DNA of 63,123 nucleotides, counting the filler, from Nemertoderma westbladi (Eukaryota > Animalia > Xenacoelomorpha), in NCBI GenBank assembly GCA_032718475.1. It is 3 parts of 3 records of this genome, joined end to end, with 100 filler letters (N's around TTAATTAATTAA, not from the genome) between each part and the next. Parts side by side here need not be neighbours in the genome. Positions count along the whole stretch, not along the records: positions 21,699 to 45,664 come from JAUCBJ010000269.1; 2 more parts are not named here. One strand, 5' to 3'. Below are positions 1 to 63,123 of the stretch, piece by piece. A program made the position numbers and the translations under genes. The notes beneath the pieces were generated by a model. The model made no database searches and was not told the origin of the DNA. It worked only from the letters and a program-made list of their open reading frames with translations. Position 1 is the first letter of the stretch, and each line of letters begins with the position of its first letter.

Positions 1-1702
1 TACTAATACCCCTGTAGCTGTTCGGGTCAGTTTTCGCCCCCTTCCCCTTGTAGAGCGGGATGAGGTAAGATGTGAGCCAGTTGAGAGGACATGTTGCCGT
101 AGCAAAACATACTGACAAAAGCGTAAATATAAAGGGCAAAATGTGTCCGAAGCCACACTTTAGCGCATCACTAGTCACACCGTCTGGACCTGCGGCTTTA
201 TGAGATTTCTGATTATTGACTGCTTCTGTTACTTCATGGTCTTCTATTGGTTTGTCAAGGTGGGGATCGGGTTGGGCATCAAGAGTCGGAAGTATTGGTA
301 ACCTTTTAGCAGTCAGTAGTTTCGAGAAGTGTTTCTCCCATTCCTCCTCTGGGACTTGTTGTGCCACTGATCTTGGCTGTAGTTTGGACCGCATGATTTC
401 CCAGAAGGATTTTAAATCGGATTCACAACGATCGATAATCAGTTGTTCTTTCTTACTTTCGAATATTCTTCTCTTTGCTCTGATCAGGTGTTTGTAATCT
501 CTCTTTAGTGATGTATGGTGTTCTCTGTTCTCCAGTGTTGGCGTGGCAAGGAGTGTGCGATGGCATTTCTTCAATTCCTGATTGGCAATGTAGCACTCAC
601 GGTCGAACCAAGGCTTCGATTTCCTCATTTTCTCTGTAGATGTTGAGGTCGCAATTGATGTAGTGATGTACTTGCAGGCGTGTTCGACTCCTCGGCTAAG
701 TGCGTTCTGGAAGTCAGATAAGTGTAACAGGTTTCCCAATCTGTCCGTGTCGATTTTCCGAATTGCAGGGACACGTGTGTCGCGCTGGGTTGTCCTTTGG
801 TTTTTAATTTCAATCAGCACTCGCTCGTGCTTCGTGTTCAGTGCAGCTTTTACTGTGACATTGACTGGGTCTATAAAGTCTTCTTCTGAAAACACTAGAT
901 CGATTGTGCTTCTTCCATTCCAGGATAGGTAGGTAGGAATGCTAGAGTCAGATAAACAAATGAAGCCGGCTGCTTGAAGGCCGGCGCATAGTAGCTCCCC
1001 CCGATCATTTGGCGCTCCTTGGTCGATCCTGCAGTTCAAATCTCCAGCTATAAAGGTTGTGTAATTCGATTTCGCACGAATACAGTTAATAGCTGCCACC
1101 AGTTCAGACAATATGTCTTCGACATCGTACTTTGGCGGGAAGTAACAGCAGAGAAATACATATTGTGCTACTTCAATGGCGAGCGCTGTAGGACTTGAGA
1201 AAATCTGTTTTTGAGAAGATCCTACCCTGGTGTTTACTGCGATTGTGATTCCACCACGGGGCCTGCCGCGATCAGCTTTCTCGCAGGGAACGTTGTGACA
1301 GGTGTAACCATCTATTGTTAGATCAGATTCCATCGTCTCGGTTAGTAGCAGAATATCTGTTTCACCAAATGTATCATCCACGGTCGTTTCTATTGTTGAA
1401 CTTGCTCCTTCAACATTCCAGCTGATAATGGATATTCCACCTGATAAGTTTGTTCCATTATTATATGATTCGGTATGAAGTCTTTTAAAAGGTAGTTCAT
1501 TGAACAGCTGTATGGCCAGGCAGGCCTGAAAGCGACCACACAGTTTTTGATGTTTGATAAGGCTGCCAGTGTAACAGTATGATTTGCTACATCCTATACA
1601 TAGTTTAACATTCGCGTGGTTAGGATTATTATTTATAATTGAAGAGTCTAGAGTACCTGTAGCTGTGTGAACTGGAGCGGACGAGGTGTTGGGAACACCA
1701 TG
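1..1702 (-). CDS. LINE ORF2 (C2HC zinc finger + APE endonuclease + start of reverse transcriptase), runs off the left edge
   Basis: Hand translation in the ORF1 frame: CIGCSKSYCYTGSLIKHQKLC, ISWNVEG, LLLTETM, GRPRGG, IAGDLNC, STIDLVF, KAAGPDG, IPLYKGKGAKTDPNSYRGIS. Absent from the ORF track, consistent with no stop before position 1. Confidence 0.88.
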
Positions 1703-2596
1703 TCAATCCTGTACTGGGTGTGCGACCACACGACTTGGGAATTGTCGGGGCCGCATACCAAGCGAATCGCGTTCGGCATTGCTCAGTTTATAATTTCGGA
1801 TTATTATACCTCTTTCCCAAAGTGAAGGGTCCATCAGTGCTTCCCGGTTGTCCTGAGTGCCAATAATGTGGAATGCACAAGACGTTGATTCCTCCCAGAT
1901 AGGAAGACGGATTACCTGTTTAACTTCTATGGATTCGCTGTTTAGGTAGTTACTGATTTGTTCGGCTGTGACCGATGGGTCAACTCGGCCAATATAAACG
2001 TGTGCGCTACGCGGTGTGTGTTCTGACTGCGGGTCTGTGGCCTTTGAGTTCGCGCGGGTTGCTGCCTTTATGTCTGAATCATCGCGCGATCCTGTAACTG
2101 GACGAGCGGTTTGGTTATTGAAAGCCAAATCTTTGGTGCGTCGGGAACCTCGTTGGTTGCCTTGCTGGACCAGATTGTGATGTAATTCCGTTATTGATGG
2201 GTCTTGGGTGGCTGGAATGCTATTTTGGGTACGGGTTACAGATCCGTGAACTTGTTGCTGTCTGGATGGATGGGTTTTGGATACCGGGAGGGTACTTGGA
2301 CGGGTCGAAGATGTTCCACTGGTCAAGGCGTTACTATAGGAGGTTCTGTTGTTAGTAGCGTTTTTTAATCGCATCAGTTCGTCCTTAGCCTCGATTGTTT
2401 CTTTTCGAGCGTCGGCTAGGTCGGAGTTTACTTTCGCTATATCGCCAAGAGCAGCGACGAATAGGGTGTTCATTGTCATTAGACGATCCGAAAATAGTCG
2501 CTCGTCGTCGTTTGAGACACTCTTTTTCTGCTTAATCGACCTTACGAGGTCTATCATCTCATTGTGAACAGCTGAAAATTCTGTGGCTCCAGTCAT
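1703..2596 (-). CDS. LINE ORF1 (coiled coil + C-terminal RRM-like domain), 297 aa
   Basis: Heptad-rich N-terminus; AHVYIGRVDPSVTAEQISNYL...WERGIIIR resembles LINE ORF1 RRM; lies directly upstream of an APE-RT frame. Confidence 0.8.
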   Translation of the reverse strand: MTGATEFSAVHNEMIDLVRSIKQKKSVSNDDERLFSDRLMTMNTLFVAALGDIAKVNSDLADARKETIEAKDELMRLKNATNNRTSYSNALTSGTSSTRPSTLPVSKTHPSRQQQVHGSVTRTQNSIPATQDPSITELHHNLVQQGNQRGSRRTKDLAFNNQTARPVTGSRDDSDIKAATRANSKATDPQSEHTPRSAHVYIGRVDPSVTAEQISNYLNSESIEVKQVIRLPIWEESTSCAFHIIGTQDNREALMDPSLWERGIIIRNYKLSNAERDSLGMRPRQFPSRVVAHPVQD

Positions 2597-2862
2597 AGTT
2601 TATTCCTGTATTCTGTTGATTCTGAGTATAAAATCACAAGTCAAATAATAATAAATAATAATACAGCTAATACGGTATGTCAGTATGTTATAATTTACAC
2701 ACGCAATTGGGAATACTACAGTATACTGCTGTTCTGCATACCCAGTGGGTAAAACATCAAATAAAACCCGTAATGCAATGTATGTTAGCGTATATCTATA
2801 AAACGATAGAAGTGGTGTTTGAGTTAATATAATTTAAAAATAATAAAATCAATGTAATTAAG

Positions 2863-5800
2863 TTAAGAGCATTCAAATTCGAGCTTAAATAAGTGAGTTT
2901 TAAGTAATTTTTTAAAGATGACTACATTTGGAGCCGAACGGATACCCATGGGCAAAGAGTTCCAGATTTTAGGAGCAGCAACGGAGAAAGATCTCCTGCC
3001 GTAGCTTTCGAGGTTATAGCGGGGAACTTCAAGCAGGCATTGACTCGATGAGCGTAGTTGGCGCTGGGGTGTGTACGGATGTAGTAGATCAGATAGATAG
3101 CTGGGACCAATATTGTTCATACATTTGTAGGTAAGCAAAGCTATCTTGAAGTCTATTCGACGTAATATAGGAAGCCAATGAAGTCTCTTTAACGCTGGTG
3201 TAATGTGTTCAGTCTTACGTGTACCAGTCAGTAGGCGTGCGGCAGAATTTTGAACATATTGAAGTTTCTTTAATACGTTCCATGGCAAGCCGAAATAAAG
3301 CGCATTATTGTAATCGAGTTTGCTGGCTATCAAGACGTGGATGAGTACTTTGAGAGTCTTTTTATCGAAGCAATGTTTGACTTTCGAGAGGTTGCGGAGT
3401 TGGAAGAATGCTCCACGCACCGTCATTGAGATTTGTTTGGTGAAACTCATATGTTTATCGAAAATTGCTCCAATGTTGCGTGCAGAGTCAGTTAACTCTA
3501 CCTCTTTATTTCCTACCGTCATATGAGTTGGTGAAATTATCTTGTTAGCAAACTGAGACTGCAGCACTAAAATCTCGGTCTTTTCAGAGTTCATCATCAG
3601 GAGATGCGATGACATCCACCGTTTTATATCGTTTAGACAAGTAGTGGTAACATGGACGGCACTCGAGATGTTAGAAGGTTCAAATGCAATGTAAACCTGG
3701 GTGTCATCTGCATATAAATGCAATGATAATCCATGTCTTTCTATCACTTTACTGAGCGAACGCATGTAAATGGTGAAGAGCAGGGGGCCGAGAACCGATC
3801 CCTGTGGGAGTCCATAAAGTAGAGTCTTCTTTTTTGAGTACGAATTCCCAATCCGAACTGACTGGCACCTATTGGCTAGGTACGATCGGAACCAATCCAA
3901 TGCCATTCCAGTGACGCCGATTTCATTTTCCAGAATGTTTATTAAAATGGAGTGCTCAACAGTATCGAAGGCTGCACTCAGATCGAGCAGGACTAACAGT
4001 ACTGCGGAGCCATTATCAATACTTTTTAGGACATCGTTATTTACCCGTAGTAGCGCAGTTTCAGAGCTATGCATCTTTCTGTAGGCACTTTGGAATGGGT
4101 CGTTAAGCTTATTCACACACAAATGTTCAATTAACAATTGCGCTATAACTCTTTCAGTTAACTTCGAGATGAACACCAGATTGGAAATGGGTCGGAAGTT
4201 CTTCAAGACGTTCGGATCGAGTTTTACTTTCTTCAGTACAGGTGAAATCACTGCCTCTTTAAATGCTGATGGTACCGTCGCGGTCATGATAGATAGATTA
4301 ATGATAAAAGTTATTATTGGTAGGAGCACATTCAAGGAACACTTAAGCAGTCGTGTTGGAATTGGATCATTTGCACTTGTTTTTGATTTCGATTCATTTA
4401 TTAAGTGTCCTACAGCCTCCTCAGACATTTCAGGAAAAATATCAAGAGGCGGAACATTTGAGTTATTTGATACTACGATTGGTGTGGTTTCAGCAACTGG
4501 AGTTGGTAATGTATGATCCTTTCGGTCAATATGGTCAGAAGGTGTGTTGTTGGCACCCCCAGTAGTTAATTCTGATTTAATTTCATCACGATAGTTGTTG
4601 ATCTTTATCTCAAAATAATCAGCAAATTCATCGGCGAGAACTTTGTCTGAATCATGCTCAGGTAATTTATAAACTTGCTTGCGGTGGAGAATCTTATTAA
4701 CGATCTTGAAAAGTTCACCAGTGTCACCTTTAGAGTCAATCACCTGGGTACGATAGTAGTCCTGTTTTACACGTACAATAGTAACAGAAACAACTTTACA
4801 TTGCTCCCTATATATTATTAACTGTGATTCAGTCTTGCTTTTCCTATATCTCCTCTCCAGTTTTCTCCGTAGCTTTTTTTGTTTAACTATTTCATCATTA
4901 TACCATGGTGAATGCCCATTATTCGTAACCTTCTTTGCTACAATAGGCGCATGTTTATCAAGGATCAATTTTAGTGTGTCATTGTAGCAATTAACTATAG
5001 ATTCAATGTCAACATCCTGACGATTGAGTGTCATGTCGTATAAATCCGACCCCTCTATGTCATTACAAAATTGATCAATATTAATTTTTGATAATTTTCG
5101 ACAATTCATCGTAGTAGGATAATGTTTTGGCTTATCACAATGAATTTTAAAACATACAGAGAAATGATCAGATAACCCGATATCGTTTACTATTAGATCC
5201 GAAACAAGAGACCCGGAATCCTCCGTGGTTATAAGCAGATCGAGTGTGTGACCATGAATATGGGTAGGCTGTTTCACATGTTGAGTCAAGCCAAAACTGT
5301 TGAGAAGGTCACAGAACTCCACAGCATACTTGTCGCAAGCAACATCTATGTGAAAGTTGAAGTCACCCAATATAATTAGTTTTCCAGGTGATAATATTAA
5401 TTCTTCCATAAATACTGCAAATTCATTCATAAACGTTGATGGTGTACAACCATTGGTAGTAGATGGACACGTTCTGTAAACAACAACTAGTCGAAATACA
5501 TCACCATGGCACTGAAATATCAGATCTAAATACTCGAAATTTGAGAATGTAGTATTCTGTTTATTTGCATCCTTAATATTGAGCTGCTTTGCAAAGATGC
5601 ATGCTACGCCACCACCTCGACTCGTTGTTCGAGGAGAGTGATTAATTTCATAGCCGACCGGGCAAATGTCCTTAATTGTCAAATGATCGCTTTCATTCCC
5701 AGATAACCATGTTTCAGTGAACATTGCAATGTCTATCTGTTGATCAACAATAAAATCATTTAAGACGTCTGCCTTGTTGTTAATTGATCTCGTGTTGAAT

Positions 5801-6660
5801 AGACAAACAGTTACCGATATATCATGATCATTTACCACGAAGTCGGTCCTTGGATGGATGACAGTTAGGGCCACCGGGAGGGTAGCCGATGTGGGTGGGG
5901 CCAACAAGGGGGCAGCCGACGTTGGAGGGGCCACCGAGGGGGCAGCCCACGTGGGTGGAGCCATCGAGGGGGCAGCCGACGAGGGTGGGGCCACCGAGGG
6001 TGTAGCCGACGTGGGTGGGGCCACCGAGGGGGCAGCTGACGTGGGTGGGGCCACCGTGGGGGCAGCCGACGTGGGTGGGGCCACCAAGGGGGTAGCCGAC
6101 GTGGGTGGGGCCACCAAGGGGGCAGCCAACATGGGTGAGGCCACCGAGGGGGCAGCCGACATGGGTGGGGCCATCGAGGGGGCAGCCGACGTGGGTGGGG
6201 CCACCAAGGGGGCAGCCGACGTGAGTGGGGCCACCGAGGGGGTAGCCGACATGGGTGGGGCCACCGAGGGGGCAGCCAACGTGGGTGGGGCCACCGAGGG
6301 GGCAGCCGACGTGGGTGGGGCCACCGAGGGGGCAGCCGACATGAGTGGGGCCACCGAGGGGGTAGCCGACATGGGTGGGGCCACCGAGGGGGCAGCCGAC
6401 GTGGGTGGGGCCACCGAGGGGGCAGCCGACGTGGGTGGGGCCACCGAGGGGGTAGCAGACATGGGTGGGGCCACCGAGGGGGCAGCCGACGTGGGTGGGG
6501 CCACCGAGGGGGCAGCCGACGTGGGCGGGACCACCGAGGGGGCAACCGACGTGGGTGAGGCCACCGAGGGGACAGCCAACGTTGGTGGGGTCCCTAGGAT
6601 GGTAGTCAATATGTTTAGGGCATTGTTTGAGTCAATCGTTGGAGTTTGGGTCGGGTGAAG
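2863..6660 (-). CDS. LINE ORF2: Pro/Ala/Ser repeat linker + APE endonuclease + reverse transcriptase
   Basis: FNTRSI, FTETWL, GDFNFH, GHTLDL, SDHF, LDLSAAFDTV, PQGSVLGP, YADDTQ, LHWLP. Open without stops from the ORF1 stop codon to 2863. Confidence 0.95.
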   Translation of the reverse strand, partial: LHPTQTPTIDSNNALNILTTILGTPPTLAVPSVASPTSVAPSVVPPTSAAPSVAPPTSAAPSVAPPMSATPSVAPPTSAAPSVAPPTSAAPSVAPPMSATPSVAPLMSAAPSVAPPTSAAPSVAPPTLAAPSVAPPMSATPSVAPLTSAAPLVAPPTSAAPSMAPPMSAAPSVASPMLAAPLVAPPTSATPLVAPPTSAAPTVAPPTSAAPSVAPPTSATPSVAPPSSAAPSMAPPTWAAPSVAPPTSAAPLLAPPTSATLPVALTVIHPRTDFVVNDHDISVTVCLFNTRSINNKADVLNDFIVDQQIDIAMFTETWLSGNESDHLTIKDICPVGYEINHSPRTTSRGGGVACIFAKQLNIKDANKQNTTFSNFEYLDLIFQCHGDVFRLVVVYRTCPSTTNGCTPSTFMNEFAVFMEELILSPGKLIILGDFNFHIDVACDKYAVEFCDLLNSFGLTQHVKQPTHIHGHTLDLLITTEDSGSLVSDLIVNDIGLSDHFSVCFKIHCDKPKHYPTTMNCRKLSKINIDQFCNDIEGSDLYDMTLNRQDVDIESIVNCYNDTLKLILDKHAPIVAKKVTNNGHSPWYNDEIVKQKKLRRKLERRYRKSKTESQLIIYREQCKVVSVTIVRVKQDYYRTQVIDSKGDTGELFKIVNKILHRKQVYKLPEHDSDKVLADEFADYFEIKINNYRDEIKSELTTGGANNTPSDHIDRKDHTLPTPVAETTPIVVSNNSNVPPLDIFPEMSEEAVGHLINESKSKTSANDPIPTRLLKCSLNVLLPIITFIINLSIMTATVPSAFKEAVISPVLKKVKLDPNVLKNFRPISNLVFISKLTERVIAQLLIEHLCVNKLNDPFQSAYRKMHSSETALLRVNNDVLKSIDNGSAVLLVLLDLSAAFDTVEHSILINILENEIGVTGMALDWFRSYLANRCQSVRIGNSYSKKKTLLYGLPQGSVLGPLLFTIYMRSLSKVIERHGLSLHLYADDTQVYIAFEPSNISSAVHVTTTCLNDIKRWMSSHLLMMNSEKTEILVLQSQFANKIISPTHMTVGNKEVELTDSARNIGAIFDKHMSFTKQISMTVRGAFFQLRNLSKVKHCFDKKTLKVLIHVLIASKLDYNNALYFGLPWNVLKKLQYVQNSAARLLTGTRKTEHITPALKRLHWLPILRRIDFKIALLTYKCMNNIGPSYLSDLLHPYTPQRQLRSSSQCLLEVPRYNLESYGRRSFSVAAPKIWNSLPMGIRSAPNVVIFKKLLKTHLFKLEFECS
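5870..6590. repeat. GC-rich 30-bp coding minisatellite (~24 copies) encoding (PPTSAAPSVA)n
   Basis: Unit ggcagccgacgtgggtggggccaccgaggg repeats in register in the 60-nt lines. Confidence 0.97.
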
Positions 6661-7881
6661 TCAGTCCGTCTGCCCTGACTCATTTACCGCTGACGGCAAT
6701 TCATAAATACTGTCGCTCATGGGGCCAGCGTTGTGACCCGACTGGTGTGAAGTACGTTTGCTGGAACGGGTGATAGATGCAGCGTCCACGACCGCACCAC
6801 GGTATATTATCCACTCTTTGTTGGGTTCCGCTATGGCCATGGCGCGCCGTTCTTGCCGGAGGAGATACTGAAGTTTGTTCTCTGCCGGGGTATAGTCTGG
6901 CGAAATGTATATATTGCCATAGCGATCAGAGACACGTAGCTTTCTGGCCCTCTTTAGTAGTAGCTCTCGCTTTTCTGTAGCTAGAGAGATGACGATTGGT
7001 TGTTGTACGTTTTCGCGCTGTTGTCCAACTCGCTTCGTTTTTATTTCCATCTCCTCTATATTTATATCCAGCCCTTTGGCGATATGCACGACTAATTGTT
7101 TGTCATTGTCGCATGAATTGGCGCCTTTAATGATAATGTTCGATTTACGTCGGTTCTGTTCTGCTTGCTCGTCTTTTATTTGTTTTGCTAGGAACGCAGG
7201 GTTAGTCACGTTGGGTTCACCATTAGGGTGCCGTTTACCGGTTTGTTTATTTCGTCGAGGTGCCCGGACCTCCTGCCAGTCCCCTTCGTCGCGGCATAAA
7301 ACATCATTCGGGAAGTTCGATTTCAGAGTTTCTAGTTTGCACTCAATGTCACTATGCTTAGTCTCGGTCGCATTACAGTGTAGTTCGAGTTGTTCTGTTT
7401 TCTGTTCCAAGAACAGAATCCTGTCGTCCTTAGTAGACGATGCATCCTCTAGCTGTGTTATTTTATCTTCAAGTTTCTTTTCCAAGTCGCTCAGACGTTG
7501 GGAGATCCTGTTAATGTGTCTTGCTGAGCACTGTCCACAGTAGAAGTCAACCCGTCCCCATTTGGTTCCGGGTTTGGCGATGCATATAATGGAAACGGAG
7601 CAGTTGGAACCGGAACAACCCACCTCGTACTCCTCTGTCTGTCCGCGGGAACGAGCAGTGTTCTCTTTCGTTCCGGTAGTGCTAAGACGTGGGCCGCCTC
7701 CCGGACCGGATGCCATGCTGCCGCGTCGAGATTTATCGTTAAGCGGTACCGGAGTTGTCCGCTGATCAGTTCTCGCATTCCGATCCGAACTCATGCTGCT
7801 GTGCTGGCTAATTTCCAGTTGAGTAACGTTGCAAATCCACTGTTGCAAATAACAATTTTGGTTATAATCAAGTATTATCAA
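6661..7881 (-). CDS. LINE ORF1 (Cys-rich PHD-like N-terminus, coiled coil, RNA-binding C-terminus); true start uncertain
   Basis: CSGSNC...FYCGQC, heptad region, RRKSNIIIKG, IYISPDYT resemble CR1-group ORF1; positioned upstream of ORF2. Confidence 0.82.
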   Translation of the reverse strand: MIILDYNQNCYLQQWICNVTQLEISQHSSMSSDRNARTDQRTTPVPLNDKSRRGSMASGPGGGPRLSTTGTKENTARSRGQTEEYEVGCSGSNCSVSIICIAKPGTKWGRVDFYCGQCSARHINRISQRLSDLEKKLEDKITQLEDASSTKDDRILFLEQKTEQLELHCNATETKHSDIECKLETLKSNFPNDVLCRDEGDWQEVRAPRRNKQTGKRHPNGEPNVTNPAFLAKQIKDEQAEQNRRKSNIIIKGANSCDNDKQLVVHIAKGLDINIEEMEIKTKRVGQQRENVQQPIVISLATEKRELLLKRARKLRVSDRYGNIYISPDYTPAENKLQYLLRQERRAMAIAEPNKEWIIYRGAVVDAASITRSSKRTSHQSGHNAGPMSDSIYELPSAVNESGQTD

Positions 7882-8059
7882 TTATTATTACAGTTAGGTA
7901 CTTTCGCCTAATTAGGCGAATTCTACATCGCCTAAATAAGCGTATGCATCTAATCACAGAGAAAAATCATCTCAAATAACAATAAAAATAGAGAAAAATA
8001 ATAATGACAATATAATTCCTATAGCGGGGGGCAATCTCGACGCAAGTAAATGTTTATTT

Positions 8060-9160
8060 AATTATTATTATTATTATCGTACATATTGATTAAAACACAA
8101 TAGTACAGACAGATTAATATATGTATGTATGTATGTATGTATGAAAAAAAGAAGGAAAAAAATGAAGCAAAAATTAAGAGCACAAAAGAGGCCTAGATAT
8201 ATAAATGTATGTACAAAATAAGCATTAAACGTACCTAGTGAACAAGTCAACAGACAATATAATATTAGAACGTTGCAACGTAATTGCGCATATAAACTAA
8301 TTCATCGTAGCTGAAACCGGGAACCGTTAATTCATTAATGATTGCTAATGATAACTCGTTACAAATTAACGGACGCCATTCCTGTTCATCCGGAATTTCA
8401 ACGTACGATAAACGGCCTGCTAACATTGGTGTTATACAATTTAGGTCTGAAATACTACATTCGTTACCTATTCGTCTCAAATTCCTAACTGAAATTGACC
8501 GACAATCAAACATGGTTAAATTAGCTAATAATCTTACACATAACCGATCGCTATTCAGCACTGTGTCTTTAAATTTAACAAACCGTTTGCGAAGCATACT
8601 GTAAGGGTGTGGAAAATTAACTAAATGTTGCACAATAAACCTATGGCAAAGCCCAAACCCATCTGACATTGTTATTCCACGCTGTAAGAACTCTTCTACA
8701 ATTATCTGACGCTAAATCCCATATTGAGCTACCGTAAAAACTTGTGCAGTATAATTTCTGTATTTTAGTAATGCAACTGGGTACTGCGAATCGAAATTCA
8801 TTTCTTAGATTATCCAATTTCCCAATAACTGCGCCGCGTTTGCGGTCTATGTCGGTGTCGGTTGTACCTTTGAAATTTATAACATTCCCCAGATGCATTG
8901 CCTCTTTAACCCTGCTTAATTTATTCTGTATAATGTAATAGAACAATATGGTAATATGCTCTACGTAGCGAAAAATATCAACCGACCCTATTGAGGCTCG
9001 AATCCGGTACCTGGGTTTCAACCTTCCGGTTATCATGCTTAAAACACACCTTTTTATAAAAATCAATATGAAAATACTAGCATTTTCTTGTTCGATGTAA
9101 AGGCACCGAGTCCAACAAAGACATGTTTTTAAGACTTTTTTTAACACTATCAATGGAACC
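8060..9160 (-). mobile_element. 5'-truncated, frameshifted LINE 3' fragment
   Basis: HLGNVI, YCTSFYGSSIWDL, WNNNVRWVWALP (post-RT region) split over ORFs 8641-9162 and 8265-8669; (AAT)n tail at 8060-8076. Confidence 0.7.
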
Positions 9161-9702
9161 AAACTTTTTTGACGTTAAGATTGTAATTTTAATTAACTGA
9201 TTAATAGATATAAACCAGCACATAAAGTGTAGTTATACAGTAGAGAAATAACTTCAACTTGTATGGCAATAACAAAGAGTAGTAGCGCCTGGTACGGGAG
9301 TCAGGATACCAGCCCCCATCCAAATAGAGATAGAGAAGAAATAGAGACAATAGGCCTACAGGAGGTAAAGCTCCAACTGCATGTACATTTCATTTTATTT
9401 AGGCTAAACTTAACGAGACGGGGGGAAACTGGACGAATTAATATTTCGTCTCAAAGTTAAATTACCAATTTAGGGAAAGCTACAGGTTGCAGTGGCATGT
9501 TTATTAGTTTATTCTAACCAAAACAATAAACTAAAGTCAATAGAACAGATTACAGTTTTTTTAGTAATCAGCTGTTATTTACGTAAATTTTCCCCTGGAA
9601 AGAGGATAGGAATGAATTTTGTTTTCGTCGAAAGACCCCCCCCCCCCCCCCCCCCCCTATCTGAATTTAACACCAATGTGGTTGTGGTTTATGAAAAATA
9701 AC

Positions 9703-9765
9703 AAAAGAGCCTAGAACACCTTGTTCCCTGACGGTCTCCCATCCAAGTACAACTAACCAAGCTCG
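9703..9765 (-). pseudogene. 5S rRNA-derived fragment (3' half)
   Basis: Minus strand reads TGGTTAGTTGTACTTGGATGGGAGACCGTCAGGGAACAAGGTGTTCTAGGCTCTTTT, matching the conserved eukaryotic 5S 3' half (GGTTAGTACTTGGATGGGAGACCG...GGTGYTGTAGGCTTT). The 5' half is absent. Confidence 0.75.
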
Positions 9766-10736
9766 AAGTTTACTATTTCTAATTATTTCTAATTCCTCTT
9801 TATCAGCCTTTGGCCATTATATCGTATACATAGTAAATCAATACAGTAGGATTCTCTTCATTATTGATACAAATTGAATTAATAAATAACAGACATATCT
9901 AGAAAATAACTATCATCAAGACATATCTAGAAAGAAACACATATCTAATTATCTAAACAACAATCGCAACCAATTACTTTCAATCGAATCCCAACACTAA
10001 CAAAGCTCTTTATTCAATCTTGGTAGCCCAGGCTTCCTTAGATACAGTACCGGTACTGTACTGTATGTTACTGGGTGCGCAGCTTTGTGCCTAATTATTA
10101 TACTGTAACATTGATTTGACAGAGAACAAAAACACAGCTGATGCTGTTGTGTTTGTGTCATGTCTGATTGTCTCTGGTACCAGAGTGCCACTTGCAGATA
10201 CAGTATATGGAGCTGCACTTTCTTTATTAACTCTTTTATGCCACCCGCCCAGTACTAATCTCATACCTATCCTACAGTATAAATAAAGGAGCGAGTGGAC
10301 AGCAAAATGTTCCATTTTACTGACTGAGGCCTACATTTATTCCCATACAGTATATTTAGATAATATTTCACATGTCACGTATAAGTGTAAGTAGGCTTAA
10401 AACTTAATCACCCTCAAGGCGTTGTTAACTTCAGGTTTCAAACCTAACCACAGTATTTGTGTACTAAAAGTGTTGTGTTCTTGTTTATCCGCACTCTTGG
10501 TCTTTTAGTTGTAGGTTCTGATCATATTTATTTTCTTCCAATTAGTTTATTATGTGTATCATTTCGTAATAATAATAAATTTAGATGAGAAAAACACTAA
10601 GTGTTTAATCTTATAATTATTTATAATAAATAAAGATGTGAAGCCCTTTTTTCATATTATGTTTATTAATTTCATAATTTAGAATATTGATGTCTAGGCC
10701 TATGGATTGGATATTGTGTAGTAATAACAAATTGGT

Positions 10737-12359
10737 ATGACTGACAATGACCATGGAGAAGTAATTTACCCAGTTCTTGTTGGTCTTATATTTTTGCTTA
10801 TATTTGCTGGTTTAGTTACGTGCTGCTTTCTGTGTACGGCAACAAATAAATCTGATATATTTGGTTACGAACTGGTGAGTTAAACTTTTTTTACAGATGA
10901 GCATGCCGCTCACATATAGGCCTACCATATTCATACATGCTTTACCCATAGGCCCTCCTGTGAAATCAGTACATATCTTGGCGTGATCTCCGGACTTTAA
11001 GTTTTGAGTCAAGTTCCACCTTGGTGTAGTGGAATTGAATCTCCAGAAGTAGTGGGTTCGTTCACCGCATAGGGGCCAGGCACGAATGCTTTAAAGGGAC
11101 CAGCCAGAGCTCATCTCTCCCTTGTGTCATTGTGGTAGCTCAATAAGTACTGGAGTTTCTTCTGGGGAGTGTAGTTCTGGGAGGGGGGGGGGGGGGGGGG
11201 TGCGCACTGGAAATGACTCGTGGATTTTGTACGATATCCCTGGCCTAACGGCCGAAGAAAACTTTATACTTTTACTTAACTATCTCAGTAACGCTTATAA
11301 AGTAGGATATGACTTTTATTTTAGAAACTATTTGCTGAAAGACCAGAAGACGTTGAAAGATGGGGCTCAGACCCAACGTGTACTATATGTTTGGACGTCA
11401 TTGTAGAAGATAATGTAATAGCTGAATGTCCGTGTGGTCATATATTCCATTCTCAGTGAGTTCTATCCGTTTAGTTAGTACAGTATATACTGCACATCAT
11501 ATACTGTATCAGGTGATATTTCCAGATATCCACCTATTGCGTAATTTTTTTAAGTTTACATTTTACGAAACTGCCTAAACCTTAACAATAAAAAGACTTG
11601 ATCTTGATGGCACATTCACAAGAATGCTACGCCGGGTTCATTGTGTCAAGTACAATGCACGCATCTCCAACCAGACACTATATTACATTCGAGGTGTCTC
11701 ATTGGTTCCCCCAAGCTTGAAACTAGATCAAAGCCGCCTGCGCTTTGCAGGACATTGCTTTCGCCGTGAAGACCAGCCAGTGCATAATCTTGTGCTTTGG
11801 CAGCCTCATGGAGTGAATAAGCATGGTGGATAAACCATGACTTTCTTGAGACGCATCTTAAATGAACCTGGCCTTGAAGATGCGGGTGATCTAGAAAATG
11901 CTAGCAATGTAGCGGCGCAATTTTGTCGATAAGCCGGCTCAGCATTCTTAATATATATATATGTATATTGTATATATAATGCAGCTATGTACAATGCAGC
12001 ATGCCGATCCTAGTAGTCGTAGATTTAAAGCGTTGTTTTTTGTGATACATCGAAATGATACATCTTCAACAGTTCTCGCCGGGTTTGGTTGTGTAATAAT
12101 AAAAAGGTTCCACCATTCCAAAATAGGATGTATTTTTACTTTAATGCTAAATTTATTATTTTAAACTACATATGTACAGTAGGACCTAATATATCATATA
12201 GGAATAACAAACATTTATTATCATATATGAATATTATTTTTATCCTACTGTAGATGTATCGATAAATGGTTACGTCGACGCCAAGTATGTCCGATATGTA
12301 ATGCTGCTGTTGGTTATTCACACCAAGACAATCAAGATAATCTTATTGAGATACACTAG
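10737..12359 (+). CDS. Single-pass membrane RING-H2 E3 ubiquitin ligase, RNF24/RNF122-like; exons 10737-10874, 11325-11455, 12254-12359; 124 aa
   Basis: GT-AG introns (phases 0, 2) give MTDNDHGEVIYPVLVGLIFLLIFAGLVTCCFLCTATNKSDIFGYEL/KLFAERPEDVERWGSDPTCTICLDVIVEDNVIAECPCGHIFHSQ/CIDKWLRRRQVCPICNAAVGYSHQDNQDNLIEIH*. Complete C3H2C3 motif, TM helix followed by CC and FGY; in-frame TAA just upstream of the ATG. Confidence 0.88.
11020..11200 (+). mobile_element. Degenerate tRNA-derived SINE-like sequence in intron 1 of the RING gene
   Basis: A-box-like TGGTGTAGTGG followed by partial B-box GGTTCG; no second copy recognised. Confidence 0.3.
11602..12021 (+). mobile_element. RTE family A, 3' fragment (intron 2 of the RING gene)
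   Basis: RLRFAGHCFRREDQPVHNLVLWQP; ends GCATGCCGATCCTAGTAG like the other family A copies. Confidence 0.9.
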
Positions 12360-12484
12360 AACTTCATAAGAATCACTTTTGATATATATTTTCGATTTAA
12401 ATGCATATTTTTTTACTAATTATCTGCTCTGAATATAACGTCATTTATTTTGTCACTTTGTTTCTTTATGTGTCTTTACATGAA

Positions 12485-12778
12485 TTATAGGAAGGGATCT
12501 AGGGGTCTTAACCTCGAATGATAAGTTTATTTTACCGAAAATAACTTATCTTTTATTGGCGCAATTGTACAGTAGGACTAATTCCATAACATGCGTACTT
12601 TTTAACCGGGCAGTGTACAAATTTAGGAATAGCGTAATTTTTTCTTGAAATTAATATCTCATATCTCTCCAAACCACGTACGCGTTTCGACCTTACTGGG
12701 TCTCATCAGCGTGGTGTCGGATTCGAACCTGGGACCTCGCGGTGGAAGCCGAGACAACAACCATTAGGCCACAGGTTC
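12485..12778 (-). mobile_element. tRNA-headed SINE carrying a hammerhead ribozyme (full copy)
   Basis: A box TGGCCTAATGG (12771-12761), B box GGTTCGAATCC (12729-12719), then hammerhead, then a body shared with copies at 13489-13647 and 52330-52543. Confidence 0.8.
12673..12715 (-). ncRNA. Minimal type I hammerhead ribozyme
   Basis: ACCACG-CUGAUGA-GACC(CAGUAA)GGUC-GAAA-CGCG-UA/CGUGGU: intact core, 6-bp stem I, 4-bp stem II, palindromic ACGCGU stem III; predicted cleavage after GUA between 12679 and 12678. Confidence 0.88.
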
Positions 12779-12835
12779 TTGAGGTAAGGAGTATTTATTT
12801 CAAAGCCAGCTGCCATTTAAAATTGTTACATTTAA

Positions 12836-13471
12836 CCCTATTAAACCCGGGGGTGGGTCAATATGACCCGCACCGTGGTTTTTTGGTTATAACTCTGAAA
12901 CAAACGCAGTGAGGAATCTGAAATTTATTGACTTTTCCCAAAAATCTATTGTCTTCCTAATAGTGAAAACGGTTTTCAAAAATATTGGGAAATTTTAGAG
13001 TTATAGCACCATTTTTTAACCCTACTTTTGGCACTTTTTTGAGGCGTTTTTTGACAACTACATTTCATTAAATATGATTTGTAACATCTCTATTTTTGAT
13101 TATGTTTTGGTGTTTGCAATTAGATGGAAATTATCTAAATAATTTTAGAAATTCCAAACTTGTTTTTTTCGGCGGGAGTCAGTTTTGGTGCCAGCACCAA
13201 ATTTTGAAATATGTTAAATTTGTAAATTGATTGTTTGAACCTGTTTTTTGCGCAATAGGGGTTTTTTTGGGAAATTTTTGAAAATAAGCATATTGATCAA
13301 TACAGTAGTAGATAGTATCATCTTGTTTCTTGCGTTATACGGGTTTATGGGGGTCCTGAATCCGATGGAATCAATAAAAACCGCACTGGACATTTCAATG
13401 CTGTATTGGACAATAGGACCCCCCCCCCCCTTGCTATTTGTACAACATTTTTTAGCCCGGTACTAATAGGG
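12836..13471. mobile_element. piggyBac-like non-autonomous element (MITE)
   Basis: TTAA|CCCTATTAAACCCGGG ... CCCGGTACTAATAGGG|TTCA: 13/16 TIR, CCC/GGG ends, TTAA target site (right copy mutated). Confidence 0.72.
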
Positions 13472-13488
13472 TTCATTTCAAATCAAAT

Positions 13489-13647
13489 TTCAAAAAAATT
13501 ACGCGATTCCTAAATTTGTACAATACCCGGTTAAAAAGTACGCATGTGATGGGATTACTCCTACAAATGCGCCATTAAAATATAAGTTATTTTCGGTAAA
13601 ATAAACTTATCATTCGAGGTTAAGACCCCTAGTTCCCTTCCTATAAT
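13489..13647 (+). mobile_element. 3' half of the hammerhead SINE, inverted relative to the 12485-12778 copy
   Basis: Reverse complement of ~12485-12650 with scattered mismatches. Confidence 0.85.
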
Positions 13648-14280
13648 AAAATATATAATAACAAACACCTCGATAAATACAGCTTGCCAACAAATTGTTA
13701 CTATCAGTTTATATGAATAAATATTTATTATGCAACTAGGATGATATTAAGACAATTTTTGAGCCGCGGGGTTATCAAATTGGACCGGGATGTGAAATAT
13801 TTGGTCTGAATAAAGTTTTTGGGGTGTGTCCAAATAGCCAATATACTGTAGGATATTTTAAGGGATGTGCCCAAAACTATAATATACCTTTAAAGCTCTT
13901 TCTATCCAAACATCTTACTGTCTGTCACATAAGAATATTGTTATAATTCGCTGTCGTCCCCTTACAACCATACAGTATAAGCAATTCGCAATGTTTATAG
14001 GCCATTATATAACATTATTATATTTGGAGGAACTGATTCATACCCCCCACCCCCATAAATTTACAGTCGGGTTAGCAGACTATACAAACATTATTATTGT
14101 CTGCTACCGGCACCTAAATCATCTTCATTCTTCACCATCAACATAGAAATACCGCATATTGTTAATTGATGAAAGAAATATATTGAATCTGTAGGCGATT
14201 TTATGGGGAGTCAAAATACCTCCCGATATGCGGAGTCTCTCCAGATCAATTTGTACATCTTCCTAGTCCAAAATAGCTTT

Positions 14281-15612
14281 ACTACTACTACTACTGTACT
14301 AGGTCGAGCAACTCGGACAGTGGAAATGAGATCCTTCCAGGCTTCCCGATTCTCCATAGTTGTCGCAATTTCGTTTCTCCCAAGTTCAGTATCCCTTTCA
14401 AGTTGATCTATCTATGTTCTGGCCGGTCGTCCACGACTACGCTTTCCATGAGTTGGTTGCCAGAAAAGTAGATCTGGTATGACCTCGTCTTTACTTCTCC
14501 AGCAGTGCCCACTGAATCTTAATCTGCGTTCACGGAGGGTGGTTGATTTGATACAGGTGGTATTGTACCATAAAGCTCGGCGTTTGTTATGTGATGTCTC
14601 CAGCTCATGTTTAGGGCTGTCCTTAGTAGTCTTGTGTAGCAGCTATCAATTCGTTGTTCAAGTGATTTAGTCAGTGTCCATGTCTCACCCCCGTATAAAA
14701 ATACACTTTCCACTGTGGCTCGAAAGAACTTAGTCTTCAGGTGCCTGGAGAGATCTGATTTCCAGATCCAGATAGTATCCATTTTTGATAGAGCTACCCA
14801 AGCCTTTGCTTTCCTAACTTCTATGTCATTTTTGCCACTCTCTATCATGATCCAAGGTACTGGAAGTCGTCGACCTTCCTTAGTTGATTATTATCAATGG
14901 TTGTCAAGTTTCCATCAACATTAAAGGTCATGAATTCGGTCTTGTTAGCATTTATATGCAATCCAACCTCCTTAGCAGCCCTCTCCACTTTATTCCGTAG
15001 AAGCTGTGCATCTGCTAGCGTATTAGAGAGCAGGGCGAGGTTATCCGCAAAGTCGGTGTCTGTGACTGCAGTTGCCGGATATCTACTACTTCTGCGTTCT
15101 TGAAGTGTGAATCCCAGATCTTCACAGTTTGTGGCCGTTCTCATTGCGTAATCCAGTACAATTACAAATAGTAATGGTGCTAATGTTGCAGTACGCCAGC
15201 CAGGATTGAGAAAAACTCAGTTGCACCATCTGGTGAGAGTACATGAGCTTCTGTGTCACAATATAACAATCCAATGCCAGTAACAATTACTTCTGGTATT
15301 CCATAAGCTCTTAGGATTTCAAGCATTTTACCTCTATGGAGGGAGTCGAATGCCTCCTTGAAGTCCACAAAAGTCATGACTGCGGGGAGATTCTTTAACT
15401 TAATTCCTTCAATCAGTCTCCGTAGTGCAAGTATCGGAGCTATTGTTGATCTATTTGGTCGAAATCCGTTTTGGCTCTTACGCAGTAGTTTCTCTATGTG
15501 AGGCCTAATCCTATATAGAATCATTTTATTGTATATTTTGGCAGCTACCACAAGCAGACAGATCCCACGATAGTTTGTTTGTATAACGAGGTCTCCTTTC
15601 TTGTGGAGAGGC
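14281..15612 (-). mobile_element. RTE family B, 5'-truncated and disrupted
   Basis: QNGFR, FVDFKEAFDS, DFADN, FQYLGS, LYGGETW in broken frames; 3' end GCTCGACCTAG followed by a (TAG)n-like tail. Confidence 0.92.
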
Positions 15613-16131
15613 CAAAATAGCTTTACATCTTATTTAGTCTTTGAATCGTCCAAATCATAATCTACCGTTAACTCTTGATAATATTGCAGTTCTTGCCCCT
15701 TTTACATGACCGTGCACTGTAATTTTATAAAGAGGTACAGTACATTACAGGAGTTTGAGTTAATAGATAATCAATATACTGTGGAAATAGGATATTTTAT
15801 TAAACAAATCTATAACGTTTGCAATTACCAGTTAACGGGGAGTAAACACCACGCCGACAACACAAATTTGAAACTGCATCTTGTGCTCTTGACTCTCATT
15901 TATTGTTTTGATTAGAATCCTTCCACTACTGTATAACCTGTCCGTATCCCTCAATTGATAATAAACTTAAGTTGCATTAAATATCATGGATCACGACGTA
16001 TTGTTTTTACACCGCAGTTAGAGTGCACATTAGATTAACAACAAACTAAAAAATGTTTCGCTATAATTTTATGAAACGTTTTTTATACCAAAATGAGAAT
16101 ACGTGTGTGAAAATGTGCTGACATTAATGTT

Positions 16132-16526
16132 TCAATAGTTTACTAAGAATGCGATTACAGTAGTGGGCAGTACAATCCAGGTCAGTCGATCAACTCTTGT
16201 TGCCTCGTTTTCCACACAAGCGTAGGTGCTGTTCCCCGGCTGGAACTCGACTATCTGTTTGGGATCGACGCAGCCGCATCTCTCGCCGACTATCTCCATC
16301 CCCGGGGTCCCACAGTCGTCTTCCCGGTACGGGTTCGGTTTCCGACACCGGAAACCGCGGACAGCCGGACGGGATTCCGTATCGAACGTCGCGAAAGATT
16401 CCCGGTCCAGGATCCACGCGCGGTAGTCGATCCCGGTGTGCCGACAGACACAACGCTTCGTCGAAGTTCCCGAGACCCCGCGGCATTCCGCGTTGGGCCC
16501 GCAGTCGTCGTTGTTTACGCAACGAG
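16132..16526 (-). CDS. Terminal exon of an extracellular Cys-rich (EGF/EB-like) protein with hydrophobic C-terminus, possible GPI signal; upstream exons not identified
   Basis: TTGTTTCAG acceptor, phase 1, then RCVNNDDCGPNAECRGVSGTSTKRCVCRH...CRKPNPYREDDCGTPGMEIVGERCGCVDPKQIVEFQPGNSTYACVENEATRVDRLTWIVLPTTVIAFLVNY*. GC-rich island in AT-rich DNA; this frame is not in the ORF track. Confidence 0.78.
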
Positions 16527-16667
16527 CTGAAACAATTAAACAAACAAATATCAGTGATCGCCGTTATAGATTTTATTTTGATTGCAATAATCTTTCGACG
16601 AGTAACATTTAACAACTGTCGAAAAATGAATTAAGAACGCCGTAAACAATGTCTTAATTTAATTTTC

Positions 16668-17826
16668 TTTCACAGTAAACCCTTCCACTCTGTTTCTTAA
16701 AGGAATCCCTGTTCACCACCATGGATGATCTTCCACATTAAACCATTCCACTGTTTCCTAAAGGAATGCCTGTTCTCCATGGGTGATCTTCCACAGTAAA
16801 CCCTTCCATTCTGTTTCCTAAAGGAATGTCTCTTCAACACCATAAGTAATCTTACACAGTAAACCCTTCCACTCTGTCTCCTAAAGGAATGCATGTTCAC
16901 CACCATGGGTGATCTTCCACAGTAAACCCTTCCACTCTGTTTCCGAAAGGAATGCCTGTTCACCACCATGGGTGATCTTCCACAGTAAACCCTTCCATTC
17001 TGTTTCCTAAAGGAATGTCTGTTCAACACCATAAGTAATCTTACACAGTAAACCCTTCCACTCTGTCTCCTAAAGGAATGCATGTTCACCACCATGGGTG
17101 ATCTTCCACAGTAAACCCTTCCACTCTGTTTCCGAAAGGAATGCCTGTTCACCACCATGGGTGATCTTCCACAGTAAACCCTTCCACTCTGTTTCCAAAG
17201 GAATGTCTTTTCGCCACCATGGGTGATCTTCCTCAGTAAACCCTTCCACTCTGTTTCCTAAAGGAATGCCCGTTCACCACCCTGGGTGATCTTCCACAGT
17301 AAACCCTTCCACTCTGTTTCCTAAAGGAATGTCTGTTCACCACCATAAGTAATCTTACACAGTAAACCCTTCCACTCTTTTTCCTAAAGGAATGTCTGTT
17401 CACCACCATGGGTGATCTTCCACAGTAAACCCTTCCACTCTGTTTCCTAAAGGAATGCCTGTTCACCACCATGGGTGATCTTCCACAGTAAACCCTTCCA
17501 CTCTGTTTCCTAAAGCAATGTCTGTTCACCACCATGGGTGATCTTCCACAGTAAACCCTTCCACTCTATTTCCTAAAGGAATGTCTGTTCACCACTATAA
17601 GTAATCTTACACAGTAAACCCTTCCACTCTGTTTCCTAAAGGAATGCCTGTTCACCACCATGGGTGATCTTCCACAGTAAACCCTTCCACTCTGTTTCCT
17701 AAATAAATGTCTGTTCACCACCATGGCTGATCTTCCACAGTAAACCCTTCCACTCTGTTTCCTAAATGAATGTCTGTTCACCACCATGGGTGATCTTCCA
17801 CAGTAAACCCTTCCACTCTGTTTCCT
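16668..17826. repeat. 63-bp minisatellite, ~18 copies, with a duplicated 3-unit (189-bp) block
   Basis: Unit cacagtaaacccttccactctgtttcctaaaggaatgcctgttcaccaccatgggtgatcttc; 21-aa periodicity in the spurious ORFs. Confidence 0.96.
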
Positions 17827-18100
17827 ACTACTAGGATCGGCATGCTGCATTGCAGCTGCATTTTTAAGAATGCTGTGCCGGCTTGTCAACAAAATTGCAC
17901 CGCCACAACTCCCTATCACCCATGACATTTGCTAGATCATCCGCATCTTTAAGGCCAGTGTCCTTTAAGATGCGTCTCAAGAAAGTCATGGGCTGTCCAC
18001 CATGCTTATTCACTCCATGAGGCTGCCAAAGTACAAGATTATGCACTGGCTGGTCCTCACGGCGAAAGCAATGTCCTGCAAAGCGAAGGCGATTTTGTTC
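17826..18100 (-). mobile_element. RTE family A, 3' fragment fused to the 63-bp array
   Basis: Near-identical to 48830-49103; the CCTAGTAGTAG tail runs into GAAACAGAG of the repeat. Confidence 0.92.
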
Positions 18101-18753
18101 ATCTTATAGATACTACCATATATCCTCCCTCCTCTTTACTCCCTTTATCCCTCTATACATCGCTATCGAAAATATAGCATACTTCGTCCCACCTTCTCTT
18201 CCCAATGTGCTCGGAGCTTTGGGAGACGATCGACCAATCATTGCCGTATCGTGGTATGGATCATACCGCCTCCTAATAAATCCCCACCCCTTACTGTTTA
18301 TTTGTATGCTCATATTGGTGTCCGCACCTCTCGTCCATGTCACATTCCACATTCTGTTGATATTTATGATATCAACTTCCACCCTCGCGTTGTTGATTAG
18401 AAAATCAACCACCAATAATTTCCTTAAGTCCGCAACCGTGATACAAACAAGGACTGAAAGGACACGAGGATAGTTTGTGAACAACTGGTACCATTATGTG
18501 TCATAAATCTGGTTGTTCACCTCCCTCAATGATTGGAGAAATAAATCTTCTGTAGAACAACTGAGACAAACATATCCTTGAACTGGTATTTACCTCCTCG
18601 CTAGGGATAAATTCATTTAGAGATAGTCTTCGAATGATTGAATCCTCCTACTGAGATCGTATTTCTGAATATTTCTGAATACGACATAGGCCTTCCCCTG
18701 CTCTCTACCACTACCATCAATGGCGGAAAACATATTAGTCATCCTACAGGAAC

Positions 18754-19158
18754 ATGGAGAACATTCCATACGCTTTCGTTGATACTCAGCTGATTGCTCC
18801 CTGGGCAGAAGGTCGAGGTTTCTTCCGCACCATGTATGCTAATACGTCTAGCAACATTACCAAGGTGCAACGAACTTCCATCGGACATCTTGCCTTTCAG
18901 GAATACGGATGGAATTTCAAAGTCGGAAATCCCATTAACTATCAACAAGTATACGGAGACCATTATTCTCGATTATACTTTGATGGACCATTGACCACAC
19001 CTGGCGCCGTGTATAGCTTCATGAGTGTTCCACTCCGTCCCTCCTTAGCTATATACACGATCTTTGAAAACACCGCACTTGCCGGTTGGCTAGCCGATGT
19101 GTGCAGTCGTACTATACGCGCCCGCCCATCCATTAATACTTGGGACCAAACTCGCTAA
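18754..19158 (+). CDS. Hypothetical 134-aa protein, probably part of the LTR-element internal region
   Basis: ATG-initiated ORF of normal composition overlapping the start of the 478-aa frame; no motif recognised. Confidence 0.35.
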   Translation: MENIPYAFVDTQLIAPWAEGRGFFRTMYANTSSNITKVQRTSIGHLAFQEYGWNFKVGNPINYQQVYGDHYSRLYFDGPLTTPGAVYSFMSVPLRPSLAIYTIFENTALAGWLADVCSRTIRARPSINTWDQTR

Positions 19159-20533
19159 ACTAAATGAACATAATAAATTCATCCGTTTCGAATGTTTCCG
19201 GAGATTTTTAACCCCGTTCCGCAATGTGGATAGCCAATTTAAAGACCGCGCTTTGACCAAACTCAGCCTAAGAAACTCAGCTGCAGAGAAGTTGGATAGC
19301 GCTGGATTCGCCATTTTCAAAGAGATTTGTATATCGAACTTGCACTCCTCTGTTATACAAAGACCTCGAATTCCCACAGGTTATTCTGTCATGGAAATCC
19401 AGACAATAGGTCCATCTGAAGAGACAGACGCGCCCACTTCAGCTATGCACTTGGAAGACGAACCAATATGTCTAGAATCTGAAGAGATTCAGCCTATCGC
19501 GCCCCGGAACAGCGATAACGATTACATCATAGAATGGTATCAAGGTCCACAGTGTCTCACTGCGTACGATTATCGACATGCCAACTATGTTTCTAGGCAA
19601 CGTTGTCGGTTATGCGCATCGAGAGACCACGATACGCCCATGGACACCAACGTCCGCTGTTCCTATTTCCAAGAACAACCGACTATGGAAATTTATTGCG
19701 CATATTGCAGACTCAATAACTTGCATATCTTTGCGGTTTGCCCTCAATTTATGACTCAATGTCACCATTGTCAACTAAAGGGACATGCTAGTTTCGACTG
19801 CCCTTTTAATCACGATTTGGAAAGCGTAGATGAAATGATCACACTGCGTTACATCAGAGCTTGGGAAGCGAACGCTGATTTACATTGTGATTCGCGCCAT
19901 CGCTATTATCCCGGACGCGCTTACGAAGGAGTTTATGCGTTCCATCCTTATCTATTCGCTTCGGTTGAACAGAAATCACGCATATCAAGTTACGAGCTAC
20001 TGAAGCGTGTCGGAGAATGTATTTCAACTAAATTCGTACGCAAATTTATCAGGAGTGTTAATCCTAGCGACCTTCATTCCTATAACTTAATCAATTATAT
20101 CCGTCAGGATCCGGACTATGGAGACTTGTTTGTTAACTCACACCCCGAGTTGCAGGAAGTACATCGAAGGCCTTACGAATACCGAGCCCGCGAACGCGAG
20201 TTGGAAAGGACCATTAAACCTCGGAAGTTTCTAACTGCCTATGGTCCACCCACGGCCCTCGTTCAGACCACTCGTAAAGGACCCGTAAGAGCGGCTGTCT
20301 TGAAACGAGCTCTCAAAGCCGTTAGACCCCTCTCACCTGACATTGATGTCAATCAACCCGGTACTTCGACTGGCGGATATACCGACCATAATCCTACACC
20401 CTCTGATGCAATCATATTGCACCCTTCACCCAGGAGTTATAGCCCTCCTTGTAAAGTGGCTCGCCCCAAAGAGAAAAGGACTCTGGCTAGCTTTAAAAAA
20501 CTGCGTAAACGCCGTCCGCGCAAGAAAGACTAA
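19097..20533 (+). CDS. Zinc-knuckle protein with basic C-terminal tail at the 3' end of an LTR element (first ATG at 19391)
   Basis: 478-codon open frame; CRLCASRDH...C, CAYCRLNNLHIFAVC, CHHCQLKGHASFDC (Cx2Cx4Hx4C); ends KKLRKRRPRKKD, ~70 nt before the PPT. Confidence 0.7.
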   Translation: MCAVVLYAPAHPLILGTKLAKLNEHNKFIRFECFRRFLTPFRNVDSQFKDRALTKLSLRNSAAEKLDSAGFAIFKEICISNLHSSVIQRPRIPTGYSVMEIQTIGPSEETDAPTSAMHLEDEPICLESEEIQPIAPRNSDNDYIIEWYQGPQCLTAYDYRHANYVSRQRCRLCASRDHDTPMDTNVRCSYFQEQPTMEIYCAYCRLNNLHIFAVCPQFMTQCHHCQLKGHASFDCPFNHDLESVDEMITLRYIRAWEANADLHCDSRHRYYPGRAYEGVYAFHPYLFASVEQKSRISSYELLKRVGECISTKFVRKFIRSVNPSDLHSYNLINYIRQDPDYGDLFVNSHPELQEVHRRPYEYRARERELERTIKPRKFLTAYGPPTALVQTTRKGPVRAAVLKRALKAVRPLSPDIDVNQPGTSTGGYTDHNPTPSDAIILHPSPRSYSPPCKVARPKEKRTLASFKKLRKRRPRKKD

Positions 20534-20611
20534 CTGTTTAGAGTATTTACGTATATTAGAAACTGTGATTTTGTATATTTTATAGAATCAAATCCCATTT
20601 TCTGGGAGCGG

Positions 20612-21598
20612 TGTAAAAGCTTCTGTGGGATATAACTGGCCCTTTTGCTTCGCAATCCAGTTTCCCCCCAGGCGCTGGAATACTCTAAAAAGGTTCTCTA
20701 ACTGTATATATATTCCCCTCGCCCGCAAGGTACCGTTACAGGTGTTTTTAACGGACATAAAAGTCATTCTGCTATATACGTGTTTTAGCGGACATGGTAA
20801 GGCAAAAAACCTGCAATGCGACAAATACCTTTCATAGCTTAGCCGTGATGATTCATATTACGACATCTAACAGCTGGTTGCTGACATGGAAACAGCCATT
20901 GGACGCATGGTTCTTTGTTTGGCTTGAGCCAATCAGAGCGATTTTTTCCTGTCGACGTGTAGCTTTTTGGTCGATCATAAGGAGTGTGTTCAGTCTTACT
21001 GTTTTTTCTTGATACTTTGTTGTTATTGCTGTCTAGGCCAGGAACAACGGCTCTAGAGTCAATTCGTTTCATACTTTTAGAAGAAACATTAGTAGGCTTA
21101 AATTATAGAGCGTATGACTGTTATCATATCAATACACAGTCCAGTCCATGTCATATATCACATATCATACTGTTGTTCATATCATATCTTAACCTACCGT
21201 CTTAATGCTTTTACCGTTGTCATATTTTGTATTAGTTGGTTGAATATTATTTGGAGAACATTTATAAAGAACCCAAATTTCCCAATTTTCTTGATACACT
21301 ACAGGTTAGAGAGACGGGTTATATATAGCGATTGCGACTTATATTGTTGTGGTTTGTAGTGAATTTAATGCTATTTGATAAGCCCTACATGAGTCAATTG
21401 CTGTTCGCTTTATATATGATAAAATTCATTGACGGTCGGCAAATTAGTGAACAGTATTGTGTGTTACCGGTAGTGTGCATGATTGTGATTGATAACTAAG
21501 CATTTCCTAAAGAATGCGCCTCATACGTGAATCTTAAGCCTTACCGACTTACCGTTGTGATTAGTATAAGTCATATCTCTGTTTACTTAGATAGAGCG
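20612..21598 (+). mobile_element. 3' LTR (copy 1) of an unclassified LTR family, cut by a scaffold gap
   Basis: GGGAGCGG PPT then TGTAAAAG; collinear with, but diverged from, 26463-27480. Confidence 0.7.
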
Positions 21599-21698
21599 NN
21601 NNNNNNNNNNNNNNNNNNNNNNNNNNNNNNNNNNNNNNNNNNTTAATTAATTAANNNNNNNNNNNNNNNNNNNNNNNNNNNNNNNNNNNNNNNNNNNN
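21599..21698. other. Scaffold gap, 100 nt with TTAATTAATTAA spacer
   Basis: N-run with an artificial all-frame stop linker in the middle. Confidence 0.97.
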
Positions 21699-23401
21699 GT
21701 AAATCTGGAATACCAGATATCTCACAAGGACTCTCACCTCTCTTGCAGAGAGCGATACGTCACTACAGTTCCTGGAATCGGCTCTGTAAAGCTGTCACCT
21801 ATTTAAAACGATGTTTTCACCATCGTTACTCCGGGACAAAGACCCATAGTGATGATGCTCCATCAACATCTGCACGAGTCCATGTTGTTAAAGACCTTCC
21901 CCAATACAAGATATCCGACAGGTTTCTAAAGGAGAAGATCAGTTACCAGGAGCATGATGAAACCAACAAACAGATGCTGAGACTCCTACAATGTTATGAG
22001 GATTCCGATAAGTATTTCCTGTTGTTAAGAAATCCGCAGATGCGCTTAAGGGATCGCTTCTCTAGTACCATGATAGATGGGTTAATACGTGTTGGAGGTC
22101 GGCTCACCAACGCCCCGTTATCCTTTGACACTAAGTTTCCCATACTCATTAGAAATCTTGATATACAAATCAAGATGATTGTAGATGTTCATAGCAAACT
22201 GTACCATGCTGGTAGAGAACGAGTTCTGAGCGAAATTCGAACTCGCTACTATTTTTATAAACCCCGTAGGGCTCTGAACCAAGTTCTTAGGAACTGCATA
22301 CCCTGTAGGAAAGCATTCAGTAGGCCTTTGACACAGCGAGAGGCAGAATTACCTAGGGAAAGAGTAAGCTTCTATGAACCACCCTTTACTAATACCGGTG
22401 TGGATTTATTTGGCCCTATTGAAGTATATCGTGCCCGGACTATAGTCAAGAGATGGTGTGTCATCTTCGTTTGTATGACTTGTAGAGCTATCCATCTCGA
22501 TATGGTAAACGATCTATCCACCAACAGCTTCGTGTTGAGTTTACGACGACAGATCGCTCGCTTCGGAACCAGTAACACGATGAGATCGGATAAGGGAACG
22601 AACTTCATTGGCGCCAACAACGAAATTCAAGCTTACGTAAAGGACTGGAACAAAAGACAGGTGGACGATCAGCTAAGGATAACAGCGTCTAGCTGGACCT
22701 TCAACGCCGCCGACGCCCCTTGGTGGGGAGGAAGTTGGGAGAGATTGATTAGGAGCGTGAAGACTGCGTTCCACTTTATTGTGCCTTGTCGCGCTTATCT
22801 CACCGACGAACTATTGCGGACGTTAATGGAGGAAATCGCCGCCTATCTCAACGAAAGACCGCTTATGCCAGTCTCTTCAAATCCTGATTCCCTGGAAGCG
22901 CTAACACCCGCGCACTTTCTACTGAAGAAACCCGTAGCCATGCTCCCACGATCGGAGATCACAGACGGAGACGAGTACTGCCGTCGAACCTGGCAACTTA
23001 TGCAGTTGCTATCCCGTCGTTTCGCTGACCATTTCGAGAAACATTACCTGCCCACTCTACAACTTCGAACTAAGTGGTTTGCGCAGCAAGAAAACGTCAG
23101 CGCTGGAGACATGGTGCTTATTGTGGACCCCGATCTCCCACGTAAGCGATGGCAAACAGGACGTATCATCGAGACTTATATCTCGAGCGATGGTTTGGTG
23201 CGATCAGTAGAGCTCGTCGTCATGCGGCGGAACTTTAAGAAACCAGGGATAGTCTTTGAGACTCAACAGCTCAATCGCCCAGTGGGTCGTTTATGTTTAC
23301 TGGAAAGAGACAGAGAGCTCTCCGGAAACTATGGAAGGCAAGAAACTCTTCCCACGACCACTTCCCTAATCCAACCGACATCTAGGGACTCCCCAACTTA
23401 A
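21699..23401 (+). CDS. BEL/Pao LTR retrotransposon polyprotein C-terminus (integrase)
   Basis: GLIRVGGRL, HSKLYHAG...CIPC (HHCC), PFTNTGVDLFGP, SDKGTNF, APWWGGSWERLI, LTPAHFL, LQLRTKW, RPVGRL. Confidence 0.95.
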
Positions 23402-23419
23402 TATCGTTCGGAGTGGGCG

Positions 23420-23823
23420 TGTGACTCTATTATTTTATATTATTTTATTATTTTTATATTTATGTATGTATTACTATGTAATTTTATTATAATCGTTTTA
23501 TTTAATTTAGTAGAATATTATTTAGCGATTATTTTGTAGAATAGTGCAATATATTCGTGTTTATTACGTACGTAATTACTTATATTATATTTAGTGCGAC
23601 GGCGAAGAAATAATTATTTTTTCTCTTTCCTTACTGTCCGTATTATATTATAAATACGTAACTACAGTAAGATGAAATGTCCGTACTTATTAAAGTACAA
23701 TAAAGCCACTACTATATTTAAGTATTATTGGTAGGCAGAGTATTAGGAATGCAAAGTTCAGATCCTCGTGTCTCGGCTAAACCAAGCTCTGGGTAGACCT
23801 TGGAAACGACTTGCCTCTTCACA
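23420..23823 (+). mobile_element. 3' LTR of the BEL/Pao element (404 bp)
   Basis: GGAGTGGGCG PPT just after the stop; TGTGA...TCACA inverted termini; TATAAATA (~23648) followed by AATAAA (23699). Confidence 0.72.
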
Positions 23824-23919
23824 CTGACATTGCTTCGTGCGATATTGCTCTCATACCGTATATTAAATAATACATATAGTAGCGTGATGTCCCTTTAACA
23901 GTAGCGTATAACGCAAAAT

Positions 23920-24235
23920 AAATCTGTTAAACCCTTTGACCATCTGTAATTCTAGTCGATTAAGATATCGCGGCACCCACCGATATACTTGAAAGACAAA
24001 TTCTAGAATCAGTGGTTAACGTCCCCAGACAAGTTCTGGAATAAATCGGTGCCCATCTCAAATATTAATTATTTAATATTTGCAAATCTAATAAATCAAA
24101 ATCTGTAAAATTCAGATCCTTCAACAATTCTAGTCAATTAAGATATCGTAGCATTTACCGATATTCTTAAAAAAGACAATTGTCATAGAATTAAGGATCT
24201 TGTGTCCCTAGACATGTTCTAGAATCAAAATATGT
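23920..24235. repeat. Diverged ~180-bp tandem duplication
   Basis: AATTCTAGTC(G/A)ATTAAGATATCG...ACCGATAT...AAAGACAA...AGACA.GTTCT.GAAT at ~23947 and ~24126. Confidence 0.7.
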
Positions 24236-26177
24236 CCATTTAATTATCAAATAATAAAATTTCAGGGAATAAATTTAAATTCATGCCTTTTAATGAATTT
24301 AATAAATTGCCATTTTTACGCAATTTATAAAGTTCCCAAAATTCCATTAATTAATAGATCAAGGGAGCGGAGATTTATCTTATCATGCGTATGAGTGTGT
24401 GAAAGTCTCCCAAACATAGTCAATAGCCGATAAAATTCATAAAGTCATGTATAAAACAGAACATTGACTATTAAAGAATACTATTAAATAACATCCCAGA
24501 TCTGTATGCATTGGAATTACCCTAATTCTACCGCTAGCTTTGCATAATGTCACCATAGCAACAACCACGCTAGAATTAGAATTGAGTTAAAAGAACAATA
24601 GAAAGCTTGTCCCATTGAATAGCATAGGGAATAAATAGCGCACTACTAGTATCCAAGGATACATAATAATACAGTGACATTCTGGAAGGCATTGACTAAC
24701 GGACAAATGGCCCGAATGTGTGTAATTTGTGACAAGTTGTGTGTGTGGTATTTGTGAGTTTATAGGTGAATGTTACTGCTAAGGTGTGTTTACAGTAGCT
24801 AGTCGCAATCGTAAAAGTAACCTAACTCTCCAAGGAAAACCTGAAGTACATCTAAGCCTTTGGGACGGACAGTCGAGTGACTTGTGCCGGTTGTCGTTGT
24901 CGTTGTGCGGCTACGTCGTTGGCGAAAGTACAGCGGCGACGACACATCGGCGCTGAGGATCTCGTACTGTCCGGGGGTTGATTGGGGTAGGCAGCGACGC
25001 CCGCTCGCCTAAATATAAACTCATTATAATATGGATAAACTCATATATAGCAGATATGACGGAGTTGATAGAAGATGGTCTTGGTATCGGGGAGCGATAT
25101 ACTCTACTTTTACAAGCGTTTGTTGATAGCTTAATACGCGGCGACGTTAGTCCAACTGCTGCGGAGGACGATGGTCGTTATATCGAACCGCCAATGTCCC
25201 AAGAGCAGCTCGCGCGAGTTGGACTATAGAAAATTCGCTGCTCGATATACGCAGCGTAATGGTACGTATATGGGCTTCTTAACTACTGATCATCCTATCG
25301 ATTTACACAATACGGACTATGTCGACTATATATCCTGCCCAGCGGAGTCGGAACCATAAACTGAAATTCGAATGCGAAAATTCTATTCGAAATCGGCTCG
25401 AAAGAAAAGACATTAAAGAAACAAATAAACGCGGTAACTCCAACATATATTTGGAATTCTTGATAGAAGCATTGTAACAACAAATAAATATCATCCGCGT
25501 TTCCCCTACCAGACGTGCGTCTTTGGTATTATTACGGTAAATGCCCTAGACCCAGCCAATAAACGGAAAGACATAAACATCCACGGAAACGTTGTGTTAA
25601 ACACAGTTGTGTTCGTTATATTTACTGGAGTTTCGAGCGAAACTTGTTTGACGTATCACCTATGCTCACTCGGCTCTAACGATCCTAGAGTAAACCTACG
25701 ATCAGAGTCCCGGAATACTCGGTCAAACCTCCTCATTCCTTAGTTGGACCTCAGACCTGCGATCCTGGTGGTGTCGCGGATCCTCGCGGACGGTATTCAC
25801 TGTTCAAGATCTAGTGCTACCCTAACAATTAATCGGTAACACTCCGACAGTGATTTCTAGCTAGCCGCCCATCTTACCTAGCCGGATTATGACGCAGACA
25901 CCTAATATTACTATCCAACCGTATGGTCGTCCCGTTTAACGCAATACAACCCTTCATCAAGGTGAAGGAGAGCGTTGTACGACACGAGTTAAACGCTATT
26001 CTATAAAGATCAACAAAGAAACCTGCGTTTGTTCAGATAAACGTAAGTTATAACAGTAAGTCCAATCGATAAACGAATTGGCCTTATCTCAGTTCGATTG
26101 GGAAACCTCGAATCTCAAAGAAGATATCAAGCTTAGAAAACCCTATTCTCTGCGAGAGTTTTGGACGAACGTATCCC

Positions 26178-26384
26178 ATGACAAGCGGAGGAAAATCAGC
26201 TCGAGGAGAAGCATATCGAAATGGACGATACACTGACCGTAAACCCAAACCTTCTAATGCAATCATATTGCACCCTTCACCCAGGAGTTATGGCCCTCCT
26301 AGTAAAGTGGCTTCCCCCAAAGAGAAAATGACTCTTGCTAGCTTTAAAAAACTGCGTAAACGCCGTCCGCGCAAGAAAGACTAA
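26178..26384 (+). pseudogene. C-terminal remnant of the zinc-knuckle/basic-tail ORF in LTR element copy 2
   Basis: PSNAIILHPSPRSYGPPSKVASPKEKMTLASFKKLRKRRPRKKD is nearly identical to the end of 19097-20533. Confidence 0.8.
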
Positions 26385-26462
26385 CTGTTTAGAGTATTTA
26401 TGTATATTAGAAATTGTGATTTTGTATATTTTATAGACTTAAATCCCATTTTCTGGGAGCGG

Positions 26463-27480
26463 TGTAAAAGCTTTTGTGGGATAACTGATTCGTTTGCCTT
26501 GTTGGCCAGTTCCCCCCCGGTCGCTAGAATACTCTAAAGGGATCTATAGCTAAAATAGTGCAAGCTACCAGCTTATTGGCTGATTTGCTGTACGCAGGTA
26601 TCTGGGCTCTGTTTAATCGGCCAACCAGCCTAGGGAGGTTGCGTCATAGCCTTGTTTTTGTATCTCCCAATAGAATTTGAGTTAGCCTTGATTTTGACCT
26701 ATCACAGAAATTTTCCTATCTCACTGCTCTTTCTCTGTGTTGAACGGGAGCTTCGTGGAATAAGGGTAGTTGGTATCCTCGTATAGAGTAGTAGTCACGA
26801 GTTTTTAAAAGCCACGAAAGAACGGCTTTGTAGTGTTTTGTGCTTTCTGCTTTTTAGCTCAACACTAGTAGGTTTAATTATAAGGACATATATCCTTTAA
26901 CTGCTGACGTATAACTGCTGCTAAATATCACTCTGTGAATATCACTCTGCAATTTCGTAGTCACGAATCACGGCGTGACTCGGCTCAATCAATACTGTAT
27001 ACTGCTATTTGTTGTCGGTTATTCATTATATTTGTTGATGAATTATTATATTGGAATAACGAGAAATAACCCCGAAAACCCAATATTCTTGATATACCGA
27101 AGGTAAGAGAGAAAGGTTACCAATAACGATTGTGACTTATGTTAAAGTGGTTTGAAGTGAATCTAATGTTATTTGATAGACCCTACATGAGTCAGTCTGT
27201 GTTCCTTTTATATGTGACTAAAATCAGTGAAGATTGGCAGATTAGTGTGCAGTATTGTGCAGCATTGTGTACGAGTGAGTCTGTTAAAGAAGCATTTCCT
27301 AAAGAATGCGCCATATATGTGAATTATAATTAAGCCATATCGTTGTGAGTAGTTTAAGTCATAACTCTGTTTATATAAATAAAGCGCCACGTCCTAAAGG
27401 AACTGTTAATATTCCCTAAGGTGAATAATATTGTCAGAGATTATATAATACTGTCAGTCGAATAATACATTAGGCTTACA
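26463..27480 (+). mobile_element. 3' LTR (copy 2, ~1018 bp) of the unclassified LTR family
   Basis: GGGAGCGG PPT, TGTAA...TTACA termini, AATAAA near 27378, homology to 20612-21598. Confidence 0.7.
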
Positions 27481-27939
27481 TAGCAATAAAAATTAAACCG
27501 TCGAACCCAATCTCCCGGGAATATCCAGCGGGTGAATGATCGCGCACAGATTGGTTTCGACTAGTGTAGTTAATCAAATACTTGTCATAGGCTAAAAAGC
27601 GATTTAATATCTAGAAGACATCTTAATTTGGCGGGTTAAACTGCCAAAGGTCTGAAAGCGCGAACAGTTATGGATGGGATAATTTATAATTTGTTACTTA
27701 AAATTTTTCTGTCAATTTACTGTCAAAAATTCTGTCAAGTATTTAGATAAATAAAGGTAGAAAAACAAACTTAGTAAAAGAACTGCGATGCATGTTTATG
27801 AATTAAGTGGGTTAATAGTGTGCAAGTAATTGTGATTCATGCGTCGGTTAGAGTATTTAAGTAATGGCGTTTTACTTGGTGTTTAAAAGACCAATTTGGA
27901 CCTTATTATTTCTGTAAAAATGCTTTAAACCATCTCTAC

Positions 27940-30418
27940 AGTTTTTGCTGGTGACCTGAATGCCCAAATTGGCCCAGAAGACATCAAGGGTTACACCTAT
28001 AACACCAGTTCTAACAGAAATGGGTACTTACTTTTAGACCTAATGGAAGAATGTGAATTGATACCAACAAACAACACATTCGAAAAGAGTAAGGGGAAGC
28101 TATGGACCTTTCAATACCCTAATGGAACCAAAGCACAACTGGATTACATCCTCATAAACAAAAAGTGGAGAAACAGCATGATCAACTGCGAGGCATACAG
28201 CTCGTTCAACCTAATTGGTTCGGACCACAGAAGTGTGACCGCAGAGATCAGACTCAGTTTGAGAGCCTGCAAACCCAGGACAAGCAAGCAAATCAAATAT
28301 GACTGGGAAAATCTTAGAACTGACAATGCTGTAAAGGATGCTTATACAGTAGAAGTTCAAAACCGCTTTGAAGCACTTCAGTCAATGGATGAAGACCAAT
28401 CCACCAATTCAATATACCAGAATATAATAACAGCCCACAAGGAATCAGCTAAGAGGCATATCCCCAAGAAACCCAAACGAAAACAATATGTGCCATGGCA
28501 AAACTCTGAGGTTACTTGTAAGAGAGAAGATCTTAAGATAGCCTACAAAGTTAAAACCGAACAACCAACAACCGAAAACATTAACAAGGTTGAGAAAGCT
28601 AAGGACGATCTTAAATTGGCCTACAACATCAGCCAGGAAAAGTACATACAGGATAAAACTGAAGCAATTACAACTGCTCACATACAGCAACAATCAAGAC
28701 TTACCTGGCAAACTGTAAATGAGGTATCTGGTCGGAAAAGTTGTGCAAAGGGGCGCCTCAAAGACGATAGTCCTGAAGAACGTGTTGGGAAGTGGAAAAA
28801 TCACTTCAGCAACTTGCTTGGGCAGCCACCCAACATCGAGGTCAGCCCTACAAGGAAAATATATGACAAGACACTACCTATAGAAACAGGGGACTTCACA
28901 CCTGCCGAACTCCAAAGAAGCATTAAAAGCATGTCCAATAATAAAGCGAGTGGATTAGATGAAATCCCAGCGGAGGTATGGAAAACCGGAGTGCTAAACA
29001 GACCATTATTGAATGTTTGCAACCGGATGTTAAAAGGGGAAAAGCCACCACCAATTTGGACTAAAGGTCAACTAAAGCCTCTCCCCAAGAAAGGAGACCT
29101 CGGCATACCAACAAACTATCGTGGGATCTGTCTGATTGTGGTAGCTGCCAAAATATACAATAAAATGAATGGGAGAATCTTTTAGGCTCGTTAAGCCAAC
29201 GAATGCTTGTTCACCACCATGTGATCTTCCACAGTAAACCCTTCCACTCTTTAATTAATAAAATGATTCTATATAGGATTAGGCCTCACATAGAGAAACT
29301 ACTGCGTAAGAGCCAAAACGGATTTCGACCAAGTAGATCAACAATAGCTCAGATACTTGCACTACGGAGACTGATTGAAGGAATTAAGTCAAAGAATCTC
29401 CCCGCTGTCATGACTTTTGTGGACTTCAAGAAGGCATTCGACTCCATCCATAGAGGTAAAATGCTTGAAATCCTAAGAGCTTATAGAATACCAGAAGTAA
29501 TTGTTGCTGGCATTGGATTGTTATATTGTGAGACAGAAGCGCAGGTACTCTCACCAGATGGTGAAACTGAGTTTTTCTCAATCCTGGCTGGCGTACTGCA
29601 AGGTGACACATTAGCGCCATTACTATTTGTAATTGTGCTGGATTACGCAATGAGTACGGCCACAAAGACCTGGGATTCACACTTCAAGAACGCAGAAGTA
29701 GTAGATATCCGGCAACTACAGTCACAGACACCGACTTTGCGGATGATATCGCCCTGCTCTCTAATACCCTAGCAGACGCACAGCTTCTACTAAATAAAGT
29801 GGAGAGGGCTGCTAAGGAGGTTGGATTGCATATAAATGCTACAAAGACCGAATTCATGACCTTTAATGTTGATGGAAACTTGACAACCATTGATAATAAT
29901 CAACTAAGGAAGGTCGATGACTTCCAGTACCTTGGATCATGGATAGAGAGTAGCAAAAAGGACATAGAAGTTAGGAAAGCAAAGGCTTGGGTAGCTCTAT
30001 CAAAAATGGATACCATCTGGAAATCAGATCTCTCCAGGCACCTGAAGACTAAGTTCTTTCGAGCCACAGTGGAAAGTGTATTTTTATATGGGGGTGAGAC
30101 CTGGACACTGACTAAATCACTTGAACAACGAATTGATGGTTGCTACACAAGACTACTAAGGGCAGCCCTAAACATCAGCTGGAGACAACGCATGACAAAC
30201 GCCGAGCTTTATGGTACAATACCACCTGTATCAACCACCCTCCGTGAACGCAGATTAAGATTCAGTGGGCACGCTGGCGAAGTAAAGACGAGGTCATACC
30301 AGATCTACTTTTCTGGCAACCAACTCATGGAAAGCGTAGTCGTGGACGACCGGCCATAACATATATAGATCAACTTGAAAGGGATACTGAACTTTGGAGA
30401 AACGAAATTGCGACAACT
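27940..30418 (+). mobile_element. RTE family B, long copy (APE C-half + RT), disrupted
   Basis: AGDLNAQIG, LDYIL, SDHR, QGDTLAP, FADD, FQYLGS; broken by an 88-bp insert and frameshifts. Confidence 0.95.
29169..29256 (+). mobile_element. 88-bp insertion with 10-bp target-site duplication, containing a monomer of the 63-bp minisatellite
   Basis: AATAAAATGA at 29159-29168 and 29257-29266; the empty site is present in the RTE copy at ~15500-15550. Confidence 0.85.
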
Positions 30419-30639
30419 CGCATTCATTGTGGTTTAATATAGCAAATATGTTGCTATAAACAAACATAGGTATAGCTATCCATCACCGTGTTCTAGAACA
30501 TAATCGGAATACACTGTGATTATCATAAATGCGTTCAATTCCTATGTGAAATTTCAGGTTCAAAAAAACTGTGGAGATGGTTTATTAGCATTATTAAAGA
30601 AAGAATGAGGTCCAAAACTTCTATGTAGCCCTAATAACA

Positions 30640-31985
30640 CGTTCGTGGGGCCTTCGCGCAGCACGAGGCCCAGTTATGAGATACAAATTAAAATTGAGCG
30701 ACTGTATCACAAAATCAGGTTTTGAGAAATTTACCCACACCACCAATCAATCCAAGAAAGGGGGACAGTACGTGTTCACCCCTTTTAATCTCTCCACCCC
30801 CCCCACCCTTCCCAACCACCAATACATAACCGCGACATCTACCACCCACGGAAGGGTAGAACGAACTTATTTCCAATCGCACGTTCAATATGCAAAGCCA
30901 GGTGGTGTATAGGAATATAGTCAACGCCGTACTCGTCTTAATTAAGCGTCGTTGCGCTCGTCCTGTTTTGTATTTAAATATATTTCCTAAACGCAGACTG
31001 GCAATCTTTATAATTATGGATACGTGCAATATGCGAAACCAGGAATGGTTTATAGGAATATAATCAATGCAGAACGCAGTACTAAATGCAGTCGATGCAG
31101 TAATGATATTCAAATAATTAATTTAATACCAGTACCCTCTGTTAATGCCTCAGTGTAAAAACTTAGACAATTCAACTACAAAGAAATCCCATCAAAAAAT
31201 AATAAGCCCAATATTTATGAGGAAAAAACAAGTATGGATATAAATAAGTCTTCTGCAGTGGTAAAATGTTATTGACTGACATTTATTAAACGAGATCTGT
31301 CTAACACGCAATAACACAATAATAGACTGAATAGTAGGGAATTCAGATTTCCATCTCGTTAGCTAGCTATGGCCAATCTGTCTACCGGCCTGTACACATG
31401 TGGTTACTTACATTCGCATTCCCATTGAAGAGCAACTGGCTGTTCTACACACACCAAACATCCTTCCCATCCTATGTACCAGCACTGAGCCAACTTGGAT
31501 GTTAACCAATAAATGAGCAGTATTTAATGAGAATCAATTTTTTATGCCGTTTTAATTACTTTAGATCAATTAAAGACACAATTATTAAAGCAAATCACTT
31601 GAACTAATTAAAAACTATAATAGAATGGAGTATGTGGATTACATCTGTATAATTTTTAAGTATAATTATTTAAATCTTATACTGTAAAACAATTAATTTC
31701 CTTTAAAAGGCAGGTTGAAAATGGTGTTTTCACCGTAATCAACTTAATTAACGAATTAACTGCTATTATCTTAGCTTCTCGAAGGCCACACGGAAATTCT
31801 ACTTGGAAAATTTCTAAACTTTTGCCAAACAACATGTGTACCAAGTTTGGATAGATTTCATCAAAGATTGGCCGAGTTATTAACGTTTAAAATTGAACGC
31901 GACAGAACGACAGAACGACAGAACGACAGGTTGATTAATGGTACCACTACGCTAAGGCTCACTCACTTCGTGGCTCGCCCCACAT
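30640..31985 (-). mobile_element. Non-autonomous DINE-1/HINE (Helentron)-like element
   Basis: GTGGGG...CCCCAC subterminal inverted motif, terminal hairpin GGGCCTTCGCG-CAG-CACGAGGCCC, (GACAGAAC)3 repeat; both ends shared with 50338-51305. Confidence 0.5.
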
Positions 31986-32112
31986 TCGTAAATTCAGTAG
32001 GCCTAGGCCTATAATACTAGATAGGACAACCCCTACAGAGCCGCTACAAACGAATAAAAAGAATTTTAAACAATGAACATTACATTGTTGTGTCTAACTA
32101 ATAATATAAAAT

Positions 32113-32350
32113 ATCTTTATAACTAAAATTAGCCTAAATCAAACAATAGTAAACTGTATGCTGTTAGCTAGTGAATGTTGTTAGCGTTGTCTAGCGACAA
32201 AGTGGAACAGAAAGTGGAACAGTAAATTAGCACCTACCATATCTTAATCTTTATAACTAAAATTAGCCTACATCAAACAATAGTAAACTGTATGCTGTTA
32301 GCTAGTGAATGTTGTTAGCGTTGCCTAGCGACAAAGTGGAACAGTAAATC
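32113..32350. repeat. Two-copy direct repeat, ~134-bp period
   Basis: ATCTTTATAACTAAAATTAGCCTA...GCGACAAAGTGGAACAG at ~32113 and ~32247. Confidence 0.9.
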
Positions 32351-32376
32351 AGAGCGTTTAAACTAAGATTTTACCG

Positions 32377-34040
32377 CTACTACTACTAGGATCGGCATGC
32401 TGCATTGCAGCTGCATTTTTAAGAATGATGTGCCGGCTTATCGACAAAATTGCACCGCCACAACTCCCTATCACCCATGACAGGTCATCCGCATCTTTAA
32501 GGCCAGTGTCCTTTAAGATGCGTCTCAAGAAAGTCATGGGCTGTCCACCATGCTTATTCACTCCATGAGGCTGCCAAAGTACAAGATTATGCACTGGCTG
32601 GTCCTCACGGCGAAAGCATTGTCCTGCAAAGCGGAGGCGATTTGGTTCTAGTGTCAAGCTTGGGGGAACCAATGAGACACCTCCAATGTTATATAGTGTC
32701 TGATTGAAGATGTGTGCATTGTACTTGACACAATAAACCCGGCGTAGCATTCTTGTGAATGTGCCATCCAGAGATTTGGTGTCCTCAGCAGTTAGAGCCC
32801 AGCATGGACTCCCATAGAGGAGTACTGGAACTACTGCTGCTCTAAATAATCGGACCTTAAGTTTCCGATTATTTCTCGGTGACTTCCAAATCCTGGAAAG
32901 CCTATTCAAGGCTGCCCATGCCTTTCCCTTACGTATTCGTAGTCAACCACAATTATGAACAAGAATGGTGCAAGTGTGTCTCCCTGGAGGACGCCCCATA
33001 ACACTTCAAATGGTTCTGTGTCACCATCAACAGTAGACACAAATGTTGTCCAACCATCGTATACTGATCTGATTGCTGCAATAATTTCATCAGGAATCCC
33101 ATATAATGAAAGTATGCTGAACATACGTAAGCGAGAGACTGAATCAAAGGCCTTGAAGAAATCAACAAAGATAACAGCCAGATGCCCGTCTTTCTTTTTT
33201 GATAACTCTTCAATTATCCTTCTAAGTGCCGAAATGGGCTCCATGGTCCCACGACCTTTACGGAACCCATTCTGATTTCCACGGAGCAGTCTCTCAATGG
33301 GATCCCTGATGCGATTTAATAGAATTCTATTGTATAGCTTTGCAGCAATCGAGATCAATGAGATTCCCCGAAATGAACCATAGAGTGTTAGGTTGCCCTT
33401 CTTGGGAAATGGCACCAACTTATTTGTTTTCATTTCTTGTGGGACTCTTGTTGTTCGGTACATGTCTACTATGATGGGATAGATGAGCTTTAAACACTCA
33501 GGTATTTTAAAGACCTCAGGGGGAACACCATCTACTCCACTGGTACGATTGGTCGTAATGCTCTTTGCAGCAGCCTTCACTTCTGCAAAGGAGATATCGC
33601 CAATGGGAATATCTGGGAGTACAGACTCAGAAACTTTTACTTCTATAAAGTTATCAGGCAATACCCTGTCATTATTGAGGAGCTTTTCAAAGTGGGCCTT
33701 CCAACCATTGAGGCGATCGGCTGGTGATTCTGCCTTAACCTTGGTGGTTGGTTGGCTTTTCCGCCCAATAAGCAAGTTGATCGATTTCCATGCCTGGGAT
33801 GATTGCCTGCTGTCGTCAGCATCATTGATGGCATCAACCTGTTGGTTTATTAGCTCCTGTAAATTAACAGAGTACTGCCTGTTCAGAGACCTAGATGCAG
33901 CCTTAACTGCATTCTTGGCCGCTGTAGTCTGTTTGAGTCGGGAATCTTTCTGCGCCTTGTAGAGGTCGTTTCGGCACTTCTGAATTTTGTTGTCAGTCCA
34001 GGGGACCATTTTACCGCGCTGGTGTATAAACCCCTTCAAT
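32377..34040 (-). mobile_element. RTE family A, long copy with internal deletion of the catalytic RT segment
   Basis: GNQNGFRKGR, FVDFFKAFDS, QGDTLAPFLFIIVVDY joined directly to the KAWAALNR region at ~32938 (no ADD motif); GATCCTAG(TAG)n tail. Confidence 0.93.
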
Positions 34041-34221
34041 CTCAGCCGGAACTCGATGAAATTAAAAACGGTTTTCAGATCGTGATCAGCACACCTTTTT
34101 ACATTTTATGAACGTGTTTATAGAAAATTATTTTTTTGAGTCACCAACCCTATTATTTAATATAGAGCTCATAGATTTAATAGGAAAACGCGAAGGAGTA
34201 ATTGTGAGCGCTCTGAATGTT

Positions 34222-37200
34222 ACATACCAATGTGCTTTCCTATGAGTACTCATTCACATTTATTTACTCATGTGCTTTCCTATGAGTACTCATTCAGATT
34301 TACTTACCCATGTGCTTTCCTATGAGTACTCATTCACATTTACTTACCCATGTGCTCTCCTGTGAGTACTCATTCACATTTACTTACCCATGTGCTTTCC
34401 TAAGAGTACTCATTCACATTTACTTACCCATGTGCTCTCCTATGAGTACTCATTCACATTTAGTTACCCATGTGCTTTCCTATGAGTACTCATTCACATT
34501 TAGTTACCCATGTGCTTCCCTATGAGTACTCATTCACATTTACTTACTCGTGCTTTCATATGAGTACTCATTCACATTTACTTACTCATGTGCATTCCTT
34601 ACTCATTCACATTTACTTACCCATGTGCTTTCCTAAGAGTACTCATTCACATTTACTTACCCATGTGCTTTCCTAAGAGTACTCATTCACATTTACTTAC
34701 CCATGTGCTTTCCTAAGAGTACTCATTCACATTTACTTAGGCAGTGTGCTTTCCTATGAGTACTCATTCACATTTAGTTACCCATGTGCTTCCCTATGAG
34801 TACTCATTCACATTTACTTACCCATGTGCTCTCCTATGAGTACTCATTCACATTTAGTTACCCATGTGCTTTCCTATGAGTACTCATTCACATTTACTTA
34901 CCCATGTGCTTTCCTATGAGTACTCATTCACATTTACTTACTCGTGCTTTCATATGAGTACTCATTCACATTTACTTACTCATGTGCATTCCTTACTCAT
35001 TCACATTTACTTACCCATGTGCTTTCCTAAGAGTACTCATTCACATTTACTTACCCATGTGCTCTCCTATGAGTACTCATTCACATTTACTTACCCATGT
35101 GTTCTCCTATGAGTACTCATTCACATTTAGTTACCCATGTGCTTTCCTATGAGTACTCATTCACATTTACTTACTCGTGCTTTCATATGAGTACTCATTC
35201 ACATTTACTTACCCATGTGCTTTCCTATGAGTACTCATTCACATTTACTTACCCATGTGCTTTCCTATGAGTACTCATTCACATTTACTTACCCATGTGT
35301 TCTCCTATGAGTACTCATTCACATTTAGTTACCCATGTGTTCTCCTATGAGTACTCATTCACATTTACTTACCCATGTGTTCTCCTATGAGTACTCATTC
35401 ACATTTAGTTACCCATGTGCTTTCCTATGAGTACTCATTCACATTTACTTACTCGTGCTTTCATATGAGTACTCATTCACATTTACTTACTCATGTGCAT
35501 TCCTTACTCATTCACATTTACTTACCCATGTGCTTTCCTATGAGTACTCATTCACATTTACTTACCCATGTGCTTTCCTATGAGTACTCATTCACATTTA
35601 CATACCAATGTGCTTTCCTAAGAGTACTCATTCACATTTACTTACCCATGTGCTCTCCTATGAGTACTCATTCACATTTACTTACCCATGTGCTTTCCTA
35701 TGAGTACTCATTCACATTTACTTACCCATGTGCTTTCCTATGAGTACTCATTCACATTTACTTACCCATGTGCTTTCCTATGAGTACTCATTCACATTTA
35801 CTTACCCATGTGCTTTCCTATGAGTACTCATTCACATTTACTTACCCATGTGCTTTCCTATGAGTACTCATTCAGATTTACTTACCCATGTGCTTTCCTA
35901 TGAGTACTCATTCACATTTACTTACCCATGTGCTTTCCTATGAGTACTCATTCACATTTACTTACCCATGTGCTTTCCTATGAGTACTCATTCAGATTTA
36001 CTTACCCATGTGCTTTCCTATGAGTACTCATTCACATTTACTTACCCATGTGCTTTCCTATGAGTACTCATTCACATTTACTTACCCATGTGCTTTCCTA
36101 TGAGTACTCATTCAGATTTACTTACCCATGTGCTTTCCTATGAGTACTCATTCACATTTACTTACCCATGTGCTTTCCTATGAGTACTCATTCACATTTA
36201 CTTACCCATGTGCTCTCCTATGAGTACTCATTCACATTTACTTACCCATGTGCTTTCCTATGAGTACTCATTCACATTTACTTACCCATGTGCTTTCCTA
36301 TGAGTACTCATTCAGATTTACTTACCCATGTGCTTTCCTATGAGTACTCATTCACATTTACTTACCCATGTGCTTTCCTATGAGTACTCATTCACATTTA
36401 CTTACCCATGTGCTTTCCTATGAGTACTCATTCAGATTTACTTACCCATGTGCTTTCCTATGAGTACTCATTCACATTTACTTACCCATGTGCTTTCCTA
36501 TGAGTACTCATTCACATTTAGTTACCCATGTGCTTTCCTATGAGTACTCATTCACATTTACTTACCCATGTGCTTTCCTATGTGTACTCATTCACATTTA
36601 CTTACCCATGTGCTTTCCTAAGAGTACTCATTCACATTTACTTACCCATGTGCTTTCCTATGAGTACTCATTCACATTTACTTACCCATGTGCTCTCCTA
36701 TGAGTACTCATTCACATTTACTTACTCATGTGCTTTCCTATGAGTACTCATTCACATTTACTTACCCATGTGCTTTCCTATGAGTACTCATTCAGATTTA
36801 CTTACCCATGTGCTTTCCTATGAGTACTCATTCACATTTAGTTACCCATGTGCTTTCCTATGAGTACTCATTCACATTTACTTACCCATGTGCTTTCCTA
36901 TGAGTACTCATTCAGATTTACTTACCCATGTGCTTTCCTATGAGTACTCATTCACATTTACTTACCCATGTGCTTTCCTATGAGTACTCATTCAGATTTA
37001 CTTACCCATGTGCTTTCCTATGTGTACTCATTCACATTTACTTACCCATGTGCTTTCCTATGAGTACTCATTCACATTTACTTACCCATGTGCTTTCCTA
37101 TGAGTACTCATTCACATTTACTTACCCATGTGCTTTCCTATGAGTACTCATTCACATTTACTTACCCATGTGCTTCCCTATGAGTACTCATTCACATTTA

Positions 37201-40200
37201 CTTACCCATGTGCTTTCCTAAGAGTACTCATTCACATTTACTTACCCATGTGCTCTCCTATGAGTACTCATTCACATTTACTTACCCATGTGCTTTCCTA
37301 TGAGTACTCATTCACATTTACTTACCCATGTGCTTTCCTATGAGTACTCATTCAGATTTACTTACCCATGTGCTTTCCTATGAGTACTCATTCACATTTA
37401 CTTACCCATGTGCTTTCCTATGAGTACTCATTCACATTTACTTACCCATGTGCTTTCCTATGAGTACTCATTCAGATTTACTTACCCATGTGCTTTCCTA
37501 TGAGTACTCATTCACATTTACTTACCCATGTGCTTTCCTATGAGTACTCATTCACATTTACTTACCCATGTGCTTTCCTATGAGTACTCATTCAGATTTA
37601 CTTACCCATGTGCTTTCCTATGAGTACTCATTCACATTTACTTACCCATGTGCTTTCCTATGAGTACTCATTCACATTTACTTACCCATGTGCTTTCCTA
37701 TGAGTACTCATTCAGATTTACTTACCCATGTGCTTTCCTATGAGTACTCATTCACATTTACTTACCCATGTGCTTTCCTATGAGTACTCATTCACATTTA
37801 CTTACCCATGTGCTCTCCTATGAGTACTCATTCACATTTACTTACCCATGTGCTTTCCTATGAGTACTCATTCACATTTACTTACCCATGTGCTTTCCTA
37901 TGAGTACTCATTCAGATTTACTTACCCATGTGCTTTCCTATGAGTACTCATTCACATTTACTTACCCATGTGCTTTCCTATGAGTACTCATTCACATTTA
38001 CTTACCCATGTGCTTTCCTATGAGTACTCATTCAGATTTACTTACCCATGTGCTTTCCTATGAGTACTCATTCACATTTACTTACCCATGTGCTTTCCTA
38101 TGAGTACTCATTCACATTTACTTACCCATGTGCTTTCCTATGAGTACTCATTCACATTTACTTACCCATGTGCTTTCCTATGAGTACTCATTCACATTTA
38201 CTTACCCTTGTGCTTTCCTATGAGTACTCATTCACATTTACTTACCCATGTGCTTTCCTATGAGTACTCATTCACATTTACTTACCCATGTGCTTTCCTA
38301 TGAGTACTCATTCACATTTACTTACCCATGTGCTTTCCTATGAGTACTCATTCACATTTACTTACCCATGTGCTCTCCTATGAGTACTCATTCACATTTA
38401 CTTACTCATGTGCTTTCCTATGAGTACTCATTCACATTTACTTACCCATGTGCTTTCCTATGAGTACTCATTCAGATTTACTTACCCATGTGCTTTCCTA
38501 TGAGTACTCATTCACATTTAGTTACCCATGTGCTTTCCTATGAGTACTCATTCACATTTACTTACCCATGTGCTTTCCTATGAGTACTCATTCAGATTTA
38601 CTTACCCATGTGCTTTCCTATGAGTACTCATTCACATTTACTTACCCATGTGCTTTCCTATGAGTACTCATTCAGATTTACTTACCCATGTGCTTTCCTA
38701 TGTGTACTCATTCACATTTACTTACCCATGTGCTTTCCTATGTGTACTCATTCACATTTACTTACCCATGTGCTTTCCTATGAGTACTCATTCACATTTA
38801 CTTACCCATGTGCTTTCCTATGAGTACTCATTCACATTTACTTACCCATGTGCTTTCCTATGAGTACTCATTCACATTTACTTACCCATGTGCTTCCCTA
38901 TGAGTACTCATTCACATTTACTTACCCATGTGCTTTCCTATGAGTACTCATTCACATTTACTTACCCATGTGCTTCCCTATGAGTACTCATTCACATTTA
39001 CTTACCCATGTGCTTTCCTATGAGTACTCATTCAGATTTACTTACCCATGTGCTTTCCTATGAGTACTCATTCACATTTACTTACCCATGTGCTTTCCTA
39101 TGAGTACTCATTCAGATTTACTTACCCATGTGCTTTCCTATGAGTACTCATTCACATTTACTTACCCATGTGCTTTCCTATGAGTACTCATTCACATTTA
39201 CTTACCCATGTGCTTTCCTATGAGTACTCATTCACATTTAGTTACCCATGTGCTTTCCTATGAGTACTCATTCACATTTACTTACCCATGTGCTTTCCTA
39301 TGAGTACTCATTCACATTTACTTACCCATGTGCTTTCCTATGAGTACTCATTCAGATTTACTTACCCATGTGCTTTCCTATGAGTACTCATTCACATTTA
39401 CTTACCCATGTGCTTTCCTATGAGTACTCATTCACATTTACTTACCCATGTGCTTTCCTATGAGTACTCATTCAGATTTACTTACCAATGTGCTTTCCTA
39501 TGAGTACTCATTCACATTTACTTACCCATGTGCTTTCCTATGAGTACTCACTCAGATTTACTTACCCATGTGCTTTCCTATGTGTACTCATTCACATTTA
39601 CTTACCCATGTGCTTTCCTATGAGTACTCATTCACATTTACTTACCCATGTGCTTTCCTATGAGTACTCATTCACATTTACTTACCCATGTGCTTTCCTA
39701 TGAGTACTCATTCACATTTACTTACCCATGTGCTTCCCTATGAGTACTCATTCACATTTACTTACCCATGTGCTTTCCTATGAGTACTCATTCACATTTA
39801 CTTACCCATGTGCTCTCCTATGAGTACTCATTCACATTTACTTACTCATGTGCTTTCCTATGAGTACTCATTCACATTTACTTACCCATGTGCTTTCCTA
39901 TGAGTACTCATTCACATTTACTTACCCATGTGCTCCCCTATGAGTACTCATTCACATTTACTTACCCATGTGCTCTCCTATGAGTACTCATTCACATTTA
40001 CTTACCCATGTGCTTCCCTATGAGTACTCATTCACATTTACTTACCCATGTGCTTTCCTATGAGTACTCATTCAGATTTACTTACCCATGTGCTCCCCTA
40101 TGAGTACTCATTCACATTTACTTACCCATGTGCTCTCCTATGAGTACTCATTCACATTTACTTACCCATGTGCTTCCCTATGAGTACTCATTCACATTTA

Positions 40201-40418
40201 CTTACCCATGTGCTCTCCTATGAGTACTCATTCACATTTACTTACCCATGTGCTTTCCTATGAGTACTCATTCACATTTACTTACCCATGTGCTTTCCTA
40301 TGAGTACTCATTCACATTTACTTACCCATGTGCTCTCCTATGAGTACTCATTCACATTTACTTACCCATGTGCTTTCCTATGAGTACTCATTCACATTTA
40401 CTTACCCATGTGCTCTCC
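34222..40418 (-). repeat. 40-bp minisatellite (~155 copies, 6.2 kb) made of a BTB exon end + 5' splice site
   Basis: Minus-strand unit GGAAAGCACATGG|GTAAGTAAATGTGAATGAGTACTCATA; the first copy is the real exon end GGAGAGCACATGG|GTAAGT. Confidence 0.97.
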
Positions 40419-43400
40419 GCTCGATAATTCCGTTAGGATGGTGAGGAGATGACACACATTCTGCGGCGTCATCAGATTCAAGAGATGTTGGGAACAGGTG
40501 TCAGCCAGATCGGACAGTCCCAGTTCCCCAGACAGTCGTAGACAGTCCAACACGTCGCCGTCCGTGATGGTTATCTGTCCGGAATAGATATATCGCAACA
40601 CCAAACGGAATATCCGCGGATCCATGTCCGTTTGTTTCACAACCAAAACATCACCGGGTCGCTTCTCCTGGAACAGTTCCGCTTCCATCCTGGAATAACA
40701 GATCAATTAATTAATGTTATCGGAATTTAAATAATTCGATTCCAAACTCTGATTGTGTGTTCCATGCTCCATGGAGTTTATGTTATCTTATAAAACGAGG
40801 ACTAAAAAATGGCAAGTTTATTCTACCGACCGCATTGCGCTACATTGTAGACACTGTAAATTACATTTACCGACACCACTGAATGTCTGACGGTAATATT
40901 TCTGCAATAACATCATCATCCCCGATTCTATAACCTCTCATTATTAATTAATTACTATGAAAAAGTAATTTTTTCCATATTTTTTTAATCTGTCTACACA
41001 GCCTCCATCTTGTGTCTATTGAAACTGGGCTCGCAATCTTCAAGCTGAAAATATTTTTATAATTTATTACCCGGTATTGGTGTTATGGGTGAAAATATAT
41101 CCCTCAGTGCTCAGTCAGTCACATACAGTAGGCCTACTGCTGCCAATCCGAAGGAGCTGGATAAAATAAAAGCTCAATTCTTAAATCCACTCCTGGTAAC
41201 GCCTCTGCTACACTAGCGGACCACTTGGTGGAGTCCACCACACTAGTGGAAGATATCGCCAGTAGCAACCTAGGAATTTTCAACTCAGAATCCCTGGAGA
41301 CTTACCGTGTTTTCAGAACAGAGAGAACAAACGGGATTCACATATAATTCTTGGAAAATAAGAAATCAAGCCAATAGACATATTATAATTACAATAACGA
41401 CTGCATAGCACACTACTGGTGTGGCGGACAGAGGCGGCGCTAGACCAAAACAAGTGGGGGGGTGGGGGGGGGGGGGGGGGGGGTCAGTCAATTTGCACCG
41501 ACTGGAAATTGAATTTACAGCGACTTAATTGAAACATTTGAACTGTGCATGTATTAGTAATAATTTATATCAATTAATAAAAAATAATTATAGAATTAGC
41601 ATACCTCGCTTCCGCTCAGTAAATAAAATACCTCGAGAATAGCAGAAAAAAGTTATACTTTTTTCCCCTTTAATACGTAATTTTATTCTTAAATGGGTAC
41701 TTTTTATTGCCCAATTCTTTAATAAAATATAGAGCGATAGGCCTAGTGTTACAAAATAAATAACTATATAGTATTTTACTATATTGCTGCTTCCATAGTT
41801 ATTACAATTAAAATTACTGTACTCTTCAACTCCTGATACTGCCTAAGGCCGCGTTCACACTACCGAGTCAAAGTCAAAAGAAAATAAATATAGCTAGCTA
41901 GCAATAATAAATAATAAGGCCTAATATAATACATAAGGGCGTTCTAGAAAAAAATAAATTTCGTGTGATTTGTTTTACATTTTGTCTTTTGACTTTGACT
42001 CGGTAGTGTGAACGCGGCCTTACTCAATGTGAAACGATTTATAGTGTTCTTGAATTTTGAATAATTATTACGTAACTAATAAAGACCCACTTAACAACAT
42101 ACACAAATATTGGATATTGAGTTCCGTTTTGGAGTTCGCCTTGCAGACACTAAAGTTGCAATAAACTTGGCAATAACACATAAGTGTGTGAATGGATTTT
42201 GCTCTAATTACGTGCAAACCTTTCAACACATTTAATATAATTTATGGTAATCAGCTATCACAATACACTATCACACTTCGCAAGAACTTAATCAGGCCCT
42301 CTTTAGTAACTTTTATGACTTTAACTTTTTTTATTTATATTTATATACTGTATATAAAATTTTAAACATTGGTACATACGACACCGTCCCGGCCTACAGC
42401 TACACTTACTCATCGGTCTGGTACATACGAAACCGTCCCGGCCTACAGCTACACTTACTCATCGGTCTGGTACATACGACACCGTCCCGGCCTACAGCTA
42501 CACTTACTCATCGGTCTGGTACATACGAAACCGTCCCGGCCTACAGCTACACTTACTCATCGGTCTGGTACATACGACACCGTCCCGGCCTACAGCTACA
42601 CTTACTCATCGGTCTGGTACATACGACACCGTCCGGGCCTACAGCTACACTTACTCATCGGTCTGGTACATACGACACCGTCCCAGCCTACAGCTACACT
42701 TACTCATCGGTTTGGTACATACGACACCGTCCCGGCCTACAGCTACACTTACTCAACGGTCTGGTACATACGACACCGTCCCGGCCTACAGCTACACTTA
42801 CTCATCGGTCTGGTACATACGACACCGTCCGGGCCTACAGCTACACTTACTCATCGGTCTGGTACATACGACACCGTCCCGGCCTACAGCTACAATTACT
42901 CATCGGTTTGGTACATACGACACCGTCCCGGCCTACAGCTACACTTACTCATCGGTTTGGTACATACGACACCGTCCCGGCCTACAGCTACACTTACTCA
43001 TCGGTCTGGTACATACGACACCGTCCCGGCCTACAGCTACACTTACTCATCGGTCTGGTACATACGACACCGTCCCGGCCTACAGCTACACTTACTCATC
43101 GGTCTGGTACATACGACACCGTCCCGGCCTACAGCTACACTTACTCATCGGTCTGGTACATACGACACCGTCCCGGCCTACAGCTACACTTACTCATCGG
43201 TTTGGTACATACGACACCGTCCCGGCCTACAGCTACACTTACTCATCGGTTTGGTACATACGACACCGTCCCGGCCTACAGCTACACTTACTCATCGGTC
43301 TGGTACATACGACACCGTCCCGGCCTACAGCTACACTTACTCATCGGTCTGGTACATACGACACCGTCCCGGCCTACAGCTACACTTACTCAACGGTCTG

Positions 43401-44178
43401 GTACATACGATACCGTCCCGGCCTACAGCTACACTTACTCATCGGTCTGGTACATACGACACCGTCCCCGGCCTACAGCTACACTTACTCATCGGTCTGG
43501 TACATACGACACCGTCCCGGCCTACAGCTACAATTACTCATCGGTTTGGTACATACGACACCGTCCCGGCCTACAGCTACACTTACTCATCGGTTTGGTA
43601 CATACGACACCGTCCCGGCCTACAGCTACACTTACTCATCGGTCTGGTACATACGACACCGTCCCGGCCTACAGCTACACTTACTCATCGGTCTGGTACA
43701 TACGACACCGTCCCGGCCTACAGCTACACTTACTCAACGGTCTGGTACATACGACACCGTCCCGGCCTACAGCTACACTTACTCATCGGTCTGGTACATA
43801 CGACACCGTCCCGGCCTACAGCTACACTTACTCATCGGTCTGGTACATACGACACCGTCCCGGCCTACAGCTACACTTACTCATCGGTCTGGTACATACG
43901 ACACCGTCCCGGCCTACAGCTACACTTACTCAGCGGCTCTGGTACATGCGACACCGTCCCCAAATAATAATCTTGTGAGCAGTAATTCTCTCCTTGTGGT
44001 CTCCGATCTCAAAGACCATGTCGGAGTGTACCTTATCGTCTAGAAGTCTCTCGTAATCGAGCACCAGCACATCGGTCATACAGACTACAGTCGGCATCGA
44101 TTCCTCGTGGTCAGCCCCAAGTATTTGGGCCAACGTCTCCCCCCCTGCCAGATGTGTATGGCTACTGGATGAGGACAT
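40406..44178 (-). CDS. BTB/POZ(-BACK) domain protein; coding exons 44178-43930 and 40689-40406; frame defect at the first donor as assembled; downstream exons not found
   Basis: DYERLLDDKVHSDMVFEIGDHKERITAHKIIIWGRC and MDPRIFRLVLRYIYSGQITIT...LGLSDLADTCSQHLLNLMTPQNVCHLL are the two halves of a BTB domain plus the BACK start. Acceptors TTTTGCAG (44189) and TATTCCAG (40690); GTAAGT donors. Confidence 0.82.
41846..42020. mobile_element. MITE with perfect 36-bp TIRs, flanked by TA
   Basis: TA|AGGCCGCGTTCACACTACCGAGTCAAAGTCAAAAGA ... exact reverse complement|TA. Confidence 0.9.
42369..43960 (-). repeat. 49-bp minisatellite (~32 copies) made of a BTB exon end + 5' splice site
   Basis: Minus-strand unit GGGACGGTGTCGTATGTACCAGACCGATGA|GTAAGTGTAGCTGTAGGCC; first copy is the exon end GGGACGGTGTCGCATGTACCAGAGCCGCTGA|GTAAGT. 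Confidence 0.97.
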
Positions 44179-44333
44179 TGTAATATCTCTGCAAAAGATG
44201 TAGTACAGGCAATCAGTTACACAACCGAGAATAACATAAGAAAATAAGTAAGAAAATAACTGTAGTTTGATTATGTTTCATTTTCAGAACACCATACTTG
44301 TAAAGTATGCCACACAGAGACATCAACACTAGT

Positions 44334-45181
44334 AGGCGTTAGAACATCCTAATTTCAAGCAGTCTCGGATTGGACGGAGGCGTTAGAACATCCAAATTTC
44401 AAGCAGTCTCTGTCTCTGATTGGACGATTAAAATATTTGAGTATTCTACCAATAAGAAAGCGCTTGCATTTAGGAGGTTCTAATGACAATAATAAAGGCA
44501 TTAGAGACTGTTAATTGCAAGTTTTCAACTACTGTCACTATGATGATATCGGGGTTATCAGATTAGGTTATCAGCGGTTGGTTGGTTAGGTCAAGCGGTC
44601 AAGGTATTATCTCTTCTCAGCGTAAGGAAATTTCGCGATAATATCGTTTATAAGTCGTAGTATATCCATTAGATGAGAGAAGCTGATGTATGTAAAGTAG
44701 ACGTAACTTAGGTTTAATGTGAGCGTTCTTTATTTTATCAGGGTTATTAAAGGTGTTTGTTTTAGTTTGTGAAAGGGACCGACATGTTGAATGTTGTATG
44801 TAGTGATTGGTGCGATTTTTATATTGAATATTACCATTCCAGTTTCGATGGAGTGAGAGAAACAGGATATGGTTTAGGGGTCCCATAAAACGCTGTAGGT
44901 GAATTGAGTTTAGAGTTTGATATGTTATGTTTGAGTAAATCTACGGGATGGGATGGTTGTAGGGTAATCCTACTTGGATACTTACATAACAGGTTTTATG
45001 TCTGCCAATTCTTTTATTTTTAAACATCCCGCCAACATCAACAACTTCTAAACTTGAAACTAGCAGTCTTTAATGGCATATTTCTTGTCATTAAAAGCAC
45101 CAAATTCAAGCACTATATGATTGGTAGGCCATTTGTCTGACCAATCAGTGACTGCTTGAAATTAGGATGTTTTAACGCCTC
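44334..45181. mobile_element. Inverted-repeat-bounded element enclosing a degraded LINE 3' fragment
   Basis: AGGCGTTAGAACATCCTAATTTCAAGCAGTC (twice, 44334 and 44378) and its reverse complement at ~45150-45181; 44617-45020 reads like a LINE C-terminus on the minus strand. Confidence 0.5.
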
Positions 45182-45452
45182 CTCAGCGACACCACAGTGA
45201 GGCTAAAACTAGGGAGGCCTACTGTATGTAGTCAGACAGTAGGCCGGTAGTACTGTAGGCCTACACGTACAGTATTAATTATACTGTATACAATACTTAT
45301 AGATAGTTACTTCCTAGTAGTTCCGTAATGAAACTACTAATTCAACATATTATATAAACTTGTATTAGAAAAACAGTCACAAAAATGAAATACAGTATAT
45401 AGGCCTGCGTAGGCCTAAATAAAACAAGTCCTTTTACCATCAATCTGCTCAC

Positions 45453-45520
45453 CTGTAAAGTGTACCGCGGTTGCTGATCTGCCAACGTCAAGAATTTGCT
45501 GAAATTTATATTGTAGAAGT
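45453..45520 (-). other. Possible non-coding first exon of the BTB gene (5' limit unknown)
   Basis: Strong donor TACAG|GTGAGC at 45453/45452 upstream of the acceptor at 44189, which precedes the ATG by 10 nt. Confidence 0.4.
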
Positions 45521-45664
45521 AGAGTGTAGAAAGATATATTTTATTAGAAACGGTTTACTAGAAAAGGCCTATTAAGTAACAATCCCTTCCGATATAAATA
45601 CAGTACAAATCAAATTACAAAAAATAAATAGAACAACAAATATTTGTTATAATGTATAAGCCTA

Positions 45665-45764
45665 NNNNNNNNNNNNNNNNNNNNNNNNNNNNNNNNNNNN
45701 NNNNNNNNTTAATTAATTAANNNNNNNNNNNNNNNNNNNNNNNNNNNNNNNNNNNNNNNNNNNN
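45665..45764. other. Scaffold gap, 100 nt with TTAATTAATTAA spacer
   Basis: Same artificial N-run format as 21599-21698. Confidence 0.97.
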
Positions 45765-46599
45765 AATAATTTGTCTCCCGTCGTCCCGCGTCAGCCCGCT
45801 ACTATGTTGGCGACTCCCGCTTCGGCGGTTGAGTGGGTGGAAGAGGGACGGCGGGGGATGAATCTCCTGCTAGGACAGATGCAGGAGACTGTCCACCAAC
45901 ATCCAACTTTGTCAGCACATGTTACCAGCTAAGGAACCTTACATTCACACAAAAAAGAAACCGCATTACAAAACGTACTCATTGACTAACACTCATTTGA
46001 AAATGTTAACATATTAGTCTTTACTTTTTGCTATGCTATGTGTTTTTATAATATACTCTCCTCTTATGCGTACGGTATATATACCTAACCTACGGTCAGT
46101 AAAGGCGCAAGCTATATATATTTTTATCTAACGTTATTTTATCTAATATATACCGGCTTGACCGGTGCGCCAGATGAAATGAAATTAAATAAAGTTAATT
46201 ATCAATAATCATAAGGTGCAGTTGGTTTACAATGGCTCGTTAATATCTAAGTTATTCTACCCATAACAATATATTAAAGACAATAGAACGAGTTTTACTT
46301 TTATGAGTAAACCGCTGAAATTTGCGATGAATTTTTTCTTGGAATGTTTATTGCTTCGAAAGCCCTCCCCCTCCCCCTCCCCGCCCCTCTATATCAATTA
46401 GTCAACTGTTAAACTTACATAATGAATTGTATATGTATAACATATTATTATTACGTTTCGTTAATACCTTATTCTTAAATACCAAAAATTTTACACAAAC
46501 ACATTTTTTTGACAAAAATTATAAATCTTATACAAACTAGAGTATAAAATTTAAACTATCCCAAAATTTGATGTTACATTTGTTTGACATTTGGTACAG

Positions 46600-46800
46600 T
46601 GTTTTCGCTTTCATTGCTTTCGCCGTGAGGATCAGCCTGTGCATAATCTGCTTTGACGGCCACATAGAGTGAAAAAGCATGGTGGACAGCATCTTAAAGG
46701 ACACTGGCCTTGAAGATGCAGATAATCTAGCAAATGTCATGGGTGATAGGGAGTTGTGGCGGCGCAATTTTGTTGCTAAGCCCCAAGCCGTGATAGCATT
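46600..46800 (+). mobile_element. RTE family A, degraded 3' fragment
   Basis: CATTGCTTTCGCCGTGAGGA...GGACACTGGCCTTGAAGATGC...GTCATGGGTGATAGGGAGTTGTGG. Confidence 0.85.
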
Positions 46801-48684
46801 CTATAAATAGTAGTTGTACAGTGTTACAATACAGTGGTGATCATACCATAACTAAGAAATCCTTCTATATTCTCTCAGCAGATGCCAGGTTCCCATTGTA
46901 CCGCTGTGCTGGTTTGATTAAGCACTAATATGTAAAGTGTCTTGCTTAGGGAGACAACAATGCGAAATTCCTATAGCTTCCAATATTGTCGGATTTGAAC
47001 CTGTATTTTCGAACTCATATACACTGTATACACTCAACACTTTTACACTGCGATATAACAGCACTATGCTCATTTATGTTTTTTAACTTTAAGCTATTAT
47101 TACCATCAGGCGTAATTTTAATTCCCGCTGATGGAAGTAAACTAATACTTACAATGATTTCCGATTTCTGCATATATTGTCACACACCACCAAGCGGAAC
47201 GCGTGATATCGAATATTAACAAATACACTCTATGTACTGATATTTCAGTGTAATTTTACCACAAATTAAATTTAGATTAAACTGTTAAAATGTAATCCTC
47301 TCGATAATGGTTAAACCTCTATAAATTGATTGCATTAAACCAATAAGTAGGATCCATTCTAACTGATGTTTGCATTTAAGACATTGTATTTAGTGATGTA
47401 ACAGAACAAATTAAGAATTGTATCCTGAGTCATTGAATCATGCGTAGCAAATTAAAAATGATATAACAGACAGACGCAGCAACACATATTTTACTCTACA
47501 ATTGGCTTACCTTATGGAATTAATGATGAGATTGAATCATTCCTTTAGTGTATCAGAATATTCTAATCAAATAATTCCAATTCGGGGGAGATTCAACTTG
47601 GGAAAATTATCCCTGAACTTTATTGAGTTCGATTAGTCTGAATGTTTGATGCGCATACACTAAGATACAGTACTGTATGTCATTTATAGCAATAAATCTT
47701 AAATTATTACTGAAGTTATTACTAATTGTAAACTAATACAACTTAATATATATATTTAAAAATTATTGTTTTCGAAATGATTATTAAATTGTGTTGTGTA
47801 TTGGAATTTTACCACTCAATTAATAAACAAACATAGGTTCACAAAGCGCCACTCAAGTCTACACAAGCAGTAGCTCTGAAGGACGTCGGACATGTACCTA
47901 CTAAAGTTACGGTTAGGAATGTAAGTATAGCTATGCGTTATTGGCAGTAAACTATAGCAATCACTATCACACCATGGGTCTCTCTCTCGGTACTCTATTA
48001 AATATAGGTCTACCATTGTCTCCTCTCCACAGGGAAGCCACCAAAATCCCACCTCCTCCCCATTATCAATAGCTACACAATGATTGACGTATGACGACTG
48101 CCAAACTACCCACTATGGGCGGACTTGTCTACTATTGTTCGGCCTTTGGCTTGATTTATTGTAACACCCGCTGGGCTCAAACCCTGACAAATATTAATTA
48201 ATCGTTAATCCTAAAATATAATACCCCGGGGGCCATTCTCCGGAAAAATGTGTACAATTTGTATGTATATTGAATATTTATATACATTTTAATTATATAT
48301 ATATGCCTCGGGATGTGTAATATAAATTTATTCTTCAACATTTCAGCAGTATATGTCAATAGTTAACACAAACATGTACTTGGTTAGTTAGGGATGGTTT
48401 TACAACCCTACATCCTCAATCAAATCGTGTAGGCCTGCAAATATGCAATATATGATATGCAATATAACCCAAAAATATTTCAAACTTTTGAGCACAAGAG
48501 AACATAGATTTGTACTGTTGTCTCAGGTGTCTGTTTAAAGGGGGGATGTAGTGGACCATTCCATTTCATATTGTGTCAGTAGATTTCGTCGTGTCTGTGC
48601 AGTTCGGAAATCCCTCAATTATTCTTGTGCACTGGAATCCCTGTCTAATCAATCTCACTCTGGGCGCGACCAGGAGGGGTCCGA

Positions 48685-49103
48685 TTGTTTAGAGCAGCAG
48701 TAGTTCCAGTACTCCTCTGAGTCCATGCTGGGCTCTAACTGCTGAGGACACCAAATCTCTGGATGGCACATTCACAAGAATGCTACGCCGGGTTGGAGGT
48801 GTCTCATTGGTTCCCCCAAGCTTGACACTAGAACAAAATCGCCTCCGCTTTGCAGGACATTGCTTTCGCCGTGAGGACCAACCAGTGCATAATATTGTAC
48901 TTTGGCAGCCTCATGGAGTGAATAAGCATGGTGGACAGCCCATGACTTTCTTGAGACGCATCTTAAAGGACACTGGCCTTGAAGATGCGGATGATCTAGC
49001 AAATGTCATGGGTGATAGGGAGTTGTGGCGGTGCAATTTTGTCGATAAGCCGGCACAGCATTCTTAAAAATGCAGCTGCAATGCAGCATGCCGATCCTAG
49101 TAG
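48685..49103 (+). mobile_element. RTE family A, 3' fragment
   Basis: ORF 48780-49067 matches 32358-32909; ends GCCGATCCTAGTAG. Confidence 0.92.
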
Positions 49104-50337
49104 ACCAGGGGCCCTGTTGTCGGTAAATCCAGTCCACGAGGTTTTGGTATGGATACCAGGGGAGTGTCAATGAAAGAGTGGTTTTGTGGTAACGTTGTAT
49201 ATTTGATCGAATACCACGAATGTTATCTCAAGTACTTTGAGGGTAGTGTAAATAATTTCACCAATAATACCAATAAGTTAAATAAATACACAAAGTAATA
49301 TCACCGAGAGGATGGGATATTTGATGTAGCTAATCAATACACAAGAATAAACCACCGGTAAATACAATCAATATTGACAACATCTGACTAATCTGTTACT
49401 AAAACCTTTCCTCAACTTCATCCTATGAAACGAGCTGTAAGGGGCGTTTCTCTGCCTTTCTACCCCCGCTACAGACCTACTGTAACCTAATCTAACTATA
49501 ATAGCACTTCCCGTTGGGCCTCTCTGTAATTACACAGCGTTTGTTCAGTACAAAACGCTACACATTGCTTTTGTTTGCTCACTTCTTATAGTATCTCTAA
49601 ATGTCACTCCGTTCATACCAATCACACAATCATGCCATAATTAACTCCATTTTAGAGCCACTATTGTACCCAGTGTTATTATTTCTCTTCTATTGCCACG
49701 ATATTGGTTTTATCTATTCGTTCGCAAATTGTACTGAAAAACCGTAGCATACCCTGTCCTGTTTTTCCGAGGTATCCCGACCAATGCCTCAATCGGCCAG
49801 TTTATATTCTTAAGAAAAGAGAAAAATCACGTATTCTAGTACATGTAGTAGGTAGTGTATGAGACAACTGTAGTTCCCTCCTGGCACCACGATGACAGTC
49901 TAGTATTGTGGTACAACCACTTGTGTATGTGGATCAGAAAGTACAGGTTAACGTTGAAGACATAAAGCTTAGGCAATGGCCAGTGGCGCCGGAAATTTTT
50001 TGAAAGGGCGGTGGCAGCATTAAAAAAAAGGCACAAAATGAATGGTTACAATGGCGGTGTTTTACTGTATCTATTGTGGCGGGTATACCAGTTATCAGGT
50101 ATCACTACATGTTCTCGGCAGCGAGCAGCCCTCAGGTGCAGGGTACATGACTATGACTGCACATTAATTGAGCTCAATAAATAGGTCTTCGGTATATTAT
50201 CCTGGGTGTGGGATATCAGCATTAGGACTACTTGAAACTGATAGTAAAATCACCCAGCAGTACCGGTAGTAGTTGAAAACTATTGTTAGTTTTGCTCGCA
50301 GTGAGCTAAGACCGATCCATTAGACGTTACACATGAC

Positions 50338-51305
50338 GTGGGGTCTTCGCGCAGCATGTATCTGACATAAAATTATACTACTACTATAATCGGCCCGCTG
50401 CATTGGAGCTGCATATTAAGATGCTATGCTGGCTTAACAAAAAATATTTTTGCCACCAAATACCATGCAATTCTCAATTGGAATGCCCCAATGCAGCCTT
50501 GGCCATTCTGCCTTATATTGATATATTCTGTTCAGTATAATCTGGAAAGAATCTAAGGCTTTACCACCTAGAGGCAGACTGGATTACTACAGTCAATTTA
50601 CAAAACTCATTCTGAGGTCTACAATATATGTGCCAATAATCAGGAAGGAATGAATATAAAAGATAATAGTGAAATATTTTCAATTCAGCCCACTAGCGGT
50701 GGACTGGAGAACTACCGAGGTTTACCGTCCCAACAAATTTTTGGTCTTCGGTCTAGCACGTATATCTGCCAAGTTTTGGCCTGAACGAATAACAAATTAC
50801 GAAATGAGAGAAAGTTACCACTTTCATTCATTTCGCCCTCTAGCAGTATACCGGACAACTTCAGACTGATTACCGACCCTATAAAGACACAAGATGTGTT
50901 CTTGCAAATATCCGACAAGTTTCAGCTTGATCGGATCATAAATAACTGAATGGGTGAAGGGTTTTACTTTGAGACATTTCGCCCTCGAGAGGCAGCCAAG
51001 AGAACTGCAGACGGATTTGCCTCGTTTGAATGACAAGTTAATGTTCTAGTACAAATCTGCCAAGTTTCTGTTTCAACTTTGAACCTAATAAATGCAAAGA
51101 AATTGAAGGACATTTAATGTTAAAATACTTTTGGTCTTATTCATGCCTACAAATTTTCAAATCGACAGCTTTAAATCCGACATGGTAATTAGCATGTCCT
51201 AATGGTAACGCAAACGACGACGACGACAACTATTTGCCATTACTGACCTAACCCCCTACCATTGCCAGTTACGAAGGCTCCGCCAACATCGTGGCTCGCC
51301 CCACA
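50338..51305 (-). mobile_element. DINE-1/HINE-like element related to 30640-31985
   Basis: GTGGGGTCTTCGCGCAGCA at the left, AAGGCTC...CGTGGCTCGCCCCAC at the right, internal CCAAGTTT subrepeats, (GAC)n run. Confidence 0.45.
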
Positions 51306-52329
51306 AGAATGGAACCTCAGCCCAGGTAGTTCGTTCGTGGTCTGTCTGCTCCCCACCAGACATACACATAGAGCACTCCGACAATAATAATGTACTGTAT
51401 AGGTAATATGCAGCTCAGTGCAGCAGAACAGATGTATACCACTACTCCTAATCGATATTATATCCACCCTCCTCCCCTAACCCTCAATTGATCTCACACT
51501 TGGCCAGGAATATACAGTAGTGAGAAATTGTGTATGGTATGGATATGAAAGTCATTGTTTACAAATTTATTGCTTTAATTTAGTATAAACTAGGAATGTG
51601 GATTCTTACATTTTTACGCATTAAATTTGGGGCTACGTTAAATCACAAGAGCACTGTCTGCCCCCCCCCCCCCCCCCCCACCTCCCCCTGGTTTCAGGGC
51701 AGGGGGGGGGGGGGGGGGGCAGTTGCCCCCGATGCCTCCGTGCTTTCAGCGCCACTGGCAATGGATTAAATGGCCGGCCCACAATTGGGAAAAAAACTAT
51801 GGAAAAAATTTCCTATGGAAAAAACCGAAATTCAAGGTTCGATTATTTAGAGCAGCAGCCAGCTGCAGAACCATCCATCCCCCAATATCTAAAGCCATTC
51901 AGTACTAGGCTTTTACAGAATTATTTTGGCGGGAAATTTGTATTACACTGGATCCAGTTTCGGCTCGACGCCTAGCCTGTAATGTAATGTGTAGTACTGT
52001 AACAGTACTGCCAACTATTTGTGCCACTATAGCACCTAACAGATTAACGCGAGTTTATCACACTATTCATAATATTTTTCACAAGTAGTGGCTGACATAG
52101 TAAACCCTCTTACAGTACTGGGTGGGATATGCAGAAAGTATTACCAATGATACTTCCACGGTAGACAGTAGCTGTGATAGTTCCGATATTTTTTCTGTAA
52201 TATTTATTTCTCGCGAGTTTCCAATTTAAATCGACATAAAAGGAATGTGCAGTACAAATGTGACGGAAACTAATACACTTTTATAATTTTTTTTTTGTTT
52301 ATGTTTTTTATTTTTGTTTTTCGAGGGAG

Positions 52330-52543
52330 ACGCTGAAGAGACCCAGTAAGGTCGAAACGCGTACGTGGTTTGGAGAGATATGAGATATTAATTTCAAAAA
52401 AAATTACGCGATACCTAAATTTGTTCACTACCCGGTTAAAAAGTACGCATGTGATGGGATTAGCCCTACACTACACTACATAAGTTATTTTCGGTAAAAT
52501 AAACTTATCATTCGAATTTAAGACCCTAAATCCCTTCGTATAA
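52330..52543 (+). mobile_element. Hammerhead SINE, 5'-truncated copy retaining the ribozyme core
   Basis: ACG-CTGAAGA-GACC(CAGTAA)GGTC-GAAA-CGCG-TA-CGTGG followed by the shared body; tRNA head absent, stem I reduced to 3 bp. Confidence 0.85.
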
Positions 52544-54181
52544 CAAATGAATACTAATACACTTGTCAGTCTGTATCCTGCGTGTATATCGGCAAGAAAG
52601 TATCTACATATTAGTCAGTAAAGATGTTGTTGGACAGAGGAGTTTCAACCTGGTGAAGACATACAAAATTCTAATGAATTTAATCAATTGGCCTGATAAG
52701 TAAAGAAGTATAGCATGGATAGTGTATATCATAGTATAGTACGCATATGCGTACTACACACTCTACTACCGTTAGTACTACTGTAGACTAAGGATAAATA
52801 AATGAAGGCGTAGGGCCTTAACAATCTACTCATTTGTTAAGCTCAATTAAGATGACAAGAGAGCGTGGCATGTACTGTACTGTACATATAGATTGCATGG
52901 ACGTGTCCTTTGTCGAGACATCGCGTAGTGATGTACAGAGCGTGTGGAGCATTACACACAACACGCCACACACGGGAAGAGAAATAGATGAAGCGCAGCA
53001 CATTGGGAATCTAGACTTTGAAGTGCAGCGCCTTTGGTAGAACTCAACGTCAGGATTTAAGCCTGACATGTTCAATATTTGATAAAACTTTGATCAAATT
53101 TTGATCAAAAGAACAGTTTTTAAAGAGCATGACTGTATTATTTATACTGATGCAATGTGATTTTCGTCGATTTCCCCCCGGAGAGGGGATGCATTTTAAA
53201 TGCTTTGAAAGTACCCCAACCCCCCCCCCCCCCCCCACCCTGGCGATGAAGTCAGCGAGATAAGTATTTGAGTACCGCTATTACATTTAACCATTAGCTG
53301 TCGTTCAGTTGGTCTGTCTGCCTTTTTTCTGTCTGTATGTAACTTGGTCTCTCACCTATCGGCTAATGTCTGAAGGAATACAGTAATACAGTAACTTCGA
53401 ACTGTGTGTCTGTCTGTCGGTCTGCCTGCCTTTTTCTCTTTAGCTCTGTCAAAAAGCTTTCTGCATGTCTGTCAAACTTTGATGAAAGTATGACGTAGCT
53501 TTGGTACAGTAACTTCCAACACTGTCTCGGTCAAAAGTCTGAAATATAATTTGCATGGCGGTTGCACTCAACTGTTCTCCTTTCACCCGCTAAAGAGCGA
53601 CTATGCAATAGTTGAAATAGTACAGTAGTACCCTTATGTAACGCTTGCTTACGTGGTCCTAAGTGAAGGCCACCGCGAACGAATATTATAGTGCATACAT
53701 TCCGACTATATCAAGTAATGTTGAAATATTGGTATGTAATAATAATATTGTTATGTGTTGCAACACTGCGCGTTGTCATTGTGTTACAATAGTGGTAGGT
53801 CAGCGGGTTACATAGCAATGTAGGTAAGGTTGCATGGGTATGCTGTGATGTATTCTATGTAACAGCATGATATATTCCATCTCTTATTCCAGCTCATCAT
53901 TGATCTGTTAATCCTCTCAACATTGTATGAAAGGCATAGAGAGGGAGGCCACCAACGACTAGTGTGCGTTCTGTAATTATTATTGATGAGTTTAGCTCTA
54001 ACATCTGTGGGAGTAGGAAGGGTTCTCAATGAATGATCTCATCAACTTTATAACACATATTCACGAATGACCTCATTACATTTCAACAATCAACTTACTT
54101 TGATCTAACTATATATTTATTTAATAGCAACTGTAGAATAATTATTGTTTACTTGTATTGTTTGTGGTACATCAATCGACA

Positions 54182-57100
54182 ATGCATTTATCTGGCGCTG
54201 TTCTGCCAGGTGTTCTCTGGGGTATTGCAGTGGCTATCTGGTCAGCCACTTTGCTCAGCGGTCAGGAGTTGCTTGGCTGTACACCGGAGATACAGTTGTA
54301 CGACGATGATGACCAGGGTGAGGTTGGGGCTTTTAAATCCTACACATCGAGCGCGGACACTGCTACACTAACAGCTGACTCTATGAACGACTTGACCTCT
54401 TCTGTGAGAGTTTCTTGTGGGATGTGAGTTGATTAACATAAATTGTTAACATTTTATATGTTCTAGTTACATATATATGTTACATATACTGTAGTTACAT
54501 ATAGGTCCAATTTTTCACCTCTTAAATTTTCAATCTCATTATTAATAATCAATTTTTGTTTTTAGATTAGTTTATAACGGGGGTATGTACACTGATCGAA
54601 GTGGCAGTTATACTGAATTACACCATGTCCTGGTGATTCATATATCGTTCATAGCTGAAATGAGATATCTCCTTACATTTGGAAAGTTGCTTTAATTAAA
54701 GATTACACATATTTATTTTATCTCCAAGGCAATACTTAGTACAGTAGTAGGCCTACCTAATAAGTTCTTTAGATACTGAGTTCGACACTATATTCCAGGA
54801 CATGGTGTAGTGATGTTGATAAATCATATAAATTTTATTTAATATATTTAATATATTTCTTTCTCTCACAACTTACTATATATTGCACACAGGATACAAA
54901 TACTGTATATATAATACATATAATATAATATAATATAATATGCAAAGGCACAGGCAATAGCGGGGCTAGTTGAGCCTGGACAGAAACAGAACAATAGCAA
55001 TACCTAAAGAACCAAAAATACCAAGACCAATAATAATAATAATAATAATAATAAATGATATTTGTATTTGGTGTTGCAGGCGCCCTTAGGGAGTATTTAC
55101 ACTCTTATCAGGGCGCCTGCAGCTGCCACACTAATCTAATTTACAATTACCGGTAAACAAAAGGGTTTTCAGTTCGCGCCTAAATGAGTCATAGGTCATC
55201 ATGGATTCAGTTGATCGGGTCGATGGCGGTAGTTTATTCCACAAACGAGGGGCAAACGAGTAGAAGCTCTTCGATGCTAGGGTGTTTTTCACAAGTGGGA
55301 CAGAAAGCTTTGAGAGATTGCTGGATCGCAACGTACGGGTATCCTCAAGGATAGATATTTCATTGCACAAATAAGTCGGGGCAGTCCCAGACAGACATTT
55401 AAATGTGATACAAGCAAGCTTATAATTAATCCGTGATTCAATGGGCAGCCAGTGAAGGGATTTCAGCATTGCCGTTGCCGAGGTGTACTTGTATTGTCCA
55501 TTGATAACACGATATCGCGGAGAATGAGTAACCAATCTTGCAGCGCTGTTTTGTATCATTTGTAGACGTTTAACTACTGATTTAGCGGATGTTTTAAGGA
55601 CAGCGTTTGAATAGTCGATTCTGCTGGTTATGAATGCGTGGACTAGGGTTTCTAGAGCTGAAGTTGTAAGGTAAGGCCGAATTTTATACAAAGACCGGAT
55701 ATAATATTTCGATTTCGCTGCTGTTGCTACTATCTGATCTTTAAATTTCAATTCACTATCAAACACAACTCCGAGAGATTTAACCTTATCAGAGAAATCT
55801 ATCTTAACGTTTCTGTATACAATTGTTCTAGCATTCAGAGGTATCTTCATTCTTTGTTGTTTCGTGCCATATACAATCAGTTCAATCTGGGTTAATTTGT
55901 AGGTGATTAACGTCCATCCAATCAGCAACAATATGTAGCACAGCAGTGATACGAGTCTTCAGGGTCTCTATATCTTCAGCATATCCAGTCACAAAGAATT
56001 GTGTGTCATCAGCATAGTTAGCACCTTTCACTCCTAATGCATCCACACGCCAGAACAGGTCAGTCATATACGCATTATAAAGTGCTGGCCCAAGGATACT
56101 TCCCTGAGGCACGCCGGTTTGAAGCAATGTTTTATCAGATGTACTCTCATCAATTTTCACGCATTGATGTCTGTCAGCTAAATAGGACTCAAAGAGATTA
56201 AGTGCAGTACCAGTGAACCCAAATTCTTTACTGAGCTTAAATATAAGGTTTTTGTGATGGACAGTGTCAAACGCCGCACTCAAATCAATATAGGAGCACA
56301 AAGTAACTTGTTGATTTTCTATTCCCTTAAGAAATTTATTTAGAAGAAATAGATTAGCAGTTTCAGTGGAATGGTGCCGTCTGTAACCAGACTGTGTCTG
56401 GTGAAAAGCTAGCTGTGGTGTAGCTCTATAAAGTATCACTTTCTCAACTACCTTAGATAAGAAACTAAGGTTTGACACTGGTCGATAATTTTTTAATATC
56501 TCAGCATCCAACTCCGGTTTCTTTAAGAGAGGTCTTACGATAGACAGTTTAAGAAAGGCTGGGAATTCCGCATCTGCTAAAACCATGTTTATATACATCG
56601 TTAAGGGCTGAATAACAACGGGAATTACTGATTTAAATAAAGGCGTTGGCATACAGTCCAGTTCGCAAGTTGCATTTGACATCTTCCTTATGAGTTGAGC
56701 TAAGTCCTCCTCTTGAAAAGGCTGAAATTCACAAAAGTCTGTTTTATATAATTTTGGGAGATTATTACATCGACTGCTCGTATTGAATGTCAACATAATA
56801 GTGTTAATTTTTTCAGTGAAAAAATGTGAGAACTTTGTTGCCAACTCAGCACTATTGCCATGCTTAGTCGGTAAAACAAGGTTTCCTCCCTTTCCCAATA
56901 ACCTTTTGAACTGTTTCCACAGAAGTTTTGAGTTAGTCGAATTGGTATTAATATAATCGCAGTAAAACGCCCTTGTAGAATCGCGAAGCAATTTCGCTAG
57001 GTCCAACTTTGCTATATTTAAATTAACTTTGTTCTGCTCAGTCCGTTCTTTGTGAAACGCAAGTTCACACCATCTCTTCTCCTTCCGTTTAGTCTGGATC

Positions 57101-60100
57101 CCCTCCCTATCTTCCTCCCTGATTTTCGAGTGTTTAGTGTTGATCTTTACAATCTTCTCTTTCATGGGAACATGTCATTCAAACAAATTCCTCAGGTTCT
57201 TTACCCACGCCTCAAACCCTTTGCATGTTAAATCTCCACTACTCTTATCCAATCCATTAACTTTCAGCTCCGTTATAAATTTATCCTTATCAAAGACCAA
57301 TAATCTAACCAACATAATGTAGACATACAGTACTGTCGTACTAAAGACACATAGTTTAAAAATATAAGTCATTTTATTATGAAAAGTAGTACTGGCTTTA
57401 CAATTTTTGTCTTTAATTTTTTTTTCTAATTCATCTCGAGCAGATTTTTATCAAGATTCACAATTTGAAATCGTTTAGGAAGATCTCTCTAACTTCTCGG
57501 AGGTAGGGCTGTCTGTCCTTCAGTGTGTCTCCAAATCAATATAAAGCATAGGGTATACTATCTGTCTAAAAAAAATCCTTATATTGGTTTTCGAAGTCGG
57601 TGACTCCATTTCTGATGTCAGTAGGACTTATAAAATCAGGCTTGATCGTTTCTGTCTTTATGATTGTCCGTCAATATATATCTGACAGCCAAGCAGAAAA
57701 TTTGGAAGTCGTCAAATGTTAAAACTGACACTTTAAATTAAATCAACAAAATTCAAAAAACCAATTGGTCTACCTGAAAGCCCAATTAATTCTGGTTGGG
57801 ATGCAAGAATATTTGGCCTATATAGTAATCTGATACTAAAATATGCAAATTTGAAATATTTAGCATTGCCCTGCAACCTGGCGGTGCGGAGTGGAGGTCA
57901 AGAACATTGCTTAACTGATGTAACGAGATGGATTCGTACTATATTAGTATTTAATAAATTATAGCTTTAGCTTAGCTGAGATATAGGCCTACTAGTAACA
58001 CAAGACTGCTGTCAGCTGATCACTGATTTCATGCAACCATCTAGGCCAAGTTTGCTTTATATTTATTTTGTACATACTTTGGTCCTTGGATACCTACCGG
58101 TAAGGTTTTTACTTAACTTGCTTGACAATAAATAATATAATTATCAATTAACATTAATGCTTCTTTGTTCACTTCAATTTATTATATATCTCTGCTTAGA
58201 TTATATACATTAATCGTAAATTATTTAATAATTCTACTGCAAATGTTGTTATTATATAATTGTTTATAACAAGTAACATAATAATAATTCATTTTCACAG
58301 CTGGATATTGTACCAGGGCGACGGTGTAGGCGACAACTACATCGTTGAATTCGGGGATTACTCAGCCAAAGATTTAACAGAGCTCGATAACCAACTCAGC
58401 TCTATACTTCTTCTTCCAAAGAACGGCATTACTTTATTTCAAGACCGCGACTTTCGAGGTATATATTTCGTTATGTCAAAAACATATTGTTTAAAAAATA
58501 CATCTCATTATTTATATGTCCAGGAGAATTTACTTTAATTTCCCAGAGTAATAATGGTTACGTTGAGGTTGAGGTTCTATAATTATAATTTTTTACAAGT
58601 CGGAGAGAAGATATTAATAATTTCAGGGTATTTTAAGAAGACTTACTGAGATTGAATCGCCAGAAATCTCGAATTCTCTAATAAGAACATAACATTTAAC
58701 TAACAATGTGAAAGTTTTCTAGAAATACATACTGTACTGTACTTGACAAAGTACCGTAATGCCCAACAGGTATTCAATAGTTAACCAACAGGCTCAGGTT
58801 GTCCAGTTAGTTAGGACGTGGGTCTTTCAAGCAGAATTTTCATGAGTTCGAACACCAGAAAAGTACCACCCCTATATTGTTCGAAAAGCTGTTGACTTCA
58901 AGGAATTAGCCGCATCCCACCTAGCAGATCTGTAATGGTGAGTATGTTGGGGGAGTAAAGAAATGGTTAGATAGTGAAAGTATTCGATATACATACCATA
59001 AGGAGTACAGTGAGGAGGGAGGGGGGGGGGGGACACGCTAATTAAATGTTCAGTATGTTGTGGTTGCCGAACTCCAATAAAGAAACATTAAAATCATGTC
59101 CAATCATAAAGCGAGTGGATTAGATTAATTCCCTGCATAAGAATGGAAAACATAGTGCTAAACAGACCAATATTGAATGTTTGCAACCGAATGATGAAAG
59201 GGGAAATTAGAAAGAATTAGACCTCACATATGGAAACTGCTGCGTAAGAGCCAAAACGGATTTCGACCAAATAGATTAACAATAGCTCAGATACTTGCGC
59301 TACAGCGACTGATTGAGCGAGGGAATTAATTCAAAGAATCTCCCGGCTCTCCTGACTTTTGTGGACTTCAAGAAAGGATTCGACTCCATTCATAGAGATA
59401 AAATGCTGGAAATCCTAAGAGCTTATAAAATACCCGAAGTAATTGTCGCTGGTATTGGATTGTTATTATGTGACAGTGACATAGAAGCTCAGGTACTCTC
59501 ACCAGATGTTGAAACTGAGTTCTACTCAATTATGGCTGCCTGACATTCTGCAAGGTGTCACCTTGGTGCCATTATTATTCGTAATTGTACTGGATTACAC
59601 AACAAAGGGTGAAGATCTGAGATTGACATTACTAGAATGCAGAAGTAGTAGATATCTGGCAATTACAGTCACAGACACCAACTTTGTGGATGACAGCTAG
59701 CATAGAGTTACAGCTTCTACTGAATAAAGTCGAGAGGGCTGCTAAGTAGGCTAATAAACTTCGATTGCATATAAATGCTACCAAAACCGAATTCATGACT
59801 TGTAATGTTGATGGAAACTTGACAACCATTGATAATAATCAACTAAGGAAGGTCAAAGACTTCCAGTACCTTGGATCATGGATAGAGAGTAGCGAAAAGG
59901 ACATAGAAGTTAGGAAAGCAAAGGCTTGGGTAGCTCTATCAAAAATGGATACCATCTGGAAATCAGATCTCTCCAGGCACCTGAAGACTAAGTTCTTTCG
60001 AGCCACAGTGGAAAGAGTATTTTTATACCGGGTGAGACTTGGACACGGACTAAATCTCTTGAACAACGAATTGATGGTTGCTACACAAGACTACTAAGGG

Positions 60101-62313
60101 TAGCCCTAAACATCAGCTGGAGACAACACATGACAAACGCCGAGCTTTATGGTACAATACCACCTGTATCAACAACCCCCCCCCCCCCCCCCCCCCCCCG
60201 TGAACGCAGTATAAGATTCAGTCAGTGGGCACTGCTGGAGAAATAAGCATGAAGTTATACCATATCTACTTTTCTGGTAACCAACACAAGGAAAGCGTGT
60301 AGCCGTGGACGACCAGCTAAAGCCCAGACCAGCTTGAAATGGATACTGAATTTGAGAGAAACGAAATTGCGACAACTATGGAGAATCGGGAAGCCTGGAA
60401 GGATCTCATTTCCACTGTCCAAACTTGATCGACCTAGAAGTACAGTAGAAGTAGTCATTGCAACTACCAATTGCAGTTCTGCCATAATGTCTGCCTATGT
60501 GATCTTCTGTGAGATGTGGCTGGTGCGAACTATGCTCTGTGTGGGTATATCATCATGGAGATTTTTTTTACTTTTGATATAGGCCTAAATTGTGATTGTG
60601 TCTAGAATGTAGTTAAATAGTATATATTTGTCACTTTGATTATTACATGACACTGTAGCTAAATATGTATATTTTTTGAAGTAAAGATATAAATTAAATT
60701 AATTTTTTTATTTGGCAGGACTCCATTATATTTCATGCAATGCGGCTCCCGGTGAAACGGACCCTGGTGCATCAAGCTCTTGCAATGATGATGACATCAC
60801 TCCATTTAGGAACACCATCGACTCAATCATAGTGACTGGGAAATACCCTTGGCAAATATTCAGGTATAAATATTATATTAAACAATTTTTATTATTTATA
60901 TTTGTATTTCATTAAACTAATTTATTATTAATATAATTTATATTCTGTATTTCTAAAAAAATTCAGAATTATTGTAATTATAACAAACCGGAGCTGTGAT
61001 ATATAACTTAGCTAAGAGTCATAAGACCCTAAGTAAATTTTTATCAAATTTTACTTTTTTTATACAATTCCTCTACACATCCAGTTTTGAAAGATAATGG
61101 GAAGTGATGATTATTACTGTAATAAAGTGAAATCTAATAATCCTTTTGTGCAATATTTTACTGCAGAATGACCCTAAATATCTCTAAATCTTTTATAGGG
61201 TCTCTTGAAAAGTTGAAATTTTTGACTTAGGGCCTTATGAGACCTAAGCTACGATATTCTGCGAAAAAAAGGGAAATAACCAAGGCGTGGCTTCCGCCAG
61301 GAAAGGAATACTACTGTAACAAGGCTGCTGCATGATATTCTGGCGAAAATGTAATTTCCCATGGTCTGCCGGAGGCTGAGCGGAGTCAGAGTGGGCTTCA
61401 GATCCGCTGGTATGACAAGGGTAACACACCCTTCAAGAACTGATTTAACCATTATGTTAACAATTATTAACAAAACATATATCAACCCCACTAACAGGCG
61501 AGAATATTACACCCAACAACAAATTAGCAAAATAGTGCAGAAACAATTGCTCAATAGTAACCATTAAAACGGGCAGAGATCGATGGTAAGACACTGATCG
61601 GCACACTGATTCCGAAGCAATAAGATATATACCAGAGTGTAACTGTAGCTGGAGATATCCATCCATCCATCAGATAATGGAAAGTTGTCCAAGAAAGACC
61701 AAATACAGCAGAGAAAATCAGCCACAACTACTTAGTTCTATTGCATAATGGTAGAACAATAGACAAGTAGATATGTCGAGATCAGAACGAAACTATGACG
61801 GAAGCAGCTAGGAGATATGTCCATATTAGCAGAGGCATTAAAGACCAGATTTGAACTTCCCGAGGTAAAACCGTTCGAATTTAGGGGGGAACATCTGGAA
61901 GAGTTTATATAATTTACCAACTTTCATGATGGAAGTATATACTAAAACGTCTTGAACCAAAAGGAGATCAGAGCATAAACAAACCAATAATAGTGCTGGA
62001 AGAATTGGGAATTTAGTAACTTTTTTTAATTAATTTAGTAATTTAGAGGGATTTAGTAACAATGGGATATAGTTACTGCTTTTAACATTTTATGCATCAA
62101 TGGATTTTTTTAAGATATCAATAATTTCAATATAATTTGAAAATATGTATTTTTTTTTTATTCTTAGTGGCCTTCAATATACTGGAAACACTCAAGTTCT
62201 CCACAGGGGATATTACTCTGGACAACCTTACTTTTGGGATTTTCTCCCTGTTACTCTAAATGATGCTGAATCAATCAAAATTATTTGTGAAGAATCGATT
62301 TCAGGAGATGACG
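54182..62313 (+). CDS. Secreted beta/gamma-crystallin (two-domain) protein; exons 54182-54423, 58301-58458, 60719-60863, 62168-62313; 3' end unresolved
   Basis: Hydrophobic N-terminus then IQLYDDDDQG...MNDLTSSVRVSCGI/WILYQGDG...DNQLSSILL...ITLFQDRDFRG/...NTIDSIIVTGKYPWQIFS/GLQYTGNTQVLHRGYY...ESIKII. All GT-AG junctions (phases 2, 1, 2) keep the frame; four Greek-key motifs. Confidence 0.85.
55029..57300 (-). mobile_element. 5'-truncated L2/CR1-group LINE, antisense in intron 1 of the crystallin gene
   Basis: NYRPVSNL, DLSAAFDTV, PQGSILGP, YADDTQ, LHWLP; one frameshift near 55885; (ATT)n tail at 55029-55053. Confidence 0.93.
58791..58960 (+). mobile_element. tRNA-derived SINE-like sequence
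   Basis: GGCTCAGGTTGTCCAGTTAGTTAGGACGTGGGTCTTTCAAGC...GAGTTCGAACAC: degenerate D-arm/A box and B box, no paired acceptor stem. Confidence 0.4.
59095..60440 (+). mobile_element. RTE family B, degraded copy in intron 2 of the crystallin gene
   Basis: Collinear with 28930-30418; many stops and indels; ends TCGACCTAG. Confidence 0.92.
61009..61251. mobile_element. MITE with imperfect ~27-bp TIRs
   Basis: TAGCTAAGAGTCATAAGACCCTAAGT ... ACTTAGGGCCTTATGAGACCTAAGCTA. Confidence 0.6.
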
Positions 62314-62901
62314 GTAAGTTAGCTTAGCATCCGATTATATAGCCCCAATAAGACTAAAATATTGTATTGTTCAGTAATGACAAGCCATTTTCGGACAACT
62401 CTTTGATTTATCACTCCCAGCGTTTCAAAATAATGGTTTTGGTTTGGCCATAATTTGGAATACAGGTATCTAACATGTACACAAATTGTATTTTATGCTT
62501 TTAATAGTAGAATTTTTATTATATTTTCAATACTTTTATGCAGGTAGATTGCTACGTAGACACCAACAGAAATATTCAAACTAATTGCTCAACAATTCTA
62601 GAAGTAGTTGGGTTTGTTTTGAGAGTGTCGTTCTCATTGACCTCTTCACTAGGCCAATCAACTATTCCCATATCCCACTCATGTAAGGTGGCAAAGGAGT
62701 TTTGAAATGCCATTCAAGCAGGTGCTCCTTCCATACCTGAATTACCGTTTCTTAAGAGAATGCATCTTCGAGGCTTTCTCTGAGCTTTCTCCTCCGACAA
62801 AGTTGGTATCATTAAGGGAGTATATGCGGCAGCAGATACATTGGTTGCGATGAATCTGTGCAGTGCACTTAGGAATGCAAGCTAGGAAAGATTGACGACT
62901 G

Positions 62902-63123
62902 CTACTACTACTACTACTAGGTCGAGCGAACTCGGACAGTGGAAATGAGATCCTTCGAGGCTTCCCGATTCTCCATAGTTGTCACAATTTGTCCTTTCAA
63001 GTTGATCTATATATGTTATGGCCGGTCGTCCACGACTTCGCTTTCCATGAGTTGGTTGCCAGAAAAGTAGATCTGGTATGACCTCGTTTTTACTTCGCCA
63101 GCAGTGCCCACTGAATCTTAATC
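62902..63123 (-). mobile_element. RTE family B 3' end, runs off the right edge
   Basis: Matches 14281-14525; (TAG)n tail. Confidence 0.92.

What the first reader, a model, noticed from the sequence alone, without database searches (positions are those of the whole stretch)
34222..43960. Two consecutive splice donors of one gene have each been amplified into a large tandem array
Seen: the 40-bp unit is the last 13 nt of the BTB exon ending at 40406 plus the first 27 nt of its intron. The 49-bp unit is the last ~30 nt of the exon ending at 43930 plus the first 19 nt of its intron. The units are otherwise unrelated, each array starts exactly at the real junction and extends only into the intron, and together they place nearly 190 mostly intact GTAAGT donors in the pre-mRNA. 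Inference: two independent arrays at adjacent donors suggest a process that seeds amplification at 5' splice sites (e.g. transcription/U1-linked breaks, slippage or rolling-circle repair). Possible consequences are U1 titration, protection from premature polyadenylation, or donor competition leading to NMD. The RING and crystallin donors in this window have no such arrays.
Basis: partly seen in the sequence, partly recalled or inferred. Interest (0 to 1): 0.85.

Follow-up and report, generated by a model that had tools for sequence, protein, structure and literature searches.

The report
Two "mirage" splice-donor minisatellites, BTB gene
In an animal BTB-domain gene, two neighbouring exon ends with their splice signal are copied head-to-tail about 32 and 155 times into the next intron, yet the spliced contigs from the one sample seen use only the first signal, so this is likely a tolerated example of a repeat type already known from lancelets ("mirages") and several human genes.

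Summary
Both arrays are real: 49 bp x 32.4 (42370-43960) and 40 bp x 155.5 (34220-40418). Each unit is an exon end plus intron start of a minus-strand BTB gene; 171 of about 188 units keep GTAAGT. Contigs of two DNA samples hold the array words at high depth; one sample may be the assembly's source. One run's spliced contigs leave both exons at the first donor, in frame, and do not cover the arrays. Any later donor would meet an immediate stop. Donor positions are not protected from change. "Starts at the junction and extends only into the intron" follows from any junction-spanning duplication. This is the lancelet "mirage" / human F7, CBS, 6-16 type. The scan has noted it before, in many other genes of this genome (often larger) and in other animals; those notes are unchecked. 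New here: the window's exon-side 49-bp copy has one extra base that creates a stop and is absent from the spliced contig (likely polishing error, possibly back-conversion from the array), and the next spliced exon is not in the window. Why arrays favour exon edges is open; no genome was held to test enrichment. New member of a known kind; low interest.

The parts
43930..44188 (-). BTB exon 1 (ATG at 44178); its last 30-31 nt are the exon part of the 49-bp unit
   Evidence: tblastn of BTB relatives, best E 3.6e-8; X4 contig covers 43935-44171 and splices to exon 2; the 5' boundary is predicted from sequence only
43934..43934 (-). Extra base in the window's exon-side copy; gives an in-frame TGA before the donor; absent from the spliced contig
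   Evidence: window; loose ends (X4)
42370..43960 (-). 49-bp donor-spanning array, 32.4 copies, 30 GTAAGT; ends 21 nt into an exon-derived part
   Evidence: array depth in DNA runs X1-X3, none in X4
40690..43929 (-). Intron 1 (first donor at 43929), spliced out whole in X4
40406..40689 (-). BTB exon 2 (284 nt); its last 13 nt are the exon part of the 40-bp unit
   Evidence: Pfam PF00651 E 5e-9; both ends marked by X4 loose ends
34220..40418 (-). 40-bp donor-spanning array, 155.5 copies, 141 GTAAGT; homogeneous first three quarters, more diverged last quarter with repeated blocks of variant units
   Evidence: X1 contig of depth 1601 on the unit
34203..34240 (-). Diverged last copy of the 40-mer: 18 of the first 21 nt match; the rest is not clearly related (6.5% of random stretches score as well)
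32358..34105 (-). Non-LTR retrotransposon fragment beginning about 115 nt after the array (class assigned from recall of reverse-transcriptase motifs)
   Evidence: ORFs

Best explanation
These are two 'mirage' minisatellites: a short DNA piece spanning an exon end and its splice donor is repeated head-to-tail at each of two introns, likely grown by slippage and unequal exchange, and likely tolerated because splicing takes the first donor, as the one set of spliced contigs shows. Shown: the unit anatomy, multi-copy presence in DNA runs, first-donor splicing in run X4, and an immediate stop behind every later donor. Inferred: a first local duplication; growth and homogenisation of the interior by unequal crossover or gene conversion; exclusion of the boundary copies; neutrality. 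The arrays run only into the intron because the 5'-most copy of any junction-spanning duplicate becomes the working exon end. Why seeds fall on exon edges more often than chance suggests is not settled. My preferred inference is that the two locus versions are alike in exons and unlike in introns, so exchange between them breaks down at exon edges.
For: Anatomy. An X4 contig joins exon 1 to exon 2 at the first donor, in frame. Three X4 records with 0, 2 and 4 differences leave exon 2 at 40406 into the same next exon. X4 depth is 0 on the array bins. Reading past either first donor meets a stop at once. Signs of turnover: mean differences per unit by quarter are 0.66, 0.42, 0.53 and 1.84 (Spearman 0.31); blocks of variant units repeat; one interior copy at 35613 carries the last copy's two donor-side variants; the 49-bp consensus differs from the transcript's exon end at 5 of 30 positions. 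The same features are described for lancelet mirages (PMC3087553 passages; PMC3902484 passage) and human F7 (PMC1557585 abstract, Introduction and Discussion).
Against: The splicing evidence is one sample, contigs only, and contigs drop rare forms; the tool labels that run 'DNA?'. Its main transcript carries the second locus version's marks (40671; the 44171-45525 joint), and I could not show directly that this version carries both arrays. The window's own copy has a stop in exon 1 and lacks the next spliced exon, so it may be a dead or mis-assembled copy on which arrays cost nothing. Plain random seeding fits poorly (about 2e-4). Length variation between alleles was not tested.
Confidence: 0.75

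Rival explanations
1. A donor-specific, transcription-linked process (polymerase pausing, R-loops or U1-associated breaks at 5' splice sites) seeds the amplification.
For: Two of 4 large arrays span donors, about 2e-4 by chance. Both sense strands are purine-rich and G-skewed (0.47 and 0.33), which favours R-loops (recalled). Unchecked notes list many donor arrays in this genome.
Against: The one-sided geometry needs no special process. Acceptor-side mirages exist in lancelets and, by unchecked notes, in this genome. The units share no fold: the 40-mer gives z -4.8 and -5.6, the 49-mer z +1.7 and +1.5. Nothing here measures breaks or R-loops.
Confidence: 0.15
2. The arrays are selected devices that bind U1 snRNP, guard the long intron from premature polyadenylation, or tune the gene by sending part of the RNA to NMD.
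For: 171 GTAAGT sites, with 6-7 of 9 consensus matches at the first donors. Every later donor would give a premature stop. In the 40-mer RNA fold the donor lies in an open loop.
Against: In the 40-bp array 8 of 18 distinct substitutions fall in the 9 donor positions of 40 (binomial p 0.04; post hoc, and one complex event contributes two of them), so donors are not protected. The 49-bp array shows no bias (1 of 7). The stem around the donor is broken in 24 copies. X4 shows no unit-containing contig. Cellular U1 far outnumbers these sites (recalled).
Confidence: 0.05
3. The arrays are assembly artefacts.
For: The window looks like a mosaic of two locus versions (exon interiors match one, flanking introns the other), has a one-base discrepancy in exon 1, and lies on a 24-kb piece between two gaps.
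Against: DNA runs of two samples carry the 40-mer at very high depth (X1 contig 1601 against 3-17 for neighbouring unique contigs; the window's own word multiplicity is 76-85) and the 49-mer at several-fold depth. Variant units recur in ordered blocks. One of the samples may be the assembly's source, and exact lengths are not confirmed.
Confidence: 0.03

Closest known systems
Lancelet 'mirage' minisatellites (Adh3, globins BflGb6 and BflGb9, troponin C, PGBD5). Seen: passages of PMC3087553 and one passage of PMC3902484. The Adh3 paper (Canestro et al. 2002) was not held and is known only as cited there.
   Same: The unit spans an exon-intron boundary; many but not all copies keep the splice signal; splicing is normal; the interior is homogenised and boundary copies are excluded; the generating mechanism is stated to be unclear.
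   Different: 32 and 155 copies here against 3 and 6 in BflGb6; both arrays are at donors; length instability and somatic variation were not tested here.
Human F7 intron 7 37-bp VNTR, with the CBS, 6-16, LMNB2 and PDGF arrays it cites (PMC1557585; abstract, Introduction and Discussion read)
   Same: The first monomer holds the exon end and the true donor; identical pseudo-donors follow; the most upstream site is used.
   Different: 5-25 copies in the human cases; in CBS and 6-16 two later sites are also used, which was not seen here; two consecutive introns of one gene are affected here.

Membership tests
Mirage minisatellite (features as in PMC3087553) | Tandem unit spans an exon-intron boundary of the host gene | tested here: met
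   13+27 nt and 30+19 nt; boundaries fixed by spliced contigs
Mirage minisatellite (features as in PMC3087553) | Many but not all copies keep the splice signal | tested here: met
   171 GTAAGT in about 188 units
Mirage minisatellite (features as in PMC3087553) | Regular splicing is not disturbed | tested here: met
   First donor used at both introns in X4 contigs; one sample, contigs only, and phase with the arrays not shown
Mirage minisatellite (features as in PMC3087553) | Concerted evolution inside, boundary copies excluded | tested here: met
   96-97% matches inside; last 40-bp copy and first 49-bp copy diverged
Mirage minisatellite (features as in PMC3087553) | Length instability between haplotypes or cells | not testable with these tools
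   Only short-read contigs were served; their depth is not a copy number
F7-type donor VNTR | True donor followed by identical pseudo-donors, the most upstream one used | tested here: met
   129 copies share the first donor's nine-base context in the 40-bp array, 30 in the 49-bp array; first one used
F7-type donor VNTR | Variable copy number among individuals | not testable with these tools
   No long reads among the 6 runs listed
Dispersed repeat resembling the exon by chance | Unit present elsewhere, independent of the exon | tested here: not met
   No copy outside the arrays in the 63-kb window; the rest of the genome was not held

The most novel reading that the evidence does not exclude
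This animal has a genome-wide process that turns exon edges into kilobase satellites. Its two locus versions are about 94-96% alike in exons but cannot be aligned a few dozen bases into introns. Strand exchange begun in an exon would collapse and re-prime at the edge of homology, seeding junction-spanning arrays at donors and acceptors alike. The arrays could then write back into the exon, and the extra base at 43934 would be such a hit that killed this copy. This would supply the missing mechanism for lancelet mirages and be testable in one phased genome.
Probability: 0.2. Interest if true: 0.65.

Novelty: new member of a known kind. Interest (0 to 1): 0.2.

Why it matters
As a single locus it matters little: it adds two more junction-spanning minisatellites, larger than the published ones but smaller than others the scan has noted in the same genome. 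It is a natural test of first-donor choice against about 140 identical competitors, far beyond the 5-9 in F7. The open question is why such arrays crowd at exon edges. PMC3087553 calls the mechanism unclear, and five literature searches turned up no genome-wide enrichment test. A repeat-rich, highly variable genome like this one could settle it.

Tried and rejected
Whole genome: none held, so no enrichment test. Word-index search for longer relatives of exon 2: 0 of 132 candidates passed. The HMMER search gave 111 distant BTB proteins, 23-50% identical over matched stretches, and no orthologue; 6 of them scanned have mixed architectures, so the gene's subfamily is unassigned. No RNA holder was listed; X4 was recognised as spliced only by laying it. 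The next spliced exon was sought in the window by a 20-base motif (0 matches at 3 mismatches; best 6 mismatches), by peptide and by tblastn of the 111 relatives, and not found. The candidate small exon at 31411-31470 is not it. Hairpin-driven slippage as a shared cause was rejected: only the 40-mer folds. A processed retrocopy as the source of the spliced contig was rejected: the second version in DNA runs has an intron at the exon 2 acceptor. Whether the 88 letters at the 44171-45525 joint equal the window minus a 1264-nt intron (89 expected) is unresolved; the letters were not shown. Whether DNA runs hold the extra base at 43934 is unresolved, because the indel table was cut. Passages of PMC12783039 and PMC10078293 did not bear on junction-spanning arrays. 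Listings were seen as listings only. No supplements were read; those of PMC3087553 hold the mirage alignments.

Full report
Observation. TRF finds a 40-bp array at 34220-40418 (155.5 copies, 96% matches) and a 49-bp array at 42370-43960 (32.4 copies, 97%). On the minus strand they begin in the last 13 nt of an exon ending at 40406 and the last 30 nt of an exon ending at 43930. Exon 2 is BTB by Pfam (E 5e-9). Exon 1 has no Pfam hit alone but is hit by 5 of 111 BTB relatives in tblastn (best E 3.6e-8). The arrays hold 141 and 30 GTAAGT, 171 in about 188 units. The units share only 9 of 10 bases around the donor and occur nowhere else in the window. With 9 candidate donors, the chance that at least 2 of the window's 4 large arrays span one is about 2e-4. 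The donor list is my own, partly unverified, and the scan reads very many windows.

Are the arrays real? Six runs were listed, none on record as RNA and all kept as short-read contigs; I laid 4 of them. In DNA runs X1-X3 (two samples, one of which may be the assembly's source) the 40-mer words are very deep. One X1 contig has depth 1601 against 3-17 for unique neighbours, while the window's own multiplicity for these words is 76-85. The 49-mer bin is several-fold above unique depth. Depth is not a copy number, so presence is shown and length is not.

Which donor is used? Run X4 is labelled 'DNA?' but covers only exons and dispersed repeats and holds spliced joints. One 643-nt contig runs from exon 1 straight into exon 2 at the first donor (loose ends at 43935 and 40689). 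Three records with 0, 2 and 4 differences leave exon 2 at 40406 into one further exon, whose 30 visible bases continue the frame without a stop (reverse complement read by hand). X4 depth on the array bins is 0. Reading past either first donor meets a stop within two codons, so later donors could only give truncated products. Limits: one sample, contigs drop rare forms, and the main transcript carries the marks of the second locus version. No DNA contig was listed leaving exon 2 into another intron start (table 7), which weakly suggests that both versions enter the 40-mer.

The window's exon-side 49-bp copy is 50 nt and ends the frame with TGA before the donor. The spliced contig lacks that base (43934) and is in frame. 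The extra base sits where the array consensus has the same letter, so it is either a polishing error from array reads (my guess, about 60%) or a real partial conversion from the array; the indel table that could tell was cut. DNA runs hold two versions of the locus. They differ at 8 sites in 44037-44167 (X1-X3), 5 sites in 43968-44030 (X2) and 10 sites in 248 nt of exon 2 (X3). One version diverges wholly about 43 nt into intron 1 from the acceptor, and upstream of 44171. The window matches the transcribed version inside the exons and the other version in the flanks, so it is likely a mosaic consensus of alleles or paralogues. The exon that follows exon 2 in X4 is not in the window. The gene lies on a 24-kb piece between gaps at 21599-21698 and 45665-45764, so that exon may be in a gap or elsewhere, or this copy may be truncated.

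How the arrays evolved (inferred from sequence). The 40-bp array is homogeneous over its first three quarters and more diverged in the last (0.66, 0.42, 0.53 and 1.84 differences per unit), with repeated blocks of variant units. Its last copy matches 18 of the first 21 nt and then departs. The commonest unit takes its start from that last copy and the rest from the exon-side copy, as a crossover between two older copies would give. One interior copy carries the last copy's variants. The 49-bp consensus differs from the transcript's exon end at 5 of 30 positions, so the exon copy is outside homogenisation. Both arrays end about 21 nt into a unit. That the arrays start at the junction and run only into the intron is not evidence of a directed process: after any tandem duplication across a donor, the 5'-most copy is the one continuous with the exon.

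Function. Donor positions are not protected: 8 of 18 distinct substitutions in the 40-mer fall in 9 of 40 positions (p 0.04, post hoc and inflated by one complex event), and 1 of 7 in the 49-mer. The 40-mer has a 12-base palindrome and a short stem around the donor (z about -5); the 49-mer has no fold (z about +1.5); 24 copies break the stem. Both sense strands are purine-rich, the one feature that fits an R-loop idea. Nothing here supports U1 titration, polyadenylation guarding or regulated NMD.

Comparison. PMC3087553 (passages) describes lancelet 'mirages': tandem repeats spanning 5' or 3' exon boundaries, normal splicing, concerted evolution with boundary exclusion, mechanism unclear. PMC3902484 (one passage) adds PGBD5 and troponin C. 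PMC1557585 (abstract, Introduction, Discussion) shows first-donor choice in the F7 VNTR and lists CBS, 6-16, LMNB2 and PDGF. Four of five mirage features were met and one could not be tested. The word 'mirage' reached me from earlier notes and, in the same turn, the paper came up in my own search. Those notes, unchecked, report the same thing in many other genes of this genome, at donors and acceptors, with up to about 2,100 copies, and in molluscs, sharks and an annelid. Searches showed no genome-wide enrichment study; most subscription papers are not searched.

Verdict. Real, ordinary in kind, likely neutral (0.75). New member of a known kind; interest 0.2. The live question is the apparent bias to exon edges. 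The boldest reading not excluded is seeding at the edge of homology between divergent haplotypes, with write-back into the exon (probability 0.2, interest 0.65).

Noticed in passing
window 16666-17827 and 29208-29250: A 63-bp array (18.5 copies) begins directly after the 3' tail of a LINE fragment on the minus strand; one isolated 45-nt copy sits inside another LINE piece. Likely mobile-element derived, not junction-derived.
   Followed up: partly
window 5868-6590: A 30-bp array (24 copies) is read in frame as proline/alanine/serine-rich repeats at the start of an intact 1265-aa LINE-type ORF.
   Followed up: no
window 44171-45525: A second locus version in all 4 runs replaces 1353 nt by 88 letters here; removing the predicted 1264-nt intron would leave 89. 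It may be an intron presence/absence difference or an insertion.
   Followed up: partly
window 41844-42022: A short element with about 38-nt inverted ends in intron 1, MITE-like; seen by eye.
   Followed up: no
window 31411-31470 (-): A small AG...GTAAGT-bounded, cysteine-rich candidate exon in the phase that would fit exon 2, but not the exon joined in X4.
   Followed up: partly
window 16132-16527 (-): A terminal exon with a weak EGF match (E 0.04) and a hydrophobic end; its gene is unknown.
   Followed up: no
window 11350-11437 (+): An isolated RING-like exon, found by pattern; no array at its donor.
   Followed up: partly
window 19094-27400: A retroelement-like region: an integrase-like ORF at 21647-23401 (label from recall) and a segment repeated near 20300-21600 and 26070-27400.
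   Followed up: no
window 21599-21698 and 45665-45764: Two scaffold gaps, each two runs of 44 N around a 12-base spacer; the BTB exons lie on the 24-kb piece between them.
   Followed up: no
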